Assembly (NCBI GenBank): GCA_000993275.1
Contig: LBVV01000009.1
Coordinates: 2,897 to 66,896 of the forward strand
Source of the DNA: a candidate division CPR2 bacterium GW2011_GWC2_39_10
Lineage (GTDB): Bacteria; Patescibacteriota; CPR2
DNA length: 64,000 nt
Reading direction: 5' to 3'
Shown: positions 1 through 64,000 of the stretch, piece after piece
Layout of the letters: each line of letters opens with the position of its first letter
Position numbering within the stretch: position 1 is the first letter of the stretch
Made by a program: the position numbers and the translations under genes
Notes under the pieces: model-generated
The model's database searches: none
Seen by the model: the letters and a program-made list of their open reading frames with translations, nothing else
Told to the model about the DNA's origin: nothing

Positions 1-1
1 G

Positions 2-1441
2 CTTTTAGAAAAAGCCATTGAAGCAGATGATGCTTTGCTTGAAAAATATCTTGGCGGTGAAAAAATTACCACCGAAGAATTTAAATCGGCAATTCGAAAA
101 TCGGTTCTTAACGGTGATTTTTACTTAGTATTGGGCGGCGATGGAAGAGGCGTTATCGTTCAAACTCTGCTTAATGCGGTTAATGATTATTTGCCAAACC
201 CGCTTGATGTTCCGCCGGTAAAGGGTACGCATCCAAAAACCGGAGAAGAAATAGAAAGAAAAGCCTCCGACTCCGAACCTTTCTCGGCACTTGCCTTTAA
301 GATTGCCGCAGATCCTTTTGTCGGCAAACTTGCTTTCTTTAGAATTTATTCGGGAATCTTAAAATCCGGCTCATATGTTTTAAACTCCTCAACCGGACAA
401 AAGGAAAGAATCGGCCGAATACTTCGAATGCATGCAAATCACAGGGAAGACGTTCCCCAAGTTTATGCCGGAGAAATTGCAGCGGCCGTAGGTCTTAAAA
501 AAACTACAACCGGCGATACACTCTGCGATATTGACAAACCGATAATTTTAGAAAAAATTATTTTTCCGGAACCGGTTATTTCAGTTGCAATTGAGCCGAA
601 AACCAAAGCCGATCAGGAAAAAATGGGCATCGCATTATCCAGACTTGCTGAAGAAGACCCAACCTTTAGAGTAAAAACTGATGAAGAAGTTGCTCAGACT
701 ATTATTGAAGGTATGGGCGAACTTCATTTGGAAATTATCGTTGATCGAATGAAAAGGGAATTTAAGGTTGAAGCTAATGTTGGTAAACCCCAGGTTGCTT
801 ACAAAGAAACCATCCGAAAATCAACCAAAATTGAAGGTAAGTTTATTAGACAATCCGGCGGACGCGGTCAGTACGGTCATTGTTGGTTAGAGTTAGAGCC
901 GAATGAATCCGGAAAAGGTTTTGAGTTTATAAATAAAATCGTTGGCGGCGCCATTCCCAGGGAATATATTAATCCAATCGAACAGGGCGTTAAGGAAGCA
1001 ACAACTAATGGCGTTGTTGCCGGATATCCGGTAGTAGATGTTAAAGTTACCCTGTATGACGGCTCTTATCATGAGGTTGACTCGTCCGAAATGGCCTTTA
1101 AAATTGCCGGTTCCATGGCCCTGCAGGCTGGCGTCAAACAAGCCGATCCGGTCATTTTAGAACCAATTATGAGGGTGGAAGTTACCACCCCTGAAGATTT
1201 TATGGGCGACATTATGGGCGATTTAAATTCCAAAAGGGGACGAATTCAGAAAATGGACGAAAGAGCCGGCGTCAAAATTGTTGATGCTCTTGTTCCGCTT
1301 GCCGAAATGTTTGGTTATACAACCACATTAAGATCAATGTCGCAAGGACGTGCTGCATCTACAATGGAATTTGATCATTACGCTGAGGTTCCAAGAAACA
1401 TAATGGAAGAAATAATCGGAAAAAGAACAACAGCAAAGTAA
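2..1441 (+). CDS. fusA: Elongation factor G, C-terminal ~480 aa (5' end outside window)
   Basis: Frame open from window edge; translation shows EF-G domains II-V ([31 protein letters not shown]); hairpin+T-run terminator follows. Confidence 0.9.
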
Positions 1442-1466
1442 TAAACAATAAGCAAGAAACAATAAA

Positions 1467-1497
1467 CAAAAAAGCCTCGAAAGGGGCTTTTTTGTTT
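1467..1497 (+). terminator. Rho-independent terminator after fusA
   Basis: aaaaagcctcgaaaggggcttttttg: GC stem plus T-run. Confidence 0.5.
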
Positions 1498-1722
1498 CTT
1501 TCGTCATTGCGAAGGAGCGAAGCGACTGCGGCAATCTCATGGGAACACGATTAATGTCTCAGCCAAAGGTTGATCCGCCCTGGAGCGAGACAGGTCTTGG
1601 GCGGAAAATGCCAAATTACAAATAAGAAATATCAAAAAAGTATTAAGAATTGGAATATAGAATTTAGAATATGGTTTTTCTGCTTTATGCCATATTCTTT
1701 ATTCTCGCAAGTATTTGTCATG

Positions 1723-1819
1723 TAACTGCTCACAATCGTCATTGCGAACGATCCGGCAGCCGCCGGAGAGTGCGGCAATCTTGTTTCAAGCAGAGGAGAT
1801 TGCTTCGTTTCACTCGCAT
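1723..1819. repeat. 97-bp dispersed repeat copy 1 (starts with TIR-like gtaactgctcacaatc)
   Basis: 96/97 identical to 6206-6302; a related partial motif sits at 1501-1538 (tcgtcattgcgaagga...tgcggcaatctc). Confidence 0.75.
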
Positions 1820-2132
1820 TTGTCATTTTCAGCGCTTTTTTGTTCAAAATTCCAAAAAATTGTCTTCATGGGAAGTATTTAAACTATCTAATCTAACCTA
1901 CATTGATCTATTAAAGTTTATTATTATGAAAATGTAATTTTTGAAGCTATAAATTTAGTACCTTAACAGTGCTTGATCATTGTGGTCTAAAACCTGCAGG
2001 TTTAGCGGGGCCAAGCTTTAGGAACTCGAGAAGAGTTCCTAAAGACAGCTCATTACATAAAAAAAGGGGGGCAAAAGAAGTCACTACAAAAGGAGCCATA
2101 GCTGGCTTCTTTTGTTATTTCTAACAAAATAC

Positions 2133-2161
2133 TTGCAAAAAAAGAAAAAAGTAGGTATAAT
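2133..2161 (+). promoter_or_regulatory. sigma70-like promoter upstream of tuf
   Basis: TTGCAA-17nt-TATAAT, ~95 nt upstream of tuf ATG. Confidence 0.45.
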
Positions 2162-2256
2162 TTTTAAAGTTAGTGGAAGAGTAAAGTCGTCCACGATTTA
2201 ATTTGTAGACCAACACTAAACTTAAACAAAACCTATAAAAAGAAAGAAAGGAAAAT

Positions 2257-3438
2257 ATGGCAGAAAAATTTCAAAGAAATAAAACCCATGTCAATGTTGG
2301 TACAATTGGTCACGTTGACCATGGAAAAACCACACTTACTGCTGCTATTACCCACGTACTTGCTAAAAAGGGTCTAGCTAAAGCAGAGAAATACGAAGAT
2401 ATCGATAATGCCCCCGAAGAAAAAGAAAGAGGCATTACTATCGCAACTCATCACTCTGAATATGAATCAGAGAAAAGACATTATGCTCACGTGGATTGTC
2501 CGGGTCATGCCGACTATGTTAAAAACATGATTACCGGTGCAGCCCAAATGGACGGTGCTATTTTAGTTGTATCTGCGGCTGACGGGCCAATGCCTCAGAC
2601 CAGAGAGCATATTCTTTTAGCTCACCAAGTTGGTGTTCCACATATGGTTGTTTACATGAACAAAACCGATATGGTTGACGATCCAGAATTAATTGACTTG
2701 GTAGAAATGGAAATTAGAGAGCTTCTATCCAAATACGAATTTCCCGGTGATGACACCCCAATTATTAAAGGATCAGCCCTAAAGGCACTAGAGGGCGATA
2801 AAGACGCCGAACAGTCAATTCTGGACTTAATAGATGCCGTAGACTCTTTTATACCGGATCCAAAACGAGAAATCGACAAACCTTTCTTAATGGCAGTTGA
2901 AGATGTTTTCTCAATTAAAGGACGAGGTACAGTTGCTACCGGAAGAATTGAAAGGGGCAAAGTTAAGGTTAATGAAGAAGTTGAAATAGTAGGTATTCAC
3001 CCAACCAGAAAAACAGTTGTAACCGGCGTTGAAATGTTTAGAAAACTTTTAGACGAAGGTTTCGCCGGCGATAACGTTGGACTACTACTTCGAGGCGTTG
3101 AAAAAGACGACATCGAAAGAGGCCAGGTTGTTATCAAGCCGGGCTCTATTACTCCTCATACAGAATTTGACAGTGAAATATATATTCTAACCAAGGATGA
3201 AGGCGGACGACATACCCCTTTCTTCAAGGGTTACAAACCTCAGTTTTATATTAGAACAACTGACGTTACCGGTGAAGTTACTTTACCTTCAGGTGTAGAA
3301 ATGGTTATGCCTGGCGATACGGTTAAATTAGGAATTAAGTTAATTGCTCCAATTGCAATGGAAGATGGAATGAGATTTGCAATCCGCGAAGGTGGTCGAA
3401 CCGTAGGCGCCGGAGTAGTAACTAAGATCATAAAATAA
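2257..3438 (+). CDS. tuf: Elongation factor Tu
   Basis: [18 protein letters not shown] and NKTD GTPase motifs; 393 aa. Confidence 0.97.
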
Positions 3439-3463
3439 GGTAAGTTTTTAAGGAGTAGGAACT

Positions 3464-3799
3464 TTGACAGCACAAGCAAAAACCCCAGAAAAGACGAAGC
3501 AAAGGATAAGAATCAGGCTAAAAGCTTATGACCATAAGATTATTGATGAGTCATGTAAGCAAATTATTGAAACTGCGGCAAGAACAGGCGCTTTGGTTGC
3601 CGGACCGGTACCGCTTCCAACTCAACGGAATGTGATTACGGTTATCAGATCTCCGCATATCGATAAAAATTCCCGGGAACAGTTCGAGATGAAAACCCAT
3701 AAAAGGCTGATTGACATCCTTGATCCCGCTCCAAAAACAATAGATTCCCTAATGAATCTAAACTTACCGGCCGGTGTAGATATCGAAATTAAGATGTAG
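3464..3799 (+). CDS. rpsJ: 30S ribosomal protein S10
   Basis: [16 protein letters not shown] motif; TTG start; followed by terminator. Confidence 0.9.
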
Positions 3800-3825
3800 A
3801 TAAATTAAGATGTAGATAACAAAAA

Positions 3826-3855
3826 AGAGTCAGGCAGTTGCCAGACTCTTTTTTA
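3826..3855 (+). terminator. Rho-independent terminator after rpsJ
   Basis: agagtc-aggcagttgcc-gactct stem followed by tttttt. Confidence 0.55.
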
Positions 3856-3995
3856 ATGTCAAATGTCAAATTACAAAATATTTAGTTATTGGCATTAATT
3901 AATATCATTTGGTGGTTATTTTTTTTGTTTTAATCAAACGATTGCGATTTTGCTTTTTGCTTTATATACTTATGATATAAATAAAAGAGGGTGAA

Positions 3996-6068
3996 ATGTT
4001 TTCTAAAATAAAATCCGGTTTTAAGTCGCATAAAAAATTAGTTGTTATTCTATTTTCGTCTTTTTTAATTTTAGGGCTATCGGGCGGAATTTATTATTTT
4101 GACTATTTTAGAGATTCCATAAGTCCGAACATAATATCTAAAAAAAAACCTACTCCTACTCCAAAACTTGAACCATTAAAAGTATCGGATAACAATCTTA
4201 AAAAGTTTTCTTCCTGCAGCACCTTAACTAGCGTTTTTGAAAACAGAAAAAAAGAGCAGCAAAACAGACTTATGGAATTTGCTGCAACGGCACCCGCAGA
4301 TCCTCCGGGCAAGGGCGGCGGAGGCGGCGAATATTCTGAAACCAATGTTCAGGTTGAGGGTGTAGATGAGGGAGATATCGTTAAAACTGATGGTGATTAT
4401 ATTTACACTATTGTTAAAGAGAAGGCCATTAAAATTGTTAAGGCCTTGCCTGCTAACAATATTTCGCTGTCTTCAACTATTAATTTCCCCGACAATTATG
4501 CCGTAAAAGAGTTATTTTTAGATGGAAATAAGTTGGTTGCTCTTGGAAATTCAGCAATCAAAGCCCGGGGCATTACAAATGTGCCGGAATGGTATTCGGA
4601 TTATAATTTTAATGAGGTTTACACTTTTATTAAAATTTGGGATATTACTGATCGGAATAATCCTAATCTGGTTCGTGACCTGCAGTATCAGGGTAATTAT
4701 TCGACTTCCAGAAAAATTAGCAGCTCGGTTTATGTGGTTGTAAATACTGCTCCGGATTTTGAAATTATTAATAAAGACGCTAAGGCTGACCAATATATTC
4801 CCAAAATATCCACGTCTGTTGGATCTTCTCAGTATAAGCCGGCTTGCGAATGTCAGGACGTGCATTATCTCACTTCCTTAAATTCAAAAAAGGAAACCAC
4901 CGAGGCAGAAGATATTAGGAATTTAAAAGATAGCAATTTTGTTTCGGTGATTACTATTAAGGCTCAAGATGTAAGCGCAGATCCGGACAAAAAAGTGATT
5001 GTTGCAAGTACCGATAAGGCTTATGCCTCAGCTAAAAATCTTTATTTAGCAGAGCCGCAATATCCGGAATTAACGACAAATGGGACAGTTTCGAATTTAA
5101 TTCCGGATAGCAATAATACGGCTATTCATAAATTTGCCCTTTCGGCAGAAAGAACCGATTATTTATCAAGCACTATAGTTCCGGGCGAAGTCTTAAACAA
5201 ATACTCGATGGACGAATATAACGATCATCTTAGAATTGCAACCACCAAGGGCAATGTGTGGAACCAAACCACAAAATCAACAAACAATTTGTATGTTTTA
5301 GATAAAAACTTTAAATTAGTGGGCAAAATAGAAGGCTTGGCCGAAGGGGAACATATCTATTCGGCAAGATTTGTGGGAGAAAGAGGCTATCTGGTTACAT
5401 TTAAAAAAGTAGATCCTTTTTTCACCCTGGACCTTAAAGATCCGGCCAGTCCCAAAGTGGTCGGTCAATTAAAGATTCCGGGTTATAGCGATTATCTACA
5501 TCCGATAGACGAAAACCATATTATAGGCATCGGAAAAAACACCATTGAAGCACAGCAGGAGTTAGAAAGCGAGCGAAGGGTTGATTTTGCCTGGTATCAA
5601 GGAATAAAAATGGCAATATTTGATGTGACCGATTTTGCAAATCCAAAGGAAATGCATAAGGTTACCATAGGCGATAGGGGAACGGATTCTTACGCCTTAC
5701 ATGACCCCAAAGCTTTTCTTTACGATAAAAAGAAAAATTTATTAGTCATTCCAATTTTGCTTGCCGAAATGTCCGAGACTCAGAAAAAGCAAGCGGAAGA
5801 TTGGGAATACGGCGCCAATACTTATCAGGGATCTTATGTTTATAATGTAACCCTAGATGCGGGTTTCGAACTTAGGGGCAGGGTCACTCATTATTCGGAA
5901 AATCATTTTAAGGATATCGAAAATAACATGTCATATTATTATTACGGCGACGATAAATCTATAGCCAGATCTTTATATATTGGTGATAATCTTTATACCG
6001 TCTCCAATGGTAAAATTATGGTTAATAATCTATCCAATTTATCCAAACTAAAAGAACTAAGTCTATAG
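3996..6068 (+). CDS. Secreted/membrane-anchored beta-propeller domain protein (COG4880 / PF09826-like)
   Basis: N-terminal TM/signal; C-terminal region with DPFFTLDLKDPASPKVVGQLKIPGYSDYLHP, typical of the secreted beta-propeller family; inserted between rpsJ and rplC. Confidence 0.5.
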   Translation: MFSKIKSGFKSHKKLVVILFSSFLILGLSGGIYYFDYFRDSISPNIISKKKPTPTPKLEPLKVSDNNLKKFSSCSTLTSVFENRKKEQQNRLMEFAATAPADPPGKGGGGGEYSETNVQVEGVDEGDIVKTDGDYIYTIVKEKAIKIVKALPANNISLSSTINFPDNYAVKELFLDGNKLVALGNSAIKARGITNVPEWYSDYNFNEVYTFIKIWDITDRNNPNLVRDLQYQGNYSTSRKISSSVYVVVNTAPDFEIINKDAKADQYIPKISTSVGSSQYKPACECQDVHYLTSLNSKKETTEAEDIRNLKDSNFVSVITIKAQDVSADPDKKVIVASTDKAYASAKNLYLAEPQYPELTTNGTVSNLIPDSNNTAIHKFALSAERTDYLSSTIVPGEVLNKYSMDEYNDHLRIATTKGNVWNQTTKSTNNLYVLDKNFKLVGKIEGLAEGEHIYSARFVGERGYLVTFKKVDPFFTLDLKDPASPKVVGQLKIPGYSDYLHPIDENHIIGIGKNTIEAQQELESERRVDFAWYQGIKMAIFDVTDFANPKEMHKVTIGDRGTDSYALHDPKAFLYDKKKNLLVIPILLAEMSETQKKQAEDWEYGANTYQGSYVYNVTLDAGFELRGRVTHYSENHFKDIENNMSYYYYGDDKSIARSLYIGDNLYTVSNGKIMVNNLSNLSKLKELSL

Positions 6069-6205
6069 TAAAAAAACCGCCCCATCATGGGATAGTCTCT
6101 CTCATTTGAGTCTCAATTGGATTACTAAAATCTCCATCTAAATGACTTAAGGCTGGCAGGAAATCGGAAAGACAACTAAAAAAATGAGTGTAACCCAGGC
6201 CCTTT

Positions 6206-6302
6206 GTAACTGCTCATAATCGTCATTGCGAACGATCCGGCAGCCGCCGGAGAGTGCGGCAATCTTGTTTCAAGCAGAGGAGATTGCTTCGTTTCACTCG
6301 CA
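6206..6302. repeat. 97-bp dispersed repeat copy 2
   Basis: 96/97 identical to 1723-1819. Confidence 0.75.
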
Positions 6303-6400
6303 AAAAACTGCTTAAAATGTGCTAAAATTTAAAATCAAACAAAAATGCAACTTTACAATTAAATGAAAAATGTCAGCACTGATTTAGGAGGGGAATTAAA

Positions 6401-6766
6401 ATGAAAAGGTTGAATGATTTTAGTATCTATGCGAAATTGATTATTTTCGGAATAATGATTGAAATTTTAAGTTTATTTCTGCCGATGGTTTTTATTAAAT
6501 TATTGCCCTACGTATTGCCCAACATAGTAACTGTGTCGGAAATCCCATTTCCAGTTTTAATGATTCTCAATCTTCGGCCAACATTAGGCCATTATGGATT
6601 TATTTGCATCATGGCTGGATTAGATTATTACTTTTGGCGCAATAATAGCCCTGATGAAGAAAATGGACATTTATATCTATCAAGGCTAGTCATTAAGCAT
6701 TCCCCCGCATTGTTAATGGTTATTTACTCGATAGACTATTTCATTTTTACACGTTTTATTAATTGA
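6401..6766 (+). CDS. Hypothetical small membrane protein
   Basis: RBS aggagggg 7 nt upstream of ATG; hydrophobic helices; no recognisable family. Confidence 0.35.
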   Translation: MKRLNDFSIYAKLIIFGIMIEILSLFLPMVFIKLLPYVLPNIVTVSEIPFPVLMILNLRPTLGHYGFICIMAGLDYYFWRNNSPDEENGHLYLSRLVIKHSPALLMVIYSIDYFIFTRFIN

Positions 6767-6819
6767 TGAATGTCGGCACATTTCGCACTGGCAAGATAAC
6801 TGTTTTGAGGAGGTCTATT

Positions 6820-7341
6820 ATGAAAACTACAAGCAGTGGAATTATCGTTGCGCGGCATGTAATCGAGACGATTAAATTGGCACCGATTAGGATAGATCAT
6901 GATCTTGAGTTTGCGAGAATAATAGAGGGCTTATACGGCCACGATTCTGGCATCAACTACACCAATATCCCTGATTGCAACGCAGGAAAAAATGGCATCG
7001 AGGAGGCAAGCCTTTTTCTTGTCAGGCCCGTTCCTTATTGGCAGGTGTGGTTAACAGACAGGGTTTTGTCATTGCTTGATGAAGCAGGATTTGTCCAAGA
7101 AGAGTTTCCTACCCTGTTTTCGCTCATGGGTCATGCCGAAGAACTTTGCAAAGCACGTATTGATAACATCTCGGCTCTTGGTGAGCACTCTCGTTGGAGG
7201 CATTCCAACGGCAATATCTTTGCTCCGTTTATGTCGCTATACGCTGCTAAATTCGGTTATCCTGCATTTTGCGAATTCGAAAGTAAATTTATCGGGAGCA
7301 AATGGTCGGAAGATAATTGGCTTGTTGTCCGCCACAAGTAG
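6820..7341 (+). CDS. Hypothetical protein, visibly higher GC than its surroundings
   Basis: ORF 6763-7341; best start is ATG 6820 after gaggagg RBS; no family recognised. Confidence 0.4.
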   Translation: MKTTSSGIIVARHVIETIKLAPIRIDHDLEFARIIEGLYGHDSGINYTNIPDCNAGKNGIEEASLFLVRPVPYWQVWLTDRVLSLLDEAGFVQEEFPTLFSLMGHAEELCKARIDNISALGEHSRWRHSNGNIFAPFMSLYAAKFGYPAFCEFESKFIGSKWSEDNWLVVRHK

Positions 7342-7396
7342 TTTTTAAGACATAGGAATTTGAATTATTAATTCTTTAATTCCTTCGGTCCCAAAC

Positions 7397-7433
7397 GGGC
7401 GATTTTGACTTTAAGTTGAGATCGCCTTTTTTT
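7397..7433 (+). terminator. Rho-independent terminator ending the insertion
   Basis: gggcgat...atcgcc stem plus ttttttt. Confidence 0.5.
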
Positions 7434-7496
7434 ATTGTTGTTTTTAACCCATAAACCCATTGACCAATTAACCCATCCCACCCGCTAATTTTCTTC

Positions 7497-7525
7497 TTGA
7501 CAAATTGAGCTTAAAACCTTATACT
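7497..7525 (+). promoter_or_regulatory. sigma70-like promoter for rplC and the rest of the S10 operon
   Basis: TTGACA-17nt-TATACT, ~120 nt upstream of rplC with a long leader. Confidence 0.45.
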
Positions 7526-7642
7526 TTTTAAGGTAATATTTTATAAAGAAATACTTACAGTATCAAGCGGGGAGTTGGAGCAGTCCGGCGAATGTCGGAA
7601 ACTTTCTAACTGTCCGAAATATTTGTTTGTCTAGGAAACAAA

Positions 7643-8269
7643 ATGAAAGCAGTTTTAGGTAAAAAAGTTGGAATGACCAGAATTTTCGCCGAAAACGGTA
7701 AAATTACACCCGTTACGGTTATTGAAGTTACTCCAAATACTGTCATCCAAATTAAAACCGCAGGCAAAGACGGATACAATGCAGTTCAAATTGGTTTCGG
7801 TAACGTAAAAAATATAAAAAAGCCTCAGGCCGGTCACTTAAAAAAGGCAAAAGTTGAAGCAAAATATTTAAAAGAAGTCCCCTCAATTGACATAGAAACT
7901 GCCGAAGGGCAGGAGCCTAAGGAGCTAAAAGTAGGGGATCAAATTTTAGTTGACATCTTTAACTCCGGCGATAAGGTTGAAGCTGTCGGTGTTTCCAAGG
8001 GCAAGGGCTTTGCCGGCACCATTAAAAGACACAACTTTAGTAGAGGCCCAAAATCGCACGGCTCTCATAATGTCAGAAAACCCGGTTCTATCGGAGCCAT
8101 GTTTCCGCAGCACGTTTTCAAGGGTCAGAAAATGCCTGGAAGAATGGGACATATTCAGGTTACCACCAAAAATTTAGAAATAGTTACAGTAGATAAAGAG
8201 AATAATTTATTAACAATTAAAGGCGCTGTGCCCGGACCGGCAAAAGGGCTAATAGTAATTAGAGGTTAA
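7643..8269 (+). CDS. rplC: 50S ribosomal protein L3
   Basis: MKAVLGKKVGMTRIF N-terminus. Confidence 0.95.
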   Translation: MKAVLGKKVGMTRIFAENGKITPVTVIEVTPNTVIQIKTAGKDGYNAVQIGFGNVKNIKKPQAGHLKKAKVEAKYLKEVPSIDIETAEGQEPKELKVGDQILVDIFNSGDKVEAVGVSKGKGFAGTIKRHNFSRGPKSHGSHNVRKPGSIGAMFPQHVFKGQKMPGRMGHIQVTTKNLEIVTVDKENNLLTIKGAVPGPAKGLIVIRG

Positions 8270-8270
8270 A

Positions 8271-8945
8271 ATGAAAGCTCCGGTTTACGACATTAAAACC
8301 GATAAAAAAGAAGACAAAACCTTAAAAGACAAAGTTTTCGGTTTGGAAATAAATAAGCCGCTTTTGTCTGAAGTTGCTATTTTAATGCAGTCAAACCTTA
8401 GAGTCGGTTCCGCTAAAACCAAAACCAAGGGTGAAATTTCCGGCGGCGGCAGAAAACCGTGGAAACAAAAAGGTACCGGCAGAGCAAGAACCGGATCTAT
8501 CCGAAATCCAATTTGGCGAGGCGGCGGCACAACTTTTGGGCCAACCGGCGAACAAAATTTTAAAAAGCTTATTCCAATTAAGAAAAGAAGAGCTGCTCTT
8601 TTAAATGCGCTATCTTTAAAAGCTAAAGAAAAGCAAATTATTATGATAAAAGAAGTTCTAGTTAAAGAACCAAAAACCAAAGTAATGACTGAGGTTTTAG
8701 CCAAGATTCCTGTTTCCGGCCGAATTTTAATGGTTTTACCGGAACATAATGAAGTTTTTTACAAATCCGGCCGAAATATTCCAAATCTAAAAATGGTTGT
8801 TTATAAAGAGTTAAATACTCTGGAAGTTCTGCGTGCCGACTACTTAGTTTTAGTTAACGGCGTAGAAGCAAAACTGGAAGAGCTTGCGGTAGCCGGTAAA
8901 CCGAAAGAGCTTGCATTGAGTAAACCTAAGGGAGCGGCAAAATAA
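8271..8945 (+). CDS. rplD: 50S ribosomal protein L4
   Basis: Position in S10 operon and L4-like sequence. Confidence 0.9.
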   Translation: MKAPVYDIKTDKKEDKTLKDKVFGLEINKPLLSEVAILMQSNLRVGSAKTKTKGEISGGGRKPWKQKGTGRARTGSIRNPIWRGGGTTFGPTGEQNFKKLIPIKKRRAALLNALSLKAKEKQIIMIKEVLVKEPKTKVMTEVLAKIPVSGRILMVLPEHNEVFYKSGRNIPNLKMVVYKELNTLEVLRADYLVLVNGVEAKLEELAVAGKPKELALSKPKGAAK

Positions 8946-9229
8946 TGAGTTTAGTAGTTATAAAAGAACCAGTTATATCAGAAAAATCGATTACCCAAGC
9001 CGATAAGGGTATCTACATTTTTAAAGTTGCGAAAAGCGCCAATAAACTTATAGTTAAAGAAGCGGTTGAATCAACTTTTAAAGTGAAAGTTACCAATGTA
9101 AACATGTTGATCACCAAGGGTAAAAGAAGACGATTTGGTCGCAAGGGAAAAATGGGCAAAATGGTGGATGTTAAAAAAGCCATTGTTACCTTAAAAGAAG
9201 GCGATAAAATCGAGATAATGAAAGGATAA
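8945..9229 (+). CDS. rplW: 50S ribosomal protein L23
   Basis: Operon position; 94 aa. Confidence 0.9.
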
Positions 9230-9231
9230 AA

Positions 9232-10050
9232 ATGCCGGTAGTTAAAGTTAAACCGACAACAAACGCAAGAAGAGGAATGACAGTTGATACTTTCTCAGAT
9301 ATCACAAAGAAAAAACCTGAGAAGTCTTTATTGGTACCTTTAAAAAAGAATGCCGGCAGATCACACGGTAAAATTACAATTAGGCATAGAGGCGGCGGCG
9401 CAAAAAGAATGTATAGACTTATAGATTTTAAGCAGTTTACTTATAAAAATGCTACAGTTGAGTCAATAGAGTATGATCCAAACAGATCGGCCAGAATTGC
9501 ACTTATTTCTTTTGATGGCGGTAAGGGCTATATGATTTCGCCTCAGGGACTTAAGGTTGGTGCAGAATTAGAATTTGGCGAGGAAGCCGAACCAAAAACA
9601 GGAAACAGAATGAGTTTAAAAAGGATTCCTGTTGGTACCCAAGTATTTAATATCGAAATTTATCCGGGTAGGGGCGCCCAGCTGGTAAGATCGGCTGGTG
9701 TTTCTGCTCAGATCGTGGGTCGTGAGGAAGGATTTATTCACGTTCGAATGCCGTCAGGCGAAATTAGACTTATAAACGAAAATTCCTGGGCAAGTATTGG
9801 TAATGTTTCTAATCCGGAACACGGTCTTATAAAAATTGGCAAAGCCGGCAGAAAAAGATGGATGGGTATTAGACCCACCGTTCGCGGTAAAGCCATGAAC
9901 CCCGTTGACCATCCGCATGGTGGCGGTGAAGGCGGATGCGATATCGGTTTGATCCATCCGAAAACCCCTTGGGGTGCTCCGGCTCTCGGATACAAAACCA
10001 GAAGAACGCCAAATAAAATGGTTATAAGATCAAGGAAGAAAAAGAGGTAA
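9232..10050 (+). CDS. rplB: 50S ribosomal protein L2
   Basis: GGGEGG...HPHGGGEG motif. Confidence 0.95.
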
Positions 10051-10053
10051 GAT

Positions 10054-10329
10054 ATGGGAAGATCACTAAAAAAGGGACCGTTTATAGATCCTAAGTTATT
10101 AAAGAAAATCGAAGGCTCTTCGGCAAATGATAAAAAAATCATTAAAACGTGGGCCAGAAGCTCATCTATTTCTCCGGAAATGGTTGGGTACACAATTGCC
10201 GTGCATAACGGTAAAGAACATCTTCCCGTATATATTACCGAAAACATGGTTGGTCATAAATTTGGTGAATTTTCCCCAACCAGGAAATTTAGAAGTCACG
10301 GCGGTAAAAAAGCTAAGGCTGGAAGGTAA
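10054..10329 (+). CDS. rpsS: 30S ribosomal protein S19
   Basis: [13 protein letters not shown]-terminus. Confidence 0.95.
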
Positions 10330-10334
10330 AAAGA

Positions 10335-10766
10335 ATGAAAGTTAAGTCACAAGCAAAATACGTTAGAACATCGCCCAGAAAGGTACGATTAGTAATTGAC
10401 CTTATTCGGGGCAAAAAAGCTGAAGATGCCATGGCTATTTTAAAATTCGTTAATAAGGCCGCAGCAAAGCCTGTTTTAAAGGTTGTTAAATCAGCAGTTG
10501 CTGACGCGGAACATAATTTCAATTTACGAAAAAAGGACCTTGTAATTACCGAGGCAAAAGCCGATGAGGGTCCAACATTAAAAAGAATTCGGCCAAGAGC
10601 CAAAGGTTCCGCTTTCGAAATTAAAAAAAGAACAAGCCACATTACGGTTTGTGTTGAAGCAGAAACTTCGAAAGCAAAAGGCGAATTATCCAAGGCTCGC
10701 TTAAGTTCCAAAGTTATAAAAAAAGCGGCCGTCGGTAAAAAGGAGCAAAATGGGTCAGAAAGTTAA
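10335..10766 (+). CDS. rplV: 50S ribosomal protein L22 with a basic C-terminal extension
   Basis: Operon position; L22 core. Confidence 0.9.
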
Positions 10767-11406
10767 TCCAACATCTTTCAGGTTACAACTAACAAGGGAT
10801 TGGCAATCCAGATGGTTTGCTGAACGAAATTATACGCAATTTTTACATGAGGATATAAAAATTAGAGAATTTATTATGGGCAAACACGGCGTAAAAAGCG
10901 GCATAAACAGAGTTGAAATTGAAAGAAGTCCAAGTTTGGTAACGGTAATTATTTATTCTTCAAAACCGGGCATAATAATCGGTCGCGGCGGAGCCGGCAT
11001 AGATGAGCTTAAAAAATCAGTTTCTAAAATAATTAAAATTCCGGTAAAAATTAATATCGAAGAAATTAGAAACGCGGAATTATATGCAAAATTAGTAGGA
11101 GATAACATTGTCGGTCAGTTAGAGCGAAGAATTGCCTTTAAAAGAGCAATTAAGCAGGCAATTGACAGATCCATGAAGGCAGGTGCCAAGGGTATAAAAG
11201 TTTCTGTTTCCGGCCGACTTGGCGGAGCAGATATTGCCAGAAATGAAACAAGGTCAGAAGGTAAAATTCCTTTACAAACCATTAAGGCTGATGTTGATTA
11301 CGCTTTGGCGAAAGCTAAAACCACTTACGGAATTCTTGGTGTAAAGGTCTGGATTTATAAAGGCGACATCCAAAGAAAAGCTGTAAATAAGAAAGAATCC
11401 AAATAA
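10750..11406 (+). CDS. rpsC: 30S ribosomal protein S3
   Basis: [13 protein letters not shown]-terminus and KH domain. Confidence 0.95.
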
Positions 11407-11428
11407 ATTTTAGGAGATATGTAATATC

Positions 11429-11845
11429 ATGTTAATGCCCAGAAAAACCAAGTACAGAAAAAGCCATAAATTAGAAATAACCGGTAACGAAACCAGAGGA
11501 CTTGAACTTAGCTTTGGTCAATACGGATTAAAGGCTTTAGAACCCATTTGGTTAAATTCCAGACAGATTGAATCTGCCAGAAGGGCAATGACCAGATATA
11601 TTAAAAGAGGCGGTAAGATTTGGATTAGAGTCTTTCCGGCAAAACCGGTAACCAAAAAACCGCAGGAAGTTAGAATGGGTGGCGGAAAAGGAGCTGTAGA
11701 TCATTATGTGGCAGTTATCAGACCGGGCAGAGTATTGTTTGAAATGGATGGCGTTTCAAAAGAAGTTGCAAAAGAAGCCTTAAGGCTTGCATCTCATAAG
11801 CTTCCAATTAAAACCAAATTTATTTCCAAAGACGAGGTAGAATAA
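11429..11845 (+). CDS. rplP: 50S ribosomal protein L16
   Basis: [12 protein letters not shown]-terminus. Confidence 0.95.
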
Positions 11846-12069
11846 TGAAATACAAAGAATTTATTGCAAAAAATGATAAGCAACTGACTAAAGACTTGGC
11901 CGATGCTTTAAAAAATTTAAGGGAATTAAGATTTGGCATTGCAACCAGAGAAGTTAAAAATACAAAGGCAATAGTTAATGTAAGGAAAGATATTGCCAGA
12001 ATTTTGACCTTAAGAAGAGAAAGAGAAATTGCAAAGGTACTAAGTGAGGAGAGCAAAAATGAGTCGTAA
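11845..12069 (+). CDS. rpmC: 50S ribosomal protein L29
   Basis: Operon position; 74 aa. Confidence 0.85.
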   Translation: MKYKEFIAKNDKQLTKDLADALKNLRELRFGIATREVKNTKAIVNVRKDIARILTLRREREIAKVLSEESKNES

Positions 12070-12355
12070 ATTAAAAGGGACGGTAGTCTCCGATAAAATG
12101 GATAAAACAGCAGTCGTAAGAGTTGACAGTCTAAAAACTCATCCGATTTACAAAAAAAAGTTTAAGGTTTCCAAAAAATATAAAATTCATGATGAAGGGA
12201 ATGTCTTAAAGGTTGGTGATGTTGTGGAGTTTGTCGAAACCAGACCAATTTCTAAAGACAAATCATGGGCGCTTTCCAAAGTATTAGAACAGGCTTCTTC
12301 GACAAGCTCACCTCGTGGTGACTCGCCGGAACCAGAACAGGCCAAGGGAGAATAA
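12044..12355 (+). CDS. rpsQ: 30S ribosomal protein S17 with an unusual Ser/Pro/Glu-rich C-terminal tail
   Basis: [14 protein letters not shown] motif; likely start at M 12059. Confidence 0.9.
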
Positions 12356-12356
12356 A

Positions 12357-12725
12357 ATGATCCAGGAAAGAACAATGTTAAAAGTTGCAGACAACACCGG
12401 TGCGAAAATTATTCAATGCATTCGTGTTCTTGGCGGTACAAGGAAAAGAACCGCTGCAGTTGGCGAACTTATCGTTGGTACCGTCAAAAGTGCAATGCCT
12501 GGCGGGACGGTAAAAAAGAAGGAAGTTGTAAGGTGCGTTATTGTTAGAGCAGTCAAGGAACAGAAAAGAAAAGACGGCTCAACCATTCGCTTTGATGAAA
12601 ATGCTTGTGTAGTTATTAATAAAGAAGGAAATCCAAGAGGAACCAGAATTTTTGGTCCTGTTGGAAGAGAATTAAGAGATAAAGGTTATTCGAAAATCAT
12701 ATCGCTTGCACCGGAGGTATTATAA
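12357..12725 (+). CDS. rplN: 50S ribosomal protein L14
   Basis: [17 protein letters not shown]; ATG 12357 directly follows the rpsQ stop. Confidence 0.95.
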
Positions 12726-13031
12726 ATGAAAGTTAAAAAAGGCGACAATATACTCGTTACCGTTGGTAAGGATAAGGGCAAAACCGGCAAAGTTATGCAA
12801 GTTTTACCTTCAGACGCTGCAGTTATAGTTGAAGGTATCAATATTAAGAAAAAGGCTGTTAAAGCTTCGACAAAGATACCGGCCGGTGGCATTATTGAGG
12901 TTACAAAGTCGATTGATTCATCTAATTTAGCAGTTGTTTGTCCGAGATGTAATAAGCCGGCCAGAATGGGTTATACCGAAATAAAAGGCGGTAAGGTCAG
13001 AATTTGCAAGAGATGCAAGGAGAAAATCTAA
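12726..13031 (+). CDS. rplX: 50S ribosomal protein L24
   Basis: KOW-domain sequence; operon position. Confidence 0.9.
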   Translation: MKVKKGDNILVTVGKDKGKTGKVMQVLPSDAAVIVEGINIKKKAVKASTKIPAGGIIEVTKSIDSSNLAVVCPRCNKPARMGYTEIKGGKVRICKRCKEKI

Positions 13032-13582
13032 TGGCAAGACTAAAAGATTTATATAAGAAAGAAATAATAAAAAAGATGGAAACTGATTTTGGTTATACGA
13101 ACGCAATGGAGGTACCAAAAATAACGAAGATATCCGTAAACATTGGTGTCGGTCAAGCAATTACCAATTCCAAGTTGTTAGACGAGTTAGAAAATATTGT
13201 CGCTAAAATTACGGGTCAAAAACCAATCAGGACTATAGCCAAGAAATCCATCGCCGGTTTTAAATTAAGAGAAGGATATCCAATTGGCCTGTCTGTTATT
13301 CTAAGGGGCGAAAGAATGTATGATTTTTTAGATAGATTAGTTAATGTTGCTCTTCCGAGAGTCAGGGACTTTAGAGGCATAAAACCCAAAGCCTTTGACG
13401 GTAAAGGCAACTATTCGTTAGGAATTAATGAACATACAGTTTTTCCGGAGGTGTCGCATGATGATATTGTCGGAACGTATGGATTGCAGGTAAATATAAA
13501 TACTACCGCAACAAATAATGAAGAAGCCAAAAAGTTGTTAGAATATTTTGGATTTCCATTTAAGAAAGATGGGAGTAAATAA
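13031..13582 (+). CDS. rplE: 50S ribosomal protein L5
   Basis: [13 protein letters not shown]-terminus; start overlaps the rplX stop (TAATG). Confidence 0.93.
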
Positions 13583-13584
13583 TT

Positions 13585-13770
13585 ATGGCAAGAAAAGCTT
13601 TAATAGAAAAAGCATTAAGAAAACCTAAATTTTCCACCCGAAAAATTAGTCGTTGCCAAATCTGTGGTCGGCCAAAAGCTTACATCAGAAAATACGGAAT
13701 GTGCAGAATCTGCTTCAGGGAAAGAGCGTCTAGGGGTGAAATTCCGGGTATAACTAAGAGTTCGTGGTAA
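13585..13770 (+). CDS. rpsN: 30S ribosomal protein S14, Zn-ribbon type Z
   Basis: 61 aa with CQICGR...CRIC. Confidence 0.93.
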
Positions 13771-13795
13771 AATCTAAGGCAAAAAGGAGAAATAA

Positions 13796-14197
13796 ATGGC
13801 AGTATCAGATCCAATCGCTGACATGTTAACAAGAATAAGGAATGCCTTAAAAGTAAGAAAGGCAATAGTTGCATTACCGTCATCCAAGATGAAGATGGAT
13901 ATCCTTTCAATACTTAAAAAACGTGGTTTTATTGCCGATTTTAAGGAAATATCCAAAGAAGGTTTCAAAGAAATTGAAATAGAATTAAAGTATGAATCGG
14001 ATGGTCGAACCCCGGTTATTACTGAAACTTCCAGAATATCCAAACCCGGCAGGAGAGTGTACTCCAAAAAAGATGATATTCCGCGAGTAATGCAAGGTAG
14101 GGGCATTATCGTTATGTCAACTTCAAAAGGCATTATGTCTGGTGACGATGCTAAAAAAGAAGGTTTGGGAGGCGAAGTCCTTCTAAAAGCCTGGTAA
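13796..14197 (+). CDS. rpsH: 30S ribosomal protein S8
   Basis: DPIADMLTRIRNA motif. Confidence 0.95.
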   Translation: MAVSDPIADMLTRIRNALKVRKAIVALPSSKMKMDILSILKKRGFIADFKEISKEGFKEIEIELKYESDGRTPVITETSRISKPGRRVYSKKDDIPRVMQGRGIIVMSTSKGIMSGDDAKKEGLGGEVLLKAW

Positions 14198-14270
14198 AGG
14201 GCAAAACCCTCACCCCTGCCCTCTCCCAATGGAGAGGGAGAAAGAGGAAGTTAATCTATAGGGAGAAAAA

Positions 14271-14810
14271 ATGTCAAGAATCGGAAAATTACCAATAGAA
14301 ATCCCAAGCGGAGTAACCGTAGACTTAGAACAAAATCTAGTTAAGGTTATCGGTGCAAAAGGCAGTTTAGAACTGGAAGTGTCTGACCTTTTAGTTATTA
14401 AAAAAGATGAAGCCAGCATTACGGTAGTGCCAAAGGAAGAAACAACAAGCGCCAGACAGCTTTGGGGCTTAACCAGAACTTTAGTTAGCAATATGGTGAT
14501 TGGAGTTTCTGAGGGTTACGAAAAAAAACTTGAAATAGTAGGTATTGGCTATAAGGCGCAGATGCAAGGAAATAAATTGGTAGTAAATGCCGGCTATTCT
14601 CATCCGGTAGAATTTAATCCGCCGGAAGGAATTAGTCTAAAAGTAGAAAAAAATACAATAACCGTTTCGGGTTTTGATAAACAATTGGTAGGCCAGGCAG
14701 CCGCGAATATTAGAGAAATTAGAAAGCCGGAACCATATAAGGGCAAGGGCATAAAGTATGTCGGCGAACATATTAGAAGAAAAGCTGGGAAAGCAGCTAA
14801 GGCGAGGTAA
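14271..14810 (+). CDS. rplF: 50S ribosomal protein L6
   Basis: MSRIGKLPIEIPSGV N-terminus. Confidence 0.95.
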   Translation: MSRIGKLPIEIPSGVTVDLEQNLVKVIGAKGSLELEVSDLLVIKKDEASITVVPKEETTSARQLWGLTRTLVSNMVIGVSEGYEKKLEIVGIGYKAQMQGNKLVVNAGYSHPVEFNPPEGISLKVEKNTITVSGFDKQLVGQAAANIREIRKPEPYKGKGIKYVGEHIRRKAGKAAKAR

Positions 14811-14812
14811 AA

Positions 14813-15157
14813 ATGACTAAAAGAGAAGCATTAATTAGAAGAAAAAACAGAATAAGGCAAAAAATAAGCGGTAATGCAAAAAGACCAAGATTATCCGTTT
14901 ATACTTCCAATAACCACGTTATTGCCCAACTGATTAACGATGAAAAGGGTAATACTATTGCTTATGCAACCGATATTAATATAAAAAATACTAAAGGTAC
15001 AAAGACCCAAATTGCAGCCTTGGTTGGGACAGAAATTGCCAAAATGGCAAAAACCAAAAAAATTGACGAAGTGGTTTTTGACAGAGGCGGTAAACTATAC
15101 CATGGCCGTGTTAAAGCGTTAGCTGAAGCTGCAAGAGAAGCCGGTCTTAAATTTTAA
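14813..15157 (+). CDS. rplR: 50S ribosomal protein L18
   Basis: Operon position; L18 core. Confidence 0.9.
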   Translation: MTKREALIRRKNRIRQKISGNAKRPRLSVYTSNNHVIAQLINDEKGNTIAYATDINIKNTKGTKTQIAALVGTEIAKMAKTKKIDEVVFDRGGKLYHGRVKALAEAAREAGLKF

Positions 15158-15166
15158 GGGGAAAAT

Positions 15167-15844
15167 ATGGCAGATTTTGTGAAGTCCGAAGAGAAATTAT
15201 ATGATGAAAGAGTCGTACAAATCGACCGAATCACCCGTGTAGTTGCCGGTGGCAGAAGGCTTAGATTTAGAGCAACCGTAGTGGTTGGAGACAAAAACGG
15301 CAGTGTTGGTGTTGGCATAGCTAAGGGTCGTGAGGTTGTTTTGGCAATTAACAAAGCTTCCCAAAAGGCTCGAAAAAGCATGGTTAAAGTTACCCTTAAA
15401 GGCACAACTATCCCTCATGAAGTCATGGTGAAATTCAGTGGCGCGAAAGTTTTTCTTAAACCCGCATCTAAGGGTACCGGTGTTATTGCCGGCGGAGCGG
15501 TACGCGCAGTGGTGGAGGTTGCCGGCATCCATGATATTTTAAGTAAAATGATTGGTTCTTCCAATAAAATCAATAATGTTTATGCAACTTTTGAAGCTCT
15601 AAAGCAATTAAAGGCAATAAACAATAAACAAGAAACAATAAACAAGAAAACAGAAAAGAAAATGGTAGAAAACCCTGTTAAGGAAGAAAATGAAATCGAA
15701 GAAAAGGCTGATGAAGCAGTAAAGGAAGAAATTGCTAAATCACCAAAAATAGAAAAAGAAAAAGCTGCCGAAGCGGTAAAAATTGAAAAAAAAGAAACTA
15801 AGGCAAAAAAAGATATTAAAGAAGTAAAAAAGAGTAGTAAATAA
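15167..15844 (+). CDS. rpsE: 30S ribosomal protein S5 with a long Lys/Glu-rich C-terminal tail
   Basis: S5 core ([11 protein letters not shown]) plus low-complexity tail. Confidence 0.93.
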
Positions 15845-16278
15845 TGAAGTTACACGAAATTACCCAAAAAGTTGGGAAAAAGTCAAAAAGAATTGGTCGC
15901 GGAATTGGTTCCGGGCGAGGCAAAACTGCCGGACGAGGAACAAAAGGTCAAAACTCCAGAACCGGAGGCGGAGTTAGGCCCGGCTTTGAAGGCGGACAGA
16001 CGCCTCTTATTAGGAGAATCCCCAAACTTAAAGGTTTTAAATCCAGAAATCCAAAAGCCAAAGTTATTAATTTGGATGATTTAAATAAATTAAGTGATGG
16101 CGCCAAGATTAATGACGGGACGCTGGTTGCATCCGGTCTGATTTTAAAGGGCCAAAAGTACAAGATATTGAACAGCGGCAATCTTGAAAAAAAATTGACC
16201 CTAGATACAGAAAGCGTTTCTAAAGAAGCCAAAAAAATTATTGATAAATCCACAAAAGAAGCCAAAAAAGCATCATAG
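15844..16278 (+). CDS. rplO: 50S ribosomal protein L15 (follows S5 directly, so no L30 gene)
   Basis: GRGIGSGRGKTAGRG motif. Confidence 0.93.
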   Translation: MKLHEITQKVGKKSKRIGRGIGSGRGKTAGRGTKGQNSRTGGGVRPGFEGGQTPLIRRIPKLKGFKSRNPKAKVINLDDLNKLSDGAKINDGTLVASGLILKGQKYKILNSGNLEKKLTLDTESVSKEAKKIIDKSTKEAKKAS

Positions 16279-16364
16279 TTTAGTAAAGAATTGTATATTA
16301 GATCTTTATTAAATTAAAATCGATATATATGGATGGGCTTAAATAAGTCCGAAAGGTAAATTCG

Positions 16365-17681
16365 TTGGAAACAATAAAAGCTATTATCAAAAATAAGGAA
16401 CTTAGAGGAAAGATTTTTTATGTTGCCTTTATTTTGGTTATTTTTAGACTTGTTTCCCATGTTCCGGTTCCGGGTCCGGATCCGGAATTGATCAGACAAT
16501 TTATAAGCGGTTATTTCAATCAAAGTTCGGCATTAGGAGTGTATGAAATCTTAACCGGCGGCGGTTTAAGTAAATTTTCCATACTCTTGATGGGCGTAGG
16601 TCCGTATATTACAGCATCCATTATCATGCAGCTTTTAACTATGGTTGTTCCAAGCCTTCATGCTCTATCCAAGGAAGGTGAACAGGGGCATCACAAAATT
16701 AATCAGTATTCGAGATACCTAACTGTACCAATTTCGATTATTCAGGGTTATTCGATGCTTAAAATCATTGATAATTCTTCCACCGCTATTTTGGACGGAA
16801 CCAGACTAATTGGAAATCCGGGTGTGGGAACTTGGGCGCTAATGTTATTTGCTACAACCGTTGGAACACTTTTTCTGATGTGGATCGGCGAACTTATTAC
16901 CGAAAAAGGCATTGGTAACGGAGTTTCCTTAATAATCTTTGCCGGAATTGTGGCCGGACTTCCGGTTTCAATTTCTAACCAGATTAAAAATATTACTTAC
17001 GAAGGCGGTTTTACACCCACCATTTTCTGGAAAGACATTGGGTTTTTGGTTGCTGGCGCCCTGGCTATTTTTGCGGTTGTTATTATTACCGAAGGTGTCA
17101 GGAAAATTCCAATTTCTTATGCAAAAAAAGTTCGAGGAAATAAAATTTACGGGGGTATGGATACCCATTTACCGGTTAAAGTGAACACGGCTGGTGTTAT
17201 CCCAATTATCTTTGCAGGTGCTTTTATGAGCTTGCCGCAGGTTGTAGGTTTGCTATCTAATGCTAAAACGGCATTTATAGCAAATTTTGCCAAATGGACG
17301 CAGGTTGCTTTCTCTTATGGTAAATGGCCGTATGTTGTTGCTTATTTCTTTTTAATAGTCGGATTTACATATTTTTCCACCTTTTTATACTTTAAACCGG
17401 ATGAGGTATCCGAAAATGTTCAGAAGCATGGCGGGTTTATTCCCGGAATACGCCCCGGCAGACAAACCGCAGAGTATCTCAAGTACGTTTTAAATAGGCT
17501 GACTTTAACCGGATCGGTATTCTTAGGTGTTATTGCGTCAATGCCATTTTTCCTTCAGTATTTCACGGGCGATCCAAGCTTGACAATAGGCGGTACCGGA
17601 CTTCTAATCGTGGTTTCGGTAGTTTTAGAAACAATGAAAAAAGTTCAGGCTCAGCTTATAATGCGTACGTATGAGAAATAA
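16365..17681 (+). CDS. secY: Preprotein translocase subunit SecY
   Basis: 10-TM SecY sequence; TTG start. Confidence 0.93.
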   Translation: METIKAIIKNKELRGKIFYVAFILVIFRLVSHVPVPGPDPELIRQFISGYFNQSSALGVYEILTGGGLSKFSILLMGVGPYITASIIMQLLTMVVPSLHALSKEGEQGHHKINQYSRYLTVPISIIQGYSMLKIIDNSSTAILDGTRLIGNPGVGTWALMLFATTVGTLFLMWIGELITEKGIGNGVSLIIFAGIVAGLPVSISNQIKNITYEGGFTPTIFWKDIGFLVAGALAIFAVVIITEGVRKIPISYAKKVRGNKIYGGMDTHLPVKVNTAGVIPIIFAGAFMSLPQVVGLLSNAKTAFIANFAKWTQVAFSYGKWPYVVAYFFLIVGFTYFSTFLYFKPDEVSENVQKHGGFIPGIRPGRQTAEYLKYVLNRLTLTGSVFLGVIASMPFFLQYFTGDPSLTIGGTGLLIVVSVVLETMKKVQAQLIMRTYEK

Positions 17682-17761
17682 GATAATGAAAACCCTTGCA
17701 AAAGAGCAAAAATTATAGTATATTAATTAGGTCTTAAATTTAAGGCAAGAAAGTACCAAGA

Positions 17762-17983
17762 ATGACTGATACAAAGGAAGTAATTGAGTTAACGGGAACC
17801 GTCCTCGAAACTCTGCCAAACGCAATGTTTAGGGTAGAGTTGGAGAACGGACATGTTATTTTAGCGCATATCTCCGGCAAAATGAGAATGCACTATATCA
17901 AGATTTTGCCTGGAGACAAAGTTACGGTTGAAATGACCCCATACGATTTAACTAAAGGCCGAATCACATTCAGGCTAAAGTAG
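17762..17983 (+). CDS. infA: Translation initiation factor IF-1
   Basis: 73 aa S1-like; [16 protein letters not shown]. Confidence 0.93.
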
Positions 17984-17989
17984 ATCAGG

Positions 17990-18030
17990 ACAGGAAACAG
18001 GAAACAGGAAACAGTAATCAGGAAACAAAG
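17990..18030. repeat. Tandem heptamer (caggaaa)n with embedded caggaaacagtaatcag motif
   Basis: ggacaggaaacaggaaacaggaaacagtaatcaggaaaca; the same 17-mer occurs reverse-complemented in the tRNA-Thr/tRNA-Tyr spacer (32236-32255). Confidence 0.5.
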
Positions 18031-18041
18031 GAAATATAGAT

Positions 18042-18155
18042 ATGAAAGTGCGAGCAAGTGTAAAACAAATATGTATGAAATGTAAGGTAATCCGCCGAAA
18101 AGGTGTTTTGCGGGTCATTTGTGAAAACCCCAAACACAAGCAAAGGCAAGGATAA
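18042..18155 (+). CDS. rpmJ: 50S ribosomal protein L36
   Basis: [37 protein letters not shown]; not in the ORF track because it is under 60 aa. Confidence 0.9.
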
Positions 18156-18238
18156 AACAAGTTAAACGGTTAGGCAGTTAAATAGGAATTTGTAACTAAT
18201 CAACTAATCAACTGATAGACTGATACCAAAGGAGAAAA

Positions 18239-18625
18239 ATGGCGAGAGTAAAAGGTGTAGACCTTCCAAGAGAAAAAAGAATAGAAATTGCCCTTACATA
18301 TATTTACGGTATTGGGCTCACGAGAAGTCATAAAATTCTTGAACAGGCAAAAATAAATGCTGATACCAGAGTTAGTAAGCTTACCGAATCGGAAGTAAAT
18401 AGAATTAGAGAAATTATTGAGAAGAATTTTACAGTTGAGGGCGATTTAAGAAGAGAAGTTCAAACCGATATAAAAAGATTAAAAGACATAAGTTCCTATA
18501 GGGGAAATAGGCATAAAGCCGGTTTGCCGGTTAGGGGGCAGCGAACGAAAACAAATTCCAGAACCAAAAGAGGCAGAAAAGTAACCATTGGTTCAGGAAA
18601 GAAGAAAGCGCCCGGAAAAACTTAA
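18239..18625 (+). CDS. rpsM: 30S ribosomal protein S13
   Basis: [26 protein letters not shown]. Confidence 0.95.
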
Positions 18626-18652
18626 AAATTTAAATCCAAAACGGAGATATTA

Positions 18653-19045
18653 ATGGCAGCAAAGAAATCAGTTGCGAAAAAAAAGAAAATTAAAAAAGTT
18701 GTCGTCGAAGGCAAGGCCTTTGTACGGTCTACTTTTAATAACACCATAATTACCATTTCCGATAAAGATGGCAATGTTCTTGCTTGGGATAGTTCCGGAG
18801 CTTCCGGTTTTAAAGGTTCCAGAAAAAGCACTCCCTATGCAGCTCAGGTTGCAGCTTCACATGTTGCCGACAAGGCCAAAGCTTATGGCATCAGAAAAGT
18901 TTCTGTTTTTGTAAAAGGTATTGGAAGCGGCAGAGAAACTGCTGTCAGATCAATCCAAAATAGCGGCATTGATGTCACTTCAATAAAAGATATAACTCCA
19001 ATTCCACATAATGGTTGCAGACCAAGAAAGCCGAGGAGAGTATAA
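18653..19045 (+). CDS. rpsK: 30S ribosomal protein S11
   Basis: S11 core sequence. Confidence 0.95.
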
Positions 19046-19677
19046 TGGCAAGAATGAAAGATGCTCAGTGCAGACTTTGCCGAAGAGCAGGTCAAAAACT
19101 ATTTTTAAAGGGCGATAGATGTTTGGGTCCGAAATGCGCCATCATAACCAAAAACTATCCGCCGGGACAGCATGGTGTTTCCGGTTCCAGAAAATCGTCC
19201 GCTTACGCTATGGCTTTAAAGGAAAAGCAAAAAGTTAAAAGAATGTATGGCGTTTTAGAAAGACAGTTTCGAAATTATTATAAAGCTGCCGATGGGAAAG
19301 AAGGCGTAACCGGAACAATACTTTTACAGTATTTAGAAAAAAGACTAGATAATACTGTTTATCGCTTAGGCTTTGCTTCATCCAGAAGGGCGTCCAGACA
19401 ATTAGTTAACCATGGACATTTTACGGTTAACGGAAAAAAAGTTGATATCCCGTCGTTTCAGGTTAAAAAAGGCGATAAAATAGAAATTTCCGAATTTTCC
19501 AAAAATGATAAATATTTTAAGGAAATATTAAAAGATATTTTAGTAAAGGCAGATGTTCCGCAGTGGTTAAAACAAGACAGTAAAAAAATGACCGGAGAAG
19601 TAACCGGCGAACCGCTAAGAGAAAACATGGACCCGTCCATTCAAGAAGCATTAATAGTCGAGCTATATTCAAAATAA
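19045..19677 (+). CDS. rpsD: 30S ribosomal protein S4
   Basis: [16 protein letters not shown]; ATG overlaps the rpsK stop. Confidence 0.93.
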   Translation: MARMKDAQCRLCRRAGQKLFLKGDRCLGPKCAIITKNYPPGQHGVSGSRKSSAYAMALKEKQKVKRMYGVLERQFRNYYKAADGKEGVTGTILLQYLEKRLDNTVYRLGFASSRRASRQLVNHGHFTVNGKKVDIPSFQVKKGDKIEISEFSKNDKYFKEILKDILVKADVPQWLKQDSKKMTGEVTGEPLRENMDPSIQEALIVELYSK

Positions 19678-19697
19678 TCCTTTAAAGGAGGATATAA

Positions 19698-20648
19698 GTG
19701 ATACAGAATATTCATCTCCCAGAAATTAAAACAATTAAGGAAACCGGCAACCAAGGATCTTACTCCGTTGAGCCTCTTTATCCGGGCTACGGTATGACTC
19801 TTGGCAATTCGCTAAGAAGAGTGATTTTATCTTCTCTTCCGGGGTCTGCGGTGACTGCTGTTAAAATTGACGGGGTAACCCACGAGTTTACAACAATCCC
19901 TCATGTAAAAGAGGACATTGTTGAGATCATTCTTAACCTTAAGCAATTAACTGTCAAATCGCATTCTGAAGAAGAGCAGTATTTGTACTTAAGTGCTTCA
20001 GGTGAAGGCAAGGTAACTGCAAGGGATATCAAAGCCCCTTCTCAGGTAGAGATTTTAAATCCCGATCTTGAAATTGCCACTTTGGGCAATGCTAAAGCCA
20101 AGTTTGAAATGGAAATTAAAGTAGAGCAAGGCAGAGGCTATGTTCCGGTTGATAAAAGAGAAGGCGAAAAGTTACAAGTTGGCATGATTGCGATAGACGC
20201 TATTTATACGCCGGTTAAAAAGGTTCGTTATACCGTTGAAAGCACACGTGTCGGACAAATGACAGATCTTGACAAATTAATTATCGAACTTGAAACCGAT
20301 GGAACAATTTCTCCAAAGGAAGCAATTGTTCAAGCTTCAGAAATTTTAGTCAATCATTTCTTGGTTTTAGCCGGAAAAGAGGTTAAGGGTCAAGGTATGG
20401 TCACGGAAGGTGTGAAACCGGAAAAAAGTGCGGAAGACGCCGCTTCTAAAATTTTGGTTGAAGAAGTTAATCTTTCACCGCGCACTACTAATGCACTTCT
20501 AAACAACGATATCAAAACAATTGCCGATGTTCTAAATCTAACCGATGAAGAACTAAAAAGCCTTAAAGGCTTCGGCAACAAGGCTTATCAGGAAGTTAGA
20601 GAGAAGCTTGACGAATTAGGGTTTAATTTTGAGGTAGCTGGAGAGTAA
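19698..20648 (+). CDS. rpoA: DNA-directed RNA polymerase subunit alpha
   Basis: NTD and CTD motifs (GNSLRRVLLSSLPG); GTG start. Confidence 0.93.
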   Translation: MIQNIHLPEIKTIKETGNQGSYSVEPLYPGYGMTLGNSLRRVILSSLPGSAVTAVKIDGVTHEFTTIPHVKEDIVEIILNLKQLTVKSHSEEEQYLYLSASGEGKVTARDIKAPSQVEILNPDLEIATLGNAKAKFEMEIKVEQGRGYVPVDKREGEKLQVGMIAIDAIYTPVKKVRYTVESTRVGQMTDLDKLIIELETDGTISPKEAIVQASEILVNHFLVLAGKEVKGQGMVTEGVKPEKSAEDAASKILVEEVNLSPRTTNALLNNDIKTIADVLNLTDEELKSLKGFGNKAYQEVREKLDELGFNFEVAGE

Positions 20649-20649
20649 A

Positions 20650-21141
20650 ATGCATAGACACAAATACGTCGGTCGAAAATTTGGAAGAGAAAAAGGCCCA
20701 AGAGAAGCTTTAATTAAGAACTTGGCAACCTCTTTAATTCTTCACGAAAGAATAGAAACCACTTTGGCGAAAGCAAAAGAAATTAGGCCTGTTGTAGAAA
20801 AAATTATTACCAAGGGCAAAAAAGGCGATTTAGCTGCCAGAAGACAGCTTCTAAAAAAACTGCCTGAAAATGCTGCTGCAAAAGTTATAGAAAAACTATC
20901 TGTTGAATATAAAGAAACTCCCGGCGGTTATACCAGAATTTTAAAAACCGGGTTTCGAGGTGGGGATGGAGCACCAACAGCAATAATTGAATTTACCGGA
21001 GCCGAAGTTGCCATCAAAGAAGAGAAAAAGGCCAGAGAGGCTAAAAAGGAAGCCAGAAAAGTAAAGAAAGAGACTAAAGAAAAAAAGCCGGCCGCAAAGA
21101 AGAAAGAAATAGCCAAAAAGCTTAAAGGAGCTTCGAAATGA
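20650..21141 (+). CDS. rplQ: 50S ribosomal protein L17 with a Lys-rich tail
   Basis: MHRHKYVGRKFGRE. Confidence 0.93.
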   Translation: MHRHKYVGRKFGREKGPREALIKNLATSLILHERIETTLAKAKEIRPVVEKIITKGKKGDLAARRQLLKKLPENAAAKVIEKLSVEYKETPGGYTRILKTGFRGGDGAPTAIIEFTGAEVAIKEEKKAREAKKEARKVKKETKEKKPAAKKKEIAKKLKGASK

Positions 21142-21563
21142 AAACATACGTAACTAAACCGGCGGAAATAGTTAGAAAATGGTATTTGATTGACGGAAAC
21201 GATGTAGTTTTAGGACGTCTGTCAACAAATGTTGCCGATCTGCTTCGGGGTAAAAGAAAAGCTCATTTTTCCCCATCAGTTGATTGCGGCGACTTTGTAG
21301 TGGTTATTAATGCTTCTCAAATTAAAACCACCGGAAACAAAGAAGAAAAGAAAAAATATTACAGACATTCATGGTATCCGGGCGGGCTTAAAGAAGCAAC
21401 TTTAAGAGAAGTTAAAGCAAAAGACGACAGAATACCCTTATTTTTAGCGGTTAAGGGAATGCTGCCCAAAAATAAACTGCAAAATGAAATGTTAAAAAGG
21501 TTAAAAATATACTCTGGTAGCGACCATCCGCATACCCAGCAATTAGAAGAATACAAAGTATAA
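21138..21563 (+). CDS. rplM: 50S ribosomal protein L13
   Basis: MKTYVTKPAEIVRKWYLIDG. Confidence 0.93.
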   Translation: MKTYVTKPAEIVRKWYLIDGNDVVLGRLSTNVADLLRGKRKAHFSPSVDCGDFVVVINASQIKTTGNKEEKKKYYRHSWYPGGLKEATLREVKAKDDRIPLFLAVKGMLPKNKLQNEMLKRLKIYSGSDHPHTQQLEEYKV

Positions 21564-21624
21564 ATCAAAAGTCAAAATGCATAAAGAATTATATTCAAAA
21601 ATCACTATCTAAATACCCTTAACT

Positions 21625-21654
21625 GTCATTCCCGCGGAGGCGGGAATCCAGAAG
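21625..21654. repeat. Palindromic hairpin repeat (gtcattcccgcggaggcgggaatccagaag), family B
   Basis: Perfect inverted repeat attcccgc/gcgggaat; related copies elsewhere in the window. Confidence 0.6.
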
Positions 21655-21677
21655 CCTAAAATAGGCAATAAGGATTA

Positions 21678-22118
21678 GTGAAAGAAAAACCCCAAGAGGA
21701 GACATTAATGGTTGAAGAAAAAAAACAAGTCAAAAAACAATACTACTACGGCTTAGGAAGACGAAAAGAAGCTATTTCTAAAGTTAGGCTATATATTGGA
21801 AAAGGTGAATTTACTATAAACGGAAAGAAAATTGAAGAAATATTTAGTGCTTATTTAATTCAAAGACTAATTCAGCCCCTAAAGTTAACCGGAACAGAAA
21901 ATAAATTTGATATTTCTGTTGTTTCCTCAAGCGGAGGCAAAACCGGTCAAGCAGAAGCCACCAGGCTAGGAATTTCCAGAGCTCTAATAGAATTTAATCC
22001 GGAACTCAGGACCACTCTTAAAAAAGCCGGATTCTTAACCAGAGATCCAAGAGAAAAAGAAAGAAAGAAATACGGCCTAAAAAGAGCCAGAAAAGCACCA
22101 CAATTTGCAAAAAGATAA
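21678..22118 (+). CDS. rpsI: 30S ribosomal protein S9
   Basis: C-terminal GGKTGQAEA...KRARKAPQFAKR. Confidence 0.93.
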   Translation: MKEKPQEETLMVEEKKQVKKQYYYGLGRRKEAISKVRLYIGKGEFTINGKKIEEIFSAYLIQRLIQPLKLTGTENKFDISVVSSSGGKTGQAEATRLGISRALIEFNPELRTTLKKAGFLTRDPREKERKKYGLKRARKAPQFAKR

Positions 22119-22120
22119 AA

Positions 22121-22147
22121 AAAACCACTCGAAAGAGTGGTTTTTTA
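22121..22147 (+). terminator. Rho-independent terminator after rpsI, end of the ribosomal super-operon
   Basis: ccactc-gaaa-gagtgg plus tttttt. Confidence 0.7.
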
Positions 22148-22191
22148 GTAAACAGTTAATGGCAAGCAGAAACCACCCTCATTTTTGCTTT

Positions 22192-22246
22192 GTCAATCCG
22201 GACATTCCTTTAGAAAATACAATCAAGTGATCCGGAATCCAGAAAG
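22192..22246. repeat. Family B hairpin repeat (gtcaatccggacattc...gatccggaatccagaaag)
   Basis: ~80% identical to 25215-25264. Confidence 0.6.
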
Positions 22247-22283
22247 AAAAAAATATCAATCCTGTCCTTTTCTGAAGCAAAAA

Positions 22284-22448
22284 GTAACTGCTCACAATCC
22301 TGCATTTTATGTTCATATATTATATTAAACTATTTATGTCATACCAAACTTGATTTGGGATCCACTTGTTCAGTTAAATATCGAGCTTTCTGGATTCCGG
22401 ATCAAGTCCGGAATGACAAGAAAGGGGGGGGTGATTGTGAGCAGTTAC
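22284..22448. mobile_element. MITE-like element, 165 bp, with perfect 16-bp terminal inverted repeats
   Basis: gtaactgctcacaatc at 22284-22299 and gattgtgagcagttac at 22433-22448; the interior holds a family-B palindrome (gtcatacc...ggattccggatcaagtccggaatgacaag); the same TIR begins the 97-bp repeats at 1723 and 6206 and ends the copy at 39754-39769. Confidence 0.6.
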
Positions 22449-22798
22449 AGCAAAAAATATTGATTTTTGGCCATATTTATGATAAAATATAAAATCAATC
22501 AAAATGTAACTTTGCAAAAAAATAAAAAAAGTGGAATGAATTTAGGAGGGGATTCGGATGTAATTGAAATGGTATCTCGTTTTGTTTGCAAGTTTCGTTG
22601 TGTGCGGACTGTTTTATTGGTACATAAGAAAGATCAATAAGGTAAGGGCTTTAGAACTCTGGAGATTACAGATTACAGATTCTATTATGGAAAATGGACT
22701 TTCAACAGTAGAAATGGGGGAACGAGGCGCGTAGGTAGAAATCCAACTTGCTTAAGATGTGTAAATTGTTTATGATAATTTAGTAAATAGGAGCAAGA

Positions 22799-23188
22799 AT
22801 GGGCGATCTCTCAGTTGCAATTTTGATATGTTTAATAATAGTTATTCTGATTTATTCCATACCATATCGTATTGTGGGAGATGTAATTGGTTTTATTCCG
22901 CGACATGCGATATCAAACTATCCAGAAATAGCTAAGAAATATTTCGGCTCAGAAATCGCTAATTTAACCTCTATGATAGCCATCTCTGGTGGAATATTTA
23001 GGTATAAAACTAAAATAAAGCAAATTAAAAGTTTTCTAAATGATACAGACTGTTCTCAGGATCCAAGGCTTGTGAAACTTGTCAAAAGGCTTAATATTTT
23101 TTTAGTGATGCGAAAGATCTATTTTGGATTACTAATTATGTTAACTATTTATTTCTTTATTTTTCTTTATCTAACATCGATGAGATAG
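22799..23188 (+). CDS. Hypothetical small membrane protein
   Basis: ORF with hydrophobic helices only. Confidence 0.3.
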   Translation: MGDLSVAILICLIIVILIYSIPYRIVGDVIGFIPRHAISNYPEIAKKYFGSEIANLTSMIAISGGIFRYKTKIKQIKSFLNDTDCSQDPRLVKLVKRLNIFLVMRKIYFGLLIMLTIYFFIFLYLTSMR

Positions 23189-23244
23189 TTGCAAGAAAAG
23201 GCTATTGGGTCTATTTATTATTTTCATAAAAGATTTTATCTTTT

Positions 23245-23455
23245 GCCACTTTTTGGAAAGTGGCGTAAAACTTTCGGCTGTCTTCGCCAAAGTGTCGGAA
23301 GTAGCACTCATTCTTTCTCAAAAAAATTGCCGCTCCTCCGGATCGCCCTCACGCCCAGCTAAAGCTGGCCTCCGGTAGGAATTTTTTTGAGATAGTCATT
23401 CGTTTCTTCCTCTCTTTGGCTGCGGAGGCCGATTTAGGACTCGTAAAATCGAAGA
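23245..23455. repeat. Diverged copy of family C repeat
   Basis: Shares gccactttttgg..agtggc hairpin, ctcaaaaa and cgtaaaatcg blocks with 25289-25415. Confidence 0.35.
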
Positions 23456-23467
23456 TTTTTTGGTAAT

Positions 23468-24028
23468 ATGAAGTCAAAAGGAGCATTGGTGAAAATAAAA
23501 GATAATAGTGACTTGTTTAATGAATGTAAAGACGCCTTTAGGTTAGAAACGTTATCCGTTTACTCAATACCTGAAGAGGAAAAATACCTCCAATTATATT
23601 ATGATGGCAAGCCACTACCACCACAAGAATGTTGTATGACTGAATGGCACACAATGTTAACAAAAGCGAAAGAAAGAGGCGCCTCTTTTAAAAGATTGAG
23701 GTCTTTACCGGAAAGTTTTAATAACTACATAAGAGCCGAAATTGAATGGGGCTACATATATAATGCCGAATTCGGTGAAAATATAAGAATGATTACTCCT
23801 AGTTTGATAAAAGAGAAAGTTAGCAAGGAAAAACTTGTAGATTTTTGGATTTTTGATAATGCTTCAGTTTTACTAATGAATTACGATACGGAAGGTCATT
23901 TCCTTGGCAGCAATCTAGTGGATGACTTCAGGGAAGTTGATAAATATATAAAGATAAAAGAGTTGCTATGGCCGCTAGGCCAGAAGCTGGAAGATTTTTT
24001 AAAAGAATATCGCGCTAAAAAGTATTAA
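23468..24028 (+). CDS. Hypothetical protein, 186 aa
   Basis: Clean ORF; no recognisable motifs. Confidence 0.45.
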   Translation: MKSKGALVKIKDNSDLFNECKDAFRLETLSVYSIPEEEKYLQLYYDGKPLPPQECCMTEWHTMLTKAKERGASFKRLRSLPESFNNYIRAEIEWGYIYNAEFGENIRMITPSLIKEKVSKEKLVDFWIFDNASVLLMNYDTEGHFLGSNLVDDFREVDKYIKIKELLWPLGQKLEDFLKEYRAKKY

Positions 24029-24103
24029 AACTCGACAAATTTGTGGTTTTTTTGCTATAATTAAGCCATGAATTTATATTGTGCAATTTTTTTATAAGTT
24101 CTA

Positions 24104-24133
24104 GATTCCCGATCGGGTCGGGAATGACGAAGG
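24104..24133. repeat. Family B hairpin repeat (gattcccgatcgggtcgggaatgacgaagg)
   Basis: Palindrome cccgatcggg flanked by the ggaatgac motif. Confidence 0.5.
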
Positions 24134-24205
24134 GAAAGCAGATTCCGGCTTTTATCTAAAGAGGGTAGGCACGTAAAGACTTGTTTATTGCTTATTGCTT
24201 TTTGT

Positions 24206-25126
24206 TTATTTTTTAACTAGTGGTAATGTACAGCATCTAAAGCCTGCTCCGGTTTTGGGGGCTTCGTCAAATTTTACCGGAATAATTTTTATGTTCATAT
24301 CAGTTAAAAGTTTAATTAATCTTGTTGCATTGTGCCGCATAATAATTGTGTTCGGGTCAATTACCAAAACGTTGGAAAATAGGGCGTCTTGTTCTTCCCT
24401 CGAGATATCAATTAACGCGTAATTATCTAAAATCTCTTGAGGAATTTCTTTTAAACCATTTTTATAAATCAGGGCCTTGCCAGCGACAATTGGGCCAAAA
24501 GTACAGTCTAGGTGCAGACATTCTTCGTCGTCTTCCGGTAGTTTCATGAATACGGGAATAACTTTATATTTGGTATCCCTTAAAGCATCTTTCAAAAAAT
24601 TTAAGCCTTCTTCAGTTGATCTTTGACCGATTCCACAAAAAACAAAACCTTTGTCCAAAATTATGTCGCCGCTTTCTAAAATTATCCCTTCGGGAATTCG
24701 AATAATTTTATCTTCAGGAATTAAATCCAAAATATCTTTTAAGGCTTCCCATTCCCGTTTACGGCTTATCTTTTTCATGTTGCAGATAAAAAACAAATCG
24801 CCGATAACAAAGGCAATGTCGCGGGGTGGAAGCTGGTCGCATACGCCGGTAGAACAGGGCAATGGAAGCAAGTGCCGAACGTGAACGCCTAAATCCTTCA
24901 AAACCAATTCTAAACCGTCAAATTCCTTTTTTAAACTTTCGGCCGTAGGTTTATCGTCAGAGAAATAATATTTTTTTTGAGTATTATTAACTATTTCCAA
25001 AGTTTTAGGGTCAGAAAGGAAATTATCCGGATAGCCAATTACCACATCCCTTAAAGTGTCCGTTTCATTCAAGCAATGGGGGATTAAGTTTTCTTTTTTA
25101 TTTTTAGTAATTATTTCTTCTTTCAT
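24206..25126 (-). CDS. Amidinotransferase-superfamily enzyme (arginine deiminase / DDAH-like)
   Basis: C-terminal GAGFRCCTLPL (catalytic Cys, compare ADI GGGPRCMSMPL) and HLDCTFGP His motif; 306 aa. Confidence 0.5.
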   Translation of the reverse strand: MKEEIITKNKKENLIPHCLNETDTLRDVVIGYPDNFLSDPKTLEIVNNTQKKYYFSDDKPTAESLKKEFDGLELVLKDLGVHVRHLLPLPCSTGVCDQLPPRDIAFVIGDLFFICNMKKISRKREWEALKDILDLIPEDKIIRIPEGIILESGDIILDKGFVFCGIGQRSTEEGLNFLKDALRDTKYKVIPVFMKLPEDDEECLHLDCTFGPIVAGKALIYKNGLKEIPQEILDNYALIDISREEQDALFSNVLVIDPNTIIMRHNATRLIKLLTDMNIKIIPVKFDEAPKTGAGFRCCTLPLVKK

Positions 25127-25214
25127 AGGTTCTAGAAGATTTTATCAAGGAAAGGGCTAGGTGTTAAGACGATTTTTCATAAATGCTATTTAGTGGTGTT
25201 TTTCTCACATTTCC

Positions 25215-25415
25215 GTCATTCCGGACATTCATTTAAAAAGTACAATCATTTGATCCGGAATCCATTCTTTTTTAAAGTACTTTCTTTTCCACTTTTGGCA
25301 GCAAAAGTGGAGCAAAACTGCCGACACGCTACAAAATCGGATTAGCACATAAGGCTCATTCACTCTCAAAAAGTCGAACTCGTCGTGCATCTCGATTTTT
25401 CCGCTACAGTCGGAC
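25215..25415. repeat. Composite repeat: family B hairpin (25215-25264) plus family C element (25289-25415)
   Basis: Near-identical to 31405-31593 apart from indels; conserved blocks ccacttttggcagcaaaagtgg, aaactgccgaca, ctcaaaaagtcgaactcgtcg, cgctacagtcgga. Confidence 0.7.
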
Positions 25416-25484
25416 AAAAGAAGGGAAATTTGATTTAAAGGCAAAAATTATTTTTTTAATCAATTCTTTGCTATAATAACATTA

Positions 25485-25811
25485 ATGAAAAAGCGGCGGA
25501 TAAAATTTATCTTAAAAGCAACGGATTTTGTTTTGCTAACATTTATTCTTTTTCCGATGGCTTTTTATATTAATCGAATTTATGGTTGCGATGCTTGTCA
25601 TTTAAATTTCATTCAGAACCTCTTAAAATCTATTGCCCAATACTTAATCAAGGTTCAGGTTTTAGTGTTTGCGCCGGCCTTAGTCGTTTTTTTTATCCCG
25701 TTTTCCATTGTCATGGAATGGGCAAGCGGCAGTCCCAGGGAATGGAAGCTGACTGCATATATCGCTTGCATCATTAGTCTTATGGCTCTAATGTATTTTG
25801 TGTTTACATAA
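25485..25811 (+). CDS. Hypothetical membrane protein
   Basis: Hydrophobic ORF, 108 aa. Confidence 0.35.
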   Translation: MKKRRIKFILKATDFVLLTFILFPMAFYINRIYGCDACHLNFIQNLLKSIAQYLIKVQVLVFAPALVVFFIPFSIVMEWASGSPREWKLTAYIACIISLMALMYFVFT

Positions 25812-25869
25812 AATACAATTGGCACTTATGAAGCGACCATGGTAAAATAGTTTTTAGTTAAGGAGGGAT

Positions 25870-26265
25870 ATGGGTTATATCGACAAAATTGCTTCTTCAT
25901 TTGCAAACTACCTGGTTGCGGTTTGGCAGCAGATTAGTTGGATTTTTACTACGGATACAATTAAAATGAAGCCGCTGTTATTTTTGGATATTATTTTAGT
26001 GGCCTTTGTTTTCTATTGGATTTACATTTTTCTTAAAAAAACCACAGCTTCACGATTCCTACCCGGGTTCCTCGCATTTTCTGTTTTTGCCGGCCTTGGT
26101 TATCTTTTTGATTTAAATGCCGTTGCTTGGTTATTTTCTAAAATGTTTTTAGTCATAATTGTGGCAATTCCCATAATATTTCAACCGGAAATTAGGGAAG
26201 CATTAAGTTTGATGTCAAAGAAAAAATCTTTGGTTAACGCTCCGATTAATAAGGAAGATAGATGA
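25870..26265 (+). CDS. CdaA-like N-terminal transmembrane module with no diadenylate cyclase (DAC) domain
   Basis: 3 TM helices ending in the CdaA linker motif IIFQPEIREAL (compare B. subtilis CdaA IIIFQPELRRALEQLGR); stops ~25 aa later; start of cdaR overlaps its stop (ATGA). Confidence 0.55.
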   Translation: MGYIDKIASSFANYLVAVWQQISWIFTTDTIKMKPLLFLDIILVAFVFYWIYIFLKKTTASRFLPGFLAFSVFAGLGYLFDLNAVAWLFSKMFLVIIVAIPIIFQPEIREALSLMSKKKSLVNAPINKEDR

Positions 26266-27482
26266 AGTACATAACCAATAATTTTTTTGTTAAATTTTTA
26301 TGTTTGGTGCTTGCCTTTGTTTTTTGGGTTTTTGTGATGGCAGCTGACACCAGAATGGGTTATTTCCCCAAAGAAATCGAGGTAAAAGTTAGAAATATTG
26401 CTAACGGTCTTGCGGTAGTGGAGGATACTGTTCCAATAAAAATTAAAGTAAAAGCTCCCTTAACCGTATATAATAAATTAAATGATAAAAGTTTTGAGGC
26501 TTACGTGGACGCTTCCAGTATAAAAGAAGCCGGGGCCGAAAATTTAGATATTAAAATTGATTCAAAGGAAGCGGGTGTTCAGGTAGTAGGGTCGGACCCT
26601 AAATCCTTCCTATTAAAATTGGAAGATGAAGAAACTAAAAAAATGGCTATAACCCTAAGCCATAAGGGAAAACCGTCTGATGATTATAAAGTTGGAACCG
26701 GGGAAATTTCGACAAAAGACGTTATAGTGACCGGTTCCCCTACAAAATTAAAAAAAATAGCAGATGTTGTGGCGTTGATAGAGTTAAAGGGTAATGAAAA
26801 AGGAAATATTGATGCCGACATGCCGGTAGTCGCTTTAGACGAAGATAACAATACCATTAATTATCTGGTTTTTGATCCGGAAATTGTGGGTGTTAAGATG
26901 GCCATTATTCCAAAGGTGGTGTCTAAATCCGTTGGTATAAAAGTGAACTTAACAGGTGAGGCGGCTAAAGGCTACTGGGTAAGCAAGATAAAAACCGATC
27001 CGGAGATTGTGGCCGTTAAAGGAGAGCTTGAAAAAATAAAAAATATGGAATATGTGGAAACTGAAAAAATTGATTTGGTGGGGAATTCGCAAACTATGAT
27101 TGCTCGTGCTAAGTTTCAGTTGCCGGAAGGTGTAAAAGTGGCAGATAATATAGACAAAGTTAATGTCCAAATTTTTATTTCTAAAATTGATGCTACCAAA
27201 ACCATATCGCCCGCGGTAAACTTTAAAAGGGGAAATCCGAAATATAAAGCGGAGACCTTAAATATGCCGGCCGTTACCTTGTCCGGTTCGCAAGCCGCCC
27301 TAAATGCCGCTACTTCTGAAAATGTTGTTTTGAATATAGATTTGTCAAGTTACGGACCGGGCGAGCAAAAAATTCAAATTAAAAAAGAAATGGTGACAGT
27401 TTCTGGTGAAGTTGAAGTGACTAAAGTTTTACCGGAGTTTATAACAATAAAAATAACGGAGATAGCAACACCAACCCCATGA
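26262..27482 (+). CDS. cdaR: YbbR-like (CdaR) protein with repeated YbbR domains
   Basis: N-terminal TM plus 3-4 degenerate YbbR-like repeats; canonical position after cdaA. Confidence 0.6.
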   Translation: MKYITNNFFVKFLCLVLAFVFWVFVMAADTRMGYFPKEIEVKVRNIANGLAVVEDTVPIKIKVKAPLTVYNKLNDKSFEAYVDASSIKEAGAENLDIKIDSKEAGVQVVGSDPKSFLLKLEDEETKKMAITLSHKGKPSDDYKVGTGEISTKDVIVTGSPTKLKKIADVVALIELKGNEKGNIDADMPVVALDEDNNTINYLVFDPEIVGVKMAIIPKVVSKSVGIKVNLTGEAAKGYWVSKIKTDPEIVAVKGELEKIKNMEYVETEKIDLVGNSQTMIARAKFQLPEGVKVADNIDKVNVQIFISKIDATKTISPAVNFKRGNPKYKAETLNMPAVTLSGSQAALNAATSENVVLNIDLSSYGPGEQKIQIKKEMVTVSGEVEVTKVLPEFITIKITEIATPTP

Positions 27483-28501
27483 AATTAGAAGATAGACATA
27501 ATTTAAAACTTATCATTATCCTATTCCTGGCGCTGCTATTGGGTGGTACTATTGGTTTTGTTGCTTTTACGGACGAAGACATACTAACCGCTTTCTACAG
27601 GACTATCATTTTAATGCTGACTCACTTTGACCATGAAATTCCGGAGACTTGGGGAGTAAGGCTTCTTGTCTTGGGTCTAATTTTTGGAAGTCTTATCATT
27701 ATGGCATATTTAATAAAGATATTTGCTCAGTATATTTTTGAAGGAACGCTGAGTGATAATATAAGGAGGCGAAGAATGAAAAAAGAAATAGATGCTATGA
27801 AAGACCATTTTATAGTTTGCGGTTTTGGGCGTGTCGGACAACAGATCGTTCAGGAGCTTATAAATGAAGATGTCAATTTTGTCGTTTTAGATCGTGACGA
27901 AAAAGCATTTCATGATAGAATATCAAAGAAGATTAAATTTTTGCCTAAAGATCCAACATTCGAGGATAATTTGCGTGATGCGGGTATTTACAGGGCCAAG
28001 TCTTTAATTGCGGGTTTGGGTGAAGATACGGATAATTTGCTTCTAACATTGGCGGCCAGATCCCTAAATCCCAACCTTTATATCGTTTCCAGATGTAGTT
28101 TTGAGGAAAATGCGGCAAAATTAGAAAAGGCAGGAGCGGACAGAGTTGCAATGCCGTATCAAATTGGCGGATATCATATGGCCACTATGGCCTTGAGGCC
28201 GGCAGTTGTTGATTTTTTAGATGTCATTATAGACAGCAAGCATCACGAATTGCAAATAGAAGAAGTTTGTGTTGAAGAAGATTCGCCGCTAATTGGCAAG
28301 CCATTAACGGAATATTTATCCAGAAAAAGAACGGGTGCCACAATTTTGGCAATTAACCGTTATGATGGAACATCTGTTATTAATCCGGCGGGAGACGAAA
28401 TAATTTATAGTAAAGACAAACTAATAATTATGGGCACAAAGAAGCAGTTGGAAAATTTGGCCAGTTCAATCTTTAGCGAGGAGAGTATTATTGTTAAGTA
28501 A
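27479..28501 (+). CDS. Membrane protein with RCK/TrkA-N and TrkA-C domains (K+-channel-like, no GYG filter)
   Basis: 2 TM helices then HFIVCGFGRVGQQ Rossmann (RCK_N) and a C-terminal RCK_C; no TVGYG selectivity filter seen. Confidence 0.55.
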   Translation: MKLEDRHNLKLIIILFLALLLGGTIGFVAFTDEDILTAFYRTIILMLTHFDHEIPETWGVRLLVLGLIFGSLIIMAYLIKIFAQYIFEGTLSDNIRRRRMKKEIDAMKDHFIVCGFGRVGQQIVQELINEDVNFVVLDRDEKAFHDRISKKIKFLPKDPTFEDNLRDAGIYRAKSLIAGLGEDTDNLLLTLAARSLNPNLYIVSRCSFEENAAKLEKAGADRVAMPYQIGGYHMATMALRPAVVDFLDVIIDSKHHELQIEEVCVEEDSPLIGKPLTEYLSRKRTGATILAINRYDGTSVINPAGDEIIYSKDKLIIMGTKKQLENLASSIFSEESIIVK

Positions 28502-28844
28502 AGAATTTACAGAAGAGCAAAAAGAGATTTTGAAAAAAAAGCTTAAAGATATCGAGGCAGAACTGGAAGAAAGAGCAGTTAAGTCGCCGGATAATATTTT
28601 TTGGAAGGCAAAATTTGATGATTTTGGCATAGAGGACGACGATGAGGTCTTAGAAGACGAAGTTTTCGATGTCAAAGTTGCCCAAATAAAAAATTTGTTA
28701 GAAGATAAGGCGCAAATTGAGTTAGCGTTGGAAAAGTTTTATAACGGAAGTTACGGTATTTGTGCGAATTGCCGTCAAGAAATTGATGTAGAAAGATTAA
28801 AGGCTTTCCCTGAAGCAACATTTTGTATAAAATGTGATTCATGA
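28491..28844 (+). CDS. DksA/TraR-family C4 zinc-finger protein
   Basis: Coiled-coil N-terminus; C-terminal CANC...CIKC. Confidence 0.6.
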   Translation: MLSKEFTEEQKEILKKKLKDIEAELEERAVKSPDNIFWKAKFDDFGIEDDDEVLEDEVFDVKVAQIKNLLEDKAQIELALEKFYNGSYGICANCRQEIDVERLKAFPEATFCIKCDS

Positions 28845-29770
28845 AAAAGGATTATAAAATTGATAATGAGGGATCCGGCAAAAGACTGGATGTTTTTTTA
28901 GTTTCCAGGGAGACTAATTATTCCAGGTCTTTTGTCCAGAAATTAATAATTGGGGGTAGGGTGCTAATTAATAATGTTTCCGGAAAAGCGAATATGATAT
29001 TAAAAGTGGGAGACTCCGTTTCATTTACAGCTCCGGAAGCAAAAAAAGAAGAAAAATTAAAGCCGTCTAACGATATAGAGATCCCTATAATTTTTGAGAA
29101 TGAAGAATTTTTAGCAATAAACAAACCGGCCGGGCTTGTTGTTCATCCGGCATTTGGTCACCCGGATGATACCTTAGTAAATATTCTTGTATCAATGCGT
29201 CCGGATTTAATGCGTCTGGATAATTTACGTCCGGGAATTATTCATCGGCTGGATAAAGATACTTCCGGCATAATGCTGGTTGCAAAAACCCAGGAAGCGG
29301 TAACTTTTTTATCCAAGGAAATTGAAAATAGAAAAGTAAAGAAACATTATTTGGCTTTGGTTTTTGGCAAGGTCGATCCTAAAAGGGGAGAGATTAATGT
29401 TCCCCTTAAAAGATCTTCGGTTAATAGAAAAAAAGTTGATGTTTCCGCGGCGGGTAAAACAGCAATTACGAATTATGAAGTGGCGGAGGAACTGGGCAAC
29501 GCGACATTAATAAATGCTTTTCCGGTAACCGGCAGAACGCATCAAATTAGAGTTCATTTTTCGTATATTGGTCATCCAATAATTGGCGATGAAACATATT
29601 CGTCAGGGTTACAACTTCTGGAGGCGAAAAAGTTGGGGGTTACCAGGCAAATGCTTCATGCTTATCGCTTGGGTTTTAAAGACCCCAAAACTAAAAAATG
29701 GCTGGAACTAGAGGCTCCGGTTCCTCAAGATTTTCAAAAGTTACTTCAGAAAACAAGGATGGAAAAATGA
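28841..29770 (+). CDS. rluD: RluA/RluD-family pseudouridine synthase
   Basis: S4 domain N-terminus; catalytic HRLDKDTSG. Confidence 0.85.
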   Translation: MKKDYKIDNEGSGKRLDVFLVSRETNYSRSFVQKLIIGGRVLINNVSGKANMILKVGDSVSFTAPEAKKEEKLKPSNDIEIPIIFENEEFLAINKPAGLVVHPAFGHPDDTLVNILVSMRPDLMRLDNLRPGIIHRLDKDTSGIMLVAKTQEAVTFLSKEIENRKVKKHYLALVFGKVDPKRGEINVPLKRSSVNRKKVDVSAAGKTAITNYEVAEELGNATLINAFPVTGRTHQIRVHFSYIGHPIIGDETYSSGLQLLEAKKLGVTRQMLHAYRLGFKDPKTKKWLELEAPVPQDFQKLLQKTRMEK

Positions 29771-30684
29771 TCGGCGACATTATCCAATTGGAGAAGGCGA
29801 GAATGGCCTATAAAAATGGCACCCTAAAACAGTCATATTTAATTACCGGTCCGTGGGATATCGGAAAAAAAGATTTTGCCATAGCGTTTTCGGCAATGAT
29901 TTTTTGCGAAACTAAAGACAATTGCGGTAAATGTAAGGGCTGCAAAAAAACCAATTCTTTTTCTAATCCCGACTTCTATGTTTTAGATGAGGAAGGGCAA
30001 ATAAAAATTGATTCGATAAGAGAGCTAAATAAAAAATTAAATTTAAAGCCCTATGAGTTTGAAAGTAAGGTAGCTTTAATAATTGGGGCAGAGAGAATGA
30101 CAATTGAAGCGGCAAATAGTTTACTAAAGATATTAGAAGAACCGCCGGAAGATTCTGTTATTATTCTTACATCCGCCGTACCCGGTCAATTGCTAGAAAC
30201 CATTAAGTCCAGATGTCAGGATATCAAGTTAAAAAATATGCCTAAAAAAATGATTGTTGAAGAATTAATTAAAAACCATGGCTTGAAAAGCGATGAGGCC
30301 TTAAGAATTGCCAATATCGCTTTAGGAAGGCCAAAATTAGCGGAGAAATTGGTCGTAAATGATGATTATGGTGAAGAGGTTGAATTTTTAAGAGAAATTG
30401 CAAAAAAAAATTTGTGCGATAGGTTCAAATTGGCGTCAGATTTTGCCGAAAAAAAGAATGTGTTAAGGTTAATCGGTTATTGGGAGACTTTTTTTATGGA
30501 TCTTTTAAAAGCAAAAATGGATGGCAGGGATGACCTGTCAACAACAAAACATAAGGTTAAAGATTTCTCTTGGGACATCTGGGCAATCGTAAACATACTT
30601 GACATTTTAGAGAAAATGAGGGAATATATCCAGAGTAAAATCAAAAATAAACTAATTCTAGAGAACATATTCTTAAATATATGA
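29767..30684 (+). CDS. holB: DNA polymerase III delta-prime subunit
   Basis: AAA+ with zinc module CGKCKGCKK; ATG 29767 overlaps the rluD stop. Confidence 0.7.
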   Translation: MIGDIIQLEKARMAYKNGTLKQSYLITGPWDIGKKDFAIAFSAMIFCETKDNCGKCKGCKKTNSFSNPDFYVLDEEGQIKIDSIRELNKKLNLKPYEFESKVALIIGAERMTIEAANSLLKILEEPPEDSVIILTSAVPGQLLETIKSRCQDIKLKNMPKKMIVEELIKNHGLKSDEALRIANIALGRPKLAEKLVVNDDYGEEVEFLREIAKKNLCDRFKLASDFAEKKNVLRLIGYWETFFMDLLKAKMDGRDDLSTTKHKVKDFSWDIWAIVNILDILEKMREYIQSKIKNKLILENIFLNI

Positions 30685-31367
30685 AGCTTGCCGGAATCCA
30701 ATTTCAATACTCTCTTAAAATTTATGATTTCGATCAGAACGACCTGGAAATTTCATTGGGTGATTTTGTTTTGGTAGAAACTATTCAGGGTCAGGAAATA
30801 GGAAGGGTGGTTTACTTAAATAAAAAGAAAAAAACGAGTGATGAAGATGCCAGGCCGATACTCCGAAAAGCAACTTTGGAAGACCGGGAAAAAATGAAAG
30901 AGTTAAAAGAGGAAGCTGCCACTTATTTGCCGGATTTCGAAAAACAAGTCAAGAGTTTTGGGCTTAAAATGAGACCGCTTGCCGCTGATATTTCTGTTGA
31001 TGAAAAGAGATTGACTTTTTATTTTATGGCAGAAAGCAGGATTGATTTTAGGGATATGGTAAGAGAATTGGCCAGGGAATATAAAAAGCAAATAAGACTC
31101 TTACAGGTTGGTGCCAGAGACGGAGCCCGAATTGTGGGCGGTTATGGCAGGTGCGGTTTAGTAGTCTGCTGTCAGAGATTCCTTACGGACTTAGAAAGCA
31201 TCACCATGGATATGGCGAGGAATCAGAATTTGGCGGCTAAATCAGGTTCTAAAATTTCCGGAATTTGCGGCAAACTAATGTGCTGTCTTGCATACGAAAC
31301 TGATGATAAAAATAAGATTGAGAAAGAGATGGAAAAAGAAATTGATGCTGCTCAAAGCCGAGACTAA
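30681..31367 (+). CDS. PSP1-domain protein (RicT/YaaT-like)
   Basis: GRCGLVVCCQRF and CGKLMCCLAYE cysteine motifs; holB-yaaT synteny as in Firmicutes. Confidence 0.7.
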   Translation: MKLAGIQFQYSLKIYDFDQNDLEISLGDFVLVETIQGQEIGRVVYLNKKKKTSDEDARPILRKATLEDREKMKELKEEAATYLPDFEKQVKSFGLKMRPLAADISVDEKRLTFYFMAESRIDFRDMVRELAREYKKQIRLLQVGARDGARIVGGYGRCGLVVCCQRFLTDLESITMDMARNQNLAAKSGSKISGICGKLMCCLAYETDDKNKIEKEMEKEIDAAQSRD

Positions 31368-31404
31368 ATAATTGTGCATCTAATTTCAGAATGGGTTTAA
31401 GTAT

Positions 31405-31593
31405 GTCATTCCGGACTTGATCCGGAATCTATTATTTCTTTATTTCTATTTCCACTTTTGGCAGCAAAAGTGGAGCAAAACTGCCGACACGCTACAAAAT
31501 CGGATTAGCACATAAGGCTCATTCACTCTCAAAAAGTCGAACTCGTCATCTTCTCTTCGCCAAGTGCATCTCGATTTTTCCGCTACAGTCGGA
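31405..31593. repeat. Composite repeat: family B hairpin (31405-31429) plus family C element (31452-31593)
   Basis: Near-identical to 25215-25415, with an 18-bp insertion (atcttctcttcgccaagt). Confidence 0.7.
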
Positions 31594-31643
31594 GAAGAAT
31601 TATAGATATTGATATCGCAAATAGTATGGACTATTATTAATTT

Positions 31644-31880
31644 ATGTTTGGTGCATGTTTTGTAACTGATTACGGATATTATATGCTTGCCGGATTTATT
31701 ATTGCAGGTTTATTATCCGGGTACATTTCATTTTTATTAATTAGAAAACTAATCAAGACAAAGAAAGACTCTTTACTGATACCAATAATATTATTAGGAA
31801 TAGTTTTTCTTATTTCGGCCATTTTTATTTTGAATTTTAAACAACTTGCATGGATGTCGACATGTATTGCCTCAGTTTAA
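31644..31880 (+). CDS. Hypothetical small membrane protein
   Basis: Two hydrophobic helices; 78 aa. Confidence 0.3.
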   Translation: MFGACFVTDYGYYMLAGFIIAGLLSGYISFLLIRKLIKTKKDSLLIPIILLGIVFLISAIFILNFKQLAWMSTCIASV

Positions 31881-31902
31881 TACAAATAATAATAACAAAT
31901 AA

Positions 31903-31931
31903 TTGACTATAAGGCATAATTTAGATATAAT
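31903..31931 (+). promoter_or_regulatory. Consensus sigma70 promoter upstream of the tRNA cluster
   Basis: TTGACT-17nt-TATAAT. Confidence 0.55.
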
Positions 31932-32019
31932 AGTACAGAATTTCGGCCTCTTTTTTTGTTTTTAAAAATGTGTCAATTGAGTTTTAATGGTAGGGGGCTG
32001 GTTGCATGGATAAAAAAAT

Positions 32020-32076
32020 GCCGATGTAGCGTTAGTGGCAGAGTCCGGCAACTGACGGATAAACAGTAGGTTGACC
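32020..32076 (+). pseudogene. Pseudo-tRNA: duplicated, degraded 5' half of tRNA-Thr(UGU)
   Basis: gccgatgtagcgttagtggcagag...aactg...aaacagtaggttg matches the 5' two-thirds of the downstream tRNA-Thr, then diverges; no T-arm or acceptor 3' strand. Confidence 0.5.
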
Positions 32077-32105
32077 GTAAGGCTAGGTAAGTGAGCAGGA
32101 AAAAT

Positions 32106-32180
32106 GCCGATGTAGCTCAATGGCAGAGCAACTGTTTTGTAAACAGTAGGTTGTGGGTTCGAATCCCTCCATCGGCTCCA
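32106..32180 (+). tRNA. tRNA-Thr (anticodon UGU), CCA encoded
   Basis: Cloverleaf built by hand: acceptor gccgatg/catcggc, D stem gctc/gagc, anticodon stem actgt/acagt with loop tttgtaa, T-loop ttcgaat. Confidence 0.8.
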
Positions 32181-32265
32181 TAAAAGTTATCAGGAATCAG
32201 TAACCAGGAAACATTAATAGGGATAGAAGATTGTTTACTGATTACTGTTTCCTGATTCCTGACAC

Positions 32266-32351
32266 GGGCAGGTACCCAAGTGGCCAACGGGGGCAGACTG
32301 TAAATCTGCTGGCATTCGCCTTCGAAGGTTCGAATCCTTCCCTGCCCACCA
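32266..32351 (+). tRNA. tRNA-Tyr (anticodon GUA), long variable arm, CCA encoded
   Basis: Acceptor gggcagg/cctgccc; anticodon loop ctgtaaa; T stem gaagg/ccttc. Confidence 0.85.
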
Positions 32352-32444
32352 ATAACAATAAACAATTAACAAGGAACAAAAAACAAAAGCACAGTTTTAC
32401 GGATAAAATGTTTTTTGTTGATTGCACTTTGTTTTTTGGCTCGG

Positions 32445-32520
32445 GCCCAGATAGCTCAGTTGGCAGAGCGCATCCATGGTAAGGATGAGGTCACGGGTTC
32501 GAATCCCGTTCTGGGCTCCA
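32445..32520 (+). tRNA. tRNA-Thr (anticodon GGU), CCA encoded
   Basis: Acceptor gcccaga/tctgggc; anticodon stem catcc/ggatg with loop atggtaa; T stem acggg/cccgt. Confidence 0.8.
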
Positions 32521-32617
32521 GATAACTTGCTAAGTTTTCAAACAATGTTACCTCAATAATTTGCCCTAGTAACTTGCAAACTTACCAATTAATAAACTAG
32601 AATAAAAGGAGAAATAA

Positions 32618-32782
32618 ATGGCAAAGAAAGAAAATCGGCCGGTAATTGCACTTGCTTGCGGTGAATGTAAAAACAGGAACTATTCAACTACAAAAAATAA
32701 GAAGAATACGACTGACAGGATAGAATTAAGCAAATTTTGTCCTTTTTGCCGAAAAACCACAGCTCACAAAGAAACGAAATAA
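32618..32782 (+). CDS. rpmG: 50S ribosomal protein L33
   Basis: [54 protein letters not shown]; C4 zinc ribbon; RBS aaaggag. Confidence 0.85.
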
Positions 32783-32870
32783 AACTTTATATAGTTCGAT
32801 ATTTGACAAGTAAATGTTGATATTTTAGAATGGTTATGGGTGTAAATATAACTGTTGATTATTATTCAAA

Positions 32871-33533
32871 ATGAAAACTAATCTTAAATCAAAAGCCATA
32901 TCTTTGCGTAAGCAAGGCTTCTCTTTGAAAGAAATAAGTGAAGATTTAGGTATAGCAAAAAGTACGGCATCCTTGTGGTTAAGGGATACTGTTTTAAGCG
33001 CAAATGCTATAAAAAGGATTGAAAGTAGAATAACTAAAGGACAAATAAAAGCGGCTGAAATAAAGAGAGAAAAAACAAGAAAATTGTTAAATGAATTTCA
33101 AGCAAAAAGCGATGTGTTAGTTGGGCGAACTATATTAAATATTGATATGATAAAGATAATATGTTCATTGATTTATTGGTGTGAGGGGGGTAAATATAGC
33201 GATAATTTCGTACAATTTACCAATTCAGATCCCAGTCTTATGGGTACATTTCTGCAATTACTTAGGCAGGTATTTATGGTAGATGAAAAAAAATTTAGGG
33301 TTTGTATGCATCTTCATGACTATCATAATGAAAAAAAGCAAAGACAATTTTGGTCTATGGTAACAGAAGTTCCCGAGAGCCAGTTTATAAAGTCATACAA
33401 TAAGCCAAATACGGGAAAGAGAATTAGAAAAGGTTATCAAGGATGTGTGCAGTTGAGGTATTATGATGCGGTAGTATCGAGAGAATTATTAGCAATAGCT
33501 AAATCTTTCATGAATAAACTTGAAAACAAATAA
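32871..33533 (+). CDS. HTH-domain protein with a possible single-motif LAGLIDADG-like endonuclease core
   Basis: N-terminal HTH (LRKQGFSLKEISEDLGIAKSTASLWL); central LIYWCEGGKYSD resembles a LAGLIDADG (LAGxxDGDG) motif; stop is 1 nt before tRNA-Trp. Confidence 0.35.
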   Translation: MKTNLKSKAISLRKQGFSLKEISEDLGIAKSTASLWLRDTVLSANAIKRIESRITKGQIKAAEIKREKTRKLLNEFQAKSDVLVGRTILNIDMIKIICSLIYWCEGGKYSDNFVQFTNSDPSLMGTFLQLLRQVFMVDEKKFRVCMHLHDYHNEKKQRQFWSMVTEVPESQFIKSYNKPNTGKRIRKGYQGCVQLRYYDAVVSRELLAIAKSFMNKLENK

Positions 33534-33609
33534 AGGGGCGTTCGTTAATTGGATAAACGGCTACTCTCCAAAAGTAGTCCTGCCGGTTCGAGTCCGGCCG
33601 CCCCTGCCA
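33534..33609 (+). tRNA. tRNA-Trp (anticodon CCA), CCA encoded
   Basis: Acceptor aggggcg/cgcccct; anticodon loop ctccaaa; T stem gccgg/ccggc. Confidence 0.85.
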
Positions 33610-33691
33610 AAAGAATAAATTCACGATTAGCCGATAGCTTATGGCTAGTTATATAAAGAGAAGAAATAAATTTACTGATTGCCAATGACTT

Positions 33692-34012
33692 GTGGTCATA
33701 AATAAGAAAGCCAAAGAAAGATTTTTAGCTTCGCGCTTGACTAAACTGGACTTACGCAAAATGGCACATCTATCCAAGCCGAAAACAAGTGAGATAAAAT
33801 CTCTTTTCTCTACTGGAAGCGTATTTGTAGATACGCTGACAGGAGAAAAAGGGATTTTAGCCACTTGGGGTGGTTTGGGAGGTGTGGTAGGTTTGCGTAA
33901 GTTCAGTAAAGCCATTTTAGAGTTATTATTTATACCAAGGGGAATAAATATTATGATAAGAATAATTAAAAAATTGGTCGGAGAAAAGCTTAAGGAATAT
34001 TTTTTTGTGTAA
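33692..34012 (+). CDS. Hypothetical small protein
   Basis: ORF followed by a terminator; no similarity recognised. Confidence 0.25.
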   Translation: MVINKKAKERFLASRLTKLDLRKMAHLSKPKTSEIKSLFSTGSVFVDTLTGEKGILATWGGLGGVVGLRKFSKAILELLFIPRGINIMIRIIKKLVGEKLKEYFFV

Positions 34013-34042
34013 TAACATTTAATTATTGCCTAATGCATTTTC

Positions 34043-34066
34043 CGGCCGATAAGCCGGTTTTTTTAT
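34043..34066 (+). terminator. Rho-independent terminator
   Basis: ccggc-cgataag-gccgg plus ttttttt. Confidence 0.55.
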
Positions 34067-34092
34067 GAAAAATTTAAAGAAATACATTTTTA

Positions 34093-34866
34093 ATGCAAAG
34101 ACTTATGTTAATGGATGCTTTCGAATACAGAGCTTCTTATTGGTTTTGGGTATTTATTCAGACCTTGCCAATTATTGGCATTTATTTCTTGTGGAGTGCC
34201 ATTATTCCTGCCGGCGGTTCCTTAAAGGGCTATAATTACCAGGCAATTTTGACTTATTATATTGGCGTTACTATAGCGGTAAGAATAATTCAGTCCACCC
34301 CCGAATGGGACTTAAATTGGAGCATAAACGAAGGATATTTTACATATTATTTATATAGACCAATTAGTCCGTATTTAGAGATGCTATCGGTACGTATCGC
34401 CATGAAAATTTTTAATTTGATGTTATTTATTCCGGCGATATCGCTTATCATTTATTTGCTGGGTTCTAATATTGCCTTGCCCTCGCTGGCTAACCTTCTT
34501 TTATTTTTTGGTTTCTGTTTGATCAGTTTTGTCATAATGTTTACAATTTCTTTTACAGTTGGGCTTATTGCTTTTTGGTGGGAAAATGCGGCGGCCATAT
34601 TTTATTTTAAGAACGCCATTGTTGCCTTATTATCAGGCTATACTATTCCTTTCGAATTTTTTCCGGCAAAATTTCAAAATTTTTTAAACATCTTGCCCTT
34701 TAAATATGTTGCTTATTTTCCGGCAAAAATATTTCAAGGACAGCTTTCTTTAGGCGAGATTGGTAAAGGAGCTTTGCTAGCCTTGCTCTGGATGTTAATT
34801 TTACTGACAATCATGCGTTTTATCTATCTTAAAGGCTTAAGAAGGTATTCGGCGGTGGGAGGATAA
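34093..34866 (+). CDS. ABC-2 family transporter permease
   Basis: 6 predicted TM helices; adjacent paralog and ATPase. Confidence 0.6.
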   Translation: MQRLMLMDAFEYRASYWFWVFIQTLPIIGIYFLWSAIIPAGGSLKGYNYQAILTYYIGVTIAVRIIQSTPEWDLNWSINEGYFTYYLYRPISPYLEMLSVRIAMKIFNLMLFIPAISLIIYLLGSNIALPSLANLLLFFGFCLISFVIMFTISFTVGLIAFWWENAAAIFYFKNAIVALLSGYTIPFEFFPAKFQNFLNILPFKYVAYFPAKIFQGQLSLGEIGKGALLALLWMLILLTIMRFIYLKGLRRYSAVGG

Positions 34867-34867
34867 A

Positions 34868-35656
34868 ATGAAAAGACATTTAAAATTAATTTTGTTATTT
34901 ATGAAGCTTTCCTTGATGAAGGAAATGATCTATAAAAAAACCTTTGTTTGGTCTTTTATTACCATAACGGCTTGGTGGCTCGTGCAGCTTACCATGGTTA
35001 ATTTAATATATTATAACGTGAAGGCGATTGCAGGTTGGAATTTTGGCGAGATGCTGGTGCTGCTTGGTACTTTTAATATTGTTGATTCATTGATTTTTGC
35101 TTTTTTCGTTAATAATATGGGCAAAATTGCTGATTATATTAGAAAGGGCGACTTAGACTTCTTCTTGATAAAACCTATTAGCAGTCAATTTTATGTAACT
35201 TTTAAGCTTTTTAGCTTTAACGAATTATATGAAGTTTTTCTGGGTATGTTCCTTGTATTTTTTGGTTTAGGAAAAATTAGTTATAATATCCCTCTAATAA
35301 ATTGGTCAGTTTTTATAATTATGATTTTTTCGGCCATTGCTATTTCTTATGCGTTATGGCTTATTACTTCCTGTTTCGCTTTTATTTCGCCTCGTATCAG
35401 CGAAATTCATGAGGCATTCATTTCGATTTCCCAGTTTTCGAAATATCCGGTTGGAATATATAACAAATTTTTTAACCGGTTGCTTGTTTGGTTTTTCCCA
35501 GTTCTATTTATGGCCGCCATACCTGCTGGAGTGTTGCTAGGCAAATATAGTTTTATTTATGCCGCTTTTTCCATTATTCTAGCCGTTATGTTCATTCTTA
35601 TTTCGACAAAAATTTGGAATTTTTCTTTAAAATATTATCAGAGTGCATCTAGTTAA
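34868..35656 (+). CDS. ABC-2 family transporter permease
   Basis: Multi-TM; operon with ABC ATPase. Confidence 0.6.
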   Translation: MKRHLKLILLFMKLSLMKEMIYKKTFVWSFITITAWWLVQLTMVNLIYYNVKAIAGWNFGEMLVLLGTFNIVDSLIFAFFVNNMGKIADYIRKGDLDFFLIKPISSQFYVTFKLFSFNELYEVFLGMFLVFFGLGKISYNIPLINWSVFIIMIFSAIAISYALWLITSCFAFISPRISEIHEAFISISQFSKYPVGIYNKFFNRLLVWFFPVLFMAAIPAGVLLGKYSFIYAAFSIILAVMFILISTKIWNFSLKYYQSASS

Positions 35657-35665
35657 AGGAGTTTT

Positions 35666-36642
35666 ATGGCAATTATAGAAGTGAAAAATTTAGTAAAAAA
35701 TTTTCCTTATCACGAAAAAAGGCGGGTCTTAAAGATTCGGTTAAGAATTTATTTGTTAGGGAAAGACTAATCAAAGAAGCGGTTAACGGTATTTCTTTTG
35801 AGATTGACGAAGGAGAGATGGTGGGTTTTATTGGTCCAAACGGTGCCGGCAAAACAACCACTTTAAAGATACTTTCCGGAATTATGTATCCGACGTCCGG
35901 CAAAGTTAGGGTAGATGGATTTATCCCATGGGAAAGAAAAAAAGAATATCAGAGGCAGATATCAATTGTAATGGGACAGAAAGCTCAGCTTTGGTGGGAT
36001 TTGCCGCCGATGGATTCCTTTATTCTAATTAAAGAAATTTATCAGATACCCAAAAAACAGTTTGAAGAAAAGGTAGGCGCTCTAATTGATCTATTAGATA
36101 TTAAAGAGCAACTCGCAACTCAGGTTAGAAAATTATCCTTAGGTCAAAGAATGAAATGTGAAATAATTGCGGCCTTGCTTTATGGTCCAAGAATTTTATA
36201 TCTGGACGAACCAACTATCGGAGTTGATCTTGTAACTCAGGAAAAAATCAGAAATTTCTTAAAAGATCATAACGATAGGGAAAAAACTACCATCATTTTA
36301 ACTTCTCATTATATGCAGGACATAGAAAGAGTTTGCGACAGGGTAATATTTATCGATCGCGGTAAAATAATTTTTGATGGCCAAATTTCTACTTTGTATG
36401 ATAAATATGCCAAAGAAAAAAATTTAGAACTTTTGTTTAAGAAGCAAGTTGCCGCGAAAGACCTCGAAGTTTATGGCCAACTTACAAAATTGGAAGGCAA
36501 AAAAGCCATAATTAAGGTTGAAAGAAATAAAAGCCCCGAGATAGCCGGCAAAATTTTAAGTAAGTTACCGGTAGAAGATATTTTAATAACGGAACCGGAT
36601 TTAGAAGAAATTATCCAGAGATTTTACGGCACTTCTTCTTGA
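35666..36642 (+). CDS. ABC transporter ATP-binding protein, interrupted by a 1-nt frameshift in an A6 run (35715-35720)
   Basis: ATG 35666 frame gives MAIIEVKNLVKNFPYHE then a stop at 35768; the second frame from 35716 continues KKAGLKDSV...GPNGAGKTT (Walker A), LSLGQRMK signature, Walker B ILYLDEPT; one extra A restores a single ORF. Confidence 0.8.
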
Positions 36643-36673
36643 ATGGTTTGCTGATTAGTCTTATGCTTAATAT

Positions 36674-37159
36674 ATGAAAAAAATATTTCCGATATTTTTA
36701 GTGAGTTTAGGTGCTGTTTTTTTGTTTTTTCATTGGCAAGATCAAAAAAACATGACCTTAAAAGTCATCAATAATTACCCTTACTATGAAAAAACTGCAT
36801 TTGATATGGCCAGGTTAAATTATGAGGATCATTTTTTAAAGTTAAAAAAGATTGTTATCTCTTTTGGAGGTCCGGGCGATCCCATAGCATATTATGTATA
36901 TAGCTCCAAATATTCGCCAAAAGCTTATATAGCGGTGCATTTAAAAAACGGCAATCAGGCCGTACCCGAAGAAAAAATTAAGAATTATATTGAACAAAAT
37001 GTTTTAAAAGGAGATGATTTATCAAGTGCGGATTTTGTTGAATTTACAAAAAACAACCTAGGAAAAAAAACTTATCTAACGGAAATTGAGAAACAAAATT
37101 CTCAAATAAAATTTAAGGCTTGCAATATAGGCAAAAATGGTAGTATCATATGCGCATAA
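36674..37159 (+). CDS. Hypothetical secreted protein
   Basis: Signal peptide MKKIFPIFLVSLGAVFLFF. Confidence 0.4.
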   Translation: MKKIFPIFLVSLGAVFLFFHWQDQKNMTLKVINNYPYYEKTAFDMARLNYEDHFLKLKKIVISFGGPGDPIAYYVYSSKYSPKAYIAVHLKNGNQAVPEEKIKNYIEQNVLKGDDLSSADFVEFTKNNLGKKTYLTEIEKQNSQIKFKACNIGKNGSIICA

Positions 37160-37262
37160 AGTCTATTTTGAATTGACAATTGTGGATAAAGTACCTATAG
37201 TACATTTAGGTTAATATCGGCTTCTAATTTTAGAATGCGAAAGTATAAAAGAGGAGTATTAA

Positions 37263-38201
37263 ATGAGAAAAAAGGTTTTCAAGCTTGTGGTTGGGATTTT
37301 TGCATTAGCGGCAATACTGGCAATGCCCAAACACATTTATGCGGAGGGTGATACGGGGGGAGCGCGTGGAATAACCATAGTCCCTTTAAATTTCGAGTTG
37401 TTTGCTAATCCGGGAGAAAGTATTACCGACAAGGTTAGAGTTACCAACACATCCGATGTCGAAGGTAGTTATCAAATTCTAATCCAAGATTTTGCGGCTA
37501 CGGGCGAAGAAGGCAATGTATCTTTATTTGAGGATGATCAAACTAACCACAGCTTTTCTTTGGCTAAGTGGATTCAGCCGGAGCCCAAAAATTTTACCCT
37601 GAAAGCAAAAGAAGAGAAAACCATATATTTTACTATAAATGTACCCAAAGATGCTGAACCGGGCGGCCACTATGCATCTGTTTTGGTTAATATGGGCGGT
37701 GATGTAAAGCCAAGCGGCGGTGCGTCAGTTGCTTCCAGAATTGGATCTCTCATTCTTCTAAGAGTTTCCGGCAATATCAGAGAAGAAGCTAATATAGAGT
37801 CCTTTACCGCACCGAGTTATTCCGAAAAGAGTCCAATCGAATTTGATTTAAGAGTAAAAAATACCGGCAATAATCACATCAGACCAAAAGGCACCATTGT
37901 TATCACAAATATTTTAGGCCAAAAAGTTACCGAAGTTCCCTTGGACGGTTTAAATGTTTTGCCGAATGCTATTAGAAAAATACCAACCACTTGGAAACCG
38001 AATCAAATGTTGGCAGGACGTTACACGGCAACTCTGGTAGCTAACTATGGTTCATCAAACAAGCAATTAACATCGACAGTATCATTTATAGTTTTTCCTA
38101 AATGGCTTGCATTAGTTGTTGGTACAGGTATTATTTTGCTTGCTGTTGTTATATCAAACAAGAAAGCAGTTAAAAAATTACTGCATAAGTTAACTAAATA
38201 A
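37263..38201 (+). CDS. Cell-surface protein with DUF916/DUF3324-like architecture (signal peptide, beta-rich domain, C-terminal TM anchor with Lys tail)
   Basis: Signal peptide, PGGHYASVLVNMGG motif, C-terminal WLALVVGTGIILLAVVISNKKAVKK; ~55% identical to the paralog at 56191-57129. Confidence 0.45.
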   Translation: MRKKVFKLVVGIFALAAILAMPKHIYAEGDTGGARGITIVPLNFELFANPGESITDKVRVTNTSDVEGSYQILIQDFAATGEEGNVSLFEDDQTNHSFSLAKWIQPEPKNFTLKAKEEKTIYFTINVPKDAEPGGHYASVLVNMGGDVKPSGGASVASRIGSLILLRVSGNIREEANIESFTAPSYSEKSPIEFDLRVKNTGNNHIRPKGTIVITNILGQKVTEVPLDGLNVLPNAIRKIPTTWKPNQMLAGRYTATLVANYGSSNKQLTSTVSFIVFPKWLALVVGTGIILLAVVISNKKAVKKLLHKLTK

Positions 38202-38262
38202 TAACTTACTTGAGCTTTTGTTAACAAAGCTCTTAGGGGGTGGCAAGAGTTTGGGTTTGGGT

Positions 38263-39498
38263 ATGAGAAAACTTACAAAGAATATAATAGTTGGTGTCAC
38301 CCTGTTTATTGCCTTCTTTGTCTTTTCGGCTGACAAGGCAAGCGCTGCGGTTCAGGGGCTAAATTTCCCAAGAGATACAATTAACACGGGTAATCCCGAA
38401 GCATACGCCCAGCATTTAATTAAATTCGGACTGCCTTTAGAATCTCTACAGGTAAGTGCCGGCGACTATATTTTAATAGATTTTCCATTTTATTCATCGC
38501 TGACCGAGCCAACTTTTTTGAGTGGTTCTTTTACGGGGAATCCGGTTTTTAGCGTGATTGATAAGAGAATTAGAATTACCGGCATAGAACTGTTGCCGGG
38601 TAAAACGTTGCAAATTAATGGTATTAATGCCTATAATCCGGCCAATAGGGACGAATATGACGTTTATATTCGTATTTCTTCTGATCCGGACGGAATAGTT
38701 ACTAGAAATATGGCCCAGATCATAGCCACGCCGACCGATAATTCGGTCTCAGTTTCAGCCACAATAATGGCCAATGTTGGAACTCTAAAAGTAACAGGCT
38801 ATGCCGCTCCGGGACTTTTTTTGACATTTTCGGAAAACGGTACCATTATCGGCACCACTACCGGCACGCCCACCGGAACATTTTCTCAAATCTTTCCCGG
38901 CATTAATCCGGTTCAGCACACCATTATTATATTTGGTACGGATTCCGTAAATAGAACCACATCTCCCGTGACGATAGAGGCATTCACCAGGGTTAGGGAA
39001 TTGACCATAGTATCCGGCGTATTAATGCCGCCAACCATGTCTATTGATAAAGATCAAATTACTCAAGGGGAGTCCTTAACTATCTCAGGGATGGGCGTAC
39101 CTGGTCACATGATTATTATTTATACTCAACCGGCTCCCGATGAAAGCTATCAGACTGCGCCGGAATTGGATGGGGCTTGGTCTCATACTATTACCGATAC
39201 ATCCAGTTTCGAGATTGGCGTTCATTCGGTTTGGGCGATTGATCAAGATATTTTTGGAGGGCAAAGCTTGTATAGCCGTACTTTGGATTTTAGAGTGACG
39301 CAGGCCTTGCCACCAAACCCCGGTCCTCCTTGCGATATAGAAAAAGGCGATTTATCCTGTGACTTGCTTGTTAATATCGTAGATTTTTCGATTCTTTTAT
39401 ATTATTGGGGCACCAATAACGGTGTTGCCGATATCAATGCTGATGGCAGCGTCAATCTCATCGATTTCTCTGTCATGATGTTCTATTGGCAAGGATAA
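38263..39498 (+). CDS. Secreted Ig-like protein with a C-terminal type-I dockerin module
   Basis: Signal peptide; C-terminal duplicated Ca-binding loops DLSCDLLVNIVDFSILLYYW and DINADGSVNLIDFSVMMFYW (DxNxDGxVNxxD); ORF from 38218, ATG 38263 preferred. Confidence 0.65.
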   Translation: MRKLTKNIIVGVTLFIAFFVFSADKASAAVQGLNFPRDTINTGNPEAYAQHLIKFGLPLESLQVSAGDYILIDFPFYSSLTEPTFLSGSFTGNPVFSVIDKRIRITGIELLPGKTLQINGINAYNPANRDEYDVYIRISSDPDGIVTRNMAQIIATPTDNSVSVSATIMANVGTLKVTGYAAPGLFLTFSENGTIIGTTTGTPTGTFSQIFPGINPVQHTIIIFGTDSVNRTTSPVTIEAFTRVRELTIVSGVLMPPTMSIDKDQITQGESLTISGMGVPGHMIIIYTQPAPDESYQTAPELDGAWSHTITDTSSFEIGVHSVWAIDQDIFGGQSLYSRTLDFRVTQALPPNPGPPCDIEKGDLSCDLLVNIVDFSILLYYWGTNNGVADINADGSVNLIDFSVMMFYWQG

Positions 39499-39656
39499 AG
39501 ACCGCTAACGCGGAATATCAAATTAAAAATGTCAAATGTCTAATGAAATTCTAATGATTAAATTCCGAAAATTAAGATTTAAGATTTTGACATTCATTTG
39601 TAATTGACATTTGACATTAAGATCTTCATATCTTCCAAATTTCACAAATTCGTTAT

Positions 39657-39769
39657 GTCATTCCAAACTCGACTACAGAATCTAGGAAGAATGGATTCCT
39701 GGTCAAGCCTGCCTCGCTTTGCTCATCAAGGCGGGCCAGGAATGACAAGTTGGGATTGTGAGCAGTTAC
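39657..39769. repeat. Partial MITE copy ending in the right TIR gattgtgagcagttac
   Basis: gtcattcc...ggccaggaatgacaag palindromic body plus the same 16-bp TIR as 22433-22448. Confidence 0.55.
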
Positions 39770-40796
39770 AGTTATGTCTCTTGACTAAAATCGTTTGCTT
39801 GTGATCTTTAAGTTTGTTAAAATTGATGCTAGAGAGCGCAAAGGATGAAAAAACATTTTATTCACACAAAAAAAGCATTTGCGGTTATTTTAACTATATT
39901 CTTATTTTTATCCCTATTTTTCTTTGATGTTTCTAAAGTGACAGCGGCAGATCCGCCTTATTTTGTGTATCTTACTAATTTTAGCGTAGATGCAAAAATC
40001 GTCGGGCAGCCTTTTAATCTACAGATTCAAGCCTGGGATCCTAATAATATGGGCAACAATCCTATTCAGACAATGAATGGAACAATTTCGCTTCAAAACT
40101 CCACTTCTTCTATTTCTCCAAGCCAGGTTACTATGTCGGGGGGGGAGTGGATAGGACAGGTAACTATTACCAAATCTACGACAAGTGAAGTTATAACGGC
40201 CATGGCTACCGGTTTTGTGTCTTCATCTTCGCCGCAGTTTACTGTTTTGCCTGATAGTAGACAGGTAATACTGGGTGTTTATGGAGGGAATGTCCAATCT
40301 AAAACAGTAACGAACAGACTGGATAACTCTTTGCAAGTTAGAGCTATGGATAAATATGGTAATGCTATATCAAATGCCGGTATTTTATTTAAAAGCGTTG
40401 GTTTTCCGCCGGGTGCTAGCGGATATTCATTATCCTCCGGCAGCGTTTTGACGGATATAAATGGCATTGCTTCGACCCAATTTACTTTGGGCAACAAAAT
40501 AGGTACGTATATGGTTCAGGCCACTATTATTTCTGGCCTTTCGCCGCCGGTTACTTTTTATTCGAATGCAACAGCAGATGTCTTAAACAATCTTTTTATC
40601 TCACCAATTATTGCGGTTATACCCAAGGGAGCCCAACAGGTTTTTCAAACTACCGGAACCGATCGGCATGGCAATCCTGTTTCTGTTTCCGGAGTTGCGT
40701 GGTCGGTAGAAAGAGGCGGCGGTACCATTGATCAAAACGGTGTCCTGATCGAGGTCTTTTATCGCGATCTGCCGGGAAGCGACAAGGAGTTCCTCC

Positions 40797-41758
<962 letters not shown>

Positions 41759-41767
41759 GAGGGTATT

Positions 41768-42304
41768 TTGGCTGATTGGTTAATAAATATATTTATCACA
41801 TCCGTGTGTTTATTCACTTTGGGCTTATATTTTACTTACAGGGAAAGAGAACTGGAAGCAATTGCCAAAAGTAAGCTTGATGAAACTAAAGAAAAATACT
41901 TGGATCAAATTGCCAAAAGAAAAGCCAGGGAAAGAGAAGAAATAAGTAAATTACAAGCTATTGTTGCAGAAATTGAAAAGAAACATCAGGAAGTGGAAGT
42001 GGCGAGGCAAAATATTGGGCAAGGATCCGAGAGGGGTGCCGGTCAAAATGTATCCAATGTATCCACGGAAGAAGCTGAAAAAATTCTTGAAAGCGCAAGG
42101 GAAAGAGCAGCGGAAATTGAAGAAGAGGCGAAGAAAAAAGCTGACGAGTTTTTAGACAAACAAAAGAAGGAAGTTCAAACGAAAATGGTTGATTTGGTAA
42201 TGGGCGTAGTCAAAAAAGTTATTGGCCAGTTAGTAAGCTATGAGGATCACAAGAAAATAATTAAATCGGCGTTGGATGATATGGAGGGGGAGGGCAAGCG
42301 TTAG
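41768..42304 (+). CDS. atpF: ATP synthase subunit b
   Basis: Single N-terminal TM then a long charged coiled coil. Confidence 0.6.
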   Translation: MADWLINIFITSVCLFTLGLYFTYRERELEAIAKSKLDETKEKYLDQIAKRKAREREEISKLQAIVAEIEKKHQEVEVARQNIGQGSERGAGQNVSNVSTEEAEKILESARERAAEIEEEAKKKADEFLDKQKKEVQTKMVDLVMGVVKKVIGQLVSYEDHKKIIKSALDDMEGEGKR

Positions 42305-42843
42305 TGAAAACCATAAAGGATCATATAGATACAATCCTAGGTTCCATACATTCCAAGAAGGATTTGGATGAGGCGGTTTTTTGTGTGTGTTCTTTCGCCG
42401 AGCTTGTAGATTATAAGTCGGTTGGCGGCGACCAAAGCCAGAAAAGAAAACTCTTAATTGCCTCGGAAGTTAAAAATATCCAATCTGTTATTATCGGGGA
42501 TTATTTTACTAAACTTGTGAAGGCAAACCAAATGTGGCTTTTCGAGCCGTCACATTTTGCCGATTTTAATACGGCACTAAGTAGCATGGCATCTGAAACG
42601 TCAGCTATCGACTTAAAAGTAGCCATCGATTTAAAAGAAAGTGATATCCGGGAAATTGCCGATTATTTTTCCGCGAAGCAGCAGCATAAAGTCATCTTAA
42701 ATATTTCAGTTGATAAGTCGCTAATTGGCGGCGCCATAATAAAAAAGGATAATTACATAATGGACTTTTCCTTAAAAAATAAGCTTTCTACCTTAAGCGC
42801 TCAATGGAAAAAGTCTATTAAATTAAGTAAAGCCGATGAGTAA
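42304..42843 (+). CDS. atpH: ATP synthase subunit delta (OSCP)
   Basis: C-terminal LIGGAIIKKDNYIMDFSLKNKL OSCP signature. Confidence 0.65.
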   Translation: MKTIKDHIDTILGSIHSKKDLDEAVFCVCSFAELVDYKSVGGDQSQKRKLLIASEVKNIQSVIIGDYFTKLVKANQMWLFEPSHFADFNTALSSMASETSAIDLKVAIDLKESDIREIADYFSAKQQHKVILNISVDKSLIGGAIIKKDNYIMDFSLKNKLSTLSAQWKKSIKLSKADE

Positions 42844-44590
42844 AAGCATAGTCGATTTTTTAAATGAAATTGATGAAAAACCAAAAGATAAGGCAGCGCC
42901 TAAAAAGAAAAAAAAGACGGTTGCTGCATTTAAGCCTTCTTTAAATTCCCCAAAAACTGTTAAAAATATTTCTAAAGTTTTGGAAGAATCAATGCCGGTA
43001 AACGAGTTGTCGCCGGATATAGTTGAGGTGGGCGAGGTTGTTTATATCGGTGATGGTGTCTGCAAGATTGAAGGCTTATCTAACGCTCGAATTGACGACG
43101 TTTTAAAAATTGAAACAGAAAAAGGTGAGGTTTTAACGTTGGTTCTGGGTATGTCGGACAGTCTGGTAGAAACAGTTGTTTTGGGAGACTATTTTGGCAT
43201 CAAAAAGGGGCAAAATGTTATTTCAACCAGAAAGACTTTAAAAATTTCCAGTGGCGAAGATATTTTAGGAAGAGTAATTTCTCCAATCGGAAAACCCTTG
43301 GACGGCAGGGGCCCGATTAAAGGGGGGAAAATGATGCAGGTTGAACGTCCTGCGCCGCCCGTTTATATGCGCTCTCCGATAGTGGATCAATTAAAGACTG
43401 GTTTTCTGGTGGTTGACTCTATTATTCCTGTCGGTCTTGGGCAGAGGGAGTTGGTAATAGGCGATAGAAAGACCGGCAAAACAAGATTTATGGCTGACGT
43501 AATATGCAACTTAAAGGGAGCCGGCATCTATTGCGTATATGTTGCTATTGGTGCTCAAAAAGCAAAAGTCAAGGGATTCACCGAATATTTGGATAGGTTT
43601 GGTGCTTTAGAATATACGGCAATTGTTATGAGTAGCTCGGATGATCCGCCATCTTTAAATTATTTGGCGCCGTATGCCGGATCTGCCTTGGCGGAATATT
43701 TTTTAGATCAGGGAAAGAATGCTTTAGTGATATATGACGATTTATCAAAACACGCCAAAGCTTATCGCCAGATGGCACTTCTTTTAAAAAGATCTCCGGG
43801 GCGAGATGCCTATCCCGGCGACATTTTCTTTTTGCATTCAAGGCTTTTAGAACGAAGCGCCAAGCTTTCTGGACAGTATGGCGGGGGTTCCATTACAGCC
43901 CTTCCGATGGCGGAAACGCAAAACGGTGATATTTCCGAATACATCACTACCAACTTGATGTCTATTACCGACGGCCACATCTACTTGGACAGTCTTATGA
44001 TGCACGATGGTATTCTGCCGGCAGTTAATTCCGGAGCATCGGTTTCTCGTATTGGCGGCAGCATTCAGCCGCCTATGCTTAGAAAACTGGCTGAGCTTGC
44101 AGCGGGTCAGTTAGCCAGGTATAACGAGGTAAAATCCTATGAAATAATGAATACGGAAATATCCATAGAAACAGAAAGAGAAATTGCTAAAGGCAAAAGA
44201 ATCTTAGAGATTTTCACGCAAAAATCAGGTATTAATTATTTGCAAGATGAAGAAGTTTTGCTCCTATATTTAGTGACTACCGGCCTCTTGGACTTTATCG
44301 ATTTGTCGGTCGTAACTAACATTAAAAGTGAAATAATTGAATTTTATCGGAACAATAGAGATAACTTTTCCGATTTTGCTAAAGGCGCTTTAAGCGTTAT
44401 GAAAAGTGTTGATGAAATAAAACCGTTTGCCGATCACCTTATTGAGGGATTTTATGCTAAATCCGAATCCGAAAGTGCTAAAACTTTAAAAAATGCCTAT
44501 TTGAAAGATGTAGAGGATAAAGAGACAAAGGAAAAAGAAAAGGCAAGTAAGGAAGCGGAAAATAAAGCTAAAGAAGGCGATAAAACGTAA
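42836..44590 (+). CDS. atpA: ATP synthase subunit alpha with ~45-aa N-terminal and ~80-aa Lys/Glu-rich C-terminal extensions
   Basis: Walker A GDRKTGKT; ITDGHIYLDSLMMHDGILPAVNSGASVSRIGG; 584 aa versus ~505 typical. Confidence 0.85.
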   Translation: MSKSIVDFLNEIDEKPKDKAAPKKKKKTVAAFKPSLNSPKTVKNISKVLEESMPVNELSPDIVEVGEVVYIGDGVCKIEGLSNARIDDVLKIETEKGEVLTLVLGMSDSLVETVVLGDYFGIKKGQNVISTRKTLKISSGEDILGRVISPIGKPLDGRGPIKGGKMMQVERPAPPVYMRSPIVDQLKTGFLVVDSIIPVGLGQRELVIGDRKTGKTRFMADVICNLKGAGIYCVYVAIGAQKAKVKGFTEYLDRFGALEYTAIVMSSSDDPPSLNYLAPYAGSALAEYFLDQGKNALVIYDDLSKHAKAYRQMALLLKRSPGRDAYPGDIFFLHSRLLERSAKLSGQYGGGSITALPMAETQNGDISEYITTNLMSITDGHIYLDSLMMHDGILPAVNSGASVSRIGGSIQPPMLRKLAELAAGQLARYNEVKSYEIMNTEISIETEREIAKGKRILEIFTQKSGINYLQDEEVLLLYLVTTGLLDFIDLSVVTNIKSEIIEFYRNNRDNFSDFAKGALSVMKSVDEIKPFADHLIEGFYAKSESESAKTLKNAYLKDVEDKETKEKEKASKEAENKAKEGDKT

Positions 44591-44615
44591 GGAAAAAGAA
44601 AGGGTAAAATAAAAA

Positions 44616-45494
44616 ATGCCGACGCTAAATGAGGTTAAAGAACAAATTGCGGTTGTAGGATCTGTGGGTGATTTTGCCAATGCGCTCCAACAAATTGCGG
44701 CAATGCGGATGGTAGCCCTGCGAAACCAGGTCTTAAACAGCAAGAGGTTTGTAGATGAGGCAACCGAAATTTTAAAAGAACTTAAATATTATCGTGAACT
44801 TTTATTTTTGGAAGAATACGAAAGAACCTCAAAAAAAGCATTTGGCAAGAACGAGAAAAAAGAGGAAAAGCCCATTAAAGATGCAGTAATGGTGGTGTCT
44901 TCAAACCAGGGTTTATGCGGTAGGTTCAACGCCGAAATATTTAAAAAAATGGAAAACTATATTTTTCCTAGAAATCCGGATGCCGATTATTATCTTTTAG
45001 GCAAAAAATGTCAGGAGCATTATTTGTCGTCTAAAAGGTTTAAGTTAAAGTTTTTCCCATATAACGTACCCGATAATTTTACAGCAAAAGATTTGATAAG
45101 GCTAACGGGTGTCTTTTCTCACTACAATAAAATTATTTTAATTTATACGAGGTATATAAACACTGTTAACAGTCAAGTAGTCGAAACTTTATTAGTTACA
45201 CCGCCAACCCCCATAGAGAAACAAAAAAAGGGTGACAAGGTTCAATATTTATTTGAACCTTCAATCGAAGATTTAATTATTGATGCTTCCGCTAAGTTGA
45301 GGGCGGCGGCATTTCAGCAGCAGATATTGGATTCAAGGCTGGCCCAATATTCAGCGCAAATGGTGGGTATGCAAGGAGCCTCAGAAAACGCCAAAGTAAT
45401 GCTTGATGATCTCGGGCACGAATATAATAAGCAAAGAAGAAAAATGATTGATAAAAAAATTGGGGAAGTTTTTGCCGGAAGCGCTTTATGGTAG
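44616..45494 (+). CDS. atpG: ATP synthase subunit gamma
   Basis: Operon position; gamma-like N- and C-terminal helices. Confidence 0.6.
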   Translation: MPTLNEVKEQIAVVGSVGDFANALQQIAAMRMVALRNQVLNSKRFVDEATEILKELKYYRELLFLEEYERTSKKAFGKNEKKEEKPIKDAVMVVSSNQGLCGRFNAEIFKKMENYIFPRNPDADYYLLGKKCQEHYLSSKRFKLKFFPYNVPDNFTAKDLIRLTGVFSHYNKIILIYTRYINTVNSQVVETLLVTPPTPIEKQKKGDKVQYLFEPSIEDLIIDASAKLRAAAFQQQILDSRLAQYSAQMVGMQGASENAKVMLDDLGHEYNKQRRKMIDKKIGEVFAGSALW

Positions 45495-45512
45495 AGATAG
45501 GCTAAAAGTTAA

Positions 45513-46905
<1,393 letters not shown>

Positions 46906-46921
<16 letters not shown>

Positions 46922-47262
46922 AAGAGATTAAACCCCAAGAGGAAGCTGAAAAACAGAACAAAGATACTCCGGAATTTGTGGCTAAGGAAAAACAGGACTT
47001 GGCCGCAAAAGAATTTCCGGAAACTTTTAATTTGGTAATTGTTGATATGGACAGGGTAACCTTCGAGGGGCCGGCAAAATCCCTCATTGCTCCCGGATCG
47101 AATGGAAATTTTGCCATTTTGCCCGGGCATACGCCTTTATTTGCTAAAATCGATTCGGGCAAGCTTTTCATCGAACATAAATTTGGCACTGAGGAATTAC
47201 AGATAAAGGGCGGTATTGCTAAAATTAATCAATTTCAGGTAACAATATTGGTGGATTTTTAA
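46906..47262 (+). CDS. atpC: ATP synthase subunit epsilon (beta-sandwich domain only, charged N-terminal extension)
   Basis: ILPGHTPLFAKIDSGKLFI motif. Confidence 0.6.
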
Positions 47263-47310
47263 TAAGTCCAGTAAAATATAAACATATTTTATAGGTACCT
47301 AAAAATTATG

Positions 47311-47339
47311 TTGACATGTTTTTAAGCATTATTTATTAT
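47311..47339 (+). promoter_or_regulatory. Consensus sigma70 promoter upstream of the WxL-like gene
   Basis: TTGACA-17nt-TATTAT. Confidence 0.5.
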
Positions 47340-47536
47340 AGATATAACTTGTTTAAGCAAAGGCAAGTTTTATAAGCAGTTAGTTTATTAATAACCAAAT
47401 AAAAAATAGCAAAGAGTTGGCAAAGGAGGTGAATATAGGAGCATAAACTTCTATTACGTGCGTGTAAATTTGAAAAAACCATCAATTAACAGGGGGAATG
47501 AAAACAAATATTATTTAAAATTTAAAAGGAGAGAAG

Positions 47537-48685
47537 ATGTTACAACGCTTCCAAAAATTACTGGTCTACACCACTGCTGTAATGGCAATGTTTGTAAACG
47601 GCCTACCGGCAATGGCGGCCGATAAGTTAGACGATACAAACGTCAGGCTATCTGAGCCAAGAGCCAGCCAATCGTCCACCTATACTTTTGCAACCAAGGC
47701 TAAAACCACCGGTTCAATAAAAGGTATTAAAATGAAATTTAGAAGAGAGGCCTCTAACGGTCAGCAGCACCCAACGGATATGACTCAAACCAGTGCCGCA
47801 AAAGGCACCATGACAGGCGGCCTTACTGCAGCCAATTACACTCTAGACAGGACAACCGATGCCGGAACCGGTATTTTATACCTGCAAAATAACACTGGCG
47901 ATACTATAAATGGCGGGACTAGCATTACCTGGGAAGTTACCGGTATGGGCAATCCGTCAATTGGCGCAACTAACGCCGGTTGTACCCCAAGCTCAAATAA
48001 TTCCAGCGGTACTTGCTACCTAAGAATTCTTACTTTTAACACCGATACTTTAGCAGATCTTCAGGCAGAAACTCCTGCTAACATATTAGACACTGCCACC
48101 GTATCTTACACTGTTACTTCCGATGTTACCGTAACTGCCACCGTAGATCCGTCGCTTACCTTCACCGTAACCGGTGTCGCTTCCGGTGCAAGTGCTAACG
48201 GTCAGACCACTTCTCACACTTCAACCTTTACCACTTTACCCTTCGGTAATTTAGCAACCAATACCCCGAAGTATTTGGCTCATGACTTAACTGTTAGAAC
48301 CAATGCTACTAAGGGCTATCAGGTAACAATGAAAATGAGAGATGACATGACCGGAACTTATGCGGCGAACAACATTGATCCATACGTTGGTAACGCTGCT
48401 ACTTGGGCTGTTCCACAAGCTTGGACATCTCCAACTAGCGCAACTGCCAATGAGGACACAGGTTGGATTGGCGCCAATACTCCGGACACTGATGTATCCG
48501 GCTGGGCGGCACCATCCGGTAAATGGGGCCCTGTAAACGGTACCGAAAATCAAGTAATGCTTTCATCCGGTCCGGACATAGGCACTGTTGCAACCAGAAT
48601 CAGCTACACTATGGAAACCGACGTATATCAGCCAGCTGACAATTACACTGGATACCTAATATACAACTGCATCCCAACTTACTAA
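47537..48685 (+). CDS. Thr/Ser-rich secreted surface protein with a divergent WxL-like C-terminal domain (YxV variant)
   Basis: Signal peptide; KGYQVTMKMRDD (compare WxL GWNLTAKQDG) and C-terminal YTGYLIYNCIPTY (compare TISWTLNDAP); paralog of 49077-50153. Confidence 0.4.
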   Translation: MLQRFQKLLVYTTAVMAMFVNGLPAMAADKLDDTNVRLSEPRASQSSTYTFATKAKTTGSIKGIKMKFRREASNGQQHPTDMTQTSAAKGTMTGGLTAANYTLDRTTDAGTGILYLQNNTGDTINGGTSITWEVTGMGNPSIGATNAGCTPSSNNSSGTCYLRILTFNTDTLADLQAETPANILDTATVSYTVTSDVTVTATVDPSLTFTVTGVASGASANGQTTSHTSTFTTLPFGNLATNTPKYLAHDLTVRTNATKGYQVTMKMRDDMTGTYAANNIDPYVGNAATWAVPQAWTSPTSATANEDTGWIGANTPDTDVSGWAAPSGKWGPVNGTENQVMLSSGPDIGTVATRISYTMETDVYQPADNYTGYLIYNCIPTY

Positions 48686-48704
48686 CAAAACCTAGTTAAG
48701 TTTA

Positions 48705-48735
48705 AAAAAGAAGACCCGCAAGGGTCTTCTTTTGA
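48705..48735 (+). terminator. Rho-independent terminator
   Basis: aagaccc-gcaa-gggtctt plus cttttg. Confidence 0.6.
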
Positions 48736-49076
48736 TTCCGAGGAAAAACTAGAATTAAGAATAACGAATTATGAATTAATTATGCGAATGAAGAATAAGG
48801 GATAAGCAGGACTTACGTACATCAATATTGTTCGACCTTGCCTGCCTGCCCGAAGCAAAGCGGAGGAGGATGGAGAACTACATTAATGCAACTTCAGTGT
48901 CTGGCAGCTGCCGGATCCTGAAGAGTAAAATAAGCAGTTCTGCGTAAGTCCCATAAAGCAAAAAGTTCTATCTTCTAATATTCTATATTCCCATACTTAA
49001 TACCTTATACTAGATTCTTTATTCTTCCCCCTTCTCTTATTGCTTTTCTGTCTAAAATTAGGTTACAATTAGATCA

Positions 49077-50153
49077 ATGAATAAGAGTTTCTGGGCTTCA
49101 AAAATAGTTGTTGGTTTGTTATTTTTTATAATCTTTTTTAATTGGCCCAATTTAGCGTTTGCGGGCACCTTAACCGGTGTTTCGGTTACTTTAGGATCAG
49201 TTACCCCCAAAACCACCACAACACACACAGCCGGATTTACAACAGCCACAGAAGCAACTTTAAAGCAGGTTACTTTCCAGTGGGAAAAAGATGCCGGTGA
49301 TTCGACTAAGCCTACAAGCTTAAACTTGGTTAATATAACTATCGGATCGGTAAGCGGTTTAAATTCATCAAATTGGACATTAGATACAGCGTCTTATAAT
49401 ACGGGACTTATCAAATATAATAATTCAGATGGCGAAAGCAAGACGGCATCCAGTGCCATAAGCATGGCTTTTGACAACGTATATAATGCGGAAATAGGTG
49501 ATTGCACTGTTTCGGGGAAAATGTTTGATACTTGTCACTTAACTGTCAAAACCTACAGCGACGCCGGAATAACTTTAGTTGATAATGCCACAACGTCTTA
49601 TCAACTGGAAGACGTGCCGTCCTTAACGTACAAGGTAGAAGGTGTGGTACAAGACACTGTTACAAATAATATTACTACCACTATAGATACCGGTTATGAT
49701 GAAATTGCTTTCGGTAAGCTGGGATTAAGAGAGGTGGAGTATGGCGCCCATAAGCTGTATGTAGAAACGACTGCTGCGGATGGATATACGGTTACAATGA
49801 AATTGGATGGGTACATACAAGGGCTAAAAGCGGCCAATAAAATAGATCCGTTTGCGGCCGTAGATTGCACATGGACTACCCCTAAGTCATGGACGACGCC
49901 TACGGGAACCGCAAATAGCACCGATACGGGTTGGATTGGGGCAAATACAAGTGATACCAGAGTAAGTGGCTGGAGTACGGATTCCGGGGGTAAATTTGGT
50001 CCCGTAAGTTCTACGGCTCATGAAGTTATGAAATCGACAGGGAAAGACTATGGAACCTATAAATATGTCACCTATGCGCTAGAGGTTAACGAATATCAGC
50101 CGTACGATTCTTATGCAGGAACTTTAATTTATGAAATTACGCCCACTTACTAA
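49077..50153 (+). CDS. Thr/Ser-rich secreted surface protein with a divergent WxL-like C-terminal domain (paralog)
   Basis: DGYTVTMKLDG, TGWIGANTSDTRVSGW, C-terminal YAGTLIYEITPTY. Confidence 0.4.
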   Translation: MNKSFWASKIVVGLLFFIIFFNWPNLAFAGTLTGVSVTLGSVTPKTTTTHTAGFTTATEATLKQVTFQWEKDAGDSTKPTSLNLVNITIGSVSGLNSSNWTLDTASYNTGLIKYNNSDGESKTASSAISMAFDNVYNAEIGDCTVSGKMFDTCHLTVKTYSDAGITLVDNATTSYQLEDVPSLTYKVEGVVQDTVTNNITTTIDTGYDEIAFGKLGLREVEYGAHKLYVETTAADGYTVTMKLDGYIQGLKAANKIDPFAAVDCTWTTPKSWTTPTGTANSTDTGWIGANTSDTRVSGWSTDSGGKFGPVSSTAHEVMKSTGKDYGTYKYVTYALEVNEYQPYDSYAGTLIYEITPTY

Positions 50154-51496
50154 TTTAATTATCCTTTTACTTTTATTATTGCCGGTGAAAGTTTTGGGCT
50201 TGCCGGAAGTAGCAGGATTAATGATATCTTCCGTGTCTCCCTTTGCCGGACAAACTAACGTGCCGGTAAAAATTAATGAAGGCGCAAAAATAGTTTTTGC
50301 TAACTCATCTCTAAACATTAATGAAAGCTCTTTAGAAAATAATATAATTATTCTCTCAAGTGACAGCAGCGAAAAAATGTTCGCTAAAAACTTCCAGACA
50401 CATAACAGTCAAGACCCTATAATTGATACAGTTGTTAATTTTTATTTTGGTAGGGCGGGGGATGCTTCAAGTTTAAACTGCCAGTTAAAAAACAATACAA
50501 CCTACACTGTCACCTTAAAAGGCGGCAGTAGCGGCATAAAGGGTATAGCCGATGGGTATAGCCAAATAATGGCTTCGGATTATTCTTGGTCGTTTACGAC
50601 AGGGGACGATACTTTTAGTCCTGATGTTAAAATTTTGTCCGGAAAAAATCAACCCAACGTTAATGCGCTTTTTTCTTTCGAAACAGACGAGCCAACCAAT
50701 TACGAGATAAATTATGGTTATGCGGGCGGCACACAAGCTAAATTTTCATCAAATAATTTTAAAAGCAGACACGATTTTTATATGCCGGTTTTAATGGTTG
50801 GAAAAAACTATAATTTAAAACTAACGGCAAAGGATCGACAAGGAAATACCAAGGAAGTTGATTTTATAATTGAGGTGTTAAATATTTCCAATGTTAGTAT
50901 CAAGATCGGCGAAAAATCGGCTCAAATTACTTGGCAAACTTCGCGGCCCACGGCAACAGCCATCGAATATGGCGTATCAACCAAATATGAAATAAAGAAA
51001 AATATTAATGAATCTAGGACAAGCCACCAATTAGCATTAAATGATCTTTTGCTTGGGCAAAACAAGTATCATTTTCGAATAAAGGCCGAAGAAAAATCCG
51101 GCATCTCATACTCTATTGATTATGATTTTCAAACGTTGGCGAATAATCCGACTTATTATAATGATGAAGGTTTCTGGAGGAATGTGGGCGGCGAAACGGT
51201 GTCTGATGCGGGTACGCTTGAGCTAGTAACGCCCGTTAAAGACGCGGCGCAGGCAATTGGTAAAAGGGCTTAGCGATGACAAGAGCCAGCCGGCAGATAG
51301 TTTTGGTGACGTTATTCTATATATGTTACTTATTATTGGGTTAGGTTCCGTAATCTATTTAAAGCAAAAAGAACTTAGCCTCTTAGGGAAGAGGGTTTAT
51401 TCAGGGCTTCTGTCGCCTTTTAAGGCTAACAATAAACTAAATAAAACAATCGATTCAGCGATAGAAGAAGAGATAAAGAAAAAAAGGGGTCAATAG
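50131..51496 (+). CDS. Ig-like/FN3 surface protein with a C-terminal TM anchor, split by a 1-nt frameshift in an A4 run (51262-51265)
   Basis: Signal peptide, SPFAGQTNVPV Ig-like motif, FN3-like AQITWQTSRPTATAIEYG; removing one A joins ...AAQAIG to KGLSDDKSQPADSFGDVILYMLLIIGLGSVIYLKQKEL (TM plus basic tail). Confidence 0.6.
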
Positions 51497-51511
51497 TTTC
51501 TTTCTAGAGAA

Positions 51512-51714
51512 CTTCTCTTTCTACTTTTTGGCAGCAAAAAGATAGCAAAAACTGCCGACAAAGCTACAAAATTGGGTTAGGACTGAGTCTTGTTCACTCT
51601 CAAAAAGTCGAACTCGTCGTAACCTCCTCAAACACAACTTTTTGAGATGTTCCCTGCGACATCCGACCTCAGCTTCGCCGAAGGCGAGACGGGAGTCCAC
51701 CACAATTTTTACGC
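51512..51714. repeat. Family C repeat, diverged copy with an internal insertion
   Basis: Shares ctttttggcagcaaaaag hairpin, aaactgccgaca, ctcaaaaagtcgaactcgtcg and cgctacagtcgga with 25289-25415. Confidence 0.6.
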
Positions 51715-51738
51715 TACAGTCGGAAAAAATGAAATATT

Positions 51739-52923
51739 CTATATCAGACTTCGGAGTTTCTTAAAGAATCCTTTGGCTGATCTAATTTTCATTGTCAATG
51801 ACTCGGTGGTTTTGTTGCCGGCATCATCGTCAATTTCAATATCAACCTTGTATTTGCCAATGGGATACTTATCGAAAGAAAAGTTCTCGGAATCCGTTTC
51901 GTATTTGATGCCGTCAACAGTGACAAAAATTTTATTTACGCCCGAGGTAACATCCTTAACGGTATATCTTAAGTTTACGCCATCTATTGAAGCGTTCAAA
52001 TTTTCGGGAGGAATATTGTCCGTTTTAACGGCAAAGATGGTTTCCGGTCCATTTTTGTCACTTGCTATTGGGATTATATGGAAATACCATTCTCCTTCCT
52101 TAGCATCCAATTCTAAATTTGTCTGATTAGTACTACTTAAATCCGTACAGCTTTTTAATTCTTGATTTAAGCAGTATTTAAAATTTGTTACCCCCGATTC
52201 TCTTAGCCAGCCCAAATTAATTTTCTTAGAATTGTACCAATGGTTAGTGTCCGGATGGGTGGTTGAAAAAATCGTAATTTTTTGAAGTTGTCCGGGTAAT
52301 TTGTTCGACTTTATCTTAGAAACTATATAATCGCCGGACGCCGTTTGTCCTTTTATGGTGGTGGAGAAGTTTTCCTTATTTTTTATAAAAGTATCGCTTT
52401 CAACCAGCTTTATGTTGGCCGTGCCGGGATTATAGTACTTAAAAGTTATGGAAGCAATTTCAAAAGCCGGTGCTTTTGAAACGAAATTATCGGGTGGCAG
52501 GCAAGTGATATTTACAAAGCCGATGTCATTATCAAAATGCCGATTAAAAACAGTTTTGCAAACGGAGGAAGATAAATCTATGGATTCGGCAATTATGATA
52601 TCTTTTGAAAACTGTATTTTTGCCTGAATAGCCGTAACGGTCAAATTGGAGTTGGTTGAAGCTAGTAATTTAACAGTTGATTTTTCGTTCTCATCGATAA
52701 AGCTTCGTCCAACATTAAAAAACATTTTAGGGTTATTCCTTGCAGGATCGCTACTTCCTATTTCTTCCAAATTTTTTTGCTGGGCATCGTATATCTGATT
52801 AAAAACCGGAAAACAAATTAGCGTTAATATAAAGATTGACATAAAAGCCCATAAAATATGAAAAGAAGGTTTTTTCACCTTTGGCGTTAATCTTGTAATA
52901 ATTTTTGTAAGTATTTTTTTCAA
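51739..52923 (-). CDS. Membrane-anchored cohesin-domain protein
   Basis: N-terminal TM; domain TAIQAKIQF...C...ITCLPP...AFEIASITFKYYNPGTANIKLVE is paralogous to the cohesin modules at 57149 and 57703. Confidence 0.5.
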   Translation of the reverse strand: MKKILTKIITRLTPKVKKPSFHILWAFMSIFILTLICFPVFNQIYDAQQKNLEEIGSSDPARNNPKMFFNVGRSFIDENEKSTVKLLASTNSNLTVTAIQAKIQFSKDIIIAESIDLSSSVCKTVFNRHFDNDIGFVNITCLPPDNFVSKAPAFEIASITFKYYNPGTANIKLVESDTFIKNKENFSTTIKGQTASGDYIVSKIKSNKLPGQLQKITIFSTTHPDTNHWYNSKKINLGWLRESGVTNFKYCLNQELKSCTDLSSTNQTNLELDAKEGEWYFHIIPIASDKNGPETIFAVKTDNIPPENLNASIDGVNLRYTVKDVTSGVNKIFVTVDGIKYETDSENFSFDKYPIGKYKVDIEIDDDAGNKTTESLTMKIRSAKGFFKKLRSLI

Positions 52924-52924
52924 T

Positions 52925-54133
52925 TTACATCCTTATAAACTTTTCTTTGTAAGCAAAGATTGTAAGTGCCAAAGTGCTTAAGATTGTTAGTATTAGCCAT
53001 GCTTGGACACTCACATAATTATTTCCCAAAAAAGACACCGTTATGATATTACCGGCACTTTTATCGCCTGCGTCTTTTATAGTTGAAGAATATACAGTAT
53101 ATATTTGCCCGCCTTTTGCAATTACCGCTCCTTCATTTTTTGAGGATAAGGGCGTAAAATTTTGAGAGGCGAAAAATCGAAGAATATCTTTTGAGTCGCT
53201 ATAGTACCCATAAATCTTGCCGTCAGTTAAAAACCCGACATTAATATGTGTTTTGTTGTGCAAGCTTTTTGATAGCTTGTCATTAAAAAGGTATCCTCCA
53301 AAGATTGCGCCAATAATTTTGCCATCTTTTATAATGGGAGTGCCGGCAGTATTAGAGAGTAAGCCATCGGAACTTCTTTCAATACTGTTGGCGGGCTTAC
53401 CTTCGAGGATTTCTTTTGCAAAGGGGTTGGAATTTAAAATATTGTCTCCAAAAGATGCGGGTTTATGCGCGCGCACTAAAACATACCCCAACTCATTGGT
53501 TATTGTAAGCGAGGACAAATCGTTTTGTAGCATTTTAGTTTGAGAATAGGTAGATAGCTCAGAAGTTTTGTTTGATGCAATATAAGCACTAATTACAGGG
53601 TCTTCGGCGATGGTTTTTGTCTTTTTTGCCGCCACATCTTTGGCAGCGCTTATTTCGTTATCTATTGTTTGGTTTTGACTTTTGGCCTTTAAAATAGAGT
53701 TTCGTATAAATTTATCATTAAGAGCAGATTCTATAAACGGCAAAATAGCTATAAAAAATATCCCGACAATATAGATATATTTTAAAGTGTCCATGTCTTT
53801 TTTTTCTAAACGTACAGTCAATTTATTTTTTTGTACGATAAAATAAATAATAGCAATTAACGGAAATATCGTCAGCCAAAACCAGCTCACCCTTAGGGTT
53901 AAAAAGAAAAAAACAAATCCTAATAACACGTATGAGCCTCCAATGAAATGCTTCTTCCTGGATTTCTGTTTAAATCCGTCAAAAACAAAAATTGTGGCGA
54001 TGGAAATAGCCGTAAGGAGGAAAAAGCCGGCGAAAATTATAGAGCCAAAACTAACAATTGCCGGCAAAACGGCAAGCGAAAAAATTACTTCAAACGGGTG
54101 GCGAATTAAAAATTGAATAATTTTTTGAACCAT
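52925..54133 (-). CDS. Polytopic membrane protein with an extracytoplasmic Cache-like sensor domain and no output domain
   Basis: 4-5 N-terminal TM helices, ~230-aa periplasmic-type domain, C-terminal TM; ends right after the last TM. Confidence 0.4.
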   Translation of the reverse strand: MVQKIIQFLIRHPFEVIFSLAVLPAIVSFGSIIFAGFFLLTAISIATIFVFDGFKQKSRKKHFIGGSYVLLGFVFFFLTLRVSWFWLTIFPLIAIIYFIVQKNKLTVRLEKKDMDTLKYIYIVGIFFIAILPFIESALNDKFIRNSILKAKSQNQTIDNEISAAKDVAAKKTKTIAEDPVISAYIASNKTSELSTYSQTKMLQNDLSSLTITNELGYVLVRAHKPASFGDNILNSNPFAKEILEGKPANSIERSSDGLLSNTAGTPIIKDGKIIGAIFGGYLFNDKLSKSLHNKTHINVGFLTDGKIYGYYSDSKDILRFFASQNFTPLSSKNEGAVIAKGGQIYTVYSSTIKDAGDKSAGNIITVSFLGNNYVSVQAWLILTILSTLALTIFAYKEKFIRM

Positions 54134-54135
54134 GT

Positions 54136-56079
54136 TTATCTGTTAGAAGAATTATTTGATGAATAATTTTTTGAAATAAACTCTATCGAATTTATCATTT
54201 CCTGAACTCTTTTTTCGTCATCAGAATTTTCGCCCGGTAAGTAGGTGCGATACCATATGCGGTAAATATGCTGGTTGAACTTTGCAATAAAATAGTTTCC
54301 TTTGACGGCCAAATCTTCTTGAAGGACTAATTTGATAGCAGGTACTCCCTTAATAACAACTTTCTCCACACCATATTTAGCAGTCATTTTTGAGGAGGCA
54401 AAGAAGTCATCTAGCGATTTAGCGTATTCAATTCTGTCTATGCTCATCAAATATCCGTCTTGTCTTAAAAACCAAATGTTTTCGCTGCCCATTGGTTTTA
54501 ACCTATGGCTTGTATTTTGAGGGTAAGTTACGGTGATGCCATAATCGGTATCTTTGTATACTTGCCAAATTGTTTTATCAAAGGGTACTTCGGCAAAAGC
54601 TTCTTTGTATCTTTTTTCGGGATCGGTGGCGGCCATGCCGTAGGGGTCTGTTTTATTTGTGCCGCTATTTGTTGTTTGCACACCTTTAACCTGGGCAACG
54701 TACATTTCGGTTGTTTTTTTGGCGTTTCTGACCTGATAAATGAAGCCGGCGGCAAAGATTGCCAAAAGAAAAACAGCTGCCTTAATAAAGGGTATTCCGC
54801 CCGTAGCTTCCACTTTATCAGCTTCAATTTCGTTTGTGGTTACAGCTGCTTTTGTGTCCGCTTTTTTATTTTTTCTGTTTTTTGATTTTTCAAAAATTAA
54901 CGTAAATAGCTTAAGTACCAATTTGAAAGGAAGCATGATCAAAGCAAGAATTTTTTTAACAATTCCTTTTTTGGGTTTATCTTTTTCAGGCGCAGTGTTA
55001 GTTGCAGCCGAGCTTGGTATATCAACCGGATTGACGCCGGCTTGTATGAGTATTTTATTAATGCTTTCGGCGGCGGCCAGGTCTGTAGCGCTTGTATCAG
55101 TATCAGCGGGCTTTACATCATTTGAAATAACCGCCGGCGCAGTATCGGGAGACTTCTCTTTATCCGTTTCTGTTTTTGTGCCAGCTGCCAGATCGATTAT
55201 ATTTGTAGTAGTATCTTTCGATGCCTCTTCTGCCGGTTTTGGCGCATCATCCGAGATTTCAATTGCAGAAGCTTCTTTTTCCAAATTTAGCAGTTCTTGT
55301 TTTATCCGGTCAAAATCACTAAAATCCTCTTCCACAACATCCGCACCCATGTCAACAACATTTACTGGTATTTGCGCTTGTTTTTCCTCGCCTGTAACCG
55401 CTGTTTCTTCTCCGATAGTACTTTTCGTTTCTTCACCTATGGTAGATTCCTTTATGGCAGTTTCTTCATTCTTTTCCGGATTCTTGGTAGGTTCGTTTTG
55501 AACGGAAGAAAATAAGGCTTTTGTCTCCTCGATGCTATCTTTTTTAACTTCTACGCTGCCGGGTGTCGTATCTAAATGCTCTGTATTGTTCTTAATCTTA
55601 CTGTCCTCCAAGACCTTTAAAGATTCCATTATTCTGGTCTGGAATTCTTCGGCTTGTTTGGAAACATTGCTTTTTAAGCTTCCGATAACTGATTTTAAGC
55701 CGTCCATTTCACTTTGGTATGCGGAAATTTTTTCTTTAAGTTCTTGGTTCTCTTTTTGCAGGTTCGATATATTTAGAGCTTCTTTTTCGCTTTCTTCCTT
55801 GGTTTTTATATCTTCTTTCTTTTTTAGGTCCTCGAGGTCTACTTTCATTTTATTTAATTCTTCAAAAGTTTCCTGAGCTTTTTTCAACTTATCCTGAATA
55901 GCCAAAATTTGAGCATCTAAATTGCTAGCTCCTTTTGTGTTTTTGCCCTCGGTAGCTGCACTGGTTGTGCTCGTTTTGTGGTTTCCCTCTTCTATTTTTT
56001 CTTCGGTTTTATGTTCCGGCATATATAATATATTTAACAGTTTGGGCAAGCCTTTGTAAAGACATTTTAATAAATTCAT
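54136..56079 (-). CDS. Membrane protein with a long cytoplasmic acidic coiled-coil N-terminus and an extracellular C-terminal domain
   Basis: ~430 aa Glu/Lys-rich coiled coil, two TM helices, ~170-aa C-terminal domain; head of the minus-strand operon 56079 to 51739. Confidence 0.45.
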   Translation of the reverse strand: MNLLKCLYKGLPKLLNILYMPEHKTEEKIEEGNHKTSTTSAATEGKNTKGASNLDAQILAIQDKLKKAQETFEELNKMKVDLEDLKKKEDIKTKEESEKEALNISNLQKENQELKEKISAYQSEMDGLKSVIGSLKSNVSKQAEEFQTRIMESLKVLEDSKIKNNTEHLDTTPGSVEVKKDSIEETKALFSSVQNEPTKNPEKNEETAIKESTIGEETKSTIGEETAVTGEEKQAQIPVNVVDMGADVVEEDFSDFDRIKQELLNLEKEASAIEISDDAPKPAEEASKDTTTNIIDLAAGTKTETDKEKSPDTAPAVISNDVKPADTDTSATDLAAAESINKILIQAGVNPVDIPSSAATNTAPEKDKPKKGIVKKILALIMLPFKLVLKLFTLIFEKSKNRKNKKADTKAAVTTNEIEADKVEATGGIPFIKAAVFLLAIFAAGFIYQVRNAKKTTEMYVAQVKGVQTTNSGTNKTDPYGMAATDPEKRYKEAFAEVPFDKTIWQVYKDTDYGITVTYPQNTSHRLKPMGSENIWFLRQDGYLMSIDRIEYAKSLDDFFASSKMTAKYGVEKVVIKGVPAIKLVLQEDLAVKGNYFIAKFNQHIYRIWYRTYLPGENSDDEKRVQEMINSIEFISKNYSSNNSSNR

Positions 56080-56190
56080 GAATTAAAATATGTACCCCTT
56101 GAATCTGTTTGACTTTAACGTGCTTATGTTGTATATTGCCCTTAGTATTTTTTAATAAATTGATATTCATTTTCTTTAAAGGAGAAAATT

Positions 56191-57129
56191 ATGGTTAAGA
56201 AAGTGCTGTTTTTTGGTGCTAGTGTTGTCCTTGCATTTATTGTTACTTTTGTTCCGACAAAAATTAAAGCCGCGGATACGCCGGCTACGGGATCTGTTAC
56301 TGTTGTGCCGCCTCGATTTGAATTATTTGGAAATCCCGGCGAAGATGTGCCGAACCAGGCTTTAAAAGTTACAAATGAGTCGACTGTCGAAGGAAGCTTC
56401 ATGGTGGATATGGAAGATTTTAAGGCTGTTGGAGAGGACGGAAACGTCAATTTGATGGAGCAGAATTCTGACATCACTTATTCTCTTGCCAAGTGGATTA
56501 CCGTTAACCCCAGCTCGTTTACTTTAAAACCAAAAGAAACAAAAATCATTAATTTTTCAGTCAGCATCCCTAAAAATGCCGAACCGGGCGGAAGGTACGC
56601 CAGTATTATTGTTAATATGGGCGGCCAAGTTAAGGTAGAGGGTGGTGCTGTCGTTGCTCCCAGGGTTGTATCTTTAGTACTTTTAAGGGTTTCCGGTAAT
56701 GTTAAGGAAGAAGCCTCGGTGGAATCATTCACGGCGCCACAGTATTCGGAAAAAGCGCCGGTAAAATTTGACCTCAGAATGAAAAATTCCGGCCGAAATC
56801 ATATAAAACCGAAAGGCACCATTATTATTACTAATCTTTTGGGACAAAAGGTAGATGAAATTCAGCTAAGCGGCGAAAACGTTTTGCCCGGGGCCATAAG
56901 GAAAATGACTACGGAATGGAAAACAAATAAGTTTTTAGCCGGTCGTTACACTGCCACTTTGGTTGCTACTTACGGCGAAAAAAATGATAAGCCGTTATCA
57001 ACAACTGTTTCTTTTTTTGTAATGACTAAATCAACAGCTTACACACTGGGTATTGGTACGGTCGCCCTTGCCCTTGCCTTTGTTAAAAGAAAGTCACTTA
57101 GAAAGACTTTACATAATTTGACTAAATAA
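56191..57129 (+). CDS. Cell-surface protein, DUF916/DUF3324-like (paralog of 37263-38201)
   Basis: Signal peptide, PGGRYASIIVNMGG, C-terminal TM anchor plus basic tail. Confidence 0.45.
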   Translation: MVKKVLFFGASVVLAFIVTFVPTKIKAADTPATGSVTVVPPRFELFGNPGEDVPNQALKVTNESTVEGSFMVDMEDFKAVGEDGNVNLMEQNSDITYSLAKWITVNPSSFTLKPKETKIINFSVSIPKNAEPGGRYASIIVNMGGQVKVEGGAVVAPRVVSLVLLRVSGNVKEEASVESFTAPQYSEKAPVKFDLRMKNSGRNHIKPKGTIIITNLLGQKVDEIQLSGENVLPGAIRKMTTEWKTNKFLAGRYTATLVATYGEKNDKPLSTTVSFFVMTKSTAYTLGIGTVALALAFVKRKSLRKTLHNLTK

Positions 57130-57148
57130 TCTTTAAATAGAGTTTGCA

Positions 57149-57706
57149 TTGAGAGAGAAAATTAAAAAAGTTGCGTCAAAAAAAGAATTTTTAATTGCTG
57201 CTTTTTTAGTTTCTCTTTTAGTCGTAATTTATTTTAAAAATAATCCCCCCAAAAGGGTTGATTGGAACATGGTTTCTTGGGGGAAAAGTCCGGCTTCTTT
57301 AATAATTATCGGTCCAAGTGAAATACCGGGAGCCGGAACTCCTTTTAAGATAAGCTTAGATCTTGATACCAACGAGTACTTGATAAACGCCATTCAGGCT
57401 AATATTGAGTATGATCCAGCGGTTTTAGAGGCTCTGAAATTGGATACCACCGATTCCTTTTGCAAACTCTATATAGAAAACAAATATCAAAACGAAAAAG
57501 GTCTTGTGAAAGTTGCCTGCGGCTTGCCGTCCCCCGGATTTAAAGGTAAAAACAGAGTTTTAACAATAGATTTTATTGCAAAGTCTTTTTCAAATACTAC
57601 AATAAGAGTAAGAGAAGATAGCATGATAATGGCTAATGGAAAAAAAGGAATCAATATATTAAAGAATTTTGATTCCAAGATAATTAGGGTGAGGGTTGCT
57701 GTTTGA
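57149..57706 (+). CDS. Signal-anchored cohesin-domain protein
   Basis: N-terminal TM; INAIQANIEYDPAVLEAL (cohesin YDpsvLe motif); RVLTIDFIAKSFSNTTIRV. Confidence 0.6.
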   Translation: MREKIKKVASKKEFLIAAFLVSLLVVIYFKNNPPKRVDWNMVSWGKSPASLIIIGPSEIPGAGTPFKISLDLDTNEYLINAIQANIEYDPAVLEALKLDTTDSFCKLYIENKYQNEKGLVKVACGLPSPGFKGKNRVLTIDFIAKSFSNTTIRVREDSMIMANGKKGINILKNFDSKIIRVRVAV

Positions 57707-58740
57707 TGAAAAATAAAAAAATAATTTTTTATCTTATAATTTGTGTTATAAATGCGCTTTTTTTGTTGCCGGGAAAAGCTAGTGCGGCCAAAATAGTATA
57801 TTTGACTTCCGCAAACAATACCGTGGAAACCGGCAAGGCTATTAAATATGAATTACGAATTAATACTGATGCTGAAAAAATAAATGCGGTCCAAGTCAAA
57901 ATTAATTTTCCAACGGAAATATTAGAAGGTTTGCAGCCGGAGCAAAGCGGATCGTTCTGTAATAGATGGATAGAAAGCTCGTCGACTACTCTGGCCTGTG
58001 GCGTTACCGGTACTCAAGGGTTTTCCGGAGATGGACTAATAGCCAAGTTGGTTTTTAAGGGGAAAAATCCGGGCGAAGCTTCTATAACCTTAAATGATAT
58101 TTGGGTGACTTTTAACGGCACGGTTTTGAATAATTACGGTCAAGGTTCTGCCCAGCTTACGGTTTTTGGTGAAGGTCAAACTCCAACACCAACAAGGCAG
58201 CCTATCATAACTCCCACACCAATCCCATCCTCGGCAATTACTCCTCCTCCCGTATCAGGGAATACTTCCGGTGTCACTGATAATTCAGGCGGCCAATCTT
58301 TTTCCGGAAGCGAACCTAAGGTTCAGGGACAAGGAGGAACAACACCCGAAGAACCGCTGGCTAAGCAAACGCCCGCCGATGTTGAAATTACGGTTTCACA
58401 GAATCCATCAACTGCCACAAGCGGTATATTAGTTAAGGATTTTTTTTCCGATAACAAGAAAGCCTTGTTTGGCTTTTTCCCAACCCTTTTGCTTTTAGCG
58501 CTTGTTGTTCATTTGGCAATCAAACTCTATTTTACGGAGAAAAGAAGAAAAATGGAGCTGGAAAAACTTTACGAGGAACAGCTGGGCGCATTGTCTGCTT
58601 TGGAGAGCAAACTAGATCTTCTTGATCAAAAGGGAGAGCAGGGCAGAGAGGCTTTCGAACAAGGATTTAAAGATGCTAAATCTCAAATACTAAATCAAGC
58701 TAACCCAACGCTTCAGGGTGGGACCGGACCTGCTCAGTAA
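57703..58740 (+). CDS. Scaffoldin-like protein: signal peptide, cohesin domain, Pro/Thr linker, TM anchor, cytoplasmic coiled-coil tail
   Basis: INAVQVKINFPTEILEGL...GDGLIAKLVFKGKNPGEASITLN cohesin signature; TPTPTRQPIITPTPIPS linker; TM LFGFFPTLLLLALVVHLAI. Confidence 0.6.
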   Translation: MMKNKKIIFYLIICVINALFLLPGKASAAKIVYLTSANNTVETGKAIKYELRINTDAEKINAVQVKINFPTEILEGLQPEQSGSFCNRWIESSSTTLACGVTGTQGFSGDGLIAKLVFKGKNPGEASITLNDIWVTFNGTVLNNYGQGSAQLTVFGEGQTPTPTRQPIITPTPIPSSAITPPPVSGNTSGVTDNSGGQSFSGSEPKVQGQGGTTPEEPLAKQTPADVEITVSQNPSTATSGILVKDFFSDNKKALFGFFPTLLLLALVVHLAIKLYFTEKRRKMELEKLYEEQLGALSALESKLDLLDQKGEQGREAFEQGFKDAKSQILNQANPTLQGGTGPAQ

Positions 58741-58742
58741 AA

Positions 58743-59753
58743 TTAAACGCCCAGCTTGGAAAACCCATATTCAAAGAGATTGATACCGTCGTTCATTCCA
58801 TCATTTGTATCTAAATATATCATCACTATTTTTCTATCATTTTTTTGGGCGACTCCGATTAAAGTATGTCCGGCGCCATAAGTGAATCCCGGTTTCGAGG
58901 CAATCATGTATGGGTAGTTTTTAAGCAGATCGCTGATATGCGCAGTATAATGTTCGTAGTTTAAATTCTCAGTGCCGGAAACAGTATGTTCCCGAATTCC
59001 GGCATAACGAATAACGTCGGGAGTTTTATCCATGGCATATCTAACAATAGTGGCCATGTCGAGCGCCGAAGTATAAAAACCATCCTCATCGAGCCCGGAG
59101 GGGTTTTTGTAGTGAGTGTTAGCAAGACCAAGATCACTAATTTTTTCGTTTAATTTGCTTATAAATGCTTCTCGTCCGCCGGGAAAATTTTCGGCAATAA
59201 CTTCTGCAGCGTCATTTGCCGAAGCTGTCATTAGGCATATAAGCAAATCTTCAAGCCTTATTTCTTCATCGGCTTGAAGATAAGCTTTATTTGGTTCTAT
59301 TGCTGCAGCTGCCTCAGACACCTTTAATCGTTTGTTTAGATCTATGTTTTCGATGGCAACTATAGCCGTCAAGATTTTTGCAATGCTGGCAGGCGGTCTT
59401 TTGGTGTTAATGTCTTTTTCAAAAAGCACATTGCCGGTTGAGTTATCCACCACAATGGCGGACTTGGCGCTTACATAAAGGTTGCTTTCATTGCCCGCTC
59501 CCTGAGAAATTTTCGGGTGATATTTTTGGTTCTGAATCTGTTTCAGCTTGGTAAGATTAACTTGAGCAAGCTCCGTTTTAATTCCCTTAACTTGCGTATT
59601 AGTTTTTTTATGACGATAGGCTAGTGGAATAATTATGACTAAAGCTACTATTGCCGATACAAGGTAAGTCTTTCTGGTAATTCTCATGGTTACCATTTTA
59701 ATGTTATTCTTTAAATTTTTCAAAAGTTTTTTATTTGGGAAATAGGTTGACAC
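58743..59753 (-). CDS. dacA: D-alanyl-D-alanine carboxypeptidase (PBP5/6 family)
   Basis: ASIAKILT (SxxK) active site, SAND-like (SxN), KTG-like motifs; signal/TM N-terminus. Confidence 0.75.
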   Translation of the reverse strand: MSTYFPNKKLLKNLKNNIKMVTMRITRKTYLVSAIVALVIIIPLAYRHKKTNTQVKGIKTELAQVNLTKLKQIQNQKYHPKISQGAGNESNLYVSAKSAIVVDNSTGNVLFEKDINTKRPPASIAKILTAIVAIENIDLNKRLKVSEAAAAIEPNKAYLQADEEIRLEDLLICLMTASANDAAEVIAENFPGGREAFISKLNEKISDLGLANTHYKNPSGLDEDGFYTSALDMATIVRYAMDKTPDVIRYAGIREHTVSGTENLNYEHYTAHISDLLKNYPYMIASKPGFTYGAGHTLIGVAQKNDRKIVMIYLDTNDGMNDGINLFEYGFSKLGV

Positions 59754-59773
59754 TTTGGAAGGAAGAAAATAAG

Positions 59774-60751
59774 ATGGTTTCGAAAGGTATAAGTATGAAG
59801 CTTTTAGTTGCTATTCCTTGTTTTAATGAAGAAAAAACCATAAGTAAGGTTATCGGTGATGTTCCCAAAAAAATTCAGGGGATTAGTGAAATAAACATAT
59901 TGGTAATGGACGATGGATCTGAGGATGCAAGCGCTATGGTTGCCAAAGAATGCAAGGCGGAAGTCCATTCATTTCCAAAAAATAGAGGGCTTGGATGGGT
60001 TTTTACCAAAAGTGTCAGTGTGGCTCTTTCAAAAAAAGTGGATATTTTGGTAACAATTGATGGCGACGGGCAATTCAAGGCGAAGGATATTTCAAAATTA
60101 ATTAAACCGATTATTGCAAAAGAAGCGGACTTTGTAACCTGTTCCCGTTTTATTGATAAGGACTTAACGCCAAATATGTCGGTTATTAAGCTTTGGGGCA
60201 ACCGTTTTATGTCGAAATTTATAAGCATGCTAATTAAAAGAAAATTTTATGATGTGTCTTGCGGGTTTAGAGCTTATTCTAGAGAGGCTCTGCTTAACGT
60301 TAATCTATTCGGCAAATTTACCTATACCCAGGAAGCATTTCTGGATTTAGCATATAAGGGCATTAGAATAAAAGAAATTCCATTAAAAGTTAGGGCAAAA
60401 CGACAATTTGGTAGGTCAAAAATTTCCGACAATTTGCTTGCTTACGGTTATAAAACTTTAAAAATAATTTTCCGTACGTTAAGAGACTACAAGCCTTTAA
60501 AATTTTTCGGTTCACTGGGACTTATTATTTTTATGATAGGATTCGTTTTTGATTTTTTCCTTTTATATCATTATGTTTTTACCCATTCCCTAAGCCCTTA
60601 TAAGTCATTAGGGTTTATTGGGGGTTTTTTAAATGCTATTGGGCTTGTTATATTGGTCCTTGCCTTAGTGGCTGATATGCTGGAACGAATACGGTTAAAC
60701 CAGGAAAAAATACTTTATTTGCAAAAGAAAAGGGAGTACGAGATTGACTGA
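59774..60751 (+). CDS. GT2-family glycosyltransferase (polyprenyl-phosphate sugar transferase-like) with C-terminal TM helices
   Basis: LLVAIPCFNEEKTI...MDDGSEDAS DxD region; two C-terminal TM helices as in GtrB/DPM synthases. Confidence 0.75.
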   Translation: MVSKGISMKLLVAIPCFNEEKTISKVIGDVPKKIQGISEINILVMDDGSEDASAMVAKECKAEVHSFPKNRGLGWVFTKSVSVALSKKVDILVTIDGDGQFKAKDISKLIKPIIAKEADFVTCSRFIDKDLTPNMSVIKLWGNRFMSKFISMLIKRKFYDVSCGFRAYSREALLNVNLFGKFTYTQEAFLDLAYKGIRIKEIPLKVRAKRQFGRSKISDNLLAYGYKTLKIIFRTLRDYKPLKFFGSLGLIIFMIGFVFDFFLLYHYVFTHSLSPYKSLGFIGGFLNAIGLVILVLALVADMLERIRLNQEKILYLQKKREYEID

Positions 60752-61853
60752 AAAAAACAAAAAAGGTGTGAAGATATTTATTATTTTAGGAACAAAAGCT
60801 CAATTAATAAAAATGGCTCCAATTATGCTGGAGTTTGATAAACAAAAGATACCCTATAAATTCATTTTTACCGGACAGCATAAAGAAACAATAAATAAAT
60901 TAGAGTTGGATTTTAAAATAAGAAAGCCTGATTTTGTTTTATATGACGGTCCGGATATTACAAGTATCTTTAAAATGATTATTTGGGCATGTAAGATTAC
61001 CACAAAAGCTATTCTAAATAAGAAAAAATTTTTTGGAAAAACAAAGAATGGCATAGTGCTTGTTCACGGCGACACATTTTCTACGTTAGTAGGGGCGATT
61101 ATCGGCAAATTGGCCGGCTTCAAAGTTGGACATGTGGAGGCGGGTCTTAGGTCCTTTAATTTGAGAGATCCCTTTCCTGAAGAGCTAATAAGAGTAATAG
61201 TTTTTAGAATGGCAGATTATTTTTTTTGCCCCGGCAATTGGGCGTTAAAAAACCTAAAGAAATATTCTGGAAAAAAAATTAATCTTCATAATAACACTTT
61301 GCAAGATTCTTTAAGTCTGGCGCTAATCTCCGTCAATAATACGAAATCAAATATTCCCGAAGAACCATATTGCGTTTGTTCTATCCATCGTTTTGAAAAT
61401 ATTTTTAATAAAAATAAGTTGAAGGATATTGTCGATAAAATTGAAAAAATCTCGAAGGACTTTCCGGTGGTCTTTATTCTTCATATGCCAACAAAAAAAA
61501 AGTTGAATGAATTTAATCTTTTAGTAAATCTGAAAAGCAATAAAAATATTGAGCTTAGAAATCGATGTGGTTATTTTGACTTTATTAAATTGATAAATAG
61601 CTCCCGGTTTTTAATATCGGACGGCGGGAGTAATCAGGAAGAGACATATTATTTGGGCTTGCCGGTGTTACTATTTAGAAACGCTACTGAAAGAAAAGAA
61701 GGATTAGGAAAAAATGCTTTTTTATCTCATCTAAGTGAAAAAAAGATTAATTACTTTCTAAAAAATATTAATAAGTTTAGGACGAATAAAATTAATATTA
61801 TAGAAAGCCCTTCTTCAATTGCCGTTGAATTTTTAAAAAAGGAATTTGCTTAA
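60744..61853 (+). CDS. UDP-N-acetylglucosamine 2-epimerase (WecB-like) family protein
   Basis: VLVHGDTFSTLVGAIIGKLAGFKVGHVEAGLRSFNLRDPFPEE matches the WecB HGDTTT...GHVEAGLRT...PFPEE core. Confidence 0.65.
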   Translation: MTEKNKKGVKIFIILGTKAQLIKMAPIMLEFDKQKIPYKFIFTGQHKETINKLELDFKIRKPDFVLYDGPDITSIFKMIIWACKITTKAILNKKKFFGKTKNGIVLVHGDTFSTLVGAIIGKLAGFKVGHVEAGLRSFNLRDPFPEELIRVIVFRMADYFFCPGNWALKNLKKYSGKKINLHNNTLQDSLSLALISVNNTKSNIPEEPYCVCSIHRFENIFNKNKLKDIVDKIEKISKDFPVVFILHMPTKKKLNEFNLLVNLKSNKNIELRNRCGYFDFIKLINSSRFLISDGGSNQEETYYLGLPVLLFRNATERKEGLGKNAFLSHLSEKKINYFLKNINKFRTNKINIIESPSSIAVEFLKKEFA

Positions 61854-61854
61854 A

Positions 61855-63276
61855 ATGAGCGAATTTAATTACAAAAAATATTGGATTAAAAGGCATAATA
61901 AAATAAAAGACTATTCAAGCGTTGGCATAAAAAGTATAGGAAATAAAGCAAATGAACTTTCTTATAATATTCTCCTAAAAAGATACGAAGCAGTCTTGGA
62001 AAAACTGGAATTAAAAAAAAGTACTACCTTTCTGGATGCTGGTGCCGGAATAGGGATTTTGTCAAGTTTTCTAGCAAAAAATAAATTTGATGTGACAGCA
62101 ATAGATATTTCCACGGAAGCTTTGGATCAAATAAAAAATAAGAGAATTAAGACTCATTGTTCTAAAATTTCAACTTTTAAAAATGGCAATTTTGAGGTTG
62201 TACAGTGCTTCGACGTTTTATATCATATTACCGATGATGGGGAGTGGCAAAAAAGCATTAAAGCTTTGTGCGCGCTTTCAAAGGACTATGTTATTTTGCA
62301 TCAGCGTTTTTTAAAAATAAAGCCGCTTATAAACCCTTCTCATATAAAATTCAGGAGTTATAAAGACATAACTTTAGAGATGCAAAAAAATGGGTTTAGA
62401 GAAGTCTTATCGGTTCCTTCTCATGTGGTTCAGAGAGTCCCTATCTATATTTTGTATAAGATAATGCCGGTTTTCCTCTCAAAAATTGATAATTTTCTAC
62501 TTAAGAATTGGCCTTTTGGCTTGTTAGGCATAAGTTCCCACGAGATAAAAGTTTTTAAACAACAAGGAGAAAAGGAGAAAGAAAAAATATCGGGAGTAAT
62601 TTACAATATAAAATATTTTGAAAAAGAATTTGATGGTCAAAAAAGTAACAATAAACATTATAATAATAAGGCAAAGAATGTCTTGACAATGGTTTTGCCG
62701 ATAAAAAGAGGAGAAAAGATTCTTGATATCGGGACTTGCAGCGGCACCTTTGCCTTTGAGTGCGCAAAACACAAATGCAATGTTATCGGAACGGATCTTT
62801 CTGCTATAGCAATAAAAAAGTGCAATGAAATCAGTAGCAAAAAAAAGATAGAAAATGTAAAGTTTATAGTTTGTTCGGCCGATAAGCAGCCGTTTCAAGA
62901 TGAGCATTTTGATAAAATTATTATGGGGGACATTGCAGAACATTTAAAACCAAAAATTTTTCAAAGAACAATTAAGGAGTGCCATCGCTTATTAAAAAAC
63001 GGCGGAAGCTTGATAATTTATACGCCCAACAAATATCATTTATTTGAATTATTAAAAAAGAATAATTTTTTGCTAAAGAAGGACCCTACCCATATTAATT
63101 TATTGTCCAAAAAAGATATTTGCAAAGTATTAAAAAAGAATGAATTTAAAATTTTAGAGGCATATTTCAGGCCGTCTCATTTGCCGGTTTATGGCGTTTT
63201 GGAGGAGGTTTTAATAAATATTCCTATTTTCGGCAATTTGTTCAGGCGCCGAATATGCATTGTTGCAAAGAAATAA
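61855..63276 (+). CDS. Tandem class I SAM-dependent methyltransferase fusion
   Basis: Two motif-I glycine loops: LDAGAGIGILSSFLA and ILDIGTCSGTFAFECA. Confidence 0.65.
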   Translation: MSEFNYKKYWIKRHNKIKDYSSVGIKSIGNKANELSYNILLKRYEAVLEKLELKKSTTFLDAGAGIGILSSFLAKNKFDVTAIDISTEALDQIKNKRIKTHCSKISTFKNGNFEVVQCFDVLYHITDDGEWQKSIKALCALSKDYVILHQRFLKIKPLINPSHIKFRSYKDITLEMQKNGFREVLSVPSHVVQRVPIYILYKIMPVFLSKIDNFLLKNWPFGLLGISSHEIKVFKQQGEKEKEKISGVIYNIKYFEKEFDGQKSNNKHYNNKAKNVLTMVLPIKRGEKILDIGTCSGTFAFECAKHKCNVIGTDLSAIAIKKCNEISSKKKIENVKFIVCSADKQPFQDEHFDKIIMGDIAEHLKPKIFQRTIKECHRLLKNGGSLIIYTPNKYHLFELLKKNNFLLKKDPTHINLLSKKDICKVLKKNEFKILEAYFRPSHLPVYGVLEEVLINIPIFGNLFRRRICIVAKK

Positions 63277-63277
63277 G

Positions 63278-64000
63278 ATGAAAAAAATATCTATAATAAC
63301 ACCAATATATAATGAGTCTAATAATATTGAACATTTTTTATGTTCAATAGAAAAAATTAAATATTCTTATACTAGTTTTGAATTAGTTTTAATAAATGAT
63401 GGTTCCATGGATGAAACTTTAAAAATAATTATTGATTTTAAAAAACAAACAAAAATCGATTTAAAAATAATTAGTTTTAGAAAGAATAGGGGACGAGCTT
63501 ATGCCAGACATATAGGCGCAAAAAAGGCAAAGTATGATTTACTATTTTTTTTGGATTGCAGGTGTGTCGTTTTCCCTGATGCCCTAATAGTATTAAATAG
63601 TATTAAGTATCAGCCACTTTTGGGCGTTGCAATACAAGAAACAGGCGATTTGGTTAGCCGTTTTTTTCATAAAGTAAGAAAAAAAATTTATAAAGATAGT
63701 TTTTCATCTAGTTTTAAAGACTTATATATAAATGAAAGCAATTTCAATCATATTTCAAAAGGGATGGCCACTTTTTTTTGTAATCGAAAATTATTTCTTA
63801 AGTGCCAAATTAAAAATCTGGAGGACAAGGATTCCTCAGATGATACCAAATTGCTACAAAACATTATCCGCAACAAACCAATTTTGAAAACAGCGAAAAT
63901 TAAAGTTACATATTATATGCGGTCTAGTTTGTGGGAAAATTTACTGCACATATATAAAAGAGGTCCAAAGTTTAGTGATTATTATATCAATAATAAGGGG
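63278..64000 (+). CDS. GT2-family glycosyltransferase (3' end outside window)
   Basis: MKKISIITPIYNESNNIEHF...LINDGSMDET; frame open to the window edge. Confidence 0.7.
   Translation, partial: MKKISIITPIYNESNNIEHFLCSIEKIKYSYTSFELVLINDGSMDETLKIIIDFKKQTKIDLKIISFRKNRGRAYARHIGAKKAKYDLLFFLDCRCVVFPDALIVLNSIKYQPLLGVAIQETGDLVSRFFHKVRKKIYKDSFSSSFKDLYINESNFNHISKGMATFFCNRKLFLKCQIKNLEDKDSSDDTKLLQNIIRNKPILKTAKIKVTYYMRSSLWENLLHIYKRGPKFSDYYINNKG

Follow-up and report, generated by a model that had tools for sequence, protein, structure and literature searches.

The junction between rpsJ and rplC, the genes for ribosomal proteins S10 and L3, is probably the boundary of two transcription units in the CPR2 bacteria, in the sampled Saccharibacteria-type species and, apparently, in other Patescibacteria. 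The spacer between the two genes is likely to be a lineage-wide hotspot of gene turnover, with the genes described here representing one species' fill. The DNA analysed, referred to as the window, is a 64-kb stretch from the CPR2 (Patescibacteria) bacterium GW2011_GWC2_39_10 (GCA_000993275.1, contig LBVV01000009.1), and all of its features given below lie on the + strand. An earlier note on this DNA had read the locus as an operon split by an insertion, with 'insulation' and a 'new' promoter as the consequences. This reading is only partly right, and the split is not supported as its result, since the terminator, the promoter and a leader hairpin are found in all three CPR2 genomes; the operon is not broken by its cargo, because the gap is open and variable across the whole lineage. 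The anatomy of the locus, the conservation of its terminator, promoter and leader, and the variability of the spacer across 76 species are established observations.

Only three CPR2 species are present in the collections searched (the window species and those of loci L010 and L011), and 73 Saccharibacteria-type species formed the outgroup sample, making 76 with the CPR2 trio. Loci were picked by S10 similarity, and the scope of the comparison is Saccharibacteria-type genomes and CPR2. All of the genomes compared are metagenome-assembled, with taxon labels as in the database records.

Organisation of the rpsJ–rplC region

The tuf gene (EF-Tu; 2257–3438), which has its own promoter-like site at 2133–2161, appears to start a unit that is closed by rpsJ (3464–3799; PF00338, 130 bits). 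The stop codon of tuf is followed after 25 nt by rpsJ, which has a TTG start and the ribosome-binding site AAGGAG. An exact 16-nt tandem duplication (AAATTAAGATGTAGAT twice, 3786–3817), missing from both CPR2 relatives L010 and L011, spans the rpsJ stop codon. Beyond it lies the intrinsic terminator of the tuf-rpsJ unit (3821–3854), with 16-nt arms that are 94% complementary, a following T run and a predicted fold of −22.8 kcal/mol (z = −6.4), so the strong terminator claimed after rpsJ is present. An internal mismatch and the 2-nt loop caused a pattern scanner to pass over it. A terminator directly follows rpsJ in 3/3 CPR2 genomes whatever the cargo, the stem sequence of the window being different, and rpsJ is followed by a terminator-like hairpin in only 31 of the 76 species.

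The terminator is bordered by a conserved left flank, AATGTCAAATGTCAAATTA (3855–3873), common to the window and L010, where the match is 96% over 25 nt with no similarity further inward. Similarity between the CPR2 genomes breaks off sharply at 3873 and returns at 7485, thereby delimiting a species-specific variable segment of 3.6 kb (3874–7484) that resembles L010 and L011 only outside this span. The cargo ends in a second terminator-like hairpin (7397–7434, consisting of a hairpin at 7397–7427 plus a T run), which folds at −17.4 kcal/mol (z = −3.3). The promoter of the rplC operon, TTGACA-17-TATACT (7497–7525), matches the consensus at 11 of 12 positions and has the top score within 1300–8000. 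As promoter-like sites are overall no more numerous here than in shuffled sequences, the pattern alone is weak, but the call is supported by conservation in the relatives: TTCTTCTTGACAAATT...TATACTTTTTAAG, hexamers and flanking bases together, is invariant in 3/3 CPR2 genomes whatever the cargo. The second terminator and the TTGACA/TATACT promoter were thus correctly recognised in the earlier note, all of whose listed elements (rpsJ, rplC, a propeller gene, two small ORFs, a repeat, the terminators and the promoter) are present with small corrections.

Downstream, rplC (7643–8269; PF00297) heads the rplC-rplD-rplW-rplB... unit, at a distance from rpsJ of about 3.85 kb (3846 bp). Since terminator, promoter and leader are present with other cargo in the relatives, the tuf-rpsJ unit appears to end with rpsJ and rplC to open a separate one, and termination past rpsJ with re-initiation at 7497–7525 presumably takes place.

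Variability of the spacer

The gap measures 3846, 1050 and 1935 bp in the three CPR2 species and its genes are mutually unrelated. L010 is a close relative of the window (tuf 99%, S10 97% and L3 92% identical) and has 0.8 kb of unrelated sequence in the variable segment, while L011 holds yet other genes. The three genes of the window occur at the junction in 0/2 CPR2 relatives and 0/73 Saccharibacteria-type species, in line with the claim that they are accessory, and no remnants of them were found in the L010 and L011 spacers at the DNA or protein level. Comparison with related genomes therefore gives a divided answer: the gene content is not ancestrally shared, but the operon break is shared by the relatives.

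Across the 73 Saccharibacteria-type species the gap ranges from 137 to 4339 bp (median 1393) and contains at least one ORF of at least 60 aa in 65 of them. When the CPR2 trio is counted in, the 76 species have 180 gap ORFs, which form 112 clusters and encode, among others, NUDIX, HAD, adenosine deaminase and CHAP/LysM proteins; of the 173 in Saccharibacteria-type species, 134 are co-oriented with the flanking operons. As a control, the L3–L4 spacing has a median of 64 nt and a maximum of 193, and never exceeds 500. The tuf–rpsJ spacing of the Saccharibacteria-type species is itself variable (median 525 nt). The S10–L3 junction had been taken as conserved, whereas in this lineage rpsJ–rplC is the most variable of the three spacings measured.

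Genes within the spacer of the window

The gap contains, in order, a PF09826 propeller ORF, a 98-nt repeat, a 121-aa ORF and a 173-aa ORF, bracketed by the terminator and the strong promoter. The propeller gene (3996–6068, 690 aa) has a promoter-like site at 3942–3970 and encodes a COG4880-type, putatively secreted beta-propeller, with residues 113–681 giving a near full-length match to PF09826 Beta_propel (profile positions 1–494 of 495) at 522.7 bits, above the gathering cut-off of 22.4. A hydrophobic stretch near the N-terminus, LVVILFSSFLILGLSGGIYYF (residues ~15–35), seen in the translation, is a candidate export signal or anchor. The composition of the gene is native-like (GC3 z −0.1, codon usage z +0.7), which allows long residence. 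Its best non-self match is 48% identical, the two homologues whose context was checked both have unrelated surroundings, and no relative with a solved structure was found.

The 121-aa ORF (6401–6766) has the ribosome-binding site GGAGGGG and no Pfam match. Read by eye from its translation, this hydrophobic ORFan would be a multi-pass membrane protein. A word-indexed search of 5.8 billion proteins found only the protein itself, which is also unrelated to the Saccharibacteria c0 family. PADLOC and NCBIfam scans of the three cargo ORFs matched no known system, and no integrase, recombinase or transposase was found among them with Pfam, NCBIfam or PADLOC.

The 173-aa ORF (6820–7341; ATG at 6820, GAGGAGG at 6807–6813), identical to database protein P0121, is atypical in composition: as had been suspected, its GC is higher than that of the window (0.446 vs 0.378; GC3 z = +3.0), and its codon usage deviates as well (z = −2.4). 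The word-indexed search of the 5.8 billion proteins gave no relatives and a full HMMER scan gave 23 remote ones, of which P0123 (locus L117) is the closest member of the family (E 7e-32, 45% identity). P0123 serves a canonical diversity-generating retroelement (DGR) as its variable target protein. The 3' 130 nt of its gene match a copy further downstream (83% identity), and 21 of the 22 mismatches fall at template adenines; next to it lie a reverse transcriptase gene (RVT_1) and, on the minus strand, an ORF of 126 aa that is read as Avd-like. By homology, the 173-aa ORF would belong with the DGR variable proteins, some of which, TvpA (PDB 2y3c) for example, have a C-type-lectin-like fold. It differs from them in an 8-residue insertion in the variable-region equivalent, and in having no template repeat, reverse transcriptase or Avd-like protein within 64 kb. 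No second copy of 7050–7345 is present in the window, tblastn with the reverse transcriptase and the Avd-like ORF of L117 gave only chance matches (E above 0.6), and there is no YxDD-containing ORF of over 200 aa. Nor was population variation seen in the variable-region equivalent, where the two variants in the 90% cluster are the same, differing only outside the C-terminal region.

The repeat is represented twice in the window, in the 816-bp fusA-tuf spacer (1721–1818) and between the propeller gene and the 121-aa ORF (6205–6302), as 98-nt copies that are 99% identical. In assembly L001 the fusA-tuf copy is 122 nt long with 12-nt terminal inverted repeats (GTAACTGCTCAC/GTGAGCAGTTAC) and has the same 8-bp direct flank, TTTGTCAT, on both sides. 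These inverted repeats are perfect in L001 and in a further assembly, L002, whereas the window copies are without the 3' inverted repeat; the copy at 1721–1818 is 3'-truncated relative to the 122-nt form, and that at 6205–6302 lacks 39 nt held by L001 and L002, including the 3' inverted repeat and a target duplication, GGCCCTTT, which differs from TTTGTCAT. The second copy folds as DNA at −32.3 kcal/mol (z −6.5). The repeat appears to be a small transposable element, a MITE, which probably arrived later than the other cargo because it has its own target-site duplication. The repeat is real, but it lies between two of the genes, away from the edge of the segment. Since it is flanked by an 8-bp duplication of its own and is also present in the fusA-tuf spacer, this internal MITE gives no hint of how the segment arrived.

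The rplC leader RNA

The 5'-UTR of rplC contains a putative leader (7561–7631) with a hairpin at 7568–7616, an inner AGUCC...GGAAAC motif and a following T-rich tract. In CPR2, 7 pairs of the hairpin have compensatory changes among the three genomes, and the window structure has a z of −4.1. With the Saccharibacteria covariance model the window leader reaches only 20.7 bits, and its U tract is weak (TTTGTTTGT); it appears to be related to the rplC leader of Saccharibacteria but to have diverged from it. In an alignment of 64 leaders there are 16 pairs, 12 with double changes, and 91% of the cells are paired; the covariation score of 0.487 compares with 0.216 for shuffled alignments (0/500 reach 0.487) and with at most 0.113 when the partners are slid. 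In 1.3 Mb the covariance model matched 71 loci, 9 of them outside the seed, all on the + strand and directly 5' of rplC, with one weak off-target match. It found no match in metagenome loci with contiguous S10–L3 (41–142 nt).

Searches of Rfam with 6060–7700 of the window gave only a chance L20_leader match over the cargo terminator (E 0.88; E up to 1), and those with 10250–10560 of L038 gave nothing at E up to 5, which suggests that the covarying rplC leader is absent from Rfam. A conserved, covarying 5'-UTR structure, as expected of an autoregulatory ribosomal-protein leader, was thus found in the Saccharibacteria-type and the three CPR2 genomes. Attenuation is plausible, because the hairpin is followed by a U tract, and by analogy with E. 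coli the leader may respond to a ribosomal protein, namely L4.

Proposed mechanism and alternative explanations

Transcription of tuf-rpsJ would stop at the intrinsic terminator, and the rplC unit would be separately promoted, behind a structured leader whose hairpin and U tract resemble those of an attenuator. The stretch from terminator to promoter would be selectively permissive, while its flanks are among the most conserved genes of the genome, so that rapid turnover and different accessory genes in each species would be expected. The window's fill would then comprise a membrane-anchored PF09826 propeller surface protein, resident long enough to have acquired native codon usage, a membrane ORFan, an orphan, foreign in composition, that is homologous to DGR variable proteins, and a MITE that was inserted later. 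Cargo may be exchanged when DNA taken up by natural transformation recombines homologously with the conserved flanks. Saccharibacteria have been shown to be naturally competent and to recombine DNA through homology arms of about 1 kb, and rpsJ also serves in them as a stand-alone strong promoter (PMC10633639). Tentatively, the spacer could serve episymbiotic Patescibacteria lineage-wide as a landing pad, at which competent cells swap surface, host-interaction or nucleotide-salvage genes by homologous recombination, and an undescribed attenuator RNA on the ribosomal-protein operon could sense a ribosomal protein, most likely L4.

Several other explanations need to be weighed against the two-unit boundary. 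That a mobile island recently inserted as one block into an intact S10 operon, bringing its own terminator and promoter, is very unlikely and already largely refuted. The absence of the cargo from the close relative L010, the foreign composition of the 173-aa ORF, the repeat within the segment and the 16-nt duplication at the rpsJ end would all fit, but terminator, promoter and leader are already in relatives with other cargo, which hold different genes at the site, no empty one being found among them. Moreover, a single mobile block was rejected on the lack of an integrase or transposase, of an adjacent tRNA (the nearest is at 32106) and of att-type direct or inverted repeats pairing the two segment borders. 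With target duplications of its own, the repeat counts as an independent MITE, and the composition is mixed, with a native-like propeller gene and an atypical 173-aa ORF, which favours separate gene histories. An assembly chimera, in which unrelated contigs were fused at the repeat, is extremely unlikely. The NCBI assembly does break exactly there, contig L003 stopping within the second MITE copy with the propeller and the two small ORFs on different contigs, and the window copies are shorter than those of other assemblies. However, L001 (46 kb contig) and L002 (29 kb contig), which are independent of each other and come from different studies, both span rpsJ to rplC with the identical order rpsJ-propeller-121-173-rplC and 100% identical proteins; hence the join is no assembly artefact.

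It is also unlikely that the CPR2 ancestor had the three genes between rpsJ and rplC and that the two sampled relatives lost or replaced them. The native GC3 and codon usage of the propeller gene and the very sparse sampling of CPR2 are compatible with such a history, against which stand the lack of any remnant in the L010 and L011 spacers, the distance of the nearest propeller homologue (48% identity), the unrelated contexts of the two homologues checked, the outlying composition of the 173-aa ORF and the absence of the genes from all 73 outgroup species. Finally, the three genes could be a functional module placed beside highly expressed ribosomal genes, with read-through driving their expression and coupling it to growth rate. 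They do share the strand of the flanking operons, as do most gap ORFs of the Saccharibacteria-type species, and there is no clear + strand terminator after the propeller gene. This is nonetheless quite unlikely, given the strong rpsJ terminator, the propeller's own promoter-like site, the differing compositions, the lack of co-occurrence of the genes elsewhere and of any match to a known system.

The boundary between two units, if correct, changes how the window is read: the conserved operon is not broken, and the rule of the lineage would be a str-S10 super-operon cut into small units with permissive spacers. Patescibacteria genomes are about 1 Mb with few intergenic regions, and a site of recurrent turnover between universal genes would be a practical marker, as primers placed in the two flanking genes would make the variable cargo of any sample accessible to amplification. 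The same site may suit the new genetic tools for Saccharibacteria, as a candidate neutral or expression site, and is a place to seek strain-specific surface and host-interaction genes. With strong covariation and no Rfam family, the rplC leader would add a ribosomal-protein regulatory RNA to a phylum for which none is described in the libraries searched.

Comparison with known systems

The repeat resembles MITEs in its 122-nt length, 12-nt perfect inverted ends, differing 8-bp target-site duplications, strong hairpin potential and the assembly breaks at the element, and differs from typical ones in that no parent insertion sequence was identified within the 64 kb and related loci. The leader has a possible functional parallel in the E. 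coli S10 leader, an L4-mediated attenuator and likewise a structured 5' leader before an L4-encoding operon (PMC3616713). Unlike the E. coli leader, which is 5' of rpsJ, the rplC leader sits 5' of rplC, and it resembles no Rfam family in sequence or by covariance model.

Gene-flux or integration hotspots flanked by core genes are a general concept in bacterial pangenomics. The spacer shares with them its sharp borders in conserved flanks, the unrelated content in close relatives and the many families per site. It differs in being flanked by ribosomal-protein genes from the classical S10 cluster, in lacking an integrase, a tRNA and an att site, and in belonging to a lineage whose tiny genomes offer few other permissive sites.

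In cyanobacteria, plastids (rps12-rps7-tufA-rps10) and archaea, rps10 is linked to the str operon, and the large ribosomal-protein cluster has the L3 gene at its head. The arrangement in the window appears to follow the same plan, with rpsJ directly 3' of tuf (25 nt, with its own ribosome-binding site) closing one unit and rplC heading another. In contrast to those systems, the two units here stay neighbours, separated by a variable spacer of 0.14–4.3 kb that gathers accessory genes.

The rpsJ-rplC interval

Downstream of fusA (35-1441), tuf (2257-3438) and rpsJ (3464-3799), the window has an interval of 3846 bp before rplC is reached. All of the elements that the earlier note had listed in this interval are present. 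The 690-aa beta-propeller ORF gives a full-length match to PF09826 (522.7 bits), rpsJ is followed by a terminator hairpin at 3821-3854 (-22.8 kcal/mol, z -6.4), a second terminator hairpin is found at 7397-7427 (-17.4 kcal/mol, z -3.3), and the TTGACA-17-TATACT promoter at 7497-7525 agrees with the consensus at 11 of 12 positions, making it the top promoter match in the region. Both small hypothetical ORFs also stand, the start of the last one being corrected to the ATG at 6820, after GAGGAGG, to give a product of 173 aa. The higher GC reported for this last ORF is real (GC 0.446, GC3 z +3.0, codon-usage z -2.4).

An S10 protein identical to that of the window is found on contigs from PRJNA268031 and related samples. 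Since two independent assemblies of the same population (L001 and L002) both span the interval from rpsJ to rplC with the same gene order, an assembly artefact at the join is ruled out. A search for bracketing repeats around the segment found none. An exact 16-nt tandem duplication (AAATTAAGATGTAGAT, twice) at 3786-3817 takes in the rpsJ stop codon and has no counterpart in either CPR2 relative; slippage or an earlier rearrangement could have left it.

Control elements in the CPR2 relatives

Relatives were gathered by an S10-based scan with one genome per GTDB species, which returned two CPR2 genomes and 78 further loci, nearly all of them labelled Saccharibacteria or Saccharimonadia. A metagenome scan with L3 recovered these two relatives again and no further CPR2 species. 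The first of these, CG2_30_37_16 (L010), is very near to the window, with identities of 99% for tuf, 97% for S10 and 92% for L3, and has an rpsJ-rplC interval of 1050 bp containing a single unrelated 220-aa ORF. The second, GWC2_39_35 (L011; S10 92%, L3 69%), has an interval of 1935 bp with two ORFs, one for a membrane protein of 136 aa on the minus strand and one of 131 aa. The window's three cargo genes are absent from both, and no remnants of them were found in either spacer.

Similarity between the window and CG2_30_37_16 at the DNA level ends at 3873, after a common AATGTCAAATGTCAAATTA, and restarts at 7485. A terminator hairpin lies directly 3' of the rpsJ stop in all three CPR2 genomes, the promoter block TTCTTCTTGACAAATT...TATACTTTTTAAG is invariant in the three, and all have a hairpin in the 5'-UTR of rplC, in which 7 of the 27 predicted pairs are kept through two-sided changes. 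Because the terminator, promoter and leader are common to three genomes with different fills, they are older than the present cargo. The comparison of related junctions thus bears out the note in that gene content differs from that of the window, but the control elements were already in place in the relatives, and the idea that terminator and promoter arrived with the insertion has to be given up. Upstream of the rplC -35 box, an element at 7449-7496 (CATAAACCCATTGACCAATTAACCCATCCC) is partly kept in GWC2_39_35 at about 12070-12110 (CATAAGCCAATTAGCCTATTAGCCAATGGC) and could represent an UP element, or else a site where a regulator binds.

Variability of the junction across the lineage

The S10-L3 junction had been considered one of the best conserved in bacteria, which does not hold in this lineage. 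Among 73 Saccharibacteria-type species with the S10 and L3 genes on one contig, the spacing ranges from 137 to 4339 nt, with a median of 1393, and exceeds 500 nt in 63. The tuf-S10 spacing is also variable (2 to 4585, median 525, above 500 nt in 36/68), whereas the L3-L4 spacing, which served as a control, runs from 7 to 193 with a median of 64 and never exceeds 500 nt (0/72). At least one ORF of at least 60 aa is found in the gaps of 65 of the 73 species. When the CPR2 trio is included (76 species), the gap ORFs number 180 and form 112 similarity clusters, whose representatives include genuine genes for NUDIX and HAD hydrolases, an adenosine deaminase and a LysM-CHAP protein. The sole semi-conserved resident of the spacer, cluster c0, is a small membrane protein (about 95 aa) that has no Pfam match, recurs in 42 of the 73 gaps (L012-L089) and is often located 160-210 nt upstream of rplC.

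The metagenome scan with L3 also brought in more distant lineages, some with a contiguous S10-L3 arrangement (41-142 nt). One metagenome locus, L115 (6800-8000), has a 1.2-kb gap with a gene between rpsJ and rplC that is RelE-like by sequence inspection. In two others, L098 and L101, rpsJ is missing from the 8 kb around rplC and the order is gyrA-queA-pilin-rplC (3400-8600), with queA in minus orientation and the pilin gene type IV pilin-like, the ORFs being named by inspection only.

The rplC leader RNA

The leader lies at 7561-7631 in the window and directly upstream of rplC in the Saccharibacteria-type loci (for example 10407-10482 in L038). In the latter, a TTGACAG...TAATCT promoter comes first, then a long irregular hairpin, CUUGGU...AGGUCUACC...GGUAGAAACC...ACCAAG, and after it UUUUUAUG; the hairpin contains the motif AGGUCy...GAAACC and precedes a U tract. 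An alignment of 64 leaders has 16 predicted pairs, of which 12 show double changes, with 91% of cells paired. Its covariation score of 0.487 compares with 0.216 for shuffled alignments (0/500 reach the observed value) and no more than 0.113 for slid partners. A covariance model gives one match per locus in 71 loci, nine of them outside the seed, always directly upstream of rplC, with one weak off-target in 1.3 Mb and no match in the lineages with contiguous S10-L3. The window hairpin at 7568-7616 (inner AGUCC...GGAAAC) aligns to the model over its full length, at only 20.7 bits, and the CPR2 leader is a divergent form of the Saccharibacteria-type one.

The leader has no match in Rfam 15. At the gathering threshold, Rfam returned four tRNAs only for the whole window, and at an E-value threshold nothing relevant was found in 1400-2300, in 6060-7700 or in one Saccharibacteria leader. 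With its hairpin and U tract ahead of an operon that encodes L4, the arrangement recalls the S10 attenuator of E. coli (PMC3616713). By this analogy the rplC leader is a candidate ribosomal-protein attenuator with a putative ligand of that kind. No description of the rpsJ-rplC junction or of this leader in Patescibacteria was found in the literature, of which coverage is incomplete.

The cargo genes

None of the three cargo genes is recognised by PADLOC or NCBIfam, and the 121-aa and 173-aa ORFs have no match in Pfam either. The propeller protein is 100% identical to NCBI UT66_C0055G0004, and its gene is native-like in composition (GC3 z -0.1, codon-usage z +0.7). Its top non-self match has 48% identity, and the named relatives come mainly from DPANN archaea with a few from CPR and Actinobacteria; two homologues that were looked up sit in unrelated contexts, adjoining ABC transporters. 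No paralogue was found within the window and no solved structure related by sequence. Directly 3' of the propeller stop, at 6071-6092, AAAAAAACCGCCCCATCATGGGA is terminator-like on the minus strand only. Like the AAAAAAACCGCCCC after this stop, it is similar to the rpsJ terminator of the relatives over that terminator's 5' half. As the terminator and the conserved AATGTCAAATGTCAAATTA remain at the ancestral position, this sequence may be a coincidence or a decayed terminator. The 121-aa ORF (6401-6766) matches no family and has no relative among 5.8 billion proteins; its candidacy as a divergent c0 member was rejected (hhalign probability 0.6%).

The 173-aa ORF has no relative in a word-indexed search and 23 remote ones by full HMMER. 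An AlphaFold model built with the alignment of relatives is confident (pLDDT 89, pTM 0.82) and finds no match in the PDB with Foldseek. The nearest relative, P0123 (45% identity), sits in a textbook diversity-generating retroelement (DGR) on metagenome locus L117 (Logan ERR12076137), where positions 1-2510 form a complete small system. The last 130 nt of its gene (variable region, 477-606) are repeated 468 nt downstream (template repeat, 945-1074) with 83% identity, 21 of the 22 mismatches falling at adenines of the template. Beyond the repeat are a minus-strand 126-aa ORF (1078-1458), Avd-like by inspection, and a reverse transcriptase gene (1441-2433). Another relative consists of two tandem paralogues with a common diversified 155-nt 3' end. 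Since a search of the 64-kb window found neither a template repeat nor a reverse transcriptase or Avd-like protein, and the protein's two population variants differ only outside the C-terminal region, the 173-aa ORF is best regarded as an orphan homologue of DGR targets and not as part of a working DGR.

Repeats and the fusA-tuf spacer

The repeat at 6205-6302 is present, with 99% identity to a second copy at 1721-1818, but its proposed role as a marker of the segment's edge is not upheld. Other assemblies of the window's population (8233-8354 and 12742-12863 in L001) show a 122-nt element whose ends are perfect 12-nt inverted repeats, GTAACTGCTCAC/GTGAGCAGTTAC, and which folds into a long hairpin (z -6.5). 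Each copy has its own flanking 8-bp duplication, TTTGTCAT for the one between fusA and tuf and GGCCCTTT for the one in the island. The copies in the window and at NCBI are 3'-truncated, and it is at this element that the NCBI assembly breaks. The element is a MITE inserted twice in permissive spacers, and it marks no border of the segment. A different 99-nt repeat is found at 25286-25384, 31449-31547 and 51520-51618, two copies being 100% identical and the third 62%; two copies lie close to four clustered tRNA genes (32106-33604).

At 816 bp (1442-2256), the spacer between fusA and tuf is long as well. It holds a bidirectional terminator-like hairpin at 1464-1497, a second hairpin at 2086-2115 and a TTGCAA-17-TATAAT promoter at 2133-2161, so tuf also appears to be separately promoted. 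A short fragment at about 1500-1540 (tcgtcattgcgaaggagcgaagcgactgcggcaatctc) resembles the core of the repeat.

Proposed exchange of the spacer and comparison with known systems

Across the lineage, the segment between two conserved control elements is wholly different from one close relative to the next, and the cargo is the fill of one species in a variable spacer that is typical of the lineage. The observation in the note is confirmed and its interpretation partly supported. Transcription of rpsJ would end at the hairpin and rplC would be driven by its own promoter; insertions would then be tolerated in the spacer because it lies outside both the tuf-rpsJ and rplC units. Exchange may proceed by recombination in the conserved flanks following DNA uptake. 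In Saccharibacteria, natural competence and recombination with arms of about 1 kb have been demonstrated, and rpsJ is regarded there as a gene with a strong promoter of its own (PMC10633639). That the cargo is of mixed composition and has the MITE in its interior suggests that it was built up in steps and not by one insertion.

Hotspots flanked by core genes and tuf-linked rpsJ are both known kinds of arrangement, to which this locus adds the generality of the hotspot and an undescribed leader RNA. The break between rpsJ and rplC is not unprecedented, since in cyanobacteria, plastids and archaea, as in the window, the S10 gene is normally linked to tuf and L3 heads the large cluster. What is unusual here, compared with tuf-linked S10 elsewhere, is that the two units have remained neighbours while the spacer between them turns over.

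Follow-up and report, generated by a model that had tools for sequence, protein, structure and literature searches.

The window analyzed here, a 64,000-nucleotide stretch of a CPR2 bacterial genome, contains a ribosomal-protein/elongation-factor region in which short palindromic elements lie between genes in the order fusA, element copy, tuf-rpsJ-beta-propeller, element copy, and, farther along, rplM-rpsI followed by a 165-bp element (Table 1). The original prediction described the 165-bp element as hairpin-rich and bracketed by perfect 16-bp terminal inverted repeats (TIRs), and both properties were recovered. As single-stranded DNA, the segment is predicted to fold with a minimum free energy of −29.6 kcal/mol, far better than its shuffled versions (z = −6.1). 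Perfect 8-bp direct repeats, overlooked in that first reading, flank the 165-bp element (AGCAAAAA) and the copy at 1722-1818 (TTTGTCAT) as target-site duplications (TSDs). Coding capacity is absent: the elements measure 97 to 189 bp, no open reading frame (ORF) of ≥90 aa overlaps any copy in the window, and no gene is called in the 22284-22448 interval in public contigs. Searches of Rfam (the whole window at the gathering threshold; positions 21500 to 22900 at E ≤ 1) returned no match on the element.

The TIR sequence, GTAACTGCTCACAATC, has five matches in the window where 0.20 is expected, a count reached by 0 of 100 shuffles. Four are exact (1722-1737 and 22284-22299 on the plus strand; 22433-22448 and 39754-39769 on the minus strand), and the fifth, at 6206-6221 (+), carries one C→T mismatch. 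The TIR had been said to close a copy at 39754-39769, as it does, and to head two near-identical 97-bp repeats at 1723 and 6206. The first repeat does begin with the exact TIR, although at 1722, whereas the second differs from it by one base. This base is the sole difference between the repeats, which are 99% identical over 98 nt (1721-1818 and 6205-6302), with similarity ending at the element borders. The 97-bp repeats are indeed family members, but both are truncated forms of a 122-bp element and do not represent a separate one-ended form. A gtcattcc...ggaatgac palindrome, attributed earlier to all interiors, is literally present only in the copy at 39657-39746; the 165-bp element has gtcatacc...ggaatgac, and the 97-bp copies have gtcattgc... 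without ggaatgac. All copies in the window are intergenic, and the 1722 end, read outward, faces the 3′ terminus of fusA.

Table 1. Coordinates of the elements, their duplications, hairpin modules, and the adjacent promoter within the window
Feature	Position(s)	Strand	Remarks
Family-A MITE copy	1722..1818	+	Right 25 bp absent (positions 98-122 of 122)
TSD of the 1722-1818 copy	1714-1721 and 1819-1826		TTTGTCAT
Second right-truncated family-A copy	6206..6302	+	TIR with one mismatch; no TSD
Complete family-B MITE	22284..22448	+	165 bp, non-coding, perfect 16-bp TIRs
Left TIR of the 165-bp element	22284..22299	+	GTAACTGCTCACAATC
Right TIR of the 165-bp element	22433..22448	-	Reverse complement of the left TIR
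TSD of the 165-bp element, left copy	22276..22283	.	AGCAAAAA
TSD of the 165-bp element, right copy	22449..22456	.	AGCAAAAA; both copies confirmed by script
Hairpin module inside the 165-bp element	22338..22362	+	GTCATACCAAACTTGATTTGGGATC; NTS/SRM-like
Hairpin module inside the 165-bp element	22393..22417	-	GATTCCGGATCAAGTCCGGAATGAC; adjoins the right TIR
Sigma-70-like promoter	22460..22488	+	TTGATT-17-TAAAAT; -35 hexamer starts 12 nt beyond the 165-bp MITE end
Partial family-B copy	39657..39769	+	Right part kept (long hairpin and right TIR, 39754-39769); left TIR lost
Solo hairpin	21624..21651	+	TGTCATTCCCGCGGAGGCGGGAATCCAG; between rplM and rpsI
Solo hairpin module	22192..22241	+	GTCAATCCGGAC...ATCCGGAATCCA; just upstream of the 165-bp MITE; 88% identical copy at 25215-25264
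Further solo hairpin modules	1503-1536, 24104-24128, 31405-31429

Element families across CPR2 genomes

A scan of metagenomes for end sequences with GTCATTSC no more than 30 nt downstream returned 32 loci; because this motif is required beside the end, the sample is biased toward hairpin-bearing elements. By exact protein look-ups, the loci tested belong to the CPR2 genome(s) of the window, GW2011_GWC1_39_9/GWC2_39_10 from Rifle aquifer groundwater, whose EF-Tu, RpoA, and S9 are the same as those of the window, and one locus (L117) belongs to a second CPR2 species. The RpoA of "bacterium CG2_30_37_16" from Crystal Geyser falls into the same 90% cluster as that of the window.

At least 18 further insertion sites were found on other contigs of the CPR2 genome. 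Family A is a two-ended, 122-bp element with the structure GTAACTGCTCACAATC-GTCATTGCGAAC...CACTCGCAAAGACGCAG-GGTTGTGAGCAGTTAC and a predicted folding energy of −36.6 kcal/mol (z = −7.5). Its 18 sites have unrelated flanks, and over their first 97 nt the median difference between copies is 1 mismatch. Family B measures 165 to 189 bp; the 165-bp element can be aligned over its full length to a 189-bp copy (L121/L136; TSD, TTAAAAAA) and to the L062 copy from the Crystal Geyser CPR2 relative. Further subfamilies with the common ends are 114, 133 to 134, 144, and 153 bp long. Family A is represented in the window by two truncated 97-bp copies and family B by one complete and one partial copy, and in GW2011_GWC1_39_9/GWC2_39_10 family A, family B, and the other subfamilies occupy unrelated sites of one genome in multiple copies.

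Distinct two-ended elements were compared for duplicated flanks. Identical octamers (8/8) flank 10 of the 19 elements and octamers matching at 7/8 positions flank one more, while 0/19 reached 7/8 when the flanks were shifted by 8, 16, or 24 nt as a control. No TSD is recognizable at 5/19 of these elements or at most truncated copies. The duplications are 71% A+T, and the same ends with 8-bp TSDs recur in the second CPR2 species (L117; ATCAAATT) and in the Crystal Geyser relative (L062; GCTTGTTA).

A genome collection was also scanned with the bare 16-mer. The matches listed are mostly chance or unrelated conserved occurrences, and Haemophilus intergenic sites, a Prevotella coding sequence, and the 5′ regions of MATE transporters (L059/L067/L080/L110) were set aside as unrelated. 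Also among the matches listed are related elements (L042, L062, L079, and L094) and an insertion sequence (IS; L035). Three loci with the common sequence GTAACTGCTCACAATCCCTGCA (L017/L033/L085) contain no evident transposase-sized ORF, and none of the 7 matches in viral contigs has an element context.

These data uphold the original prediction of a non-autonomous transposable-element family, which is now documented by TIRs, 8-bp TSDs, copy number, and an IS partner with the same ends. Throughout the genome, the TIR matches delimit discrete elements, and the flanks of one copy bear no relation to those of another, contrary to what a single segmental duplication would leave. The family had further been called active or recently active. 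Recent amplification is supported by the near-identity of the copies; current activity is not proven. A comparison between strains, which had been proposed for the insertion sites, found no variation at the 165-bp element: the copy is fixed and identical in 10/10 population contigs that span the site, which differ in their sample and assembler of origin. The fetched loci include neither an empty site nor an insertion polymorphism, and the region downstream of rpsI in the Crystal Geyser relative is not syntenic with the window and is therefore unusable as an empty site. Since no empty site was found, mobility is deduced from structure and was not observed. Genomes of CPR/Patescibacteria, ∼1 Mb in size, are generally regarded as containing little mobile DNA; the CPR2 genome studied here, of this streamlined, episymbiont type, carries dozens of near-identical MITEs.

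Insertion sequences with the same ends and hairpins inside the elements

MITEs are short non-coding DNA transposons that carry just the TIRs recognized by a transposase supplied in trans. The IS-bearing locus L035 is a 1,604-bp contig, nearly all of which is a 1,453-bp element with the ends GTAACTGCTCACAATC... and ...TTGTGAGCAGTTAC. A single 447-aa ORF fills the element, with no tnpA/tnpB, and its product matches the Pfam domain DDE_Tnp_IS66 (PF03050; E = 1e-36). This transposase has 670 homologs at E ≤ 1e-30, mostly on ∼1.5-kb contigs, as expected for a repeated IS. One of the homologs, P0134, is 93% identical to it and scores 209 bits against NCBIfam transpos_IS66 (NF033517), for which the cutoff is 180; the IS that encodes it has the ends GTAACTACTCACAATTTTGA and TCAAAATTGTGAGCAGTTAC and a perfect 8-bp TSD, ATTGTTTG (L175/L177). 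For the 1,453-bp IS of the L035 and P0134 clade, the ends are given as GTAACTGCTCACAATC... and ...ATTGTGAGCAGTTAC. The 165-bp element shares its first 19 nt (GTAACTGCTCACAATCCTG) with one end of the L035 IS, and MITE and IS ends match over 15 to 19 nt (shared termini, 14 to 19 nt).

The P0134/L035 IS was found in other metagenomic organisms and not in the sampled CPR2 DNA, and its interior is devoid of GTCATTSC-type hairpins. The closest copies are binned to unrelated hosts (a Pacearchaeota metagenome-assembled genome, Acidobacteriota, and others), and a 58%-identical IS is present in Crystal Geyser groundwater (L192). The occurrence of this IS group in unrelated groundwater organisms points to trans-mobilization of the MITEs or a past invasion. 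When four clade members were used as tblastn queries, no IS66-type transposase was detected in the 354 kb covered (the window and 290 kb of other MITE-bearing loci, with some redundancy). The search for a cognate transposase, suggested by the original prediction, was thus successful in part: an IS that shares the ends and makes an 8-bp TSD was identified elsewhere, and none was found in the 354 kb of MITE-bearing DNA.

Experimental data are available for a comparable IS. ISDge4 of Deinococcus geothermalis belongs to the ISBst12 group of the IS66 family, encodes a single 449-aa transposase, and has been seen to transpose experimentally (2026; PMC12898284). Its TIRs are GTAACTGCTCAGCA and GTGACTACTCAGCA, and its 8-bp direct repeat is CCTCGATG (PMC12898284). 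The MITE termini begin with GTAACTGCTCA and match those of ISDge4 at 12/14 positions, both elements generate an 8-bp target duplication, and the MITE end GTAACTGCTCACAATC conforms to the IS66-type GTAA start, like the ends of ISDge4 and of the P0134/L035 IS. Ends and an 8-bp footprint such as those of ISDge4 and the P0134 IS fit the ISBst12 group. From these sequence comparisons, we consider it very probable that the elements are MITEs with shared IS66-type ends that are moved in trans, most likely by a single-ORF transposase of the ISBst12 group of the IS66 family. Such a transposase would bind the 14- to 16-bp termini GTAACTGCTCACAA(TC) and would insert the element at cuts staggered by 8 bp, yielding the 8-bp target duplication.

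The interiors of the MITEs are of a different kind. Motifs of the GTCATWSC type are enriched in the window (18 versus 6.0 ± 2.4), and GTCATTSC...GSAATC hairpins are located both inside the MITEs and as solo copies without the 16-mer, which begin at 1503, 21624, 22192, 24104, 25215, and 31405. The interior module at 22393-22417 is reverse-complement identical to the solo module at 31405-31429. The solo hairpin at 21624-21651 agrees with the Neisseria NTS consensus CGTCATTCCCGCGMAVGCGGGAATCYRG, as taken from PMC11893778, at 26/28 positions, and 0 matches with 2 mismatches are expected. The degenerate SRM pattern from the same paper, the transcription of which was judged unreliable, gave zero matches and missed this near-perfect NTS as well. 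NTS and Ssn-related motifs are single-stranded DNA recognition sites of SsnA, a small GIY-YIG nuclease that cuts a few nucleotides 5′ of the motif, and ssnA genes are typically flanked by the motif (PMC11893778). The CPR2 genome that bears the MITEs encodes a 94-aa, single-domain GIY-YIG protein (L130, positions 1882-2166; Pfam E = 2.8e-18; KKQ93544.1/KKR35560.1), for which PDB and NCBIfam yielded generic GIY-YIG matches only, and its gene is immediately flanked by such hairpins on either side. At a distance of 600 nt from this gene, a further hairpin is interrupted by a family-A MITE (TSD, ATTGCGAA). The interiors are therefore best read, from their motifs, as Ssn-type hairpins packaged between IS66-type ends; they are not derived from the IS.

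It could be argued that the hairpin itself is the spreading unit, comparable to REP/BIME or NTS repeats and moved by a GIY-YIG Ssn-like nuclease or an IS200/RAYT-type Y1 transposase, and that the 16-mer is merely part of it. The motif enrichment and the solo hairpins would fit this explanation, as would a GTCATT/GTTATT hairpin within ∼40 nt inside 9/11 bare-16-mer ends (in the window and among the genome-scan matches listed), the ssnA-like layout (PMC11893778) of the 94-aa GIY-YIG gene between hairpins, and a Y1_Tnp gene near the rpsI region of the Crystal Geyser relative. However, the TSDs abut the 16-mer exactly, a DDE IS whose interior lacks such hairpins is bounded by this same 16-mer, and the interiors of the MITEs vary between families while the ends are constant. 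The MITE inserted into a hairpin (L130) further demonstrates two separable entities. HUH/Y1 transposases and GIY-YIG nucleases are not known to produce 8-bp target duplications or to need TIRs. We therefore consider this explanation improbable and retain transposition of the MITEs by way of their IS66-type ends.

Promoter register and terminal truncation

The −35 hexamer of the promoter beside the 165-bp element has a counterpart at the partial family-B copy, where TTGACT (39781-39786) starts 12 nt beyond the MITE end at 39769. Counted outward from 52 distinct MITE ends, TTG is found at positions 12 to 14 in 9 cases, compared with ∼2 at other offsets. The extended pattern TTGNNN-N16-18-TANNNT starts at position 12 in 6/52 ends, at 13 in one, and at 14 in two, while the expectation among the 52 ends is ∼0.075 per offset. 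The autonomous IS share this register and do so more sharply, with TTGACA(A) starting exactly at +12 in 9/24 distinct flanks. A −35 hexamer at +12 places the duplicated octamer ∼3 nt upstream of the hexamer.

Insertion is nonrandom in that both MITE and IS ends recur at a distance of 11 nt on the upstream side of sigma-70-type −35 hexamers. The octamer duplicated there spans roughly −46 to −39 of the promoter, and the core promoter stays intact. Because the register is common to MITEs and IS, it independently supports transposition by this kind of transposase, and it suggests that target selection is either promoter-directed or CTTGACAA-directed. No description of such target choice for the ISBst12 group was found in the searchable literature. 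A fixed 11-nt register in MITEs and IS alike hints at promoter-guided targeting by an IS66-family transposase, the mechanism of which is poorly known. MITEs in this position replace any sequence upstream of −46, for example UP elements or activator sites, and may thereby rewire expression, including that of genes beside ribosomal-protein operons.

The same register could be taken to mean that a regulatory protein binds the 16-mer as a cis-acting operator or activator site, retained upstream of promoters, and that the elements are conserved regulatory architecture, not mobile DNA. Several copies lie at the fixed 11-nt distance upstream of −35 hexamers, the window copies are all intergenic, and in a distant relative (L042) the fusA-tuf spacer likewise contains the 16-mer, which immediately precedes a TTGACA-18-TATAAT promoter. 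Yet the sites are paired in inverted orientation at fixed spacings (122, 165, and 189 bp) between duplicated octamers, and they occur in both orientations relative to neighboring genes, including the 1722 end that faces fusA. The same sequence also terminates a transposase-bearing IS in unrelated organisms, and because that IS has the same promoter register, the register is explained by target choice. A regulatory origin is thus very unlikely, and mobile MITEs with IS66-type ends are the preferred reading.

Truncation of the MITEs is recurrent in position. Right-truncated family-A copies stop at element positions 97 to 100 in at least 8 loci. At the 1722 site of the window, exactly the last 25 bp are missing and both TSD copies are kept, whereas a contig of a 99 to 100% identical strain (L143) has, at the orthologous site, a full 122-bp copy with the same TSD. 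Compared with its ortholog L124, L116 lacks positions 101 to 122 and 28 nt of flank; compared with L140, L138 lacks positions 1 to 26 and 8 nt of flank. Slipped mispairing was rejected as the cause, as the junctions display no convincing microhomology. The published cut position of SsnA would place a cut at the junction between end and interior, inside every deleted interval, which makes Ssn clipping a candidate; to name Ssn-mediated clipping as the cause is speculation. Differences between assemblies in truncated versus full copies could in part result from mis-assembly.

The promoter register and the truncations can be joined in a single account, which we offer tentatively and regard as rather doubtful. 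The IS66/ISBst12-type transposase would read promoters, with the element end 11 nt upstream of the −35 hexamer and the octamer at the position of the proximal UP element, and CPR2 MITEs would have captured host Ssn hairpins inside each end, so that the nuclease cuts the end/interior junction in the single-stranded element. A putative Ssn cut at this junction would explain why truncations recur at 97 to 100, and at 26 at the opposite end, and why the amount of flank lost varies. If this is true, junction cutting would be a host mechanism that disarms MITEs by clipping their ends.

An origin of the copies in segmental duplication, gene conversion, or metagenome-assembly artifacts at repeats, to which the copies lacking TSDs, the several contigs that stop at or near elements, and the truncated versus full copies in different assemblies of one population might be attributed, has a negligible probability, and the data already speak against it for the whole family. 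The 1722 and 6206 copies are alike over 98 nt and no farther than the element borders, the flanks of the 18 family-A sites are unrelated to one another, independent assemblies gave an identical 165-bp element in 10 contigs, and neither duplication nor mis-assembly explains the TSDs.

Relation to known systems

The elements represent a real MITE family of a known kind that is, as far as the literature shows, new for CPR bacteria and for the ISBst12 group. Neither a MITE derived from IS66/ISBst12 nor one from a CPR bacterium was found in the searchable literature, and a search for the end sequence itself returned chance matches only. The P0134/L035 IS and the window MITEs have in common their ends, the 8-bp TSD, and the −35-hexamer register at +12. 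In sequence, nothing beyond the ends is shared: the MITEs are non-coding elements of 97 to 189 bp with interiors built of hairpin modules.

Among described small elements, the Correia elements of Neisseria, MITEAba12 of Acinetobacter, and the RUP elements of Streptococcus resemble the window MITEs in their small size, TIRs, target duplication, and strong predicted hairpin, as well as in their many intergenic copies and promoter-adjacent position. Correia and RUP elements duplicate TA, as do IS630-like elements, whereas the window MITEs have IS66-type ends and an 8-bp TSD. REP/BIME repeats with their RAYT (Y1) transposases, and the insertion of IS1397/ISKpn1-type elements into REPs, likewise involve intergenic palindromic units, and the latter is paralleled by the MITE within a hairpin module (L130). 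REPs have neither TIRs nor TSDs, unlike the window MITEs, which have both; given the TIRs and 8-bp TSDs, membership of the MITEs in the REP/BIME or IS200/IS605-type elements was rejected.

The closest parallel to the interiors is the NTS/dRS3 and SsnA system of Neisseria (PMC11893778). Interior and solo hairpins of the window have a similar, oriented GTCATTCC...GGAATC form, in which GTCAT is the conserved 5′ flank and GGAATC belongs to the 3′ arm, and the layout in CPR2 is also similar, with a small, predicted Ssn-like GIY-YIG gene that has hairpins on both sides. Transposon-packaged hairpins, MITEs, and CPR are not mentioned in PMC11893778, whereas the CPR2 hairpins sit between transposon ends. 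If they are of the NTS/Ssn type, as their motifs indicate, these hairpins would extend the Ssn nuclease-repeat system to CPR bacteria and into transposons, a link that adds to the one described in PMC11893778 between the nuclease and its repeats.

Putative target position of the autonomous IS

The sequences flanking the autonomous IS, which encodes an IS66-family (ISBst12-like) transposase, were taken from the copies at L175-L184, L148, L154, and L191. In 9/24 distinct flanks, the first base of TTGACA(A), usually preceded by C, is exactly 12 nt beyond the end of the IS. This recurrence at a constant distance suggests that insertion by this ISBst12-like IS clade is directed to a set distance upstream of -35 hexamers.

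Other repeated elements

A second MITE-like family is represented in the window by an element of approximately 170 bp. Its ends, ACTGGACTTACGCAAA...TTTGCGTAAGTYCAGT, are inverted, and its flanks are TA-like. Other CPR2 loci carry copies with 84-96% identity (two in L138, others in L121/L136 and L147). The element overlaps a mechanically called ORF, for which there was no Pfam match.

A conserved non-coding element is present in three copies, the first two of which are identical across 99 nt, while the third is 62% identical. Pairing of the 5′ hairpin is preserved among the three window copies despite two double changes, and a conserved 3′ stem is preceded by a variable insertion. A GTCATTCC hairpin lies just upstream of 2/3 copies. 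The element had no Rfam match at E ≤ 1. Low-complexity repeats of the AAACAATAAACAAGAAACAA type are located in spacers and at the 3′ ends of genes; one example is the lysine/glutamine-rich C-terminal extension of S5.

Features and their coordinates
Feature	Sequence	Coordinates
Segment of tuf absent from L143	window	3247-3342
Insertion between rpsJ and rplC	window	3996-7341
Truncated MITE	window	6206-6302
S5 and L15 genes	window	15167-16278
S5 and L15 genes, annotated likewise	L185	1-950
NTS-like hairpin	window	21624-21651
Similar hairpin	L185	7060-7090
Y1 transposase gene	L185	7971-8399
GIY-YIG gene with its flanking hairpins	L130	1828-2203
Non-coding element, first copy	window	25284-25420
Non-coding element, second copy	window	31447-31599
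Non-coding element, third copy	window	51518-51730
MITE-like element, second family	window	33742-33911
Mechanically called ORF	window	33692-34012
Low-complexity repeats	window	1421-1473, 15611-15663, 24180-24211, 32352-32390

Ribosomal-protein and elongation-factor genes

A 96-nt segment of tuf is absent from L143, a contig otherwise 99-100% identical; the loss, which is in-frame, removes 32 codons of EF-Tu domain 3 and reflects either variation between strains or misassembly of L143. Two hypothetical genes and a gene for a beta-propeller protein of 690 aa (PF09826) are inserted between rpsJ and rplC, with a truncated MITE directly after the beta-propeller gene. The S5 and L15 genes adjoin without an intervening L30 gene, an arrangement also annotated in the Crystal Geyser CPR2 relative (L185) and consistent with the reported lack of L30 in CPR bacteria.

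Hairpins and the GIY-YIG gene

An NTS-like hairpin within the ribosomal-protein operon occupies the rplM-rpsI spacer, and the corresponding region of the Crystal Geyser CPR2 relative (L185) contains a similar hairpin. Approximately 1 kb downstream of rpsI, this relative carries an IS200-like Y1 transposase gene (PF01797), which is flanked by GC-rich hairpins. Elsewhere in the same CPR2 genome as the window, a gene for a 94-aa single-domain GIY-YIG protein has GTCATTGCGAG...GCAATC hairpins on both sides, the same hairpin-gene-hairpin layout as that described for ssnA (PMC11893778).

What the first reader, a model, noticed from the sequence alone, without database searches (positions are those of the whole stretch)
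25215..25415. Family C composite repeats (~130-200 bp) with conserved stem-loops: four copies, two near-identical
Copies at 25215-25415 and 31405-31593 are near-identical apart from an 18-bp indel. Diverged copies sit at 51512-51714 and 23245-23455. The conserved blocks include a perfect hairpin (ccacttttggcagcaaaagtgg). Indels shift the reading frame between copies, so they are not protein-coding. All copies are intergenic. They are candidate structured sRNA genes or a second MITE family, and each is attached to a family B hairpin.
Basis: seen in the sequence. Interest (0 to 1): 0.5.

Follow-up and report, generated by a model that had tools for sequence, protein, structure and literature searches.

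The report
Structured hairpin repeat family in CPR2
The four "family C" copies are real members of a previously undescribed, non-coding, about 170-220-base repeat, found only in a few closely related uncultivated groundwater bacteria (candidate division CPR2), that folds into a long conserved hairpin; it behaves like a small mobile or recombining DNA repeat rather than a proven small-RNA gene.

Summary
The window holds four + strand copies (23245-23432, 25289-25414, 31452-31593, 51522-51724) and no others. Flanking proteins identify the organism as candidate division CPR2 bacterium GW2011_GWC2_39_10 / GWC1_39_9.

I found 19 distinct copies, all in this genome and two or three relatives. There is no match in Rfam, phages, plasmids, viral contigs or the literature searched.

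Every copy has the same architecture: a T-rich lead-in, a short 5' hairpin, a CAAAACU linker, and a long rod topped by an A/T-rich stem that carries one of four exchangeable apex loops. Pairing is strongly maintained through compensatory changes.

Between genomes about 87% identical, copies are present or absent, swap subtype at one site, invert, form tail-to-tail pairs, exchange halves and carry nested small hairpins.

They lack terminal inverted repeats, target duplications, a conserved promoter, a terminator and any linked protein gene.

Best reading (0.5): a non-autonomous, REPIN/BOX/ERIC-like structured repeat. Rivals are a sibling small-RNA family with a CCUCC loop, a cis element, or the RNA partner of an unknown enzyme.

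The 18-bp difference between copies 1 and 2 comes from apex deletions seen only in this assembly.

The parts
25289..25414 (+). Copy 1 (framework A-i), a short form lacking 42 nt of the apex. P1 hairpin 25289-25310. The closing helix pairs CCGAC (25321-25325) with GUCGG (25409-25413).
   Evidence: covariance model 126 bits, E = 2e-29. The long form is at L001 8984-9153.
25215..25264 (+). Family B hairpin (GTCATTCCGGA...TCCGGAATC with a 33-nt loop) upstream of copy 1. The leader follows at 25265-25288.
   Evidence: (repeat D7 with 22192-22241, 88%).
31452..31593 (+). Copy 2 (framework A-i), a short form lacking 28 nt of the apex.
   Evidence: 146 bits. The long form is at L001 15147-15316 and in L025.
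31405..31429 (+). Family B hairpin (GTCATTCCGGACTTGATCCGGAATC) upstream of copy 2. This hairpin is conserved in the related genome L022, which has no family C copy here.
51522..51724 (+). Copy 3 (framework A-ii), full length. Apex stem 51598-51608 pairs with 51637-51647, with a 28-nt loop CGAACUCGUCGUAACCUCCUCAAACACA at 51609-51636. An extra inserted hairpin lies within 51657-51698.
   Evidence: (174 bits).
23245..23432 (+). Copy 4 (framework B-ii, apex type 2). P1 hairpin GCCACUUUUUGGAAAGUGGC at 23245-23264. The apex cassette at 23327-23383 is 100% identical to that of Bx, a copy at a different locus in the related genome.
   Evidence: (MFE -73.5 kcal/mol, z = -3.65).

Best explanation
Family C is a lineage-restricted, non-coding, non-autonomous repeat of candidate division CPR2 genomes.

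**What it is (shown).** Its unit is a folded single strand. A T-rich lead-in is followed by a 7-10-bp hairpin (P1), a CAAAACU linker, and a rod about 130-170 nt long (P2-P6). The rod is closed by CCGAC/GUCGG in framework A or UCGGC/GCCGA in framework B. It ends in an A/T-rich stem, UCUCAAAAA.../...UUUUUGAGA, that carries one of at least four exchangeable apex loops.

**How it behaves (shown).** Copies turn over. They are gained, lost, replaced by another subtype, inverted together with their upstream GTCATTCC hairpin and leader, paired tail to tail, recombined with each other, and invaded by small GC-rich hairpins that also occur in other repeat families of the genome.

**How it most likely works (inferred).** The element multiplies or is homogenised at the DNA level, by copy-and-paste next to REP-like hairpins and/or by gene conversion between copies. 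The hairpin is what the unknown, trans-acting machinery or the single-stranded intermediate requires. That is why both arms change together, as in REPINs.

**Effect on the host (inferred).** Any effect would be secondary and in cis, for example as a stable hairpin in read-through transcripts or as a substrate for rearrangements.
For: **Real family, narrow range**
- 19 distinct copies were found.
- The window genome is CPR2 GW2011_GWC2_39_10 / GWC1_39_9. The relatives are bacterium CG2_30_37_16 and one or two further metagenomic genomes.
- The other genome and metagenome hits to the 18-mers are chance matches in unrelated, mostly coding sequence.

**Conserved fold**
- In an unbiased MAFFT alignment of 8 framework-A copies, RNAalifold predicts 43 pairs, 10 of them with compensatory changes.
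- In the covariance-model alignment of 19 distinct copies, 94.4% of cells are paired against 78.5% in shuffles. 29 of 43 pairs have double changes.
- Sliding the partners gives 39-51% paired and at most 9 such pairs.
- Frameworks A and B have unrelated rod sequences at equivalent positions, for example AAAAUCG/CGAUUUU against GCCAAGG/CCUUGGC.

**Turnover between syntenic genomes (L022, about 87% identical)**
- Copy 1's site holds a type B element in L022.
- Copy 2's site is empty there, although its family B hairpin is conserved.
- L022 has a copy (A7) that the window lacks.
- The hairpin-leader-element unit lies in opposite orientation in L041 and L017 at the same intergenic site.
- L057 and L041 share one left flank but differ in apex and right flank.

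**Signs of duplication, conversion and decay**
- Copies 1 and 2 are identical in the long form.
- The paralogues c4o and Bx (93.4%) are closer to each other than the orthologues c4 and c4o (90.5%), which indicates concerted evolution.
- One copy (A5) has several broken pairs.

**Nesting at the DNA level**
- The extra hairpin in copy B4 is 93% identical to the inner loop of a family B hairpin at window 39694-39745.

**No gene-like signals**
- No promoter consensus was found for copy 1 or copy 4, and copy 1 lies between two divergent promoters.
- Neither end has a hairpin followed by a U-run, although the organism uses canonical terminators such as the one at 22125-22150.
- Among copies between same-direction genes, 7 are sense and 3 antisense.
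- Many assembly contigs break inside the element, as expected for a multicopy repeat.
Against: - There are no terminal inverted repeats and no target-site duplication. Pairing between a copy's own flanks is no better than between flanks of different copies (-3.5 against -3.05 kcal/mol).
- No transposase, reverse transcriptase or recombinase is consistently linked.
- The IS200-type Y1 transposase in the related genome has unrelated end hairpins and a TTAC target that family C does not share. Family C is near only 2 of its 7 or so insertion sites.
- No clean filled-versus-empty site defines the insertion boundaries.
- The apex loops are conserved in sequence far better than neighbouring coding DNA. 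Apex 1 is identical in most copies from both genomes, and 57 nt of apex 2 are 100% identical between genomes. That is what a functional RNA or protein-binding site would show.
- Extra hairpins sit at internal loops, as in the expansion segments of structured RNAs.
- G-U pairs outnumber A-C mismatches 22 to 10 on the + strand. That alignment was fitted in the + orientation.
Confidence: 0.5

Rival explanations
1. Family C is a family of independently expressed "sibling" small RNAs. The rod is a scaffold and the apex loop is the active site. The 28-nt apex-1 loop contains ACCUCCU, which resembles the 3' end of 16S rRNA. It could pair with Shine-Dalgarno sequences (GGAGG) and damp translation of many mRNAs.
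For: - Covariation is strong and the multi-helix fold is conserved.
- The loop sequence is invariant across most copies and across both genomes. Apex 2 also carries CUCCUCC and CCUCC.
- The c4/c4o pair is retained at an orthologous site.
- There is a slight excess of G-U over A-C on the + strand.
- Leaders of type B copies contain a TAAAAT/TATAAA-like box 10-15 nt upstream of P1. This is read directly from the sequence.
Against: - No conserved -35/-10 pair was found, and the consensus scan finds none for copies 1 and 4.
- Neither end has an intrinsic terminator, although the organism uses canonical ones.
- CCUCC is mutated in several otherwise intact copies: CUUCC in B2, CCUGC in B3, and absent in A6. 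It is also absent from apex types 3 and 4.
- Positions are not conserved between related genomes, and orientation relative to genes is mixed.
- The minus strand often folds at least as well as the plus strand.
- The only match of 11 nt or more to the loop complement in the window is one generic Shine-Dalgarno site.
Confidence: 0.2
2. Family C is a cis-acting structural element of transcripts or DNA. It could be an RNA-processing or stability hairpin, a barrier between transcription units, or a nucleoid-protein site, recruited repeatedly in intergenic regions just upstream of promoters or downstream of stop codons.
For: - Several copies end 10-70 nt upstream of a strong extended -10 promoter: copy 1 (TGCTATAAT at about 25463-25471), copy 4, c4o, Bx and B2.
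- Others start within about 20 nt of a stop codon in convergent gaps: copy 3, A4 and A7.
- ERIC, REP and Correia elements are known, from established literature, to act this way once inserted.
Against: - There is no consistent position or orientation relative to genes.
- The presence/absence differences in a close relative show that neighbouring genes do without the element.
- A simple barrier or stabiliser would not need an invariant 28-nt loop.
Confidence: 0.15
3. Family C is the RNA or single-stranded-DNA partner of a trans-encoded enzyme not present in the window. Candidates are a guide or scaffold RNA for an RNA-guided transposase or recombinase (omega-RNA or bridge-RNA-like), or an orphan retron-like template RNA.
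For: - The 3' boundary is sharp, directly after GUCGGA, and is followed by unrelated flanks.
- The 5' end is a hairpin followed by a long rod with internal loops.
- Copies frequently sit next to REP-like hairpins, which IS110/IS1111-type elements are known to target (established knowledge).
- The scaffold is conserved while the apex cassette is exchangeable.
Against: - No TnpB, IscB, IS110-type recombinase or reverse transcriptase was found next to any copy among the neighbours tested.
- The apex types are few and conserved, not spacer-like.
- There is no Rfam match to omega-RNA, HEARO or other mobile-element RNA families.
- The two-sided CGCUACA internal loop of framework A is not conserved in framework B.
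Confidence: 0.08

Closest known systems
REPINs (REP doublets forming hairpins, mobilised by RAYT)
   Same: - Dispersed, intergenic and non-coding.
- A long hairpin whose pairing is kept by compensatory changes.
- Subfamilies persist in related genomes.
- No terminal inverted repeats or target duplications of the classical kind.
- Co-occurs with short REP-like palindromes that have a fixed 5' box (GTCATTCC...).
   Different: - The arms are not two copies of a short palindrome.
- The rod has conserved asymmetric internal loops, a separate 5' hairpin and an exchangeable apex.
- No RAYT flanked by the repeats was found. The only Y1 transposase seen is a multicopy IS200 with unrelated ends.
BOX elements of Streptococcus pneumoniae
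   Same: - Modular composite of conserved outer modules that pair with each other, with a variable middle.
- No known transposase.
- Intergenic, with a stable predicted structure.
   Different: - No sequence relationship is expected, because BOX is defined by pneumococcal sequences (not tested here).
- The variable part of family C is a set of alternative apex cassettes, not a tandemly repeated boxB.
ERIC/IRU and Correia (CREE/NEMIS) elements
   Same: - An imperfect palindrome of about 100-200 bp.
- Size variants arise from internal insertions at fixed points.
- Presence or absence differs at orthologous sites between relatives.
- Possible RNA-level effects when co-transcribed.
   Different: - ERIC and Correia elements have terminal inverted repeats and TA target duplication. 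Family C has neither.
- Different phyla, with no shared sequence.
Sibling small RNAs with C-rich anti-Shine-Dalgarno loops (for example the LhrC family and RsaE)
   Same: - Several near-identical copies per genome.
- A C-rich CCUCC motif exposed in a hairpin loop.
   Different: - Those genes have their own promoters and Rho-independent terminators and sit at stable loci. Family C shows none of these.

Membership tests
Classical MITE | Terminal inverted repeats at the two ends | tested here: not met
   The 5' end (TTTCTTTT-CCACTTTTGG...) and the 3' end (...CGCTACAGTCGGA) are not inverted copies of each other. Flank pairing is no better within a copy than between copies.
Classical MITE | Target-site duplication flanking each copy | tested here: not met
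   No direct repeat is visible at the junctions of 17 copies.
Classical MITE | Small, non-coding, multicopy, with variable presence at orthologous sites | tested here: met
   Copies are 126-220 nt. There are 4 copies in 64 kb and 19 distinct copies overall. Presence, absence and replacement are seen against L022.
Classical MITE | A related autonomous insertion sequence with the same ends | tested here: inconclusive
Whole genomes could not be scanned with the profile.
REPIN/RAYT system | Hairpin pairing maintained by compensatory change | tested here: met
REPIN/RAYT system | Each arm is a REP unit, so that two inverted REPs form the element | tested here: not met
   The arms carry no internal palindrome or shared REP box. 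The structure includes a separate 5' hairpin and asymmetric loops.
REPIN/RAYT system | A single-copy RAYT gene flanked by the repeats | tested here: inconclusive
   The Y1_Tnp gene at L033 3741-4169 (E = 2e-34) is a multicopy IS200 inserted 3' of TTAC at about 7 sites, and its own end hairpins are unrelated to family C. No RAYT was seen, but the complete genomes were not searched.
IS200/IS605-derived PATE | Subterminal hairpins and target tetranucleotide shared with a resident IS200/IS605 | tested here: not met
   The IS end hairpins (ACCGCCGG...CCGGCGGT) and the TTAC target are absent from family C ends and flanks.
Independent sRNA gene | Own promoter | tested here: inconclusive
   No consensus promoter was found for copies 1 and 4. 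AT-rich TAAAAT-like boxes occur in type B leaders but are not conserved in type A.
Independent sRNA gene | Intrinsic terminator at the 3' end | tested here: not met
   The 3' end is followed by purine-rich or unrelated sequence. On the other strand, the hairpin is followed by an A-run.
Independent sRNA gene | Conserved secondary structure with covariation | tested here: met
Independent sRNA gene | Discrete transcript | not testable with these tools
   No transcriptome data are available here.
Any Rfam 15 family | Score at or above the family's gathering threshold | tested here: not met
   Only tRNAs pass in the window. E-value searches of copies 1, 3 and 4 and of the long form give only noise below 21 bits.
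Retron non-coding RNA | A reverse transcriptase gene immediately downstream | tested here: not met
   The neighbours of the window copies are DUF6879, a DDAH/ADI-like enzyme, a small ORF plus CdaA_N/YbbR, PSP1, tRNAs and an fn3 protein.

The most novel reading that the evidence does not exclude
Family C is a new class of structured RNA specific to CPR2 bacteria. It would be a conserved rod scaffold presenting an exchangeable apex loop, expressed from many loci. It would act either as a 16S-3'-end mimic that titrates Shine-Dalgarno sites, or as the RNA partner of an as yet unidentified hairpin-specific mobilisation or recombination enzyme in these reduced genomes.
Probability: 0.15. Interest if true: 0.65.

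Novelty: new variant of a known kind. Interest (0 to 1): 0.4.

Why it matters
Candidate Phyla Radiation genomes are small and compact, and little is known about their non-coding content.

This genome carries a zoo of nested hairpin repeats: GTCATTCC hairpins, a TGTAACTGCTCACAATC box and family C. Family C alone occupies four intergenic gaps in 64 kb. It breaks metagenome assemblies and marks sites of gene gain, gene loss and rearrangement.

If the element is only selfish DNA, it is a useful marker of strain-level rearrangement and a warning for assembly curation. If it is transcribed and functional, its strong covariation would make it one of the few well-supported structured RNAs specific to a CPR lineage.

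Tried and rejected
- **Known RNA family.** Four Rfam searches gave no match.
- **Phage or plasmid origin.** No hits in viral contigs, phage records or plasmid records.
- **Protein coding.** On the minus strand GGAGG sits in the apex loop, but there is no start codon within 14 nt. Indels between copies are not multiples of three (for example +20 nt in P1), so the short ORFs 25229-25444 and 51521-51703 are spurious.
- **Outer helix or inverted repeat formed by the T-rich 5' flank and A-rich 3' flank.** Pairing within a copy is no better than between copies.
- **Target-site duplications.** None seen.
- **Mobilisation by the IS200-type Y1 transposase of the related genome.** Its ends and TTAC target are unrelated to family C, and there is no consistent adjacency.
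- **Deciding the functional strand.** The evidence conflicts. Minus-strand folds are often more stable for framework A and plus-strand folds for framework B-ii. G-U outnumbers A-C 22 to 10 in an alignment fitted to the plus strand. In the unbiased type A alignment the counts are 2 and 2.
- **Specific trans target for the apex loop.** The window has only one 11-nt Shine-Dalgarno-like match.
- **Alternative pairing UUGGCA/UGCCGA between the P1 loop and P2.** It has one compensatory column, but the helix is weak and wobble-rich in framework B. I did not pursue it.
- **Literature.** Three searches found nothing relevant.
- **RNAalifold on the all-subtype MAFFT alignment.** It failed to recover the rod because the two frameworks are misaligned by one column. 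A covariance model solved this.

Full report
**1. The observation**

- Copies 1 and 2 share 99 nt at 100% and a further 33 nt at 97%.
- Copy 3 shares the same blocks, including an exact 26-mer. A 20-mer from it occurs three times in the window where 0.00 are expected.
- Copy 4 is far more diverged, but profile and covariance-model searches recover it at E = 7e-35 and 2e-9.
- No other copy lies on either strand of the window.
- All four are on the + strand and lie between real genes.

The family C cores are 25289-25414, 31452-31593, 51522-51724 and 23245-23432. Copies 3 and 4 have no family B hairpin beside them.

**2. Source and range**

- The encoded proteins are identical to those of candidate division CPR2 bacterium GW2011_GWC2_39_10 / GWC1_39_9, from Rifle groundwater.
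- An 18-mer scan of 185,579 species genomes found real copies only in the MAG "bacterium CG2_30_37_16". Its syntenic sequence is about 87% identical to the window. The other four hits are chance matches.
- A metagenome scan gave 18 real loci, all from the same few populations. The remaining 18 were chance hits in unrelated sequence.
- Both patterns were specific to apex type 1, so copy numbers are lower bounds.
- Rfam, viral contigs, phage and plasmid records and the literature gave nothing.

**3. The short forms in the window**

Another assembly of the same population (L001) is 99.98% identical to the window outside three sites. It carries 42 more nucleotides in copy 1 and 28 more in copy 2.
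- Three to four independent assemblies have the long form at each site (L001, L002, L003/L004, L025). There, copies 1 and 2 match the model identically over 170 nt.
- A further assembly (L032) lacks the 5' half of copy 2.
- The junctions fall at or near points where different copies start or stop sharing sequence. For example, contig L002 ends exactly at ...CTTTTTGAG.

I therefore suspect assembly error. Real deletion variants of an unstable palindrome cannot be excluded. Either way, the "18-bp indel" is not a true difference between the two loci.

**4. Anatomy**

The full element is 166-221 nt. Single-sequence folds of 14 copies give the same plan:
- a T-rich lead-in;
- hairpin P1;
- the linker (AG)CAAAACU;
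- a rod closed by CCGAC/GUCGG or UCGGC/GCCGA, with several helices and conserved internal loops;
- an A/T-rich apical stem, UCUCAAAAAGU/ACUUUUUGAGA, with a large loop.

There are two frameworks whose rod sequences are unrelated but occupy equivalent positions.
- Framework A includes copies 1-3.
- Framework B includes copy 4.

There are four apex cassettes.
- Type 1 has the 28-nt loop CGAACUCGUCGUAACCUCCUCAAACACA and occurs on both frameworks.
- Type 2 is on copy 4.
- Types 3 and 4 occur in the relatives.

Extra GC-rich hairpins are inserted at internal loops in copy 3, B3, B4 and c4o, and inside P1 in A4 and A5.

**5. Is the fold selected?**

Yes.
- In a plain MAFFT alignment of eight framework-A copies, RNAalifold predicts 43 pairs, 10 of them with compensatory changes.
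- In a covariance-model alignment of 19 distinct copies, 94.4% of cells pair, against 78.5% after shuffling.
- 29 of 43 pairs show double changes.
- Sliding the partners by 1-3 columns gives 39-51% pairing and at most 9 such pairs.

Two caveats apply. That alignment is fitted to the model, and the sequences are related. Even so, the unbiased type A result and the wholesale replacement of rod sequences between frameworks point the same way.

The data do not say which strand, or whether RNA or single-stranded DNA, is the folded species.
- Type A copies are almost purely Watson-Crick.
- G-U against A-C counts are 22 to 10 in the fitted alignment and 2 to 2 in the unbiased one.
- Minus-strand folds are often more stable.

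**6. Behaviour between genomes**

L022 is syntenic with window 24099-32800. The comparison shows the following.
- At copy 1's site, L022 has a type B element that is 88% identical to copy 4.
- At copy 2's site, it keeps the family B hairpin but has no family C copy.
- It has a minus-strand type A copy downstream of the DDAH-like gene, which the window lacks.
- The copy 4 orthologue is retained, but the gene that follows it differs.

Other loci add to this picture.
- L041 and L017 carry the hairpin-leader-type B unit in opposite orientations at one intergenic site.
- L041 and L033 have tail-to-tail pairs.
- L057 and L041 share a left flank but differ in apex and right flank, which shows recombination between copies.
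- Paralogues within one genome are closer (93.4%) than the orthologues (90.5%).
- The extra hairpin in B4 is a copy of the inner loop of a family B hairpin at window 39694-39745, so small hairpin modules nest into one another as DNA.

**7. What is missing**

- There are no terminal inverted repeats and no target duplications. Flank pairing is no better than cross-copy controls.
- No linked transposase, reverse transcriptase or recombinase was found.
- An IS200-type element is active in the related genome. It inserts 3' of TTAC and occupies about 7 sites. Its ends are unrelated to family C, and family C is near only two of those sites.
- No conserved promoter was found. Copy 1 lies between two divergent promoters.
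- Neither end has a terminator, although the organism uses canonical ones.
- Among copies between same-direction genes, seven are sense and three antisense.

**8. Interpretation**

The population behaviour fits a non-autonomous repeat that multiplies or is homogenised at the DNA level. That behaviour includes turnover, replacement, inversion, recombination, nesting, identical paralogues, one decaying copy and a narrow host range. The hairpin would be maintained because the single-stranded intermediate or an unknown trans-acting factor needs it, as proposed for REPINs. BOX and ERIC elements are the closest analogues in modular build and insertion variants. I give this reading 0.5.

The main counter-evidence is that the apex loops are conserved in sequence far better than nearby coding DNA. 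The apex-1 loop also exposes ACCUCCU, which resembles the 3' end of 16S rRNA. This keeps a sibling-sRNA reading alive (0.2), although CCUCC is mutated in several intact copies and absent from two apex types.

A cis-acting structural role (0.15) and an RNA partner of an unseen enzyme (0.08) remain possible.

**9. Verdict**

This is a real, previously undescribed, strongly structured repeat family of CPR2 genomes. It is a new variant of the known kind "structured intergenic repeats". It is not a classical MITE, and it is not shown to be an sRNA gene. Interest is moderate (0.4). Transcriptome mapping would settle the main question.

Noticed in passing
window 1721-1818 and 6205-6302: Two 98-nt copies, 99% identical, contain a GTCATTGCGAACG...GCAATCT palindrome and the box TGTAACTGCTCACAATC. 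They bracket the EF-Tu gene (2257-3438) and a 690-aa beta-propeller gene (3996-6068) that sits between tuf and the S10 operon.
   Followed up: partly
window, 16 sites (for example 21625, 22410, 24121, 25215, 31405, 39657, 39739): GTCATTSC boxes that start REP-like hairpins (family B and relatives, with variable stems and loops) occur 16 times where 2.2 are expected.
   Followed up: partly
window 22282-22298, 22437-22454, 39756-39773: The box TGTAACTGCTCACAATC, or its complement, recurs next to GTCATTCC hairpins. This suggests a further composite repeat family.
   Followed up: no
window 23433-24092 compared with L022 1298-1357: The DUF6879 gene (23468-24028) is absent from the related genome. 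In the window it is followed by a duplicate of the promoter fragment (TTTTTGCTATAAT) and the first ~25 nt of a glyoxalase gene that is intact in L022. This marks a gene gain and loss hotspot next to copy 4.
   Followed up: partly
window 25463-25487; L022 1318-1335: Strong extended -10 boxes (TGCTATAAT) lie only 6-7 nt upstream of ATG start codons. This suggests leaderless or nearly leaderless mRNAs in this organism.
   Followed up: no
window 32871-33533: A 220-aa ORF with a weak homeodomain-like HTH match lies between tRNA-Thr and tRNA-Trp. In many bacteria tuf sits at that position. Here tuf is at 2257-3438.
   Followed up: no
L033 3600-4215; L022 1-173; L052-L061: An IS200-type element (142-aa Y1 transposase) occupies about 7 different sites in the CG2_30_37_16-like population. 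It always lies 3' of TTAC and ends in ...GGCGGTAGATTATT.
   Followed up: yes
L027 about 1540-1620 (- strand), L009 about 1345-1420, L057 936-1000: A further shared module (about 60-70 nt, ...GGCAAGATRAARGCCRCCG... with a CCACCG/CGGTGG-type hairpin) directly follows three type A copies.
   Followed up: no
window 29484-29537 compared with L001 13223-13232: Inside the pseudouridine synthase gene region the window has 54 nt where L001 has 10 nt. The gene is split in L001 and intact in L002. This is probably an assembly difference.
   Followed up: no
window 1421-1473, 15611-15663, 32352-32390: A-rich repeats of the form AAACAATAAACAAGAAACAATAAACAA recur in three intergenic or gene-end positions (repeat D2).
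   Followed up: no

Follow-up and report, generated by a model that had tools for sequence, protein, structure and literature searches.

The closest described relatives of the protein analysed here are the CdaA (DacA) diadenylate cyclases (TIGR00159) known from L. lactis (PDB 9g69), B. subtilis and L. monocytogenes. In L. lactis CdaA, the transmembrane (TM) domain is predicted to provide the tetramer interface via TMH-3 and is followed by a conserved helix of roughly 16 aa (PMC11686323). Embedding in the membrane lifts CdaA activity more than 100-fold, and the reason for the embedding has been stated to be an open question (PMC11686323). GlmM binds the soluble C-terminal DAC domain of CdaA (PMC10117814). 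CdaR, which is surface-exposed, interacts directly with CdaA, and what it senses has been described as unresolved (PMC10117814). The DAC domain is modular: in CdaM (Mycoplasma), DisA, CdaS and DacZ it is joined to different N-terminal modules, and all of these proteins keep DAC, unlike the protein described below. We know of no anchor-only protein among them.

The gene cdaA_N lies in a 64-kb stretch of DNA from the CPR2 bacterium GW2011_GWC2_39_10, the whole of which was analysed and is called the window here. CPR2 comprises very small groundwater bacteria that have not been cultivated. Its product resembles CdaA/DacA in the N-terminal region, the three TM helices and the FQPE(L/I)R helix, and the gene resembles cdaA in lying directly upstream of cdaR and near rplM–rpsI, as in a Bacillota-type locus. 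It differs in having neither DAC (PF02457) nor the C-terminal region, and in that an RCK gene instead of glmM follows cdaR. The boundary is the same as in engineered CdaA truncations (delta-80 and delta-100 CdaA, CdaA-DAC), which were cut at the juxtamembrane helix or linker (PMC11686323); those constructs keep DAC and drop the membrane part, and the CPR2 protein is their natural converse. Natural decay of one component of cdaA–cdaR–glmM is likewise seen in L. lactis MG1363, where the cdaR of the cdaA locus is a pseudogene (PMC10117814). That strain loses the regulator and keeps the cyclase, whereas CPR2 loses the cyclase domain and has selection maintaining the regulator as well as the membrane module. 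We found no paper on TM-only CdaA proteins, nor on diadenylate cyclases in CPR.

A CdaA membrane module without the cyclase domain

The open reading frame at 25870 to 26265 (+ strand) encodes 131 aa and was annotated by us as a DAC-less CdaA ortholog (GenBank KKQ94631.1/KKR33776.1). In the public records of GW2011_GWC2_39_10 the protein carries no name beyond 'hypothetical protein' or 'TIGR00159 family protein', and the missing domain is not flagged. A strong Shine–Dalgarno sequence, AAGGAGGG, precedes it (25860 to 25867, +), and the GGAGGG within this is kept in all relatives.

The ORF is a real gene, and its homology to the TM module of CdaA far exceeds what chance would give. The Pfam model CdaA_N (PF19293) matched it with 25.6 bits against a gathering cut-off of 23.8, and the NCBIfam model TIGR00159 ('diadenylate cyclase CdaA') was matched over positions 14 to 99 of 254 (E = 7.7e-11); the whole-protein TIGR00159 score of 41.8 bits is below the curated full-length cut-off of 188.8. 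An exhaustive phmmer search recovered full-length CdaAs down to E = 1e-15, and the solved full-length diadenylate cyclase 9g69_C was matched at residues 12 to 113 (E = 1.5e-7). The AF2 model of the protein is all-helical (mean pLDDT 78.9), with helices at residues 2–26, 28–33, 35–57, 59–79, 83–103 and 105–123 followed by a disordered tail of eight residues; Foldseek comparison of this model with the PDB gave no matches. From the model and the alignment to the TM modules of full-length CdaAs, the three TM helices were assigned to residues 35–57, 59–79 and 83–103 (25972 to 26178, +).

Alignment and AF2 also define an amphipathic juxtamembrane helix (with its motif, residues 102–123; 26173 to 26238, +), which corresponds to the ~16-aa helix after TMH-3 of L. 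lactis CdaA (PMC11686323). It carries IIFQPEIREAL (residues 102–112, nt 26173–26205), which contains the motif FQPE(L/I)R..L (residues 104–112), and the columns of this motif are invariant or nearly so in alignments with full-length CdaAs. The stop follows 19 residues after IIFQPEIREAL, at the end of a variable charged tail (residues 124–131; 26239 to 26262, +) whose last codons hold the ribosome-binding site of cdaR, GGAAG (26253 to 26257).

A first-pass annotation of this DNA had described the ORF as a CdaA cut down to its TM module, and the PF19293, TIGR00159, phmmer and 9g69_C matches and the three TM helices all agree with that description. The alignment with full-length CdaA that it had proposed as a check brings both the TM helices and the FQPE(L/I)R helix into register, and the possibility it had raised, that the TM region is unrelated to CdaA, is contradicted by the homology to PF19293 and TIGR00159. 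It was also right that the ORF ends shortly after the motif, and its distance of about 25 aa needs only the trivial correction to 19 residues.

No part of the cyclase domain was detected. The 131-aa ORF gave no match to Pfam DAC (PF02457), and the DGA and RHR catalytic motifs are absent. Using a DAC-domain HMM made from 27 full-length CdaA matches, we searched six-frame translations of the whole 64-kb window and obtained nothing (best E = 0.44). The same HMM, as a positive control, detected DAC in 77 of 78 non-CPR2 loci, the sole miss being truncated by a contig end. It found no DAC in any of the CPR2-type loci (~20 kb around each of four related lineages), and no DAC ORF lies between cdaA_N and cdaR in any short-form lineage. 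The earlier statement that there is neither space for nor trace of a DAC domain upstream of cdaR is thus borne out by the overlap of the two genes and by the blank HMM search in all frames. Because the catalytic domain is absent, the cdaA_N product would be expected to be unable to make c-di-AMP itself.

Outside the CPR2-like clade, CdaA_N and DAC are fused in one ORF in all of the more than 150 loci collected from reference genomes and metagenomes, 4 contig-end cut-offs aside, and cdaR is usually the next gene. Two candidates for a stand-alone CdaA_N outside the clade were rejected: P0006 is a contig-end fragment, and P0018 is a single unreplicated contig of 917 bp that breaks off abruptly and contains no trace of DAC in any of its frames. 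Among the short matches checked, there is no second convincing case. An alternative genetic code was rejected as well. Read-through of TGA gives just three codons before a TAA (P0001), and long ORFs over the whole window agree with table 11.

Operon, neighbours and conservation

Seven genes, from cdaA_N to PSP1 (25870 to 31367), overlap by 4 to 11 nt at every junction, a pattern of translational coupling. The second gene (26262 to 27482, +) encodes an N-terminal TM anchor and four YbbR repeats, which identify it as cdaR. Its ATG overlaps the stop of cdaA_N (ATGA at 26262), as the first-pass annotation had observed. The third gene (27479 to 28501, +), whose start overlaps the cdaR stop, encodes an MthK/GsuK-like 2-TM protein with RCK_N and RCK_C. 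The coupled string continues on the same strand with a DksA/TraR zinc finger gene (28491–28844), rluD (28841–29770), holB (29767–30684) and PSP1 (30681–31367). The operon does not include glmM; the RCK-domain protein follows cdaR, and the window ORFs that were scanned include no PGM_PMM protein. A promoter-like site (TTGGCA, 18 nt, TAAAAT with extended TG) lies upstream of cdaA_N at 25819 to 25848 (+), its −10 region being kept in the relative L011, and a terminator-like hairpin lies 3' of PSP1 at 31408 to 31428 (+). Since the promoter and terminator scans overall gave no enrichment over shuffled sequences, both calls are weak evidence.

Directly upstream of cdaA_N (25485 to 25811, +) is a gene whose 108-aa product crosses the membrane several times, has a CxxC motif and matches no family. 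It occupies this position in core CPR2 lineages only and is absent from the most divergent short-form lineage, and probably does not belong to the conserved module. The interval 23468–25126, which separates rpsI from the cdaA_N operon, holds genes for a DUF6879 protein and a DDAH/arginine-deiminase-like amidinotransferase; relatives have other genes there.

A Bacillota-type locus (L129) reads ecfA–ecfA'–ecfT–truA–rplM–rpsI–alr-like gene–carbamoyltransferase–cdaA–cdaR–glmM–glmS, with cdaA–cdaR about 2.3 kb (two genes) downstream of rplM–rpsI. A cdaA–cdaR pair close to rplM–rpsI is therefore a known arrangement, which favours the view that the CPR2 gene is an ortholog in its original place, with DAC deleted and glmM missing from the operon.

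Elsewhere in the window, several further features were recorded. The S10 operon is interrupted between rpsJ and rplC (3996–7341) by a gene whose 690-aa product combines an N-terminal membrane segment with a Beta_propel domain (PF09826), as well as by two ORFs without a family match. The ATP synthase beta gene, atpD (45531–46905), looks frameshifted near 46.32 kb: its C-terminal half is in another frame and a segment equivalent to SEVSALLGRMPSAV is missing, so either the assembly contains an error at this place or atpD itself is disrupted. The membrane protein encoded at 52925–54133 (−) has an extracellular sensor domain of the dCache_3 type, and no recognisable kinase or other output domain. 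Two cell-surface clusters (37263–39498 and 56191–57706) contain paralogous WxL-interacting peptidoglycan-binding-domain proteins, at 37263–38201 and 56191–57129, the former identified by a Pfam match and the latter by its sequence resemblance to the former. The first adjoins a dockerin-domain protein (38218–39498) and the second a cohesin-domain protein (57149–57706).

At least four groundwater contigs that were assembled independently contain the identical 131-aa ORF in the same layout, and it is present in GenBank MAGs as well. As short forms we took proteins with a stop within about 45 residues of FQPE(I/L)R, cdaR directly next, and conservation across species. The set found in this way (the window, L011, L012, P0002, P0004, P0005 and P0011/L106) consists of proteins of 127–151 aa, and the short forms are 92, 72, 64, 62, 52 and 37% identical to the window protein. 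The 92% form is that of CG2_30_37_16, and the 72% form that of CPR2 GW2011_GWC2_39_35 and GWC1_41_48. In all those whose context was examined (every one but P0004, the 62% form), cdaR directly follows, abutting or overlapping the short gene. Wherever the flanks are long enough, the short forms occupy a common slot, rpsI ... cdaA_N–cdaR–(RCK protein)–dksA-like–rluD–holB–PSP1. The 37%-identical lineage keeps this slot too, with the reading frame and the three-helix architecture intact.

Selection on the protein is strong. For a core of 118 codons, comparison of the window with L011 gave a dN/dS of 0.016 at a dS of 0.23, which is unsaturated, and deeper pairs gave pN of 0.16–0.21 against pS of 0.71–0.78. 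The dN/dS of cdaR was 0.044, and the cdaA_N core is thus under tighter constraint than its partner gene. The juxtamembrane helix is the best-conserved part of the short protein. After ...SLMSKK the tail diverges freely, even between proteins that are 92% identical; it is purine-rich, and rich in E, K and D, because its last codons encode the ribosome-binding site of cdaR (GGAAG, GGAGG). In a neighbour-joining tree from an 83-column TM alignment, the short forms fell into one clade, with bootstrap support of 66% for the core, which drops to 19% once the most divergent lineage (P0011) is added. Given this weak bootstrap, a single ancestral loss of DAC rests mainly on the common synteny.

There is very little room for doubt that the gene is real, that it encodes a homolog of the CdaA TM module without DAC, and that it is kept in the same synteny under strong purifying selection over a deep clade. 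The word 'remnant', which the first-pass annotation had used, does not fit: decay is contradicted by this selection and by the sharing of the gene across a deep CPR2-like clade.

The RCK protein and a possible link to cations

The product of 27479–28501 scored 98.6 bits with TrkA_N and 46.1 bits with TrkA_C. It consists of a 2-TM pore module followed by RCK_N and RCK_C and aligns end to end with MthK (residues 23–336) and with GsuK. The K+ selectivity filter T(V/L)G(Y/F)GD is absent; LTHFDHE (nt 27617–27637) is aligned to TTLGFGD of GsuK. A two-histidine motif, (T/S)HFxH, is kept in the relatives down to the most divergent lineage. Judging from this filter region, the protein may be a channel that is not selective for K+ or is unusual in some other way.

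In all short-form lineages, a gene with an RCK domain lies no more than about 2 kb away, on the same strand, while such a gene was present within 6 kb in only 4 of 80 full-length CdaA loci, in all 4 on the opposite strand. As the short-form lineages are related and may have inherited the arrangement from one ancestor, we take this association as a lead and not as a statistic. The 52%-identical lineage (L095) has no RCK protein downstream of cdaR; its RCK-type gene is that of a CPA2 antiporter with TrkA_N, which, preceded by a P-type cation ATPase gene, is found directly upstream of cdaA_N (5204–9653 of L095). In S. mutans, DacA binds a Ca2+-ATPase encoded beside its locus (PMC13289029), and by analogy the upstream P-type ATPase of L095 is a possible parallel.

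A proposed cyclase-independent partner of CdaR

Genes for GdpP, DhhP, PgpH, DarA and GlmM were not found among the window ORFs scanned, and Rfam gathering scans for the ydaO c-di-AMP riboswitch in the window and five related loci gave only tRNAs. The search for DAC, riboswitch and turnover genes covered the window and ~20 kb per related lineage, which is about 7% of a genome of roughly 1 Mb. In a survey of gut genomes, the number of species encoding a DAC of any class was zero among Patescibacteria (PMC12901056, Table 1), which makes a DAC-free CPR2 plausible. The first-pass annotation was right to pose lost synthesis and a cyclase encoded elsewhere as the two alternatives, and we regard it as about an even bet that the CPR2 lineage has no diadenylate cyclase.

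The explanation that we prefer, by a slight leaning and no more, is that the CPR2 gene is a cdaA ortholog from which DAC was deleted and which has been selected as a stand-alone membrane partner of CdaR with a cyclase-independent role. This explanation does not depend on whether a cyclase of another class is encoded elsewhere in the genome. Deletion would have removed all of the cytoplasmic DAC domain, leaving the N-terminal helix, the three TM helices and the juxtamembrane amphipathic helix. The resulting protein, of ~130 aa, would stand alone in the membrane and probably still assemble via its membrane part, and its gene is the first in the translationally coupled operon that includes cdaR. 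Since CdaR has only about 10 cytoplasmic residues, any contact it has with CdaA must use the membrane or outer-face module, which is the part retained. On these topological grounds an interaction between CdaA_N and CdaR is plausible, and CdaR would still be bound. In conservation the CdaR anchor does not stand out from the remainder of the protein (0.71 versus about 0.69), so it carries no specific signature of a constrained TM–TM interface. The complex of the two proteins would then have a role that is independent of a cyclase, and we give this mechanism the same chance of being right as of being wrong. More speculatively, its output could pass through protein contacts to cation homeostasis, for which the co-transcribed RCK channel-like protein would be the best candidate. 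Contact with GlmM, which the first-pass annotation had suggested for the truncated protein, is unlikely, because the DAC domain to which GlmM binds is gone; nor is there a glmM-type gene in the operon or among the scanned window ORFs.

The main rival is a split cyclase, in which a separate soluble DAC from elsewhere in the genome would dock on CdaA_N, for example on its amphipathic helix, and c-di-AMP synthesis would be controlled in trans. In its favour, the best-conserved part of the short protein is the juxtamembrane helix, which in CdaA leads into DAC and for which a regulatory role has been suggested, and a scaffold would be useful given the more than 100-fold gain in activity from membrane tethering (PMC11686323). 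The DNA inspected, at about 7% of the genome, also leaves room for such a gene. However, a simple split would leave a DAC ORF between cdaA_N and cdaR, which is absent in every lineage, and neither the 64-kb window nor the ~20 kb around each of the four related lineages contains a DAC. The residues after the helix are variable and disordered and double as the ribosome-binding site of cdaR, and gut Patescibacteria are reported to be without DAC of any class (PMC12901056). We consider a split cyclase improbable. Far less probable still is a regulatory decoy, whereby the TM-only protein would hetero-oligomerise with a second, full-length CdaA encoded elsewhere or would titrate CdaR. Mixed oligomers are conceivable because the TM module is the oligomerisation interface, but cdaR adjoins cdaA in essentially every locus examined and here it adjoins the short gene. 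Furthermore, among the best 150 representatives in the exhaustive search, the identity of full-length proteins to the short form does not exceed 49% (for most it is 29–43%), and the one full-length protein whose context was looked at (P0008) lies outside CPR2-type synteny.

Two further readings are less probable still. The ORF could be a leftover that is kept only for the promoter, the ribosome-binding site and the translational coupling of cdaR; its last codons are indeed the Shine–Dalgarno sequence of cdaR, its stop overlaps the cdaR start and its tail evolves freely. Against this, the 118-codon core, whose dN/dS is 0.016 and whose pN is far lower than pS in every pair compared, is under stronger constraint than cdaR itself. 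With frame and three-helix architecture intact at 37% identity, and with a strong Shine–Dalgarno sequence of its own, the gene is very hard to reconcile with a non-functional leftover, which we rate as highly improbable. That DAC is missing through an error of assembly, sequencing or gene calling, such as a frameshift or a chimeric join, is effectively refuted: the apparent frameshift in atpD indicates that local errors are possible in this window, yet the same ORF and junction recur in several independent assemblies that stem from different samples and sites, divergent species have the same architecture, and no frame contains DAC-like sequence.

A wider form of the preferred reading, the CdaR partner, is that CPR2 has no cyclase at all and that CdaA_N–CdaR is a cyclase-independent envelope sensor acting protein-to-protein on the RCK protein and other cation transporters. 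We think this unlikely as a whole. If true, a c-di-AMP osmoregulation circuit would have lost its second messenger while keeping the membrane input module and the RCK-type output.

For annotation, the label 'TIGR00159 family protein' on short forms should not be taken as evidence for c-di-AMP production. For the family, the locus touches two open questions, namely why CdaA sits in the membrane, and what CdaR senses and does. In the CPR2 form, nature provides a separation-of-function allele for that part of the CdaA–CdaR system which is understood least, together with three concrete proteins for tests: the module of 131 aa, CdaR and the RCK protein encoded next to them. Its conservation argues that the CdaA membrane module and CdaR have a function for which a cyclase domain in cis is not required.
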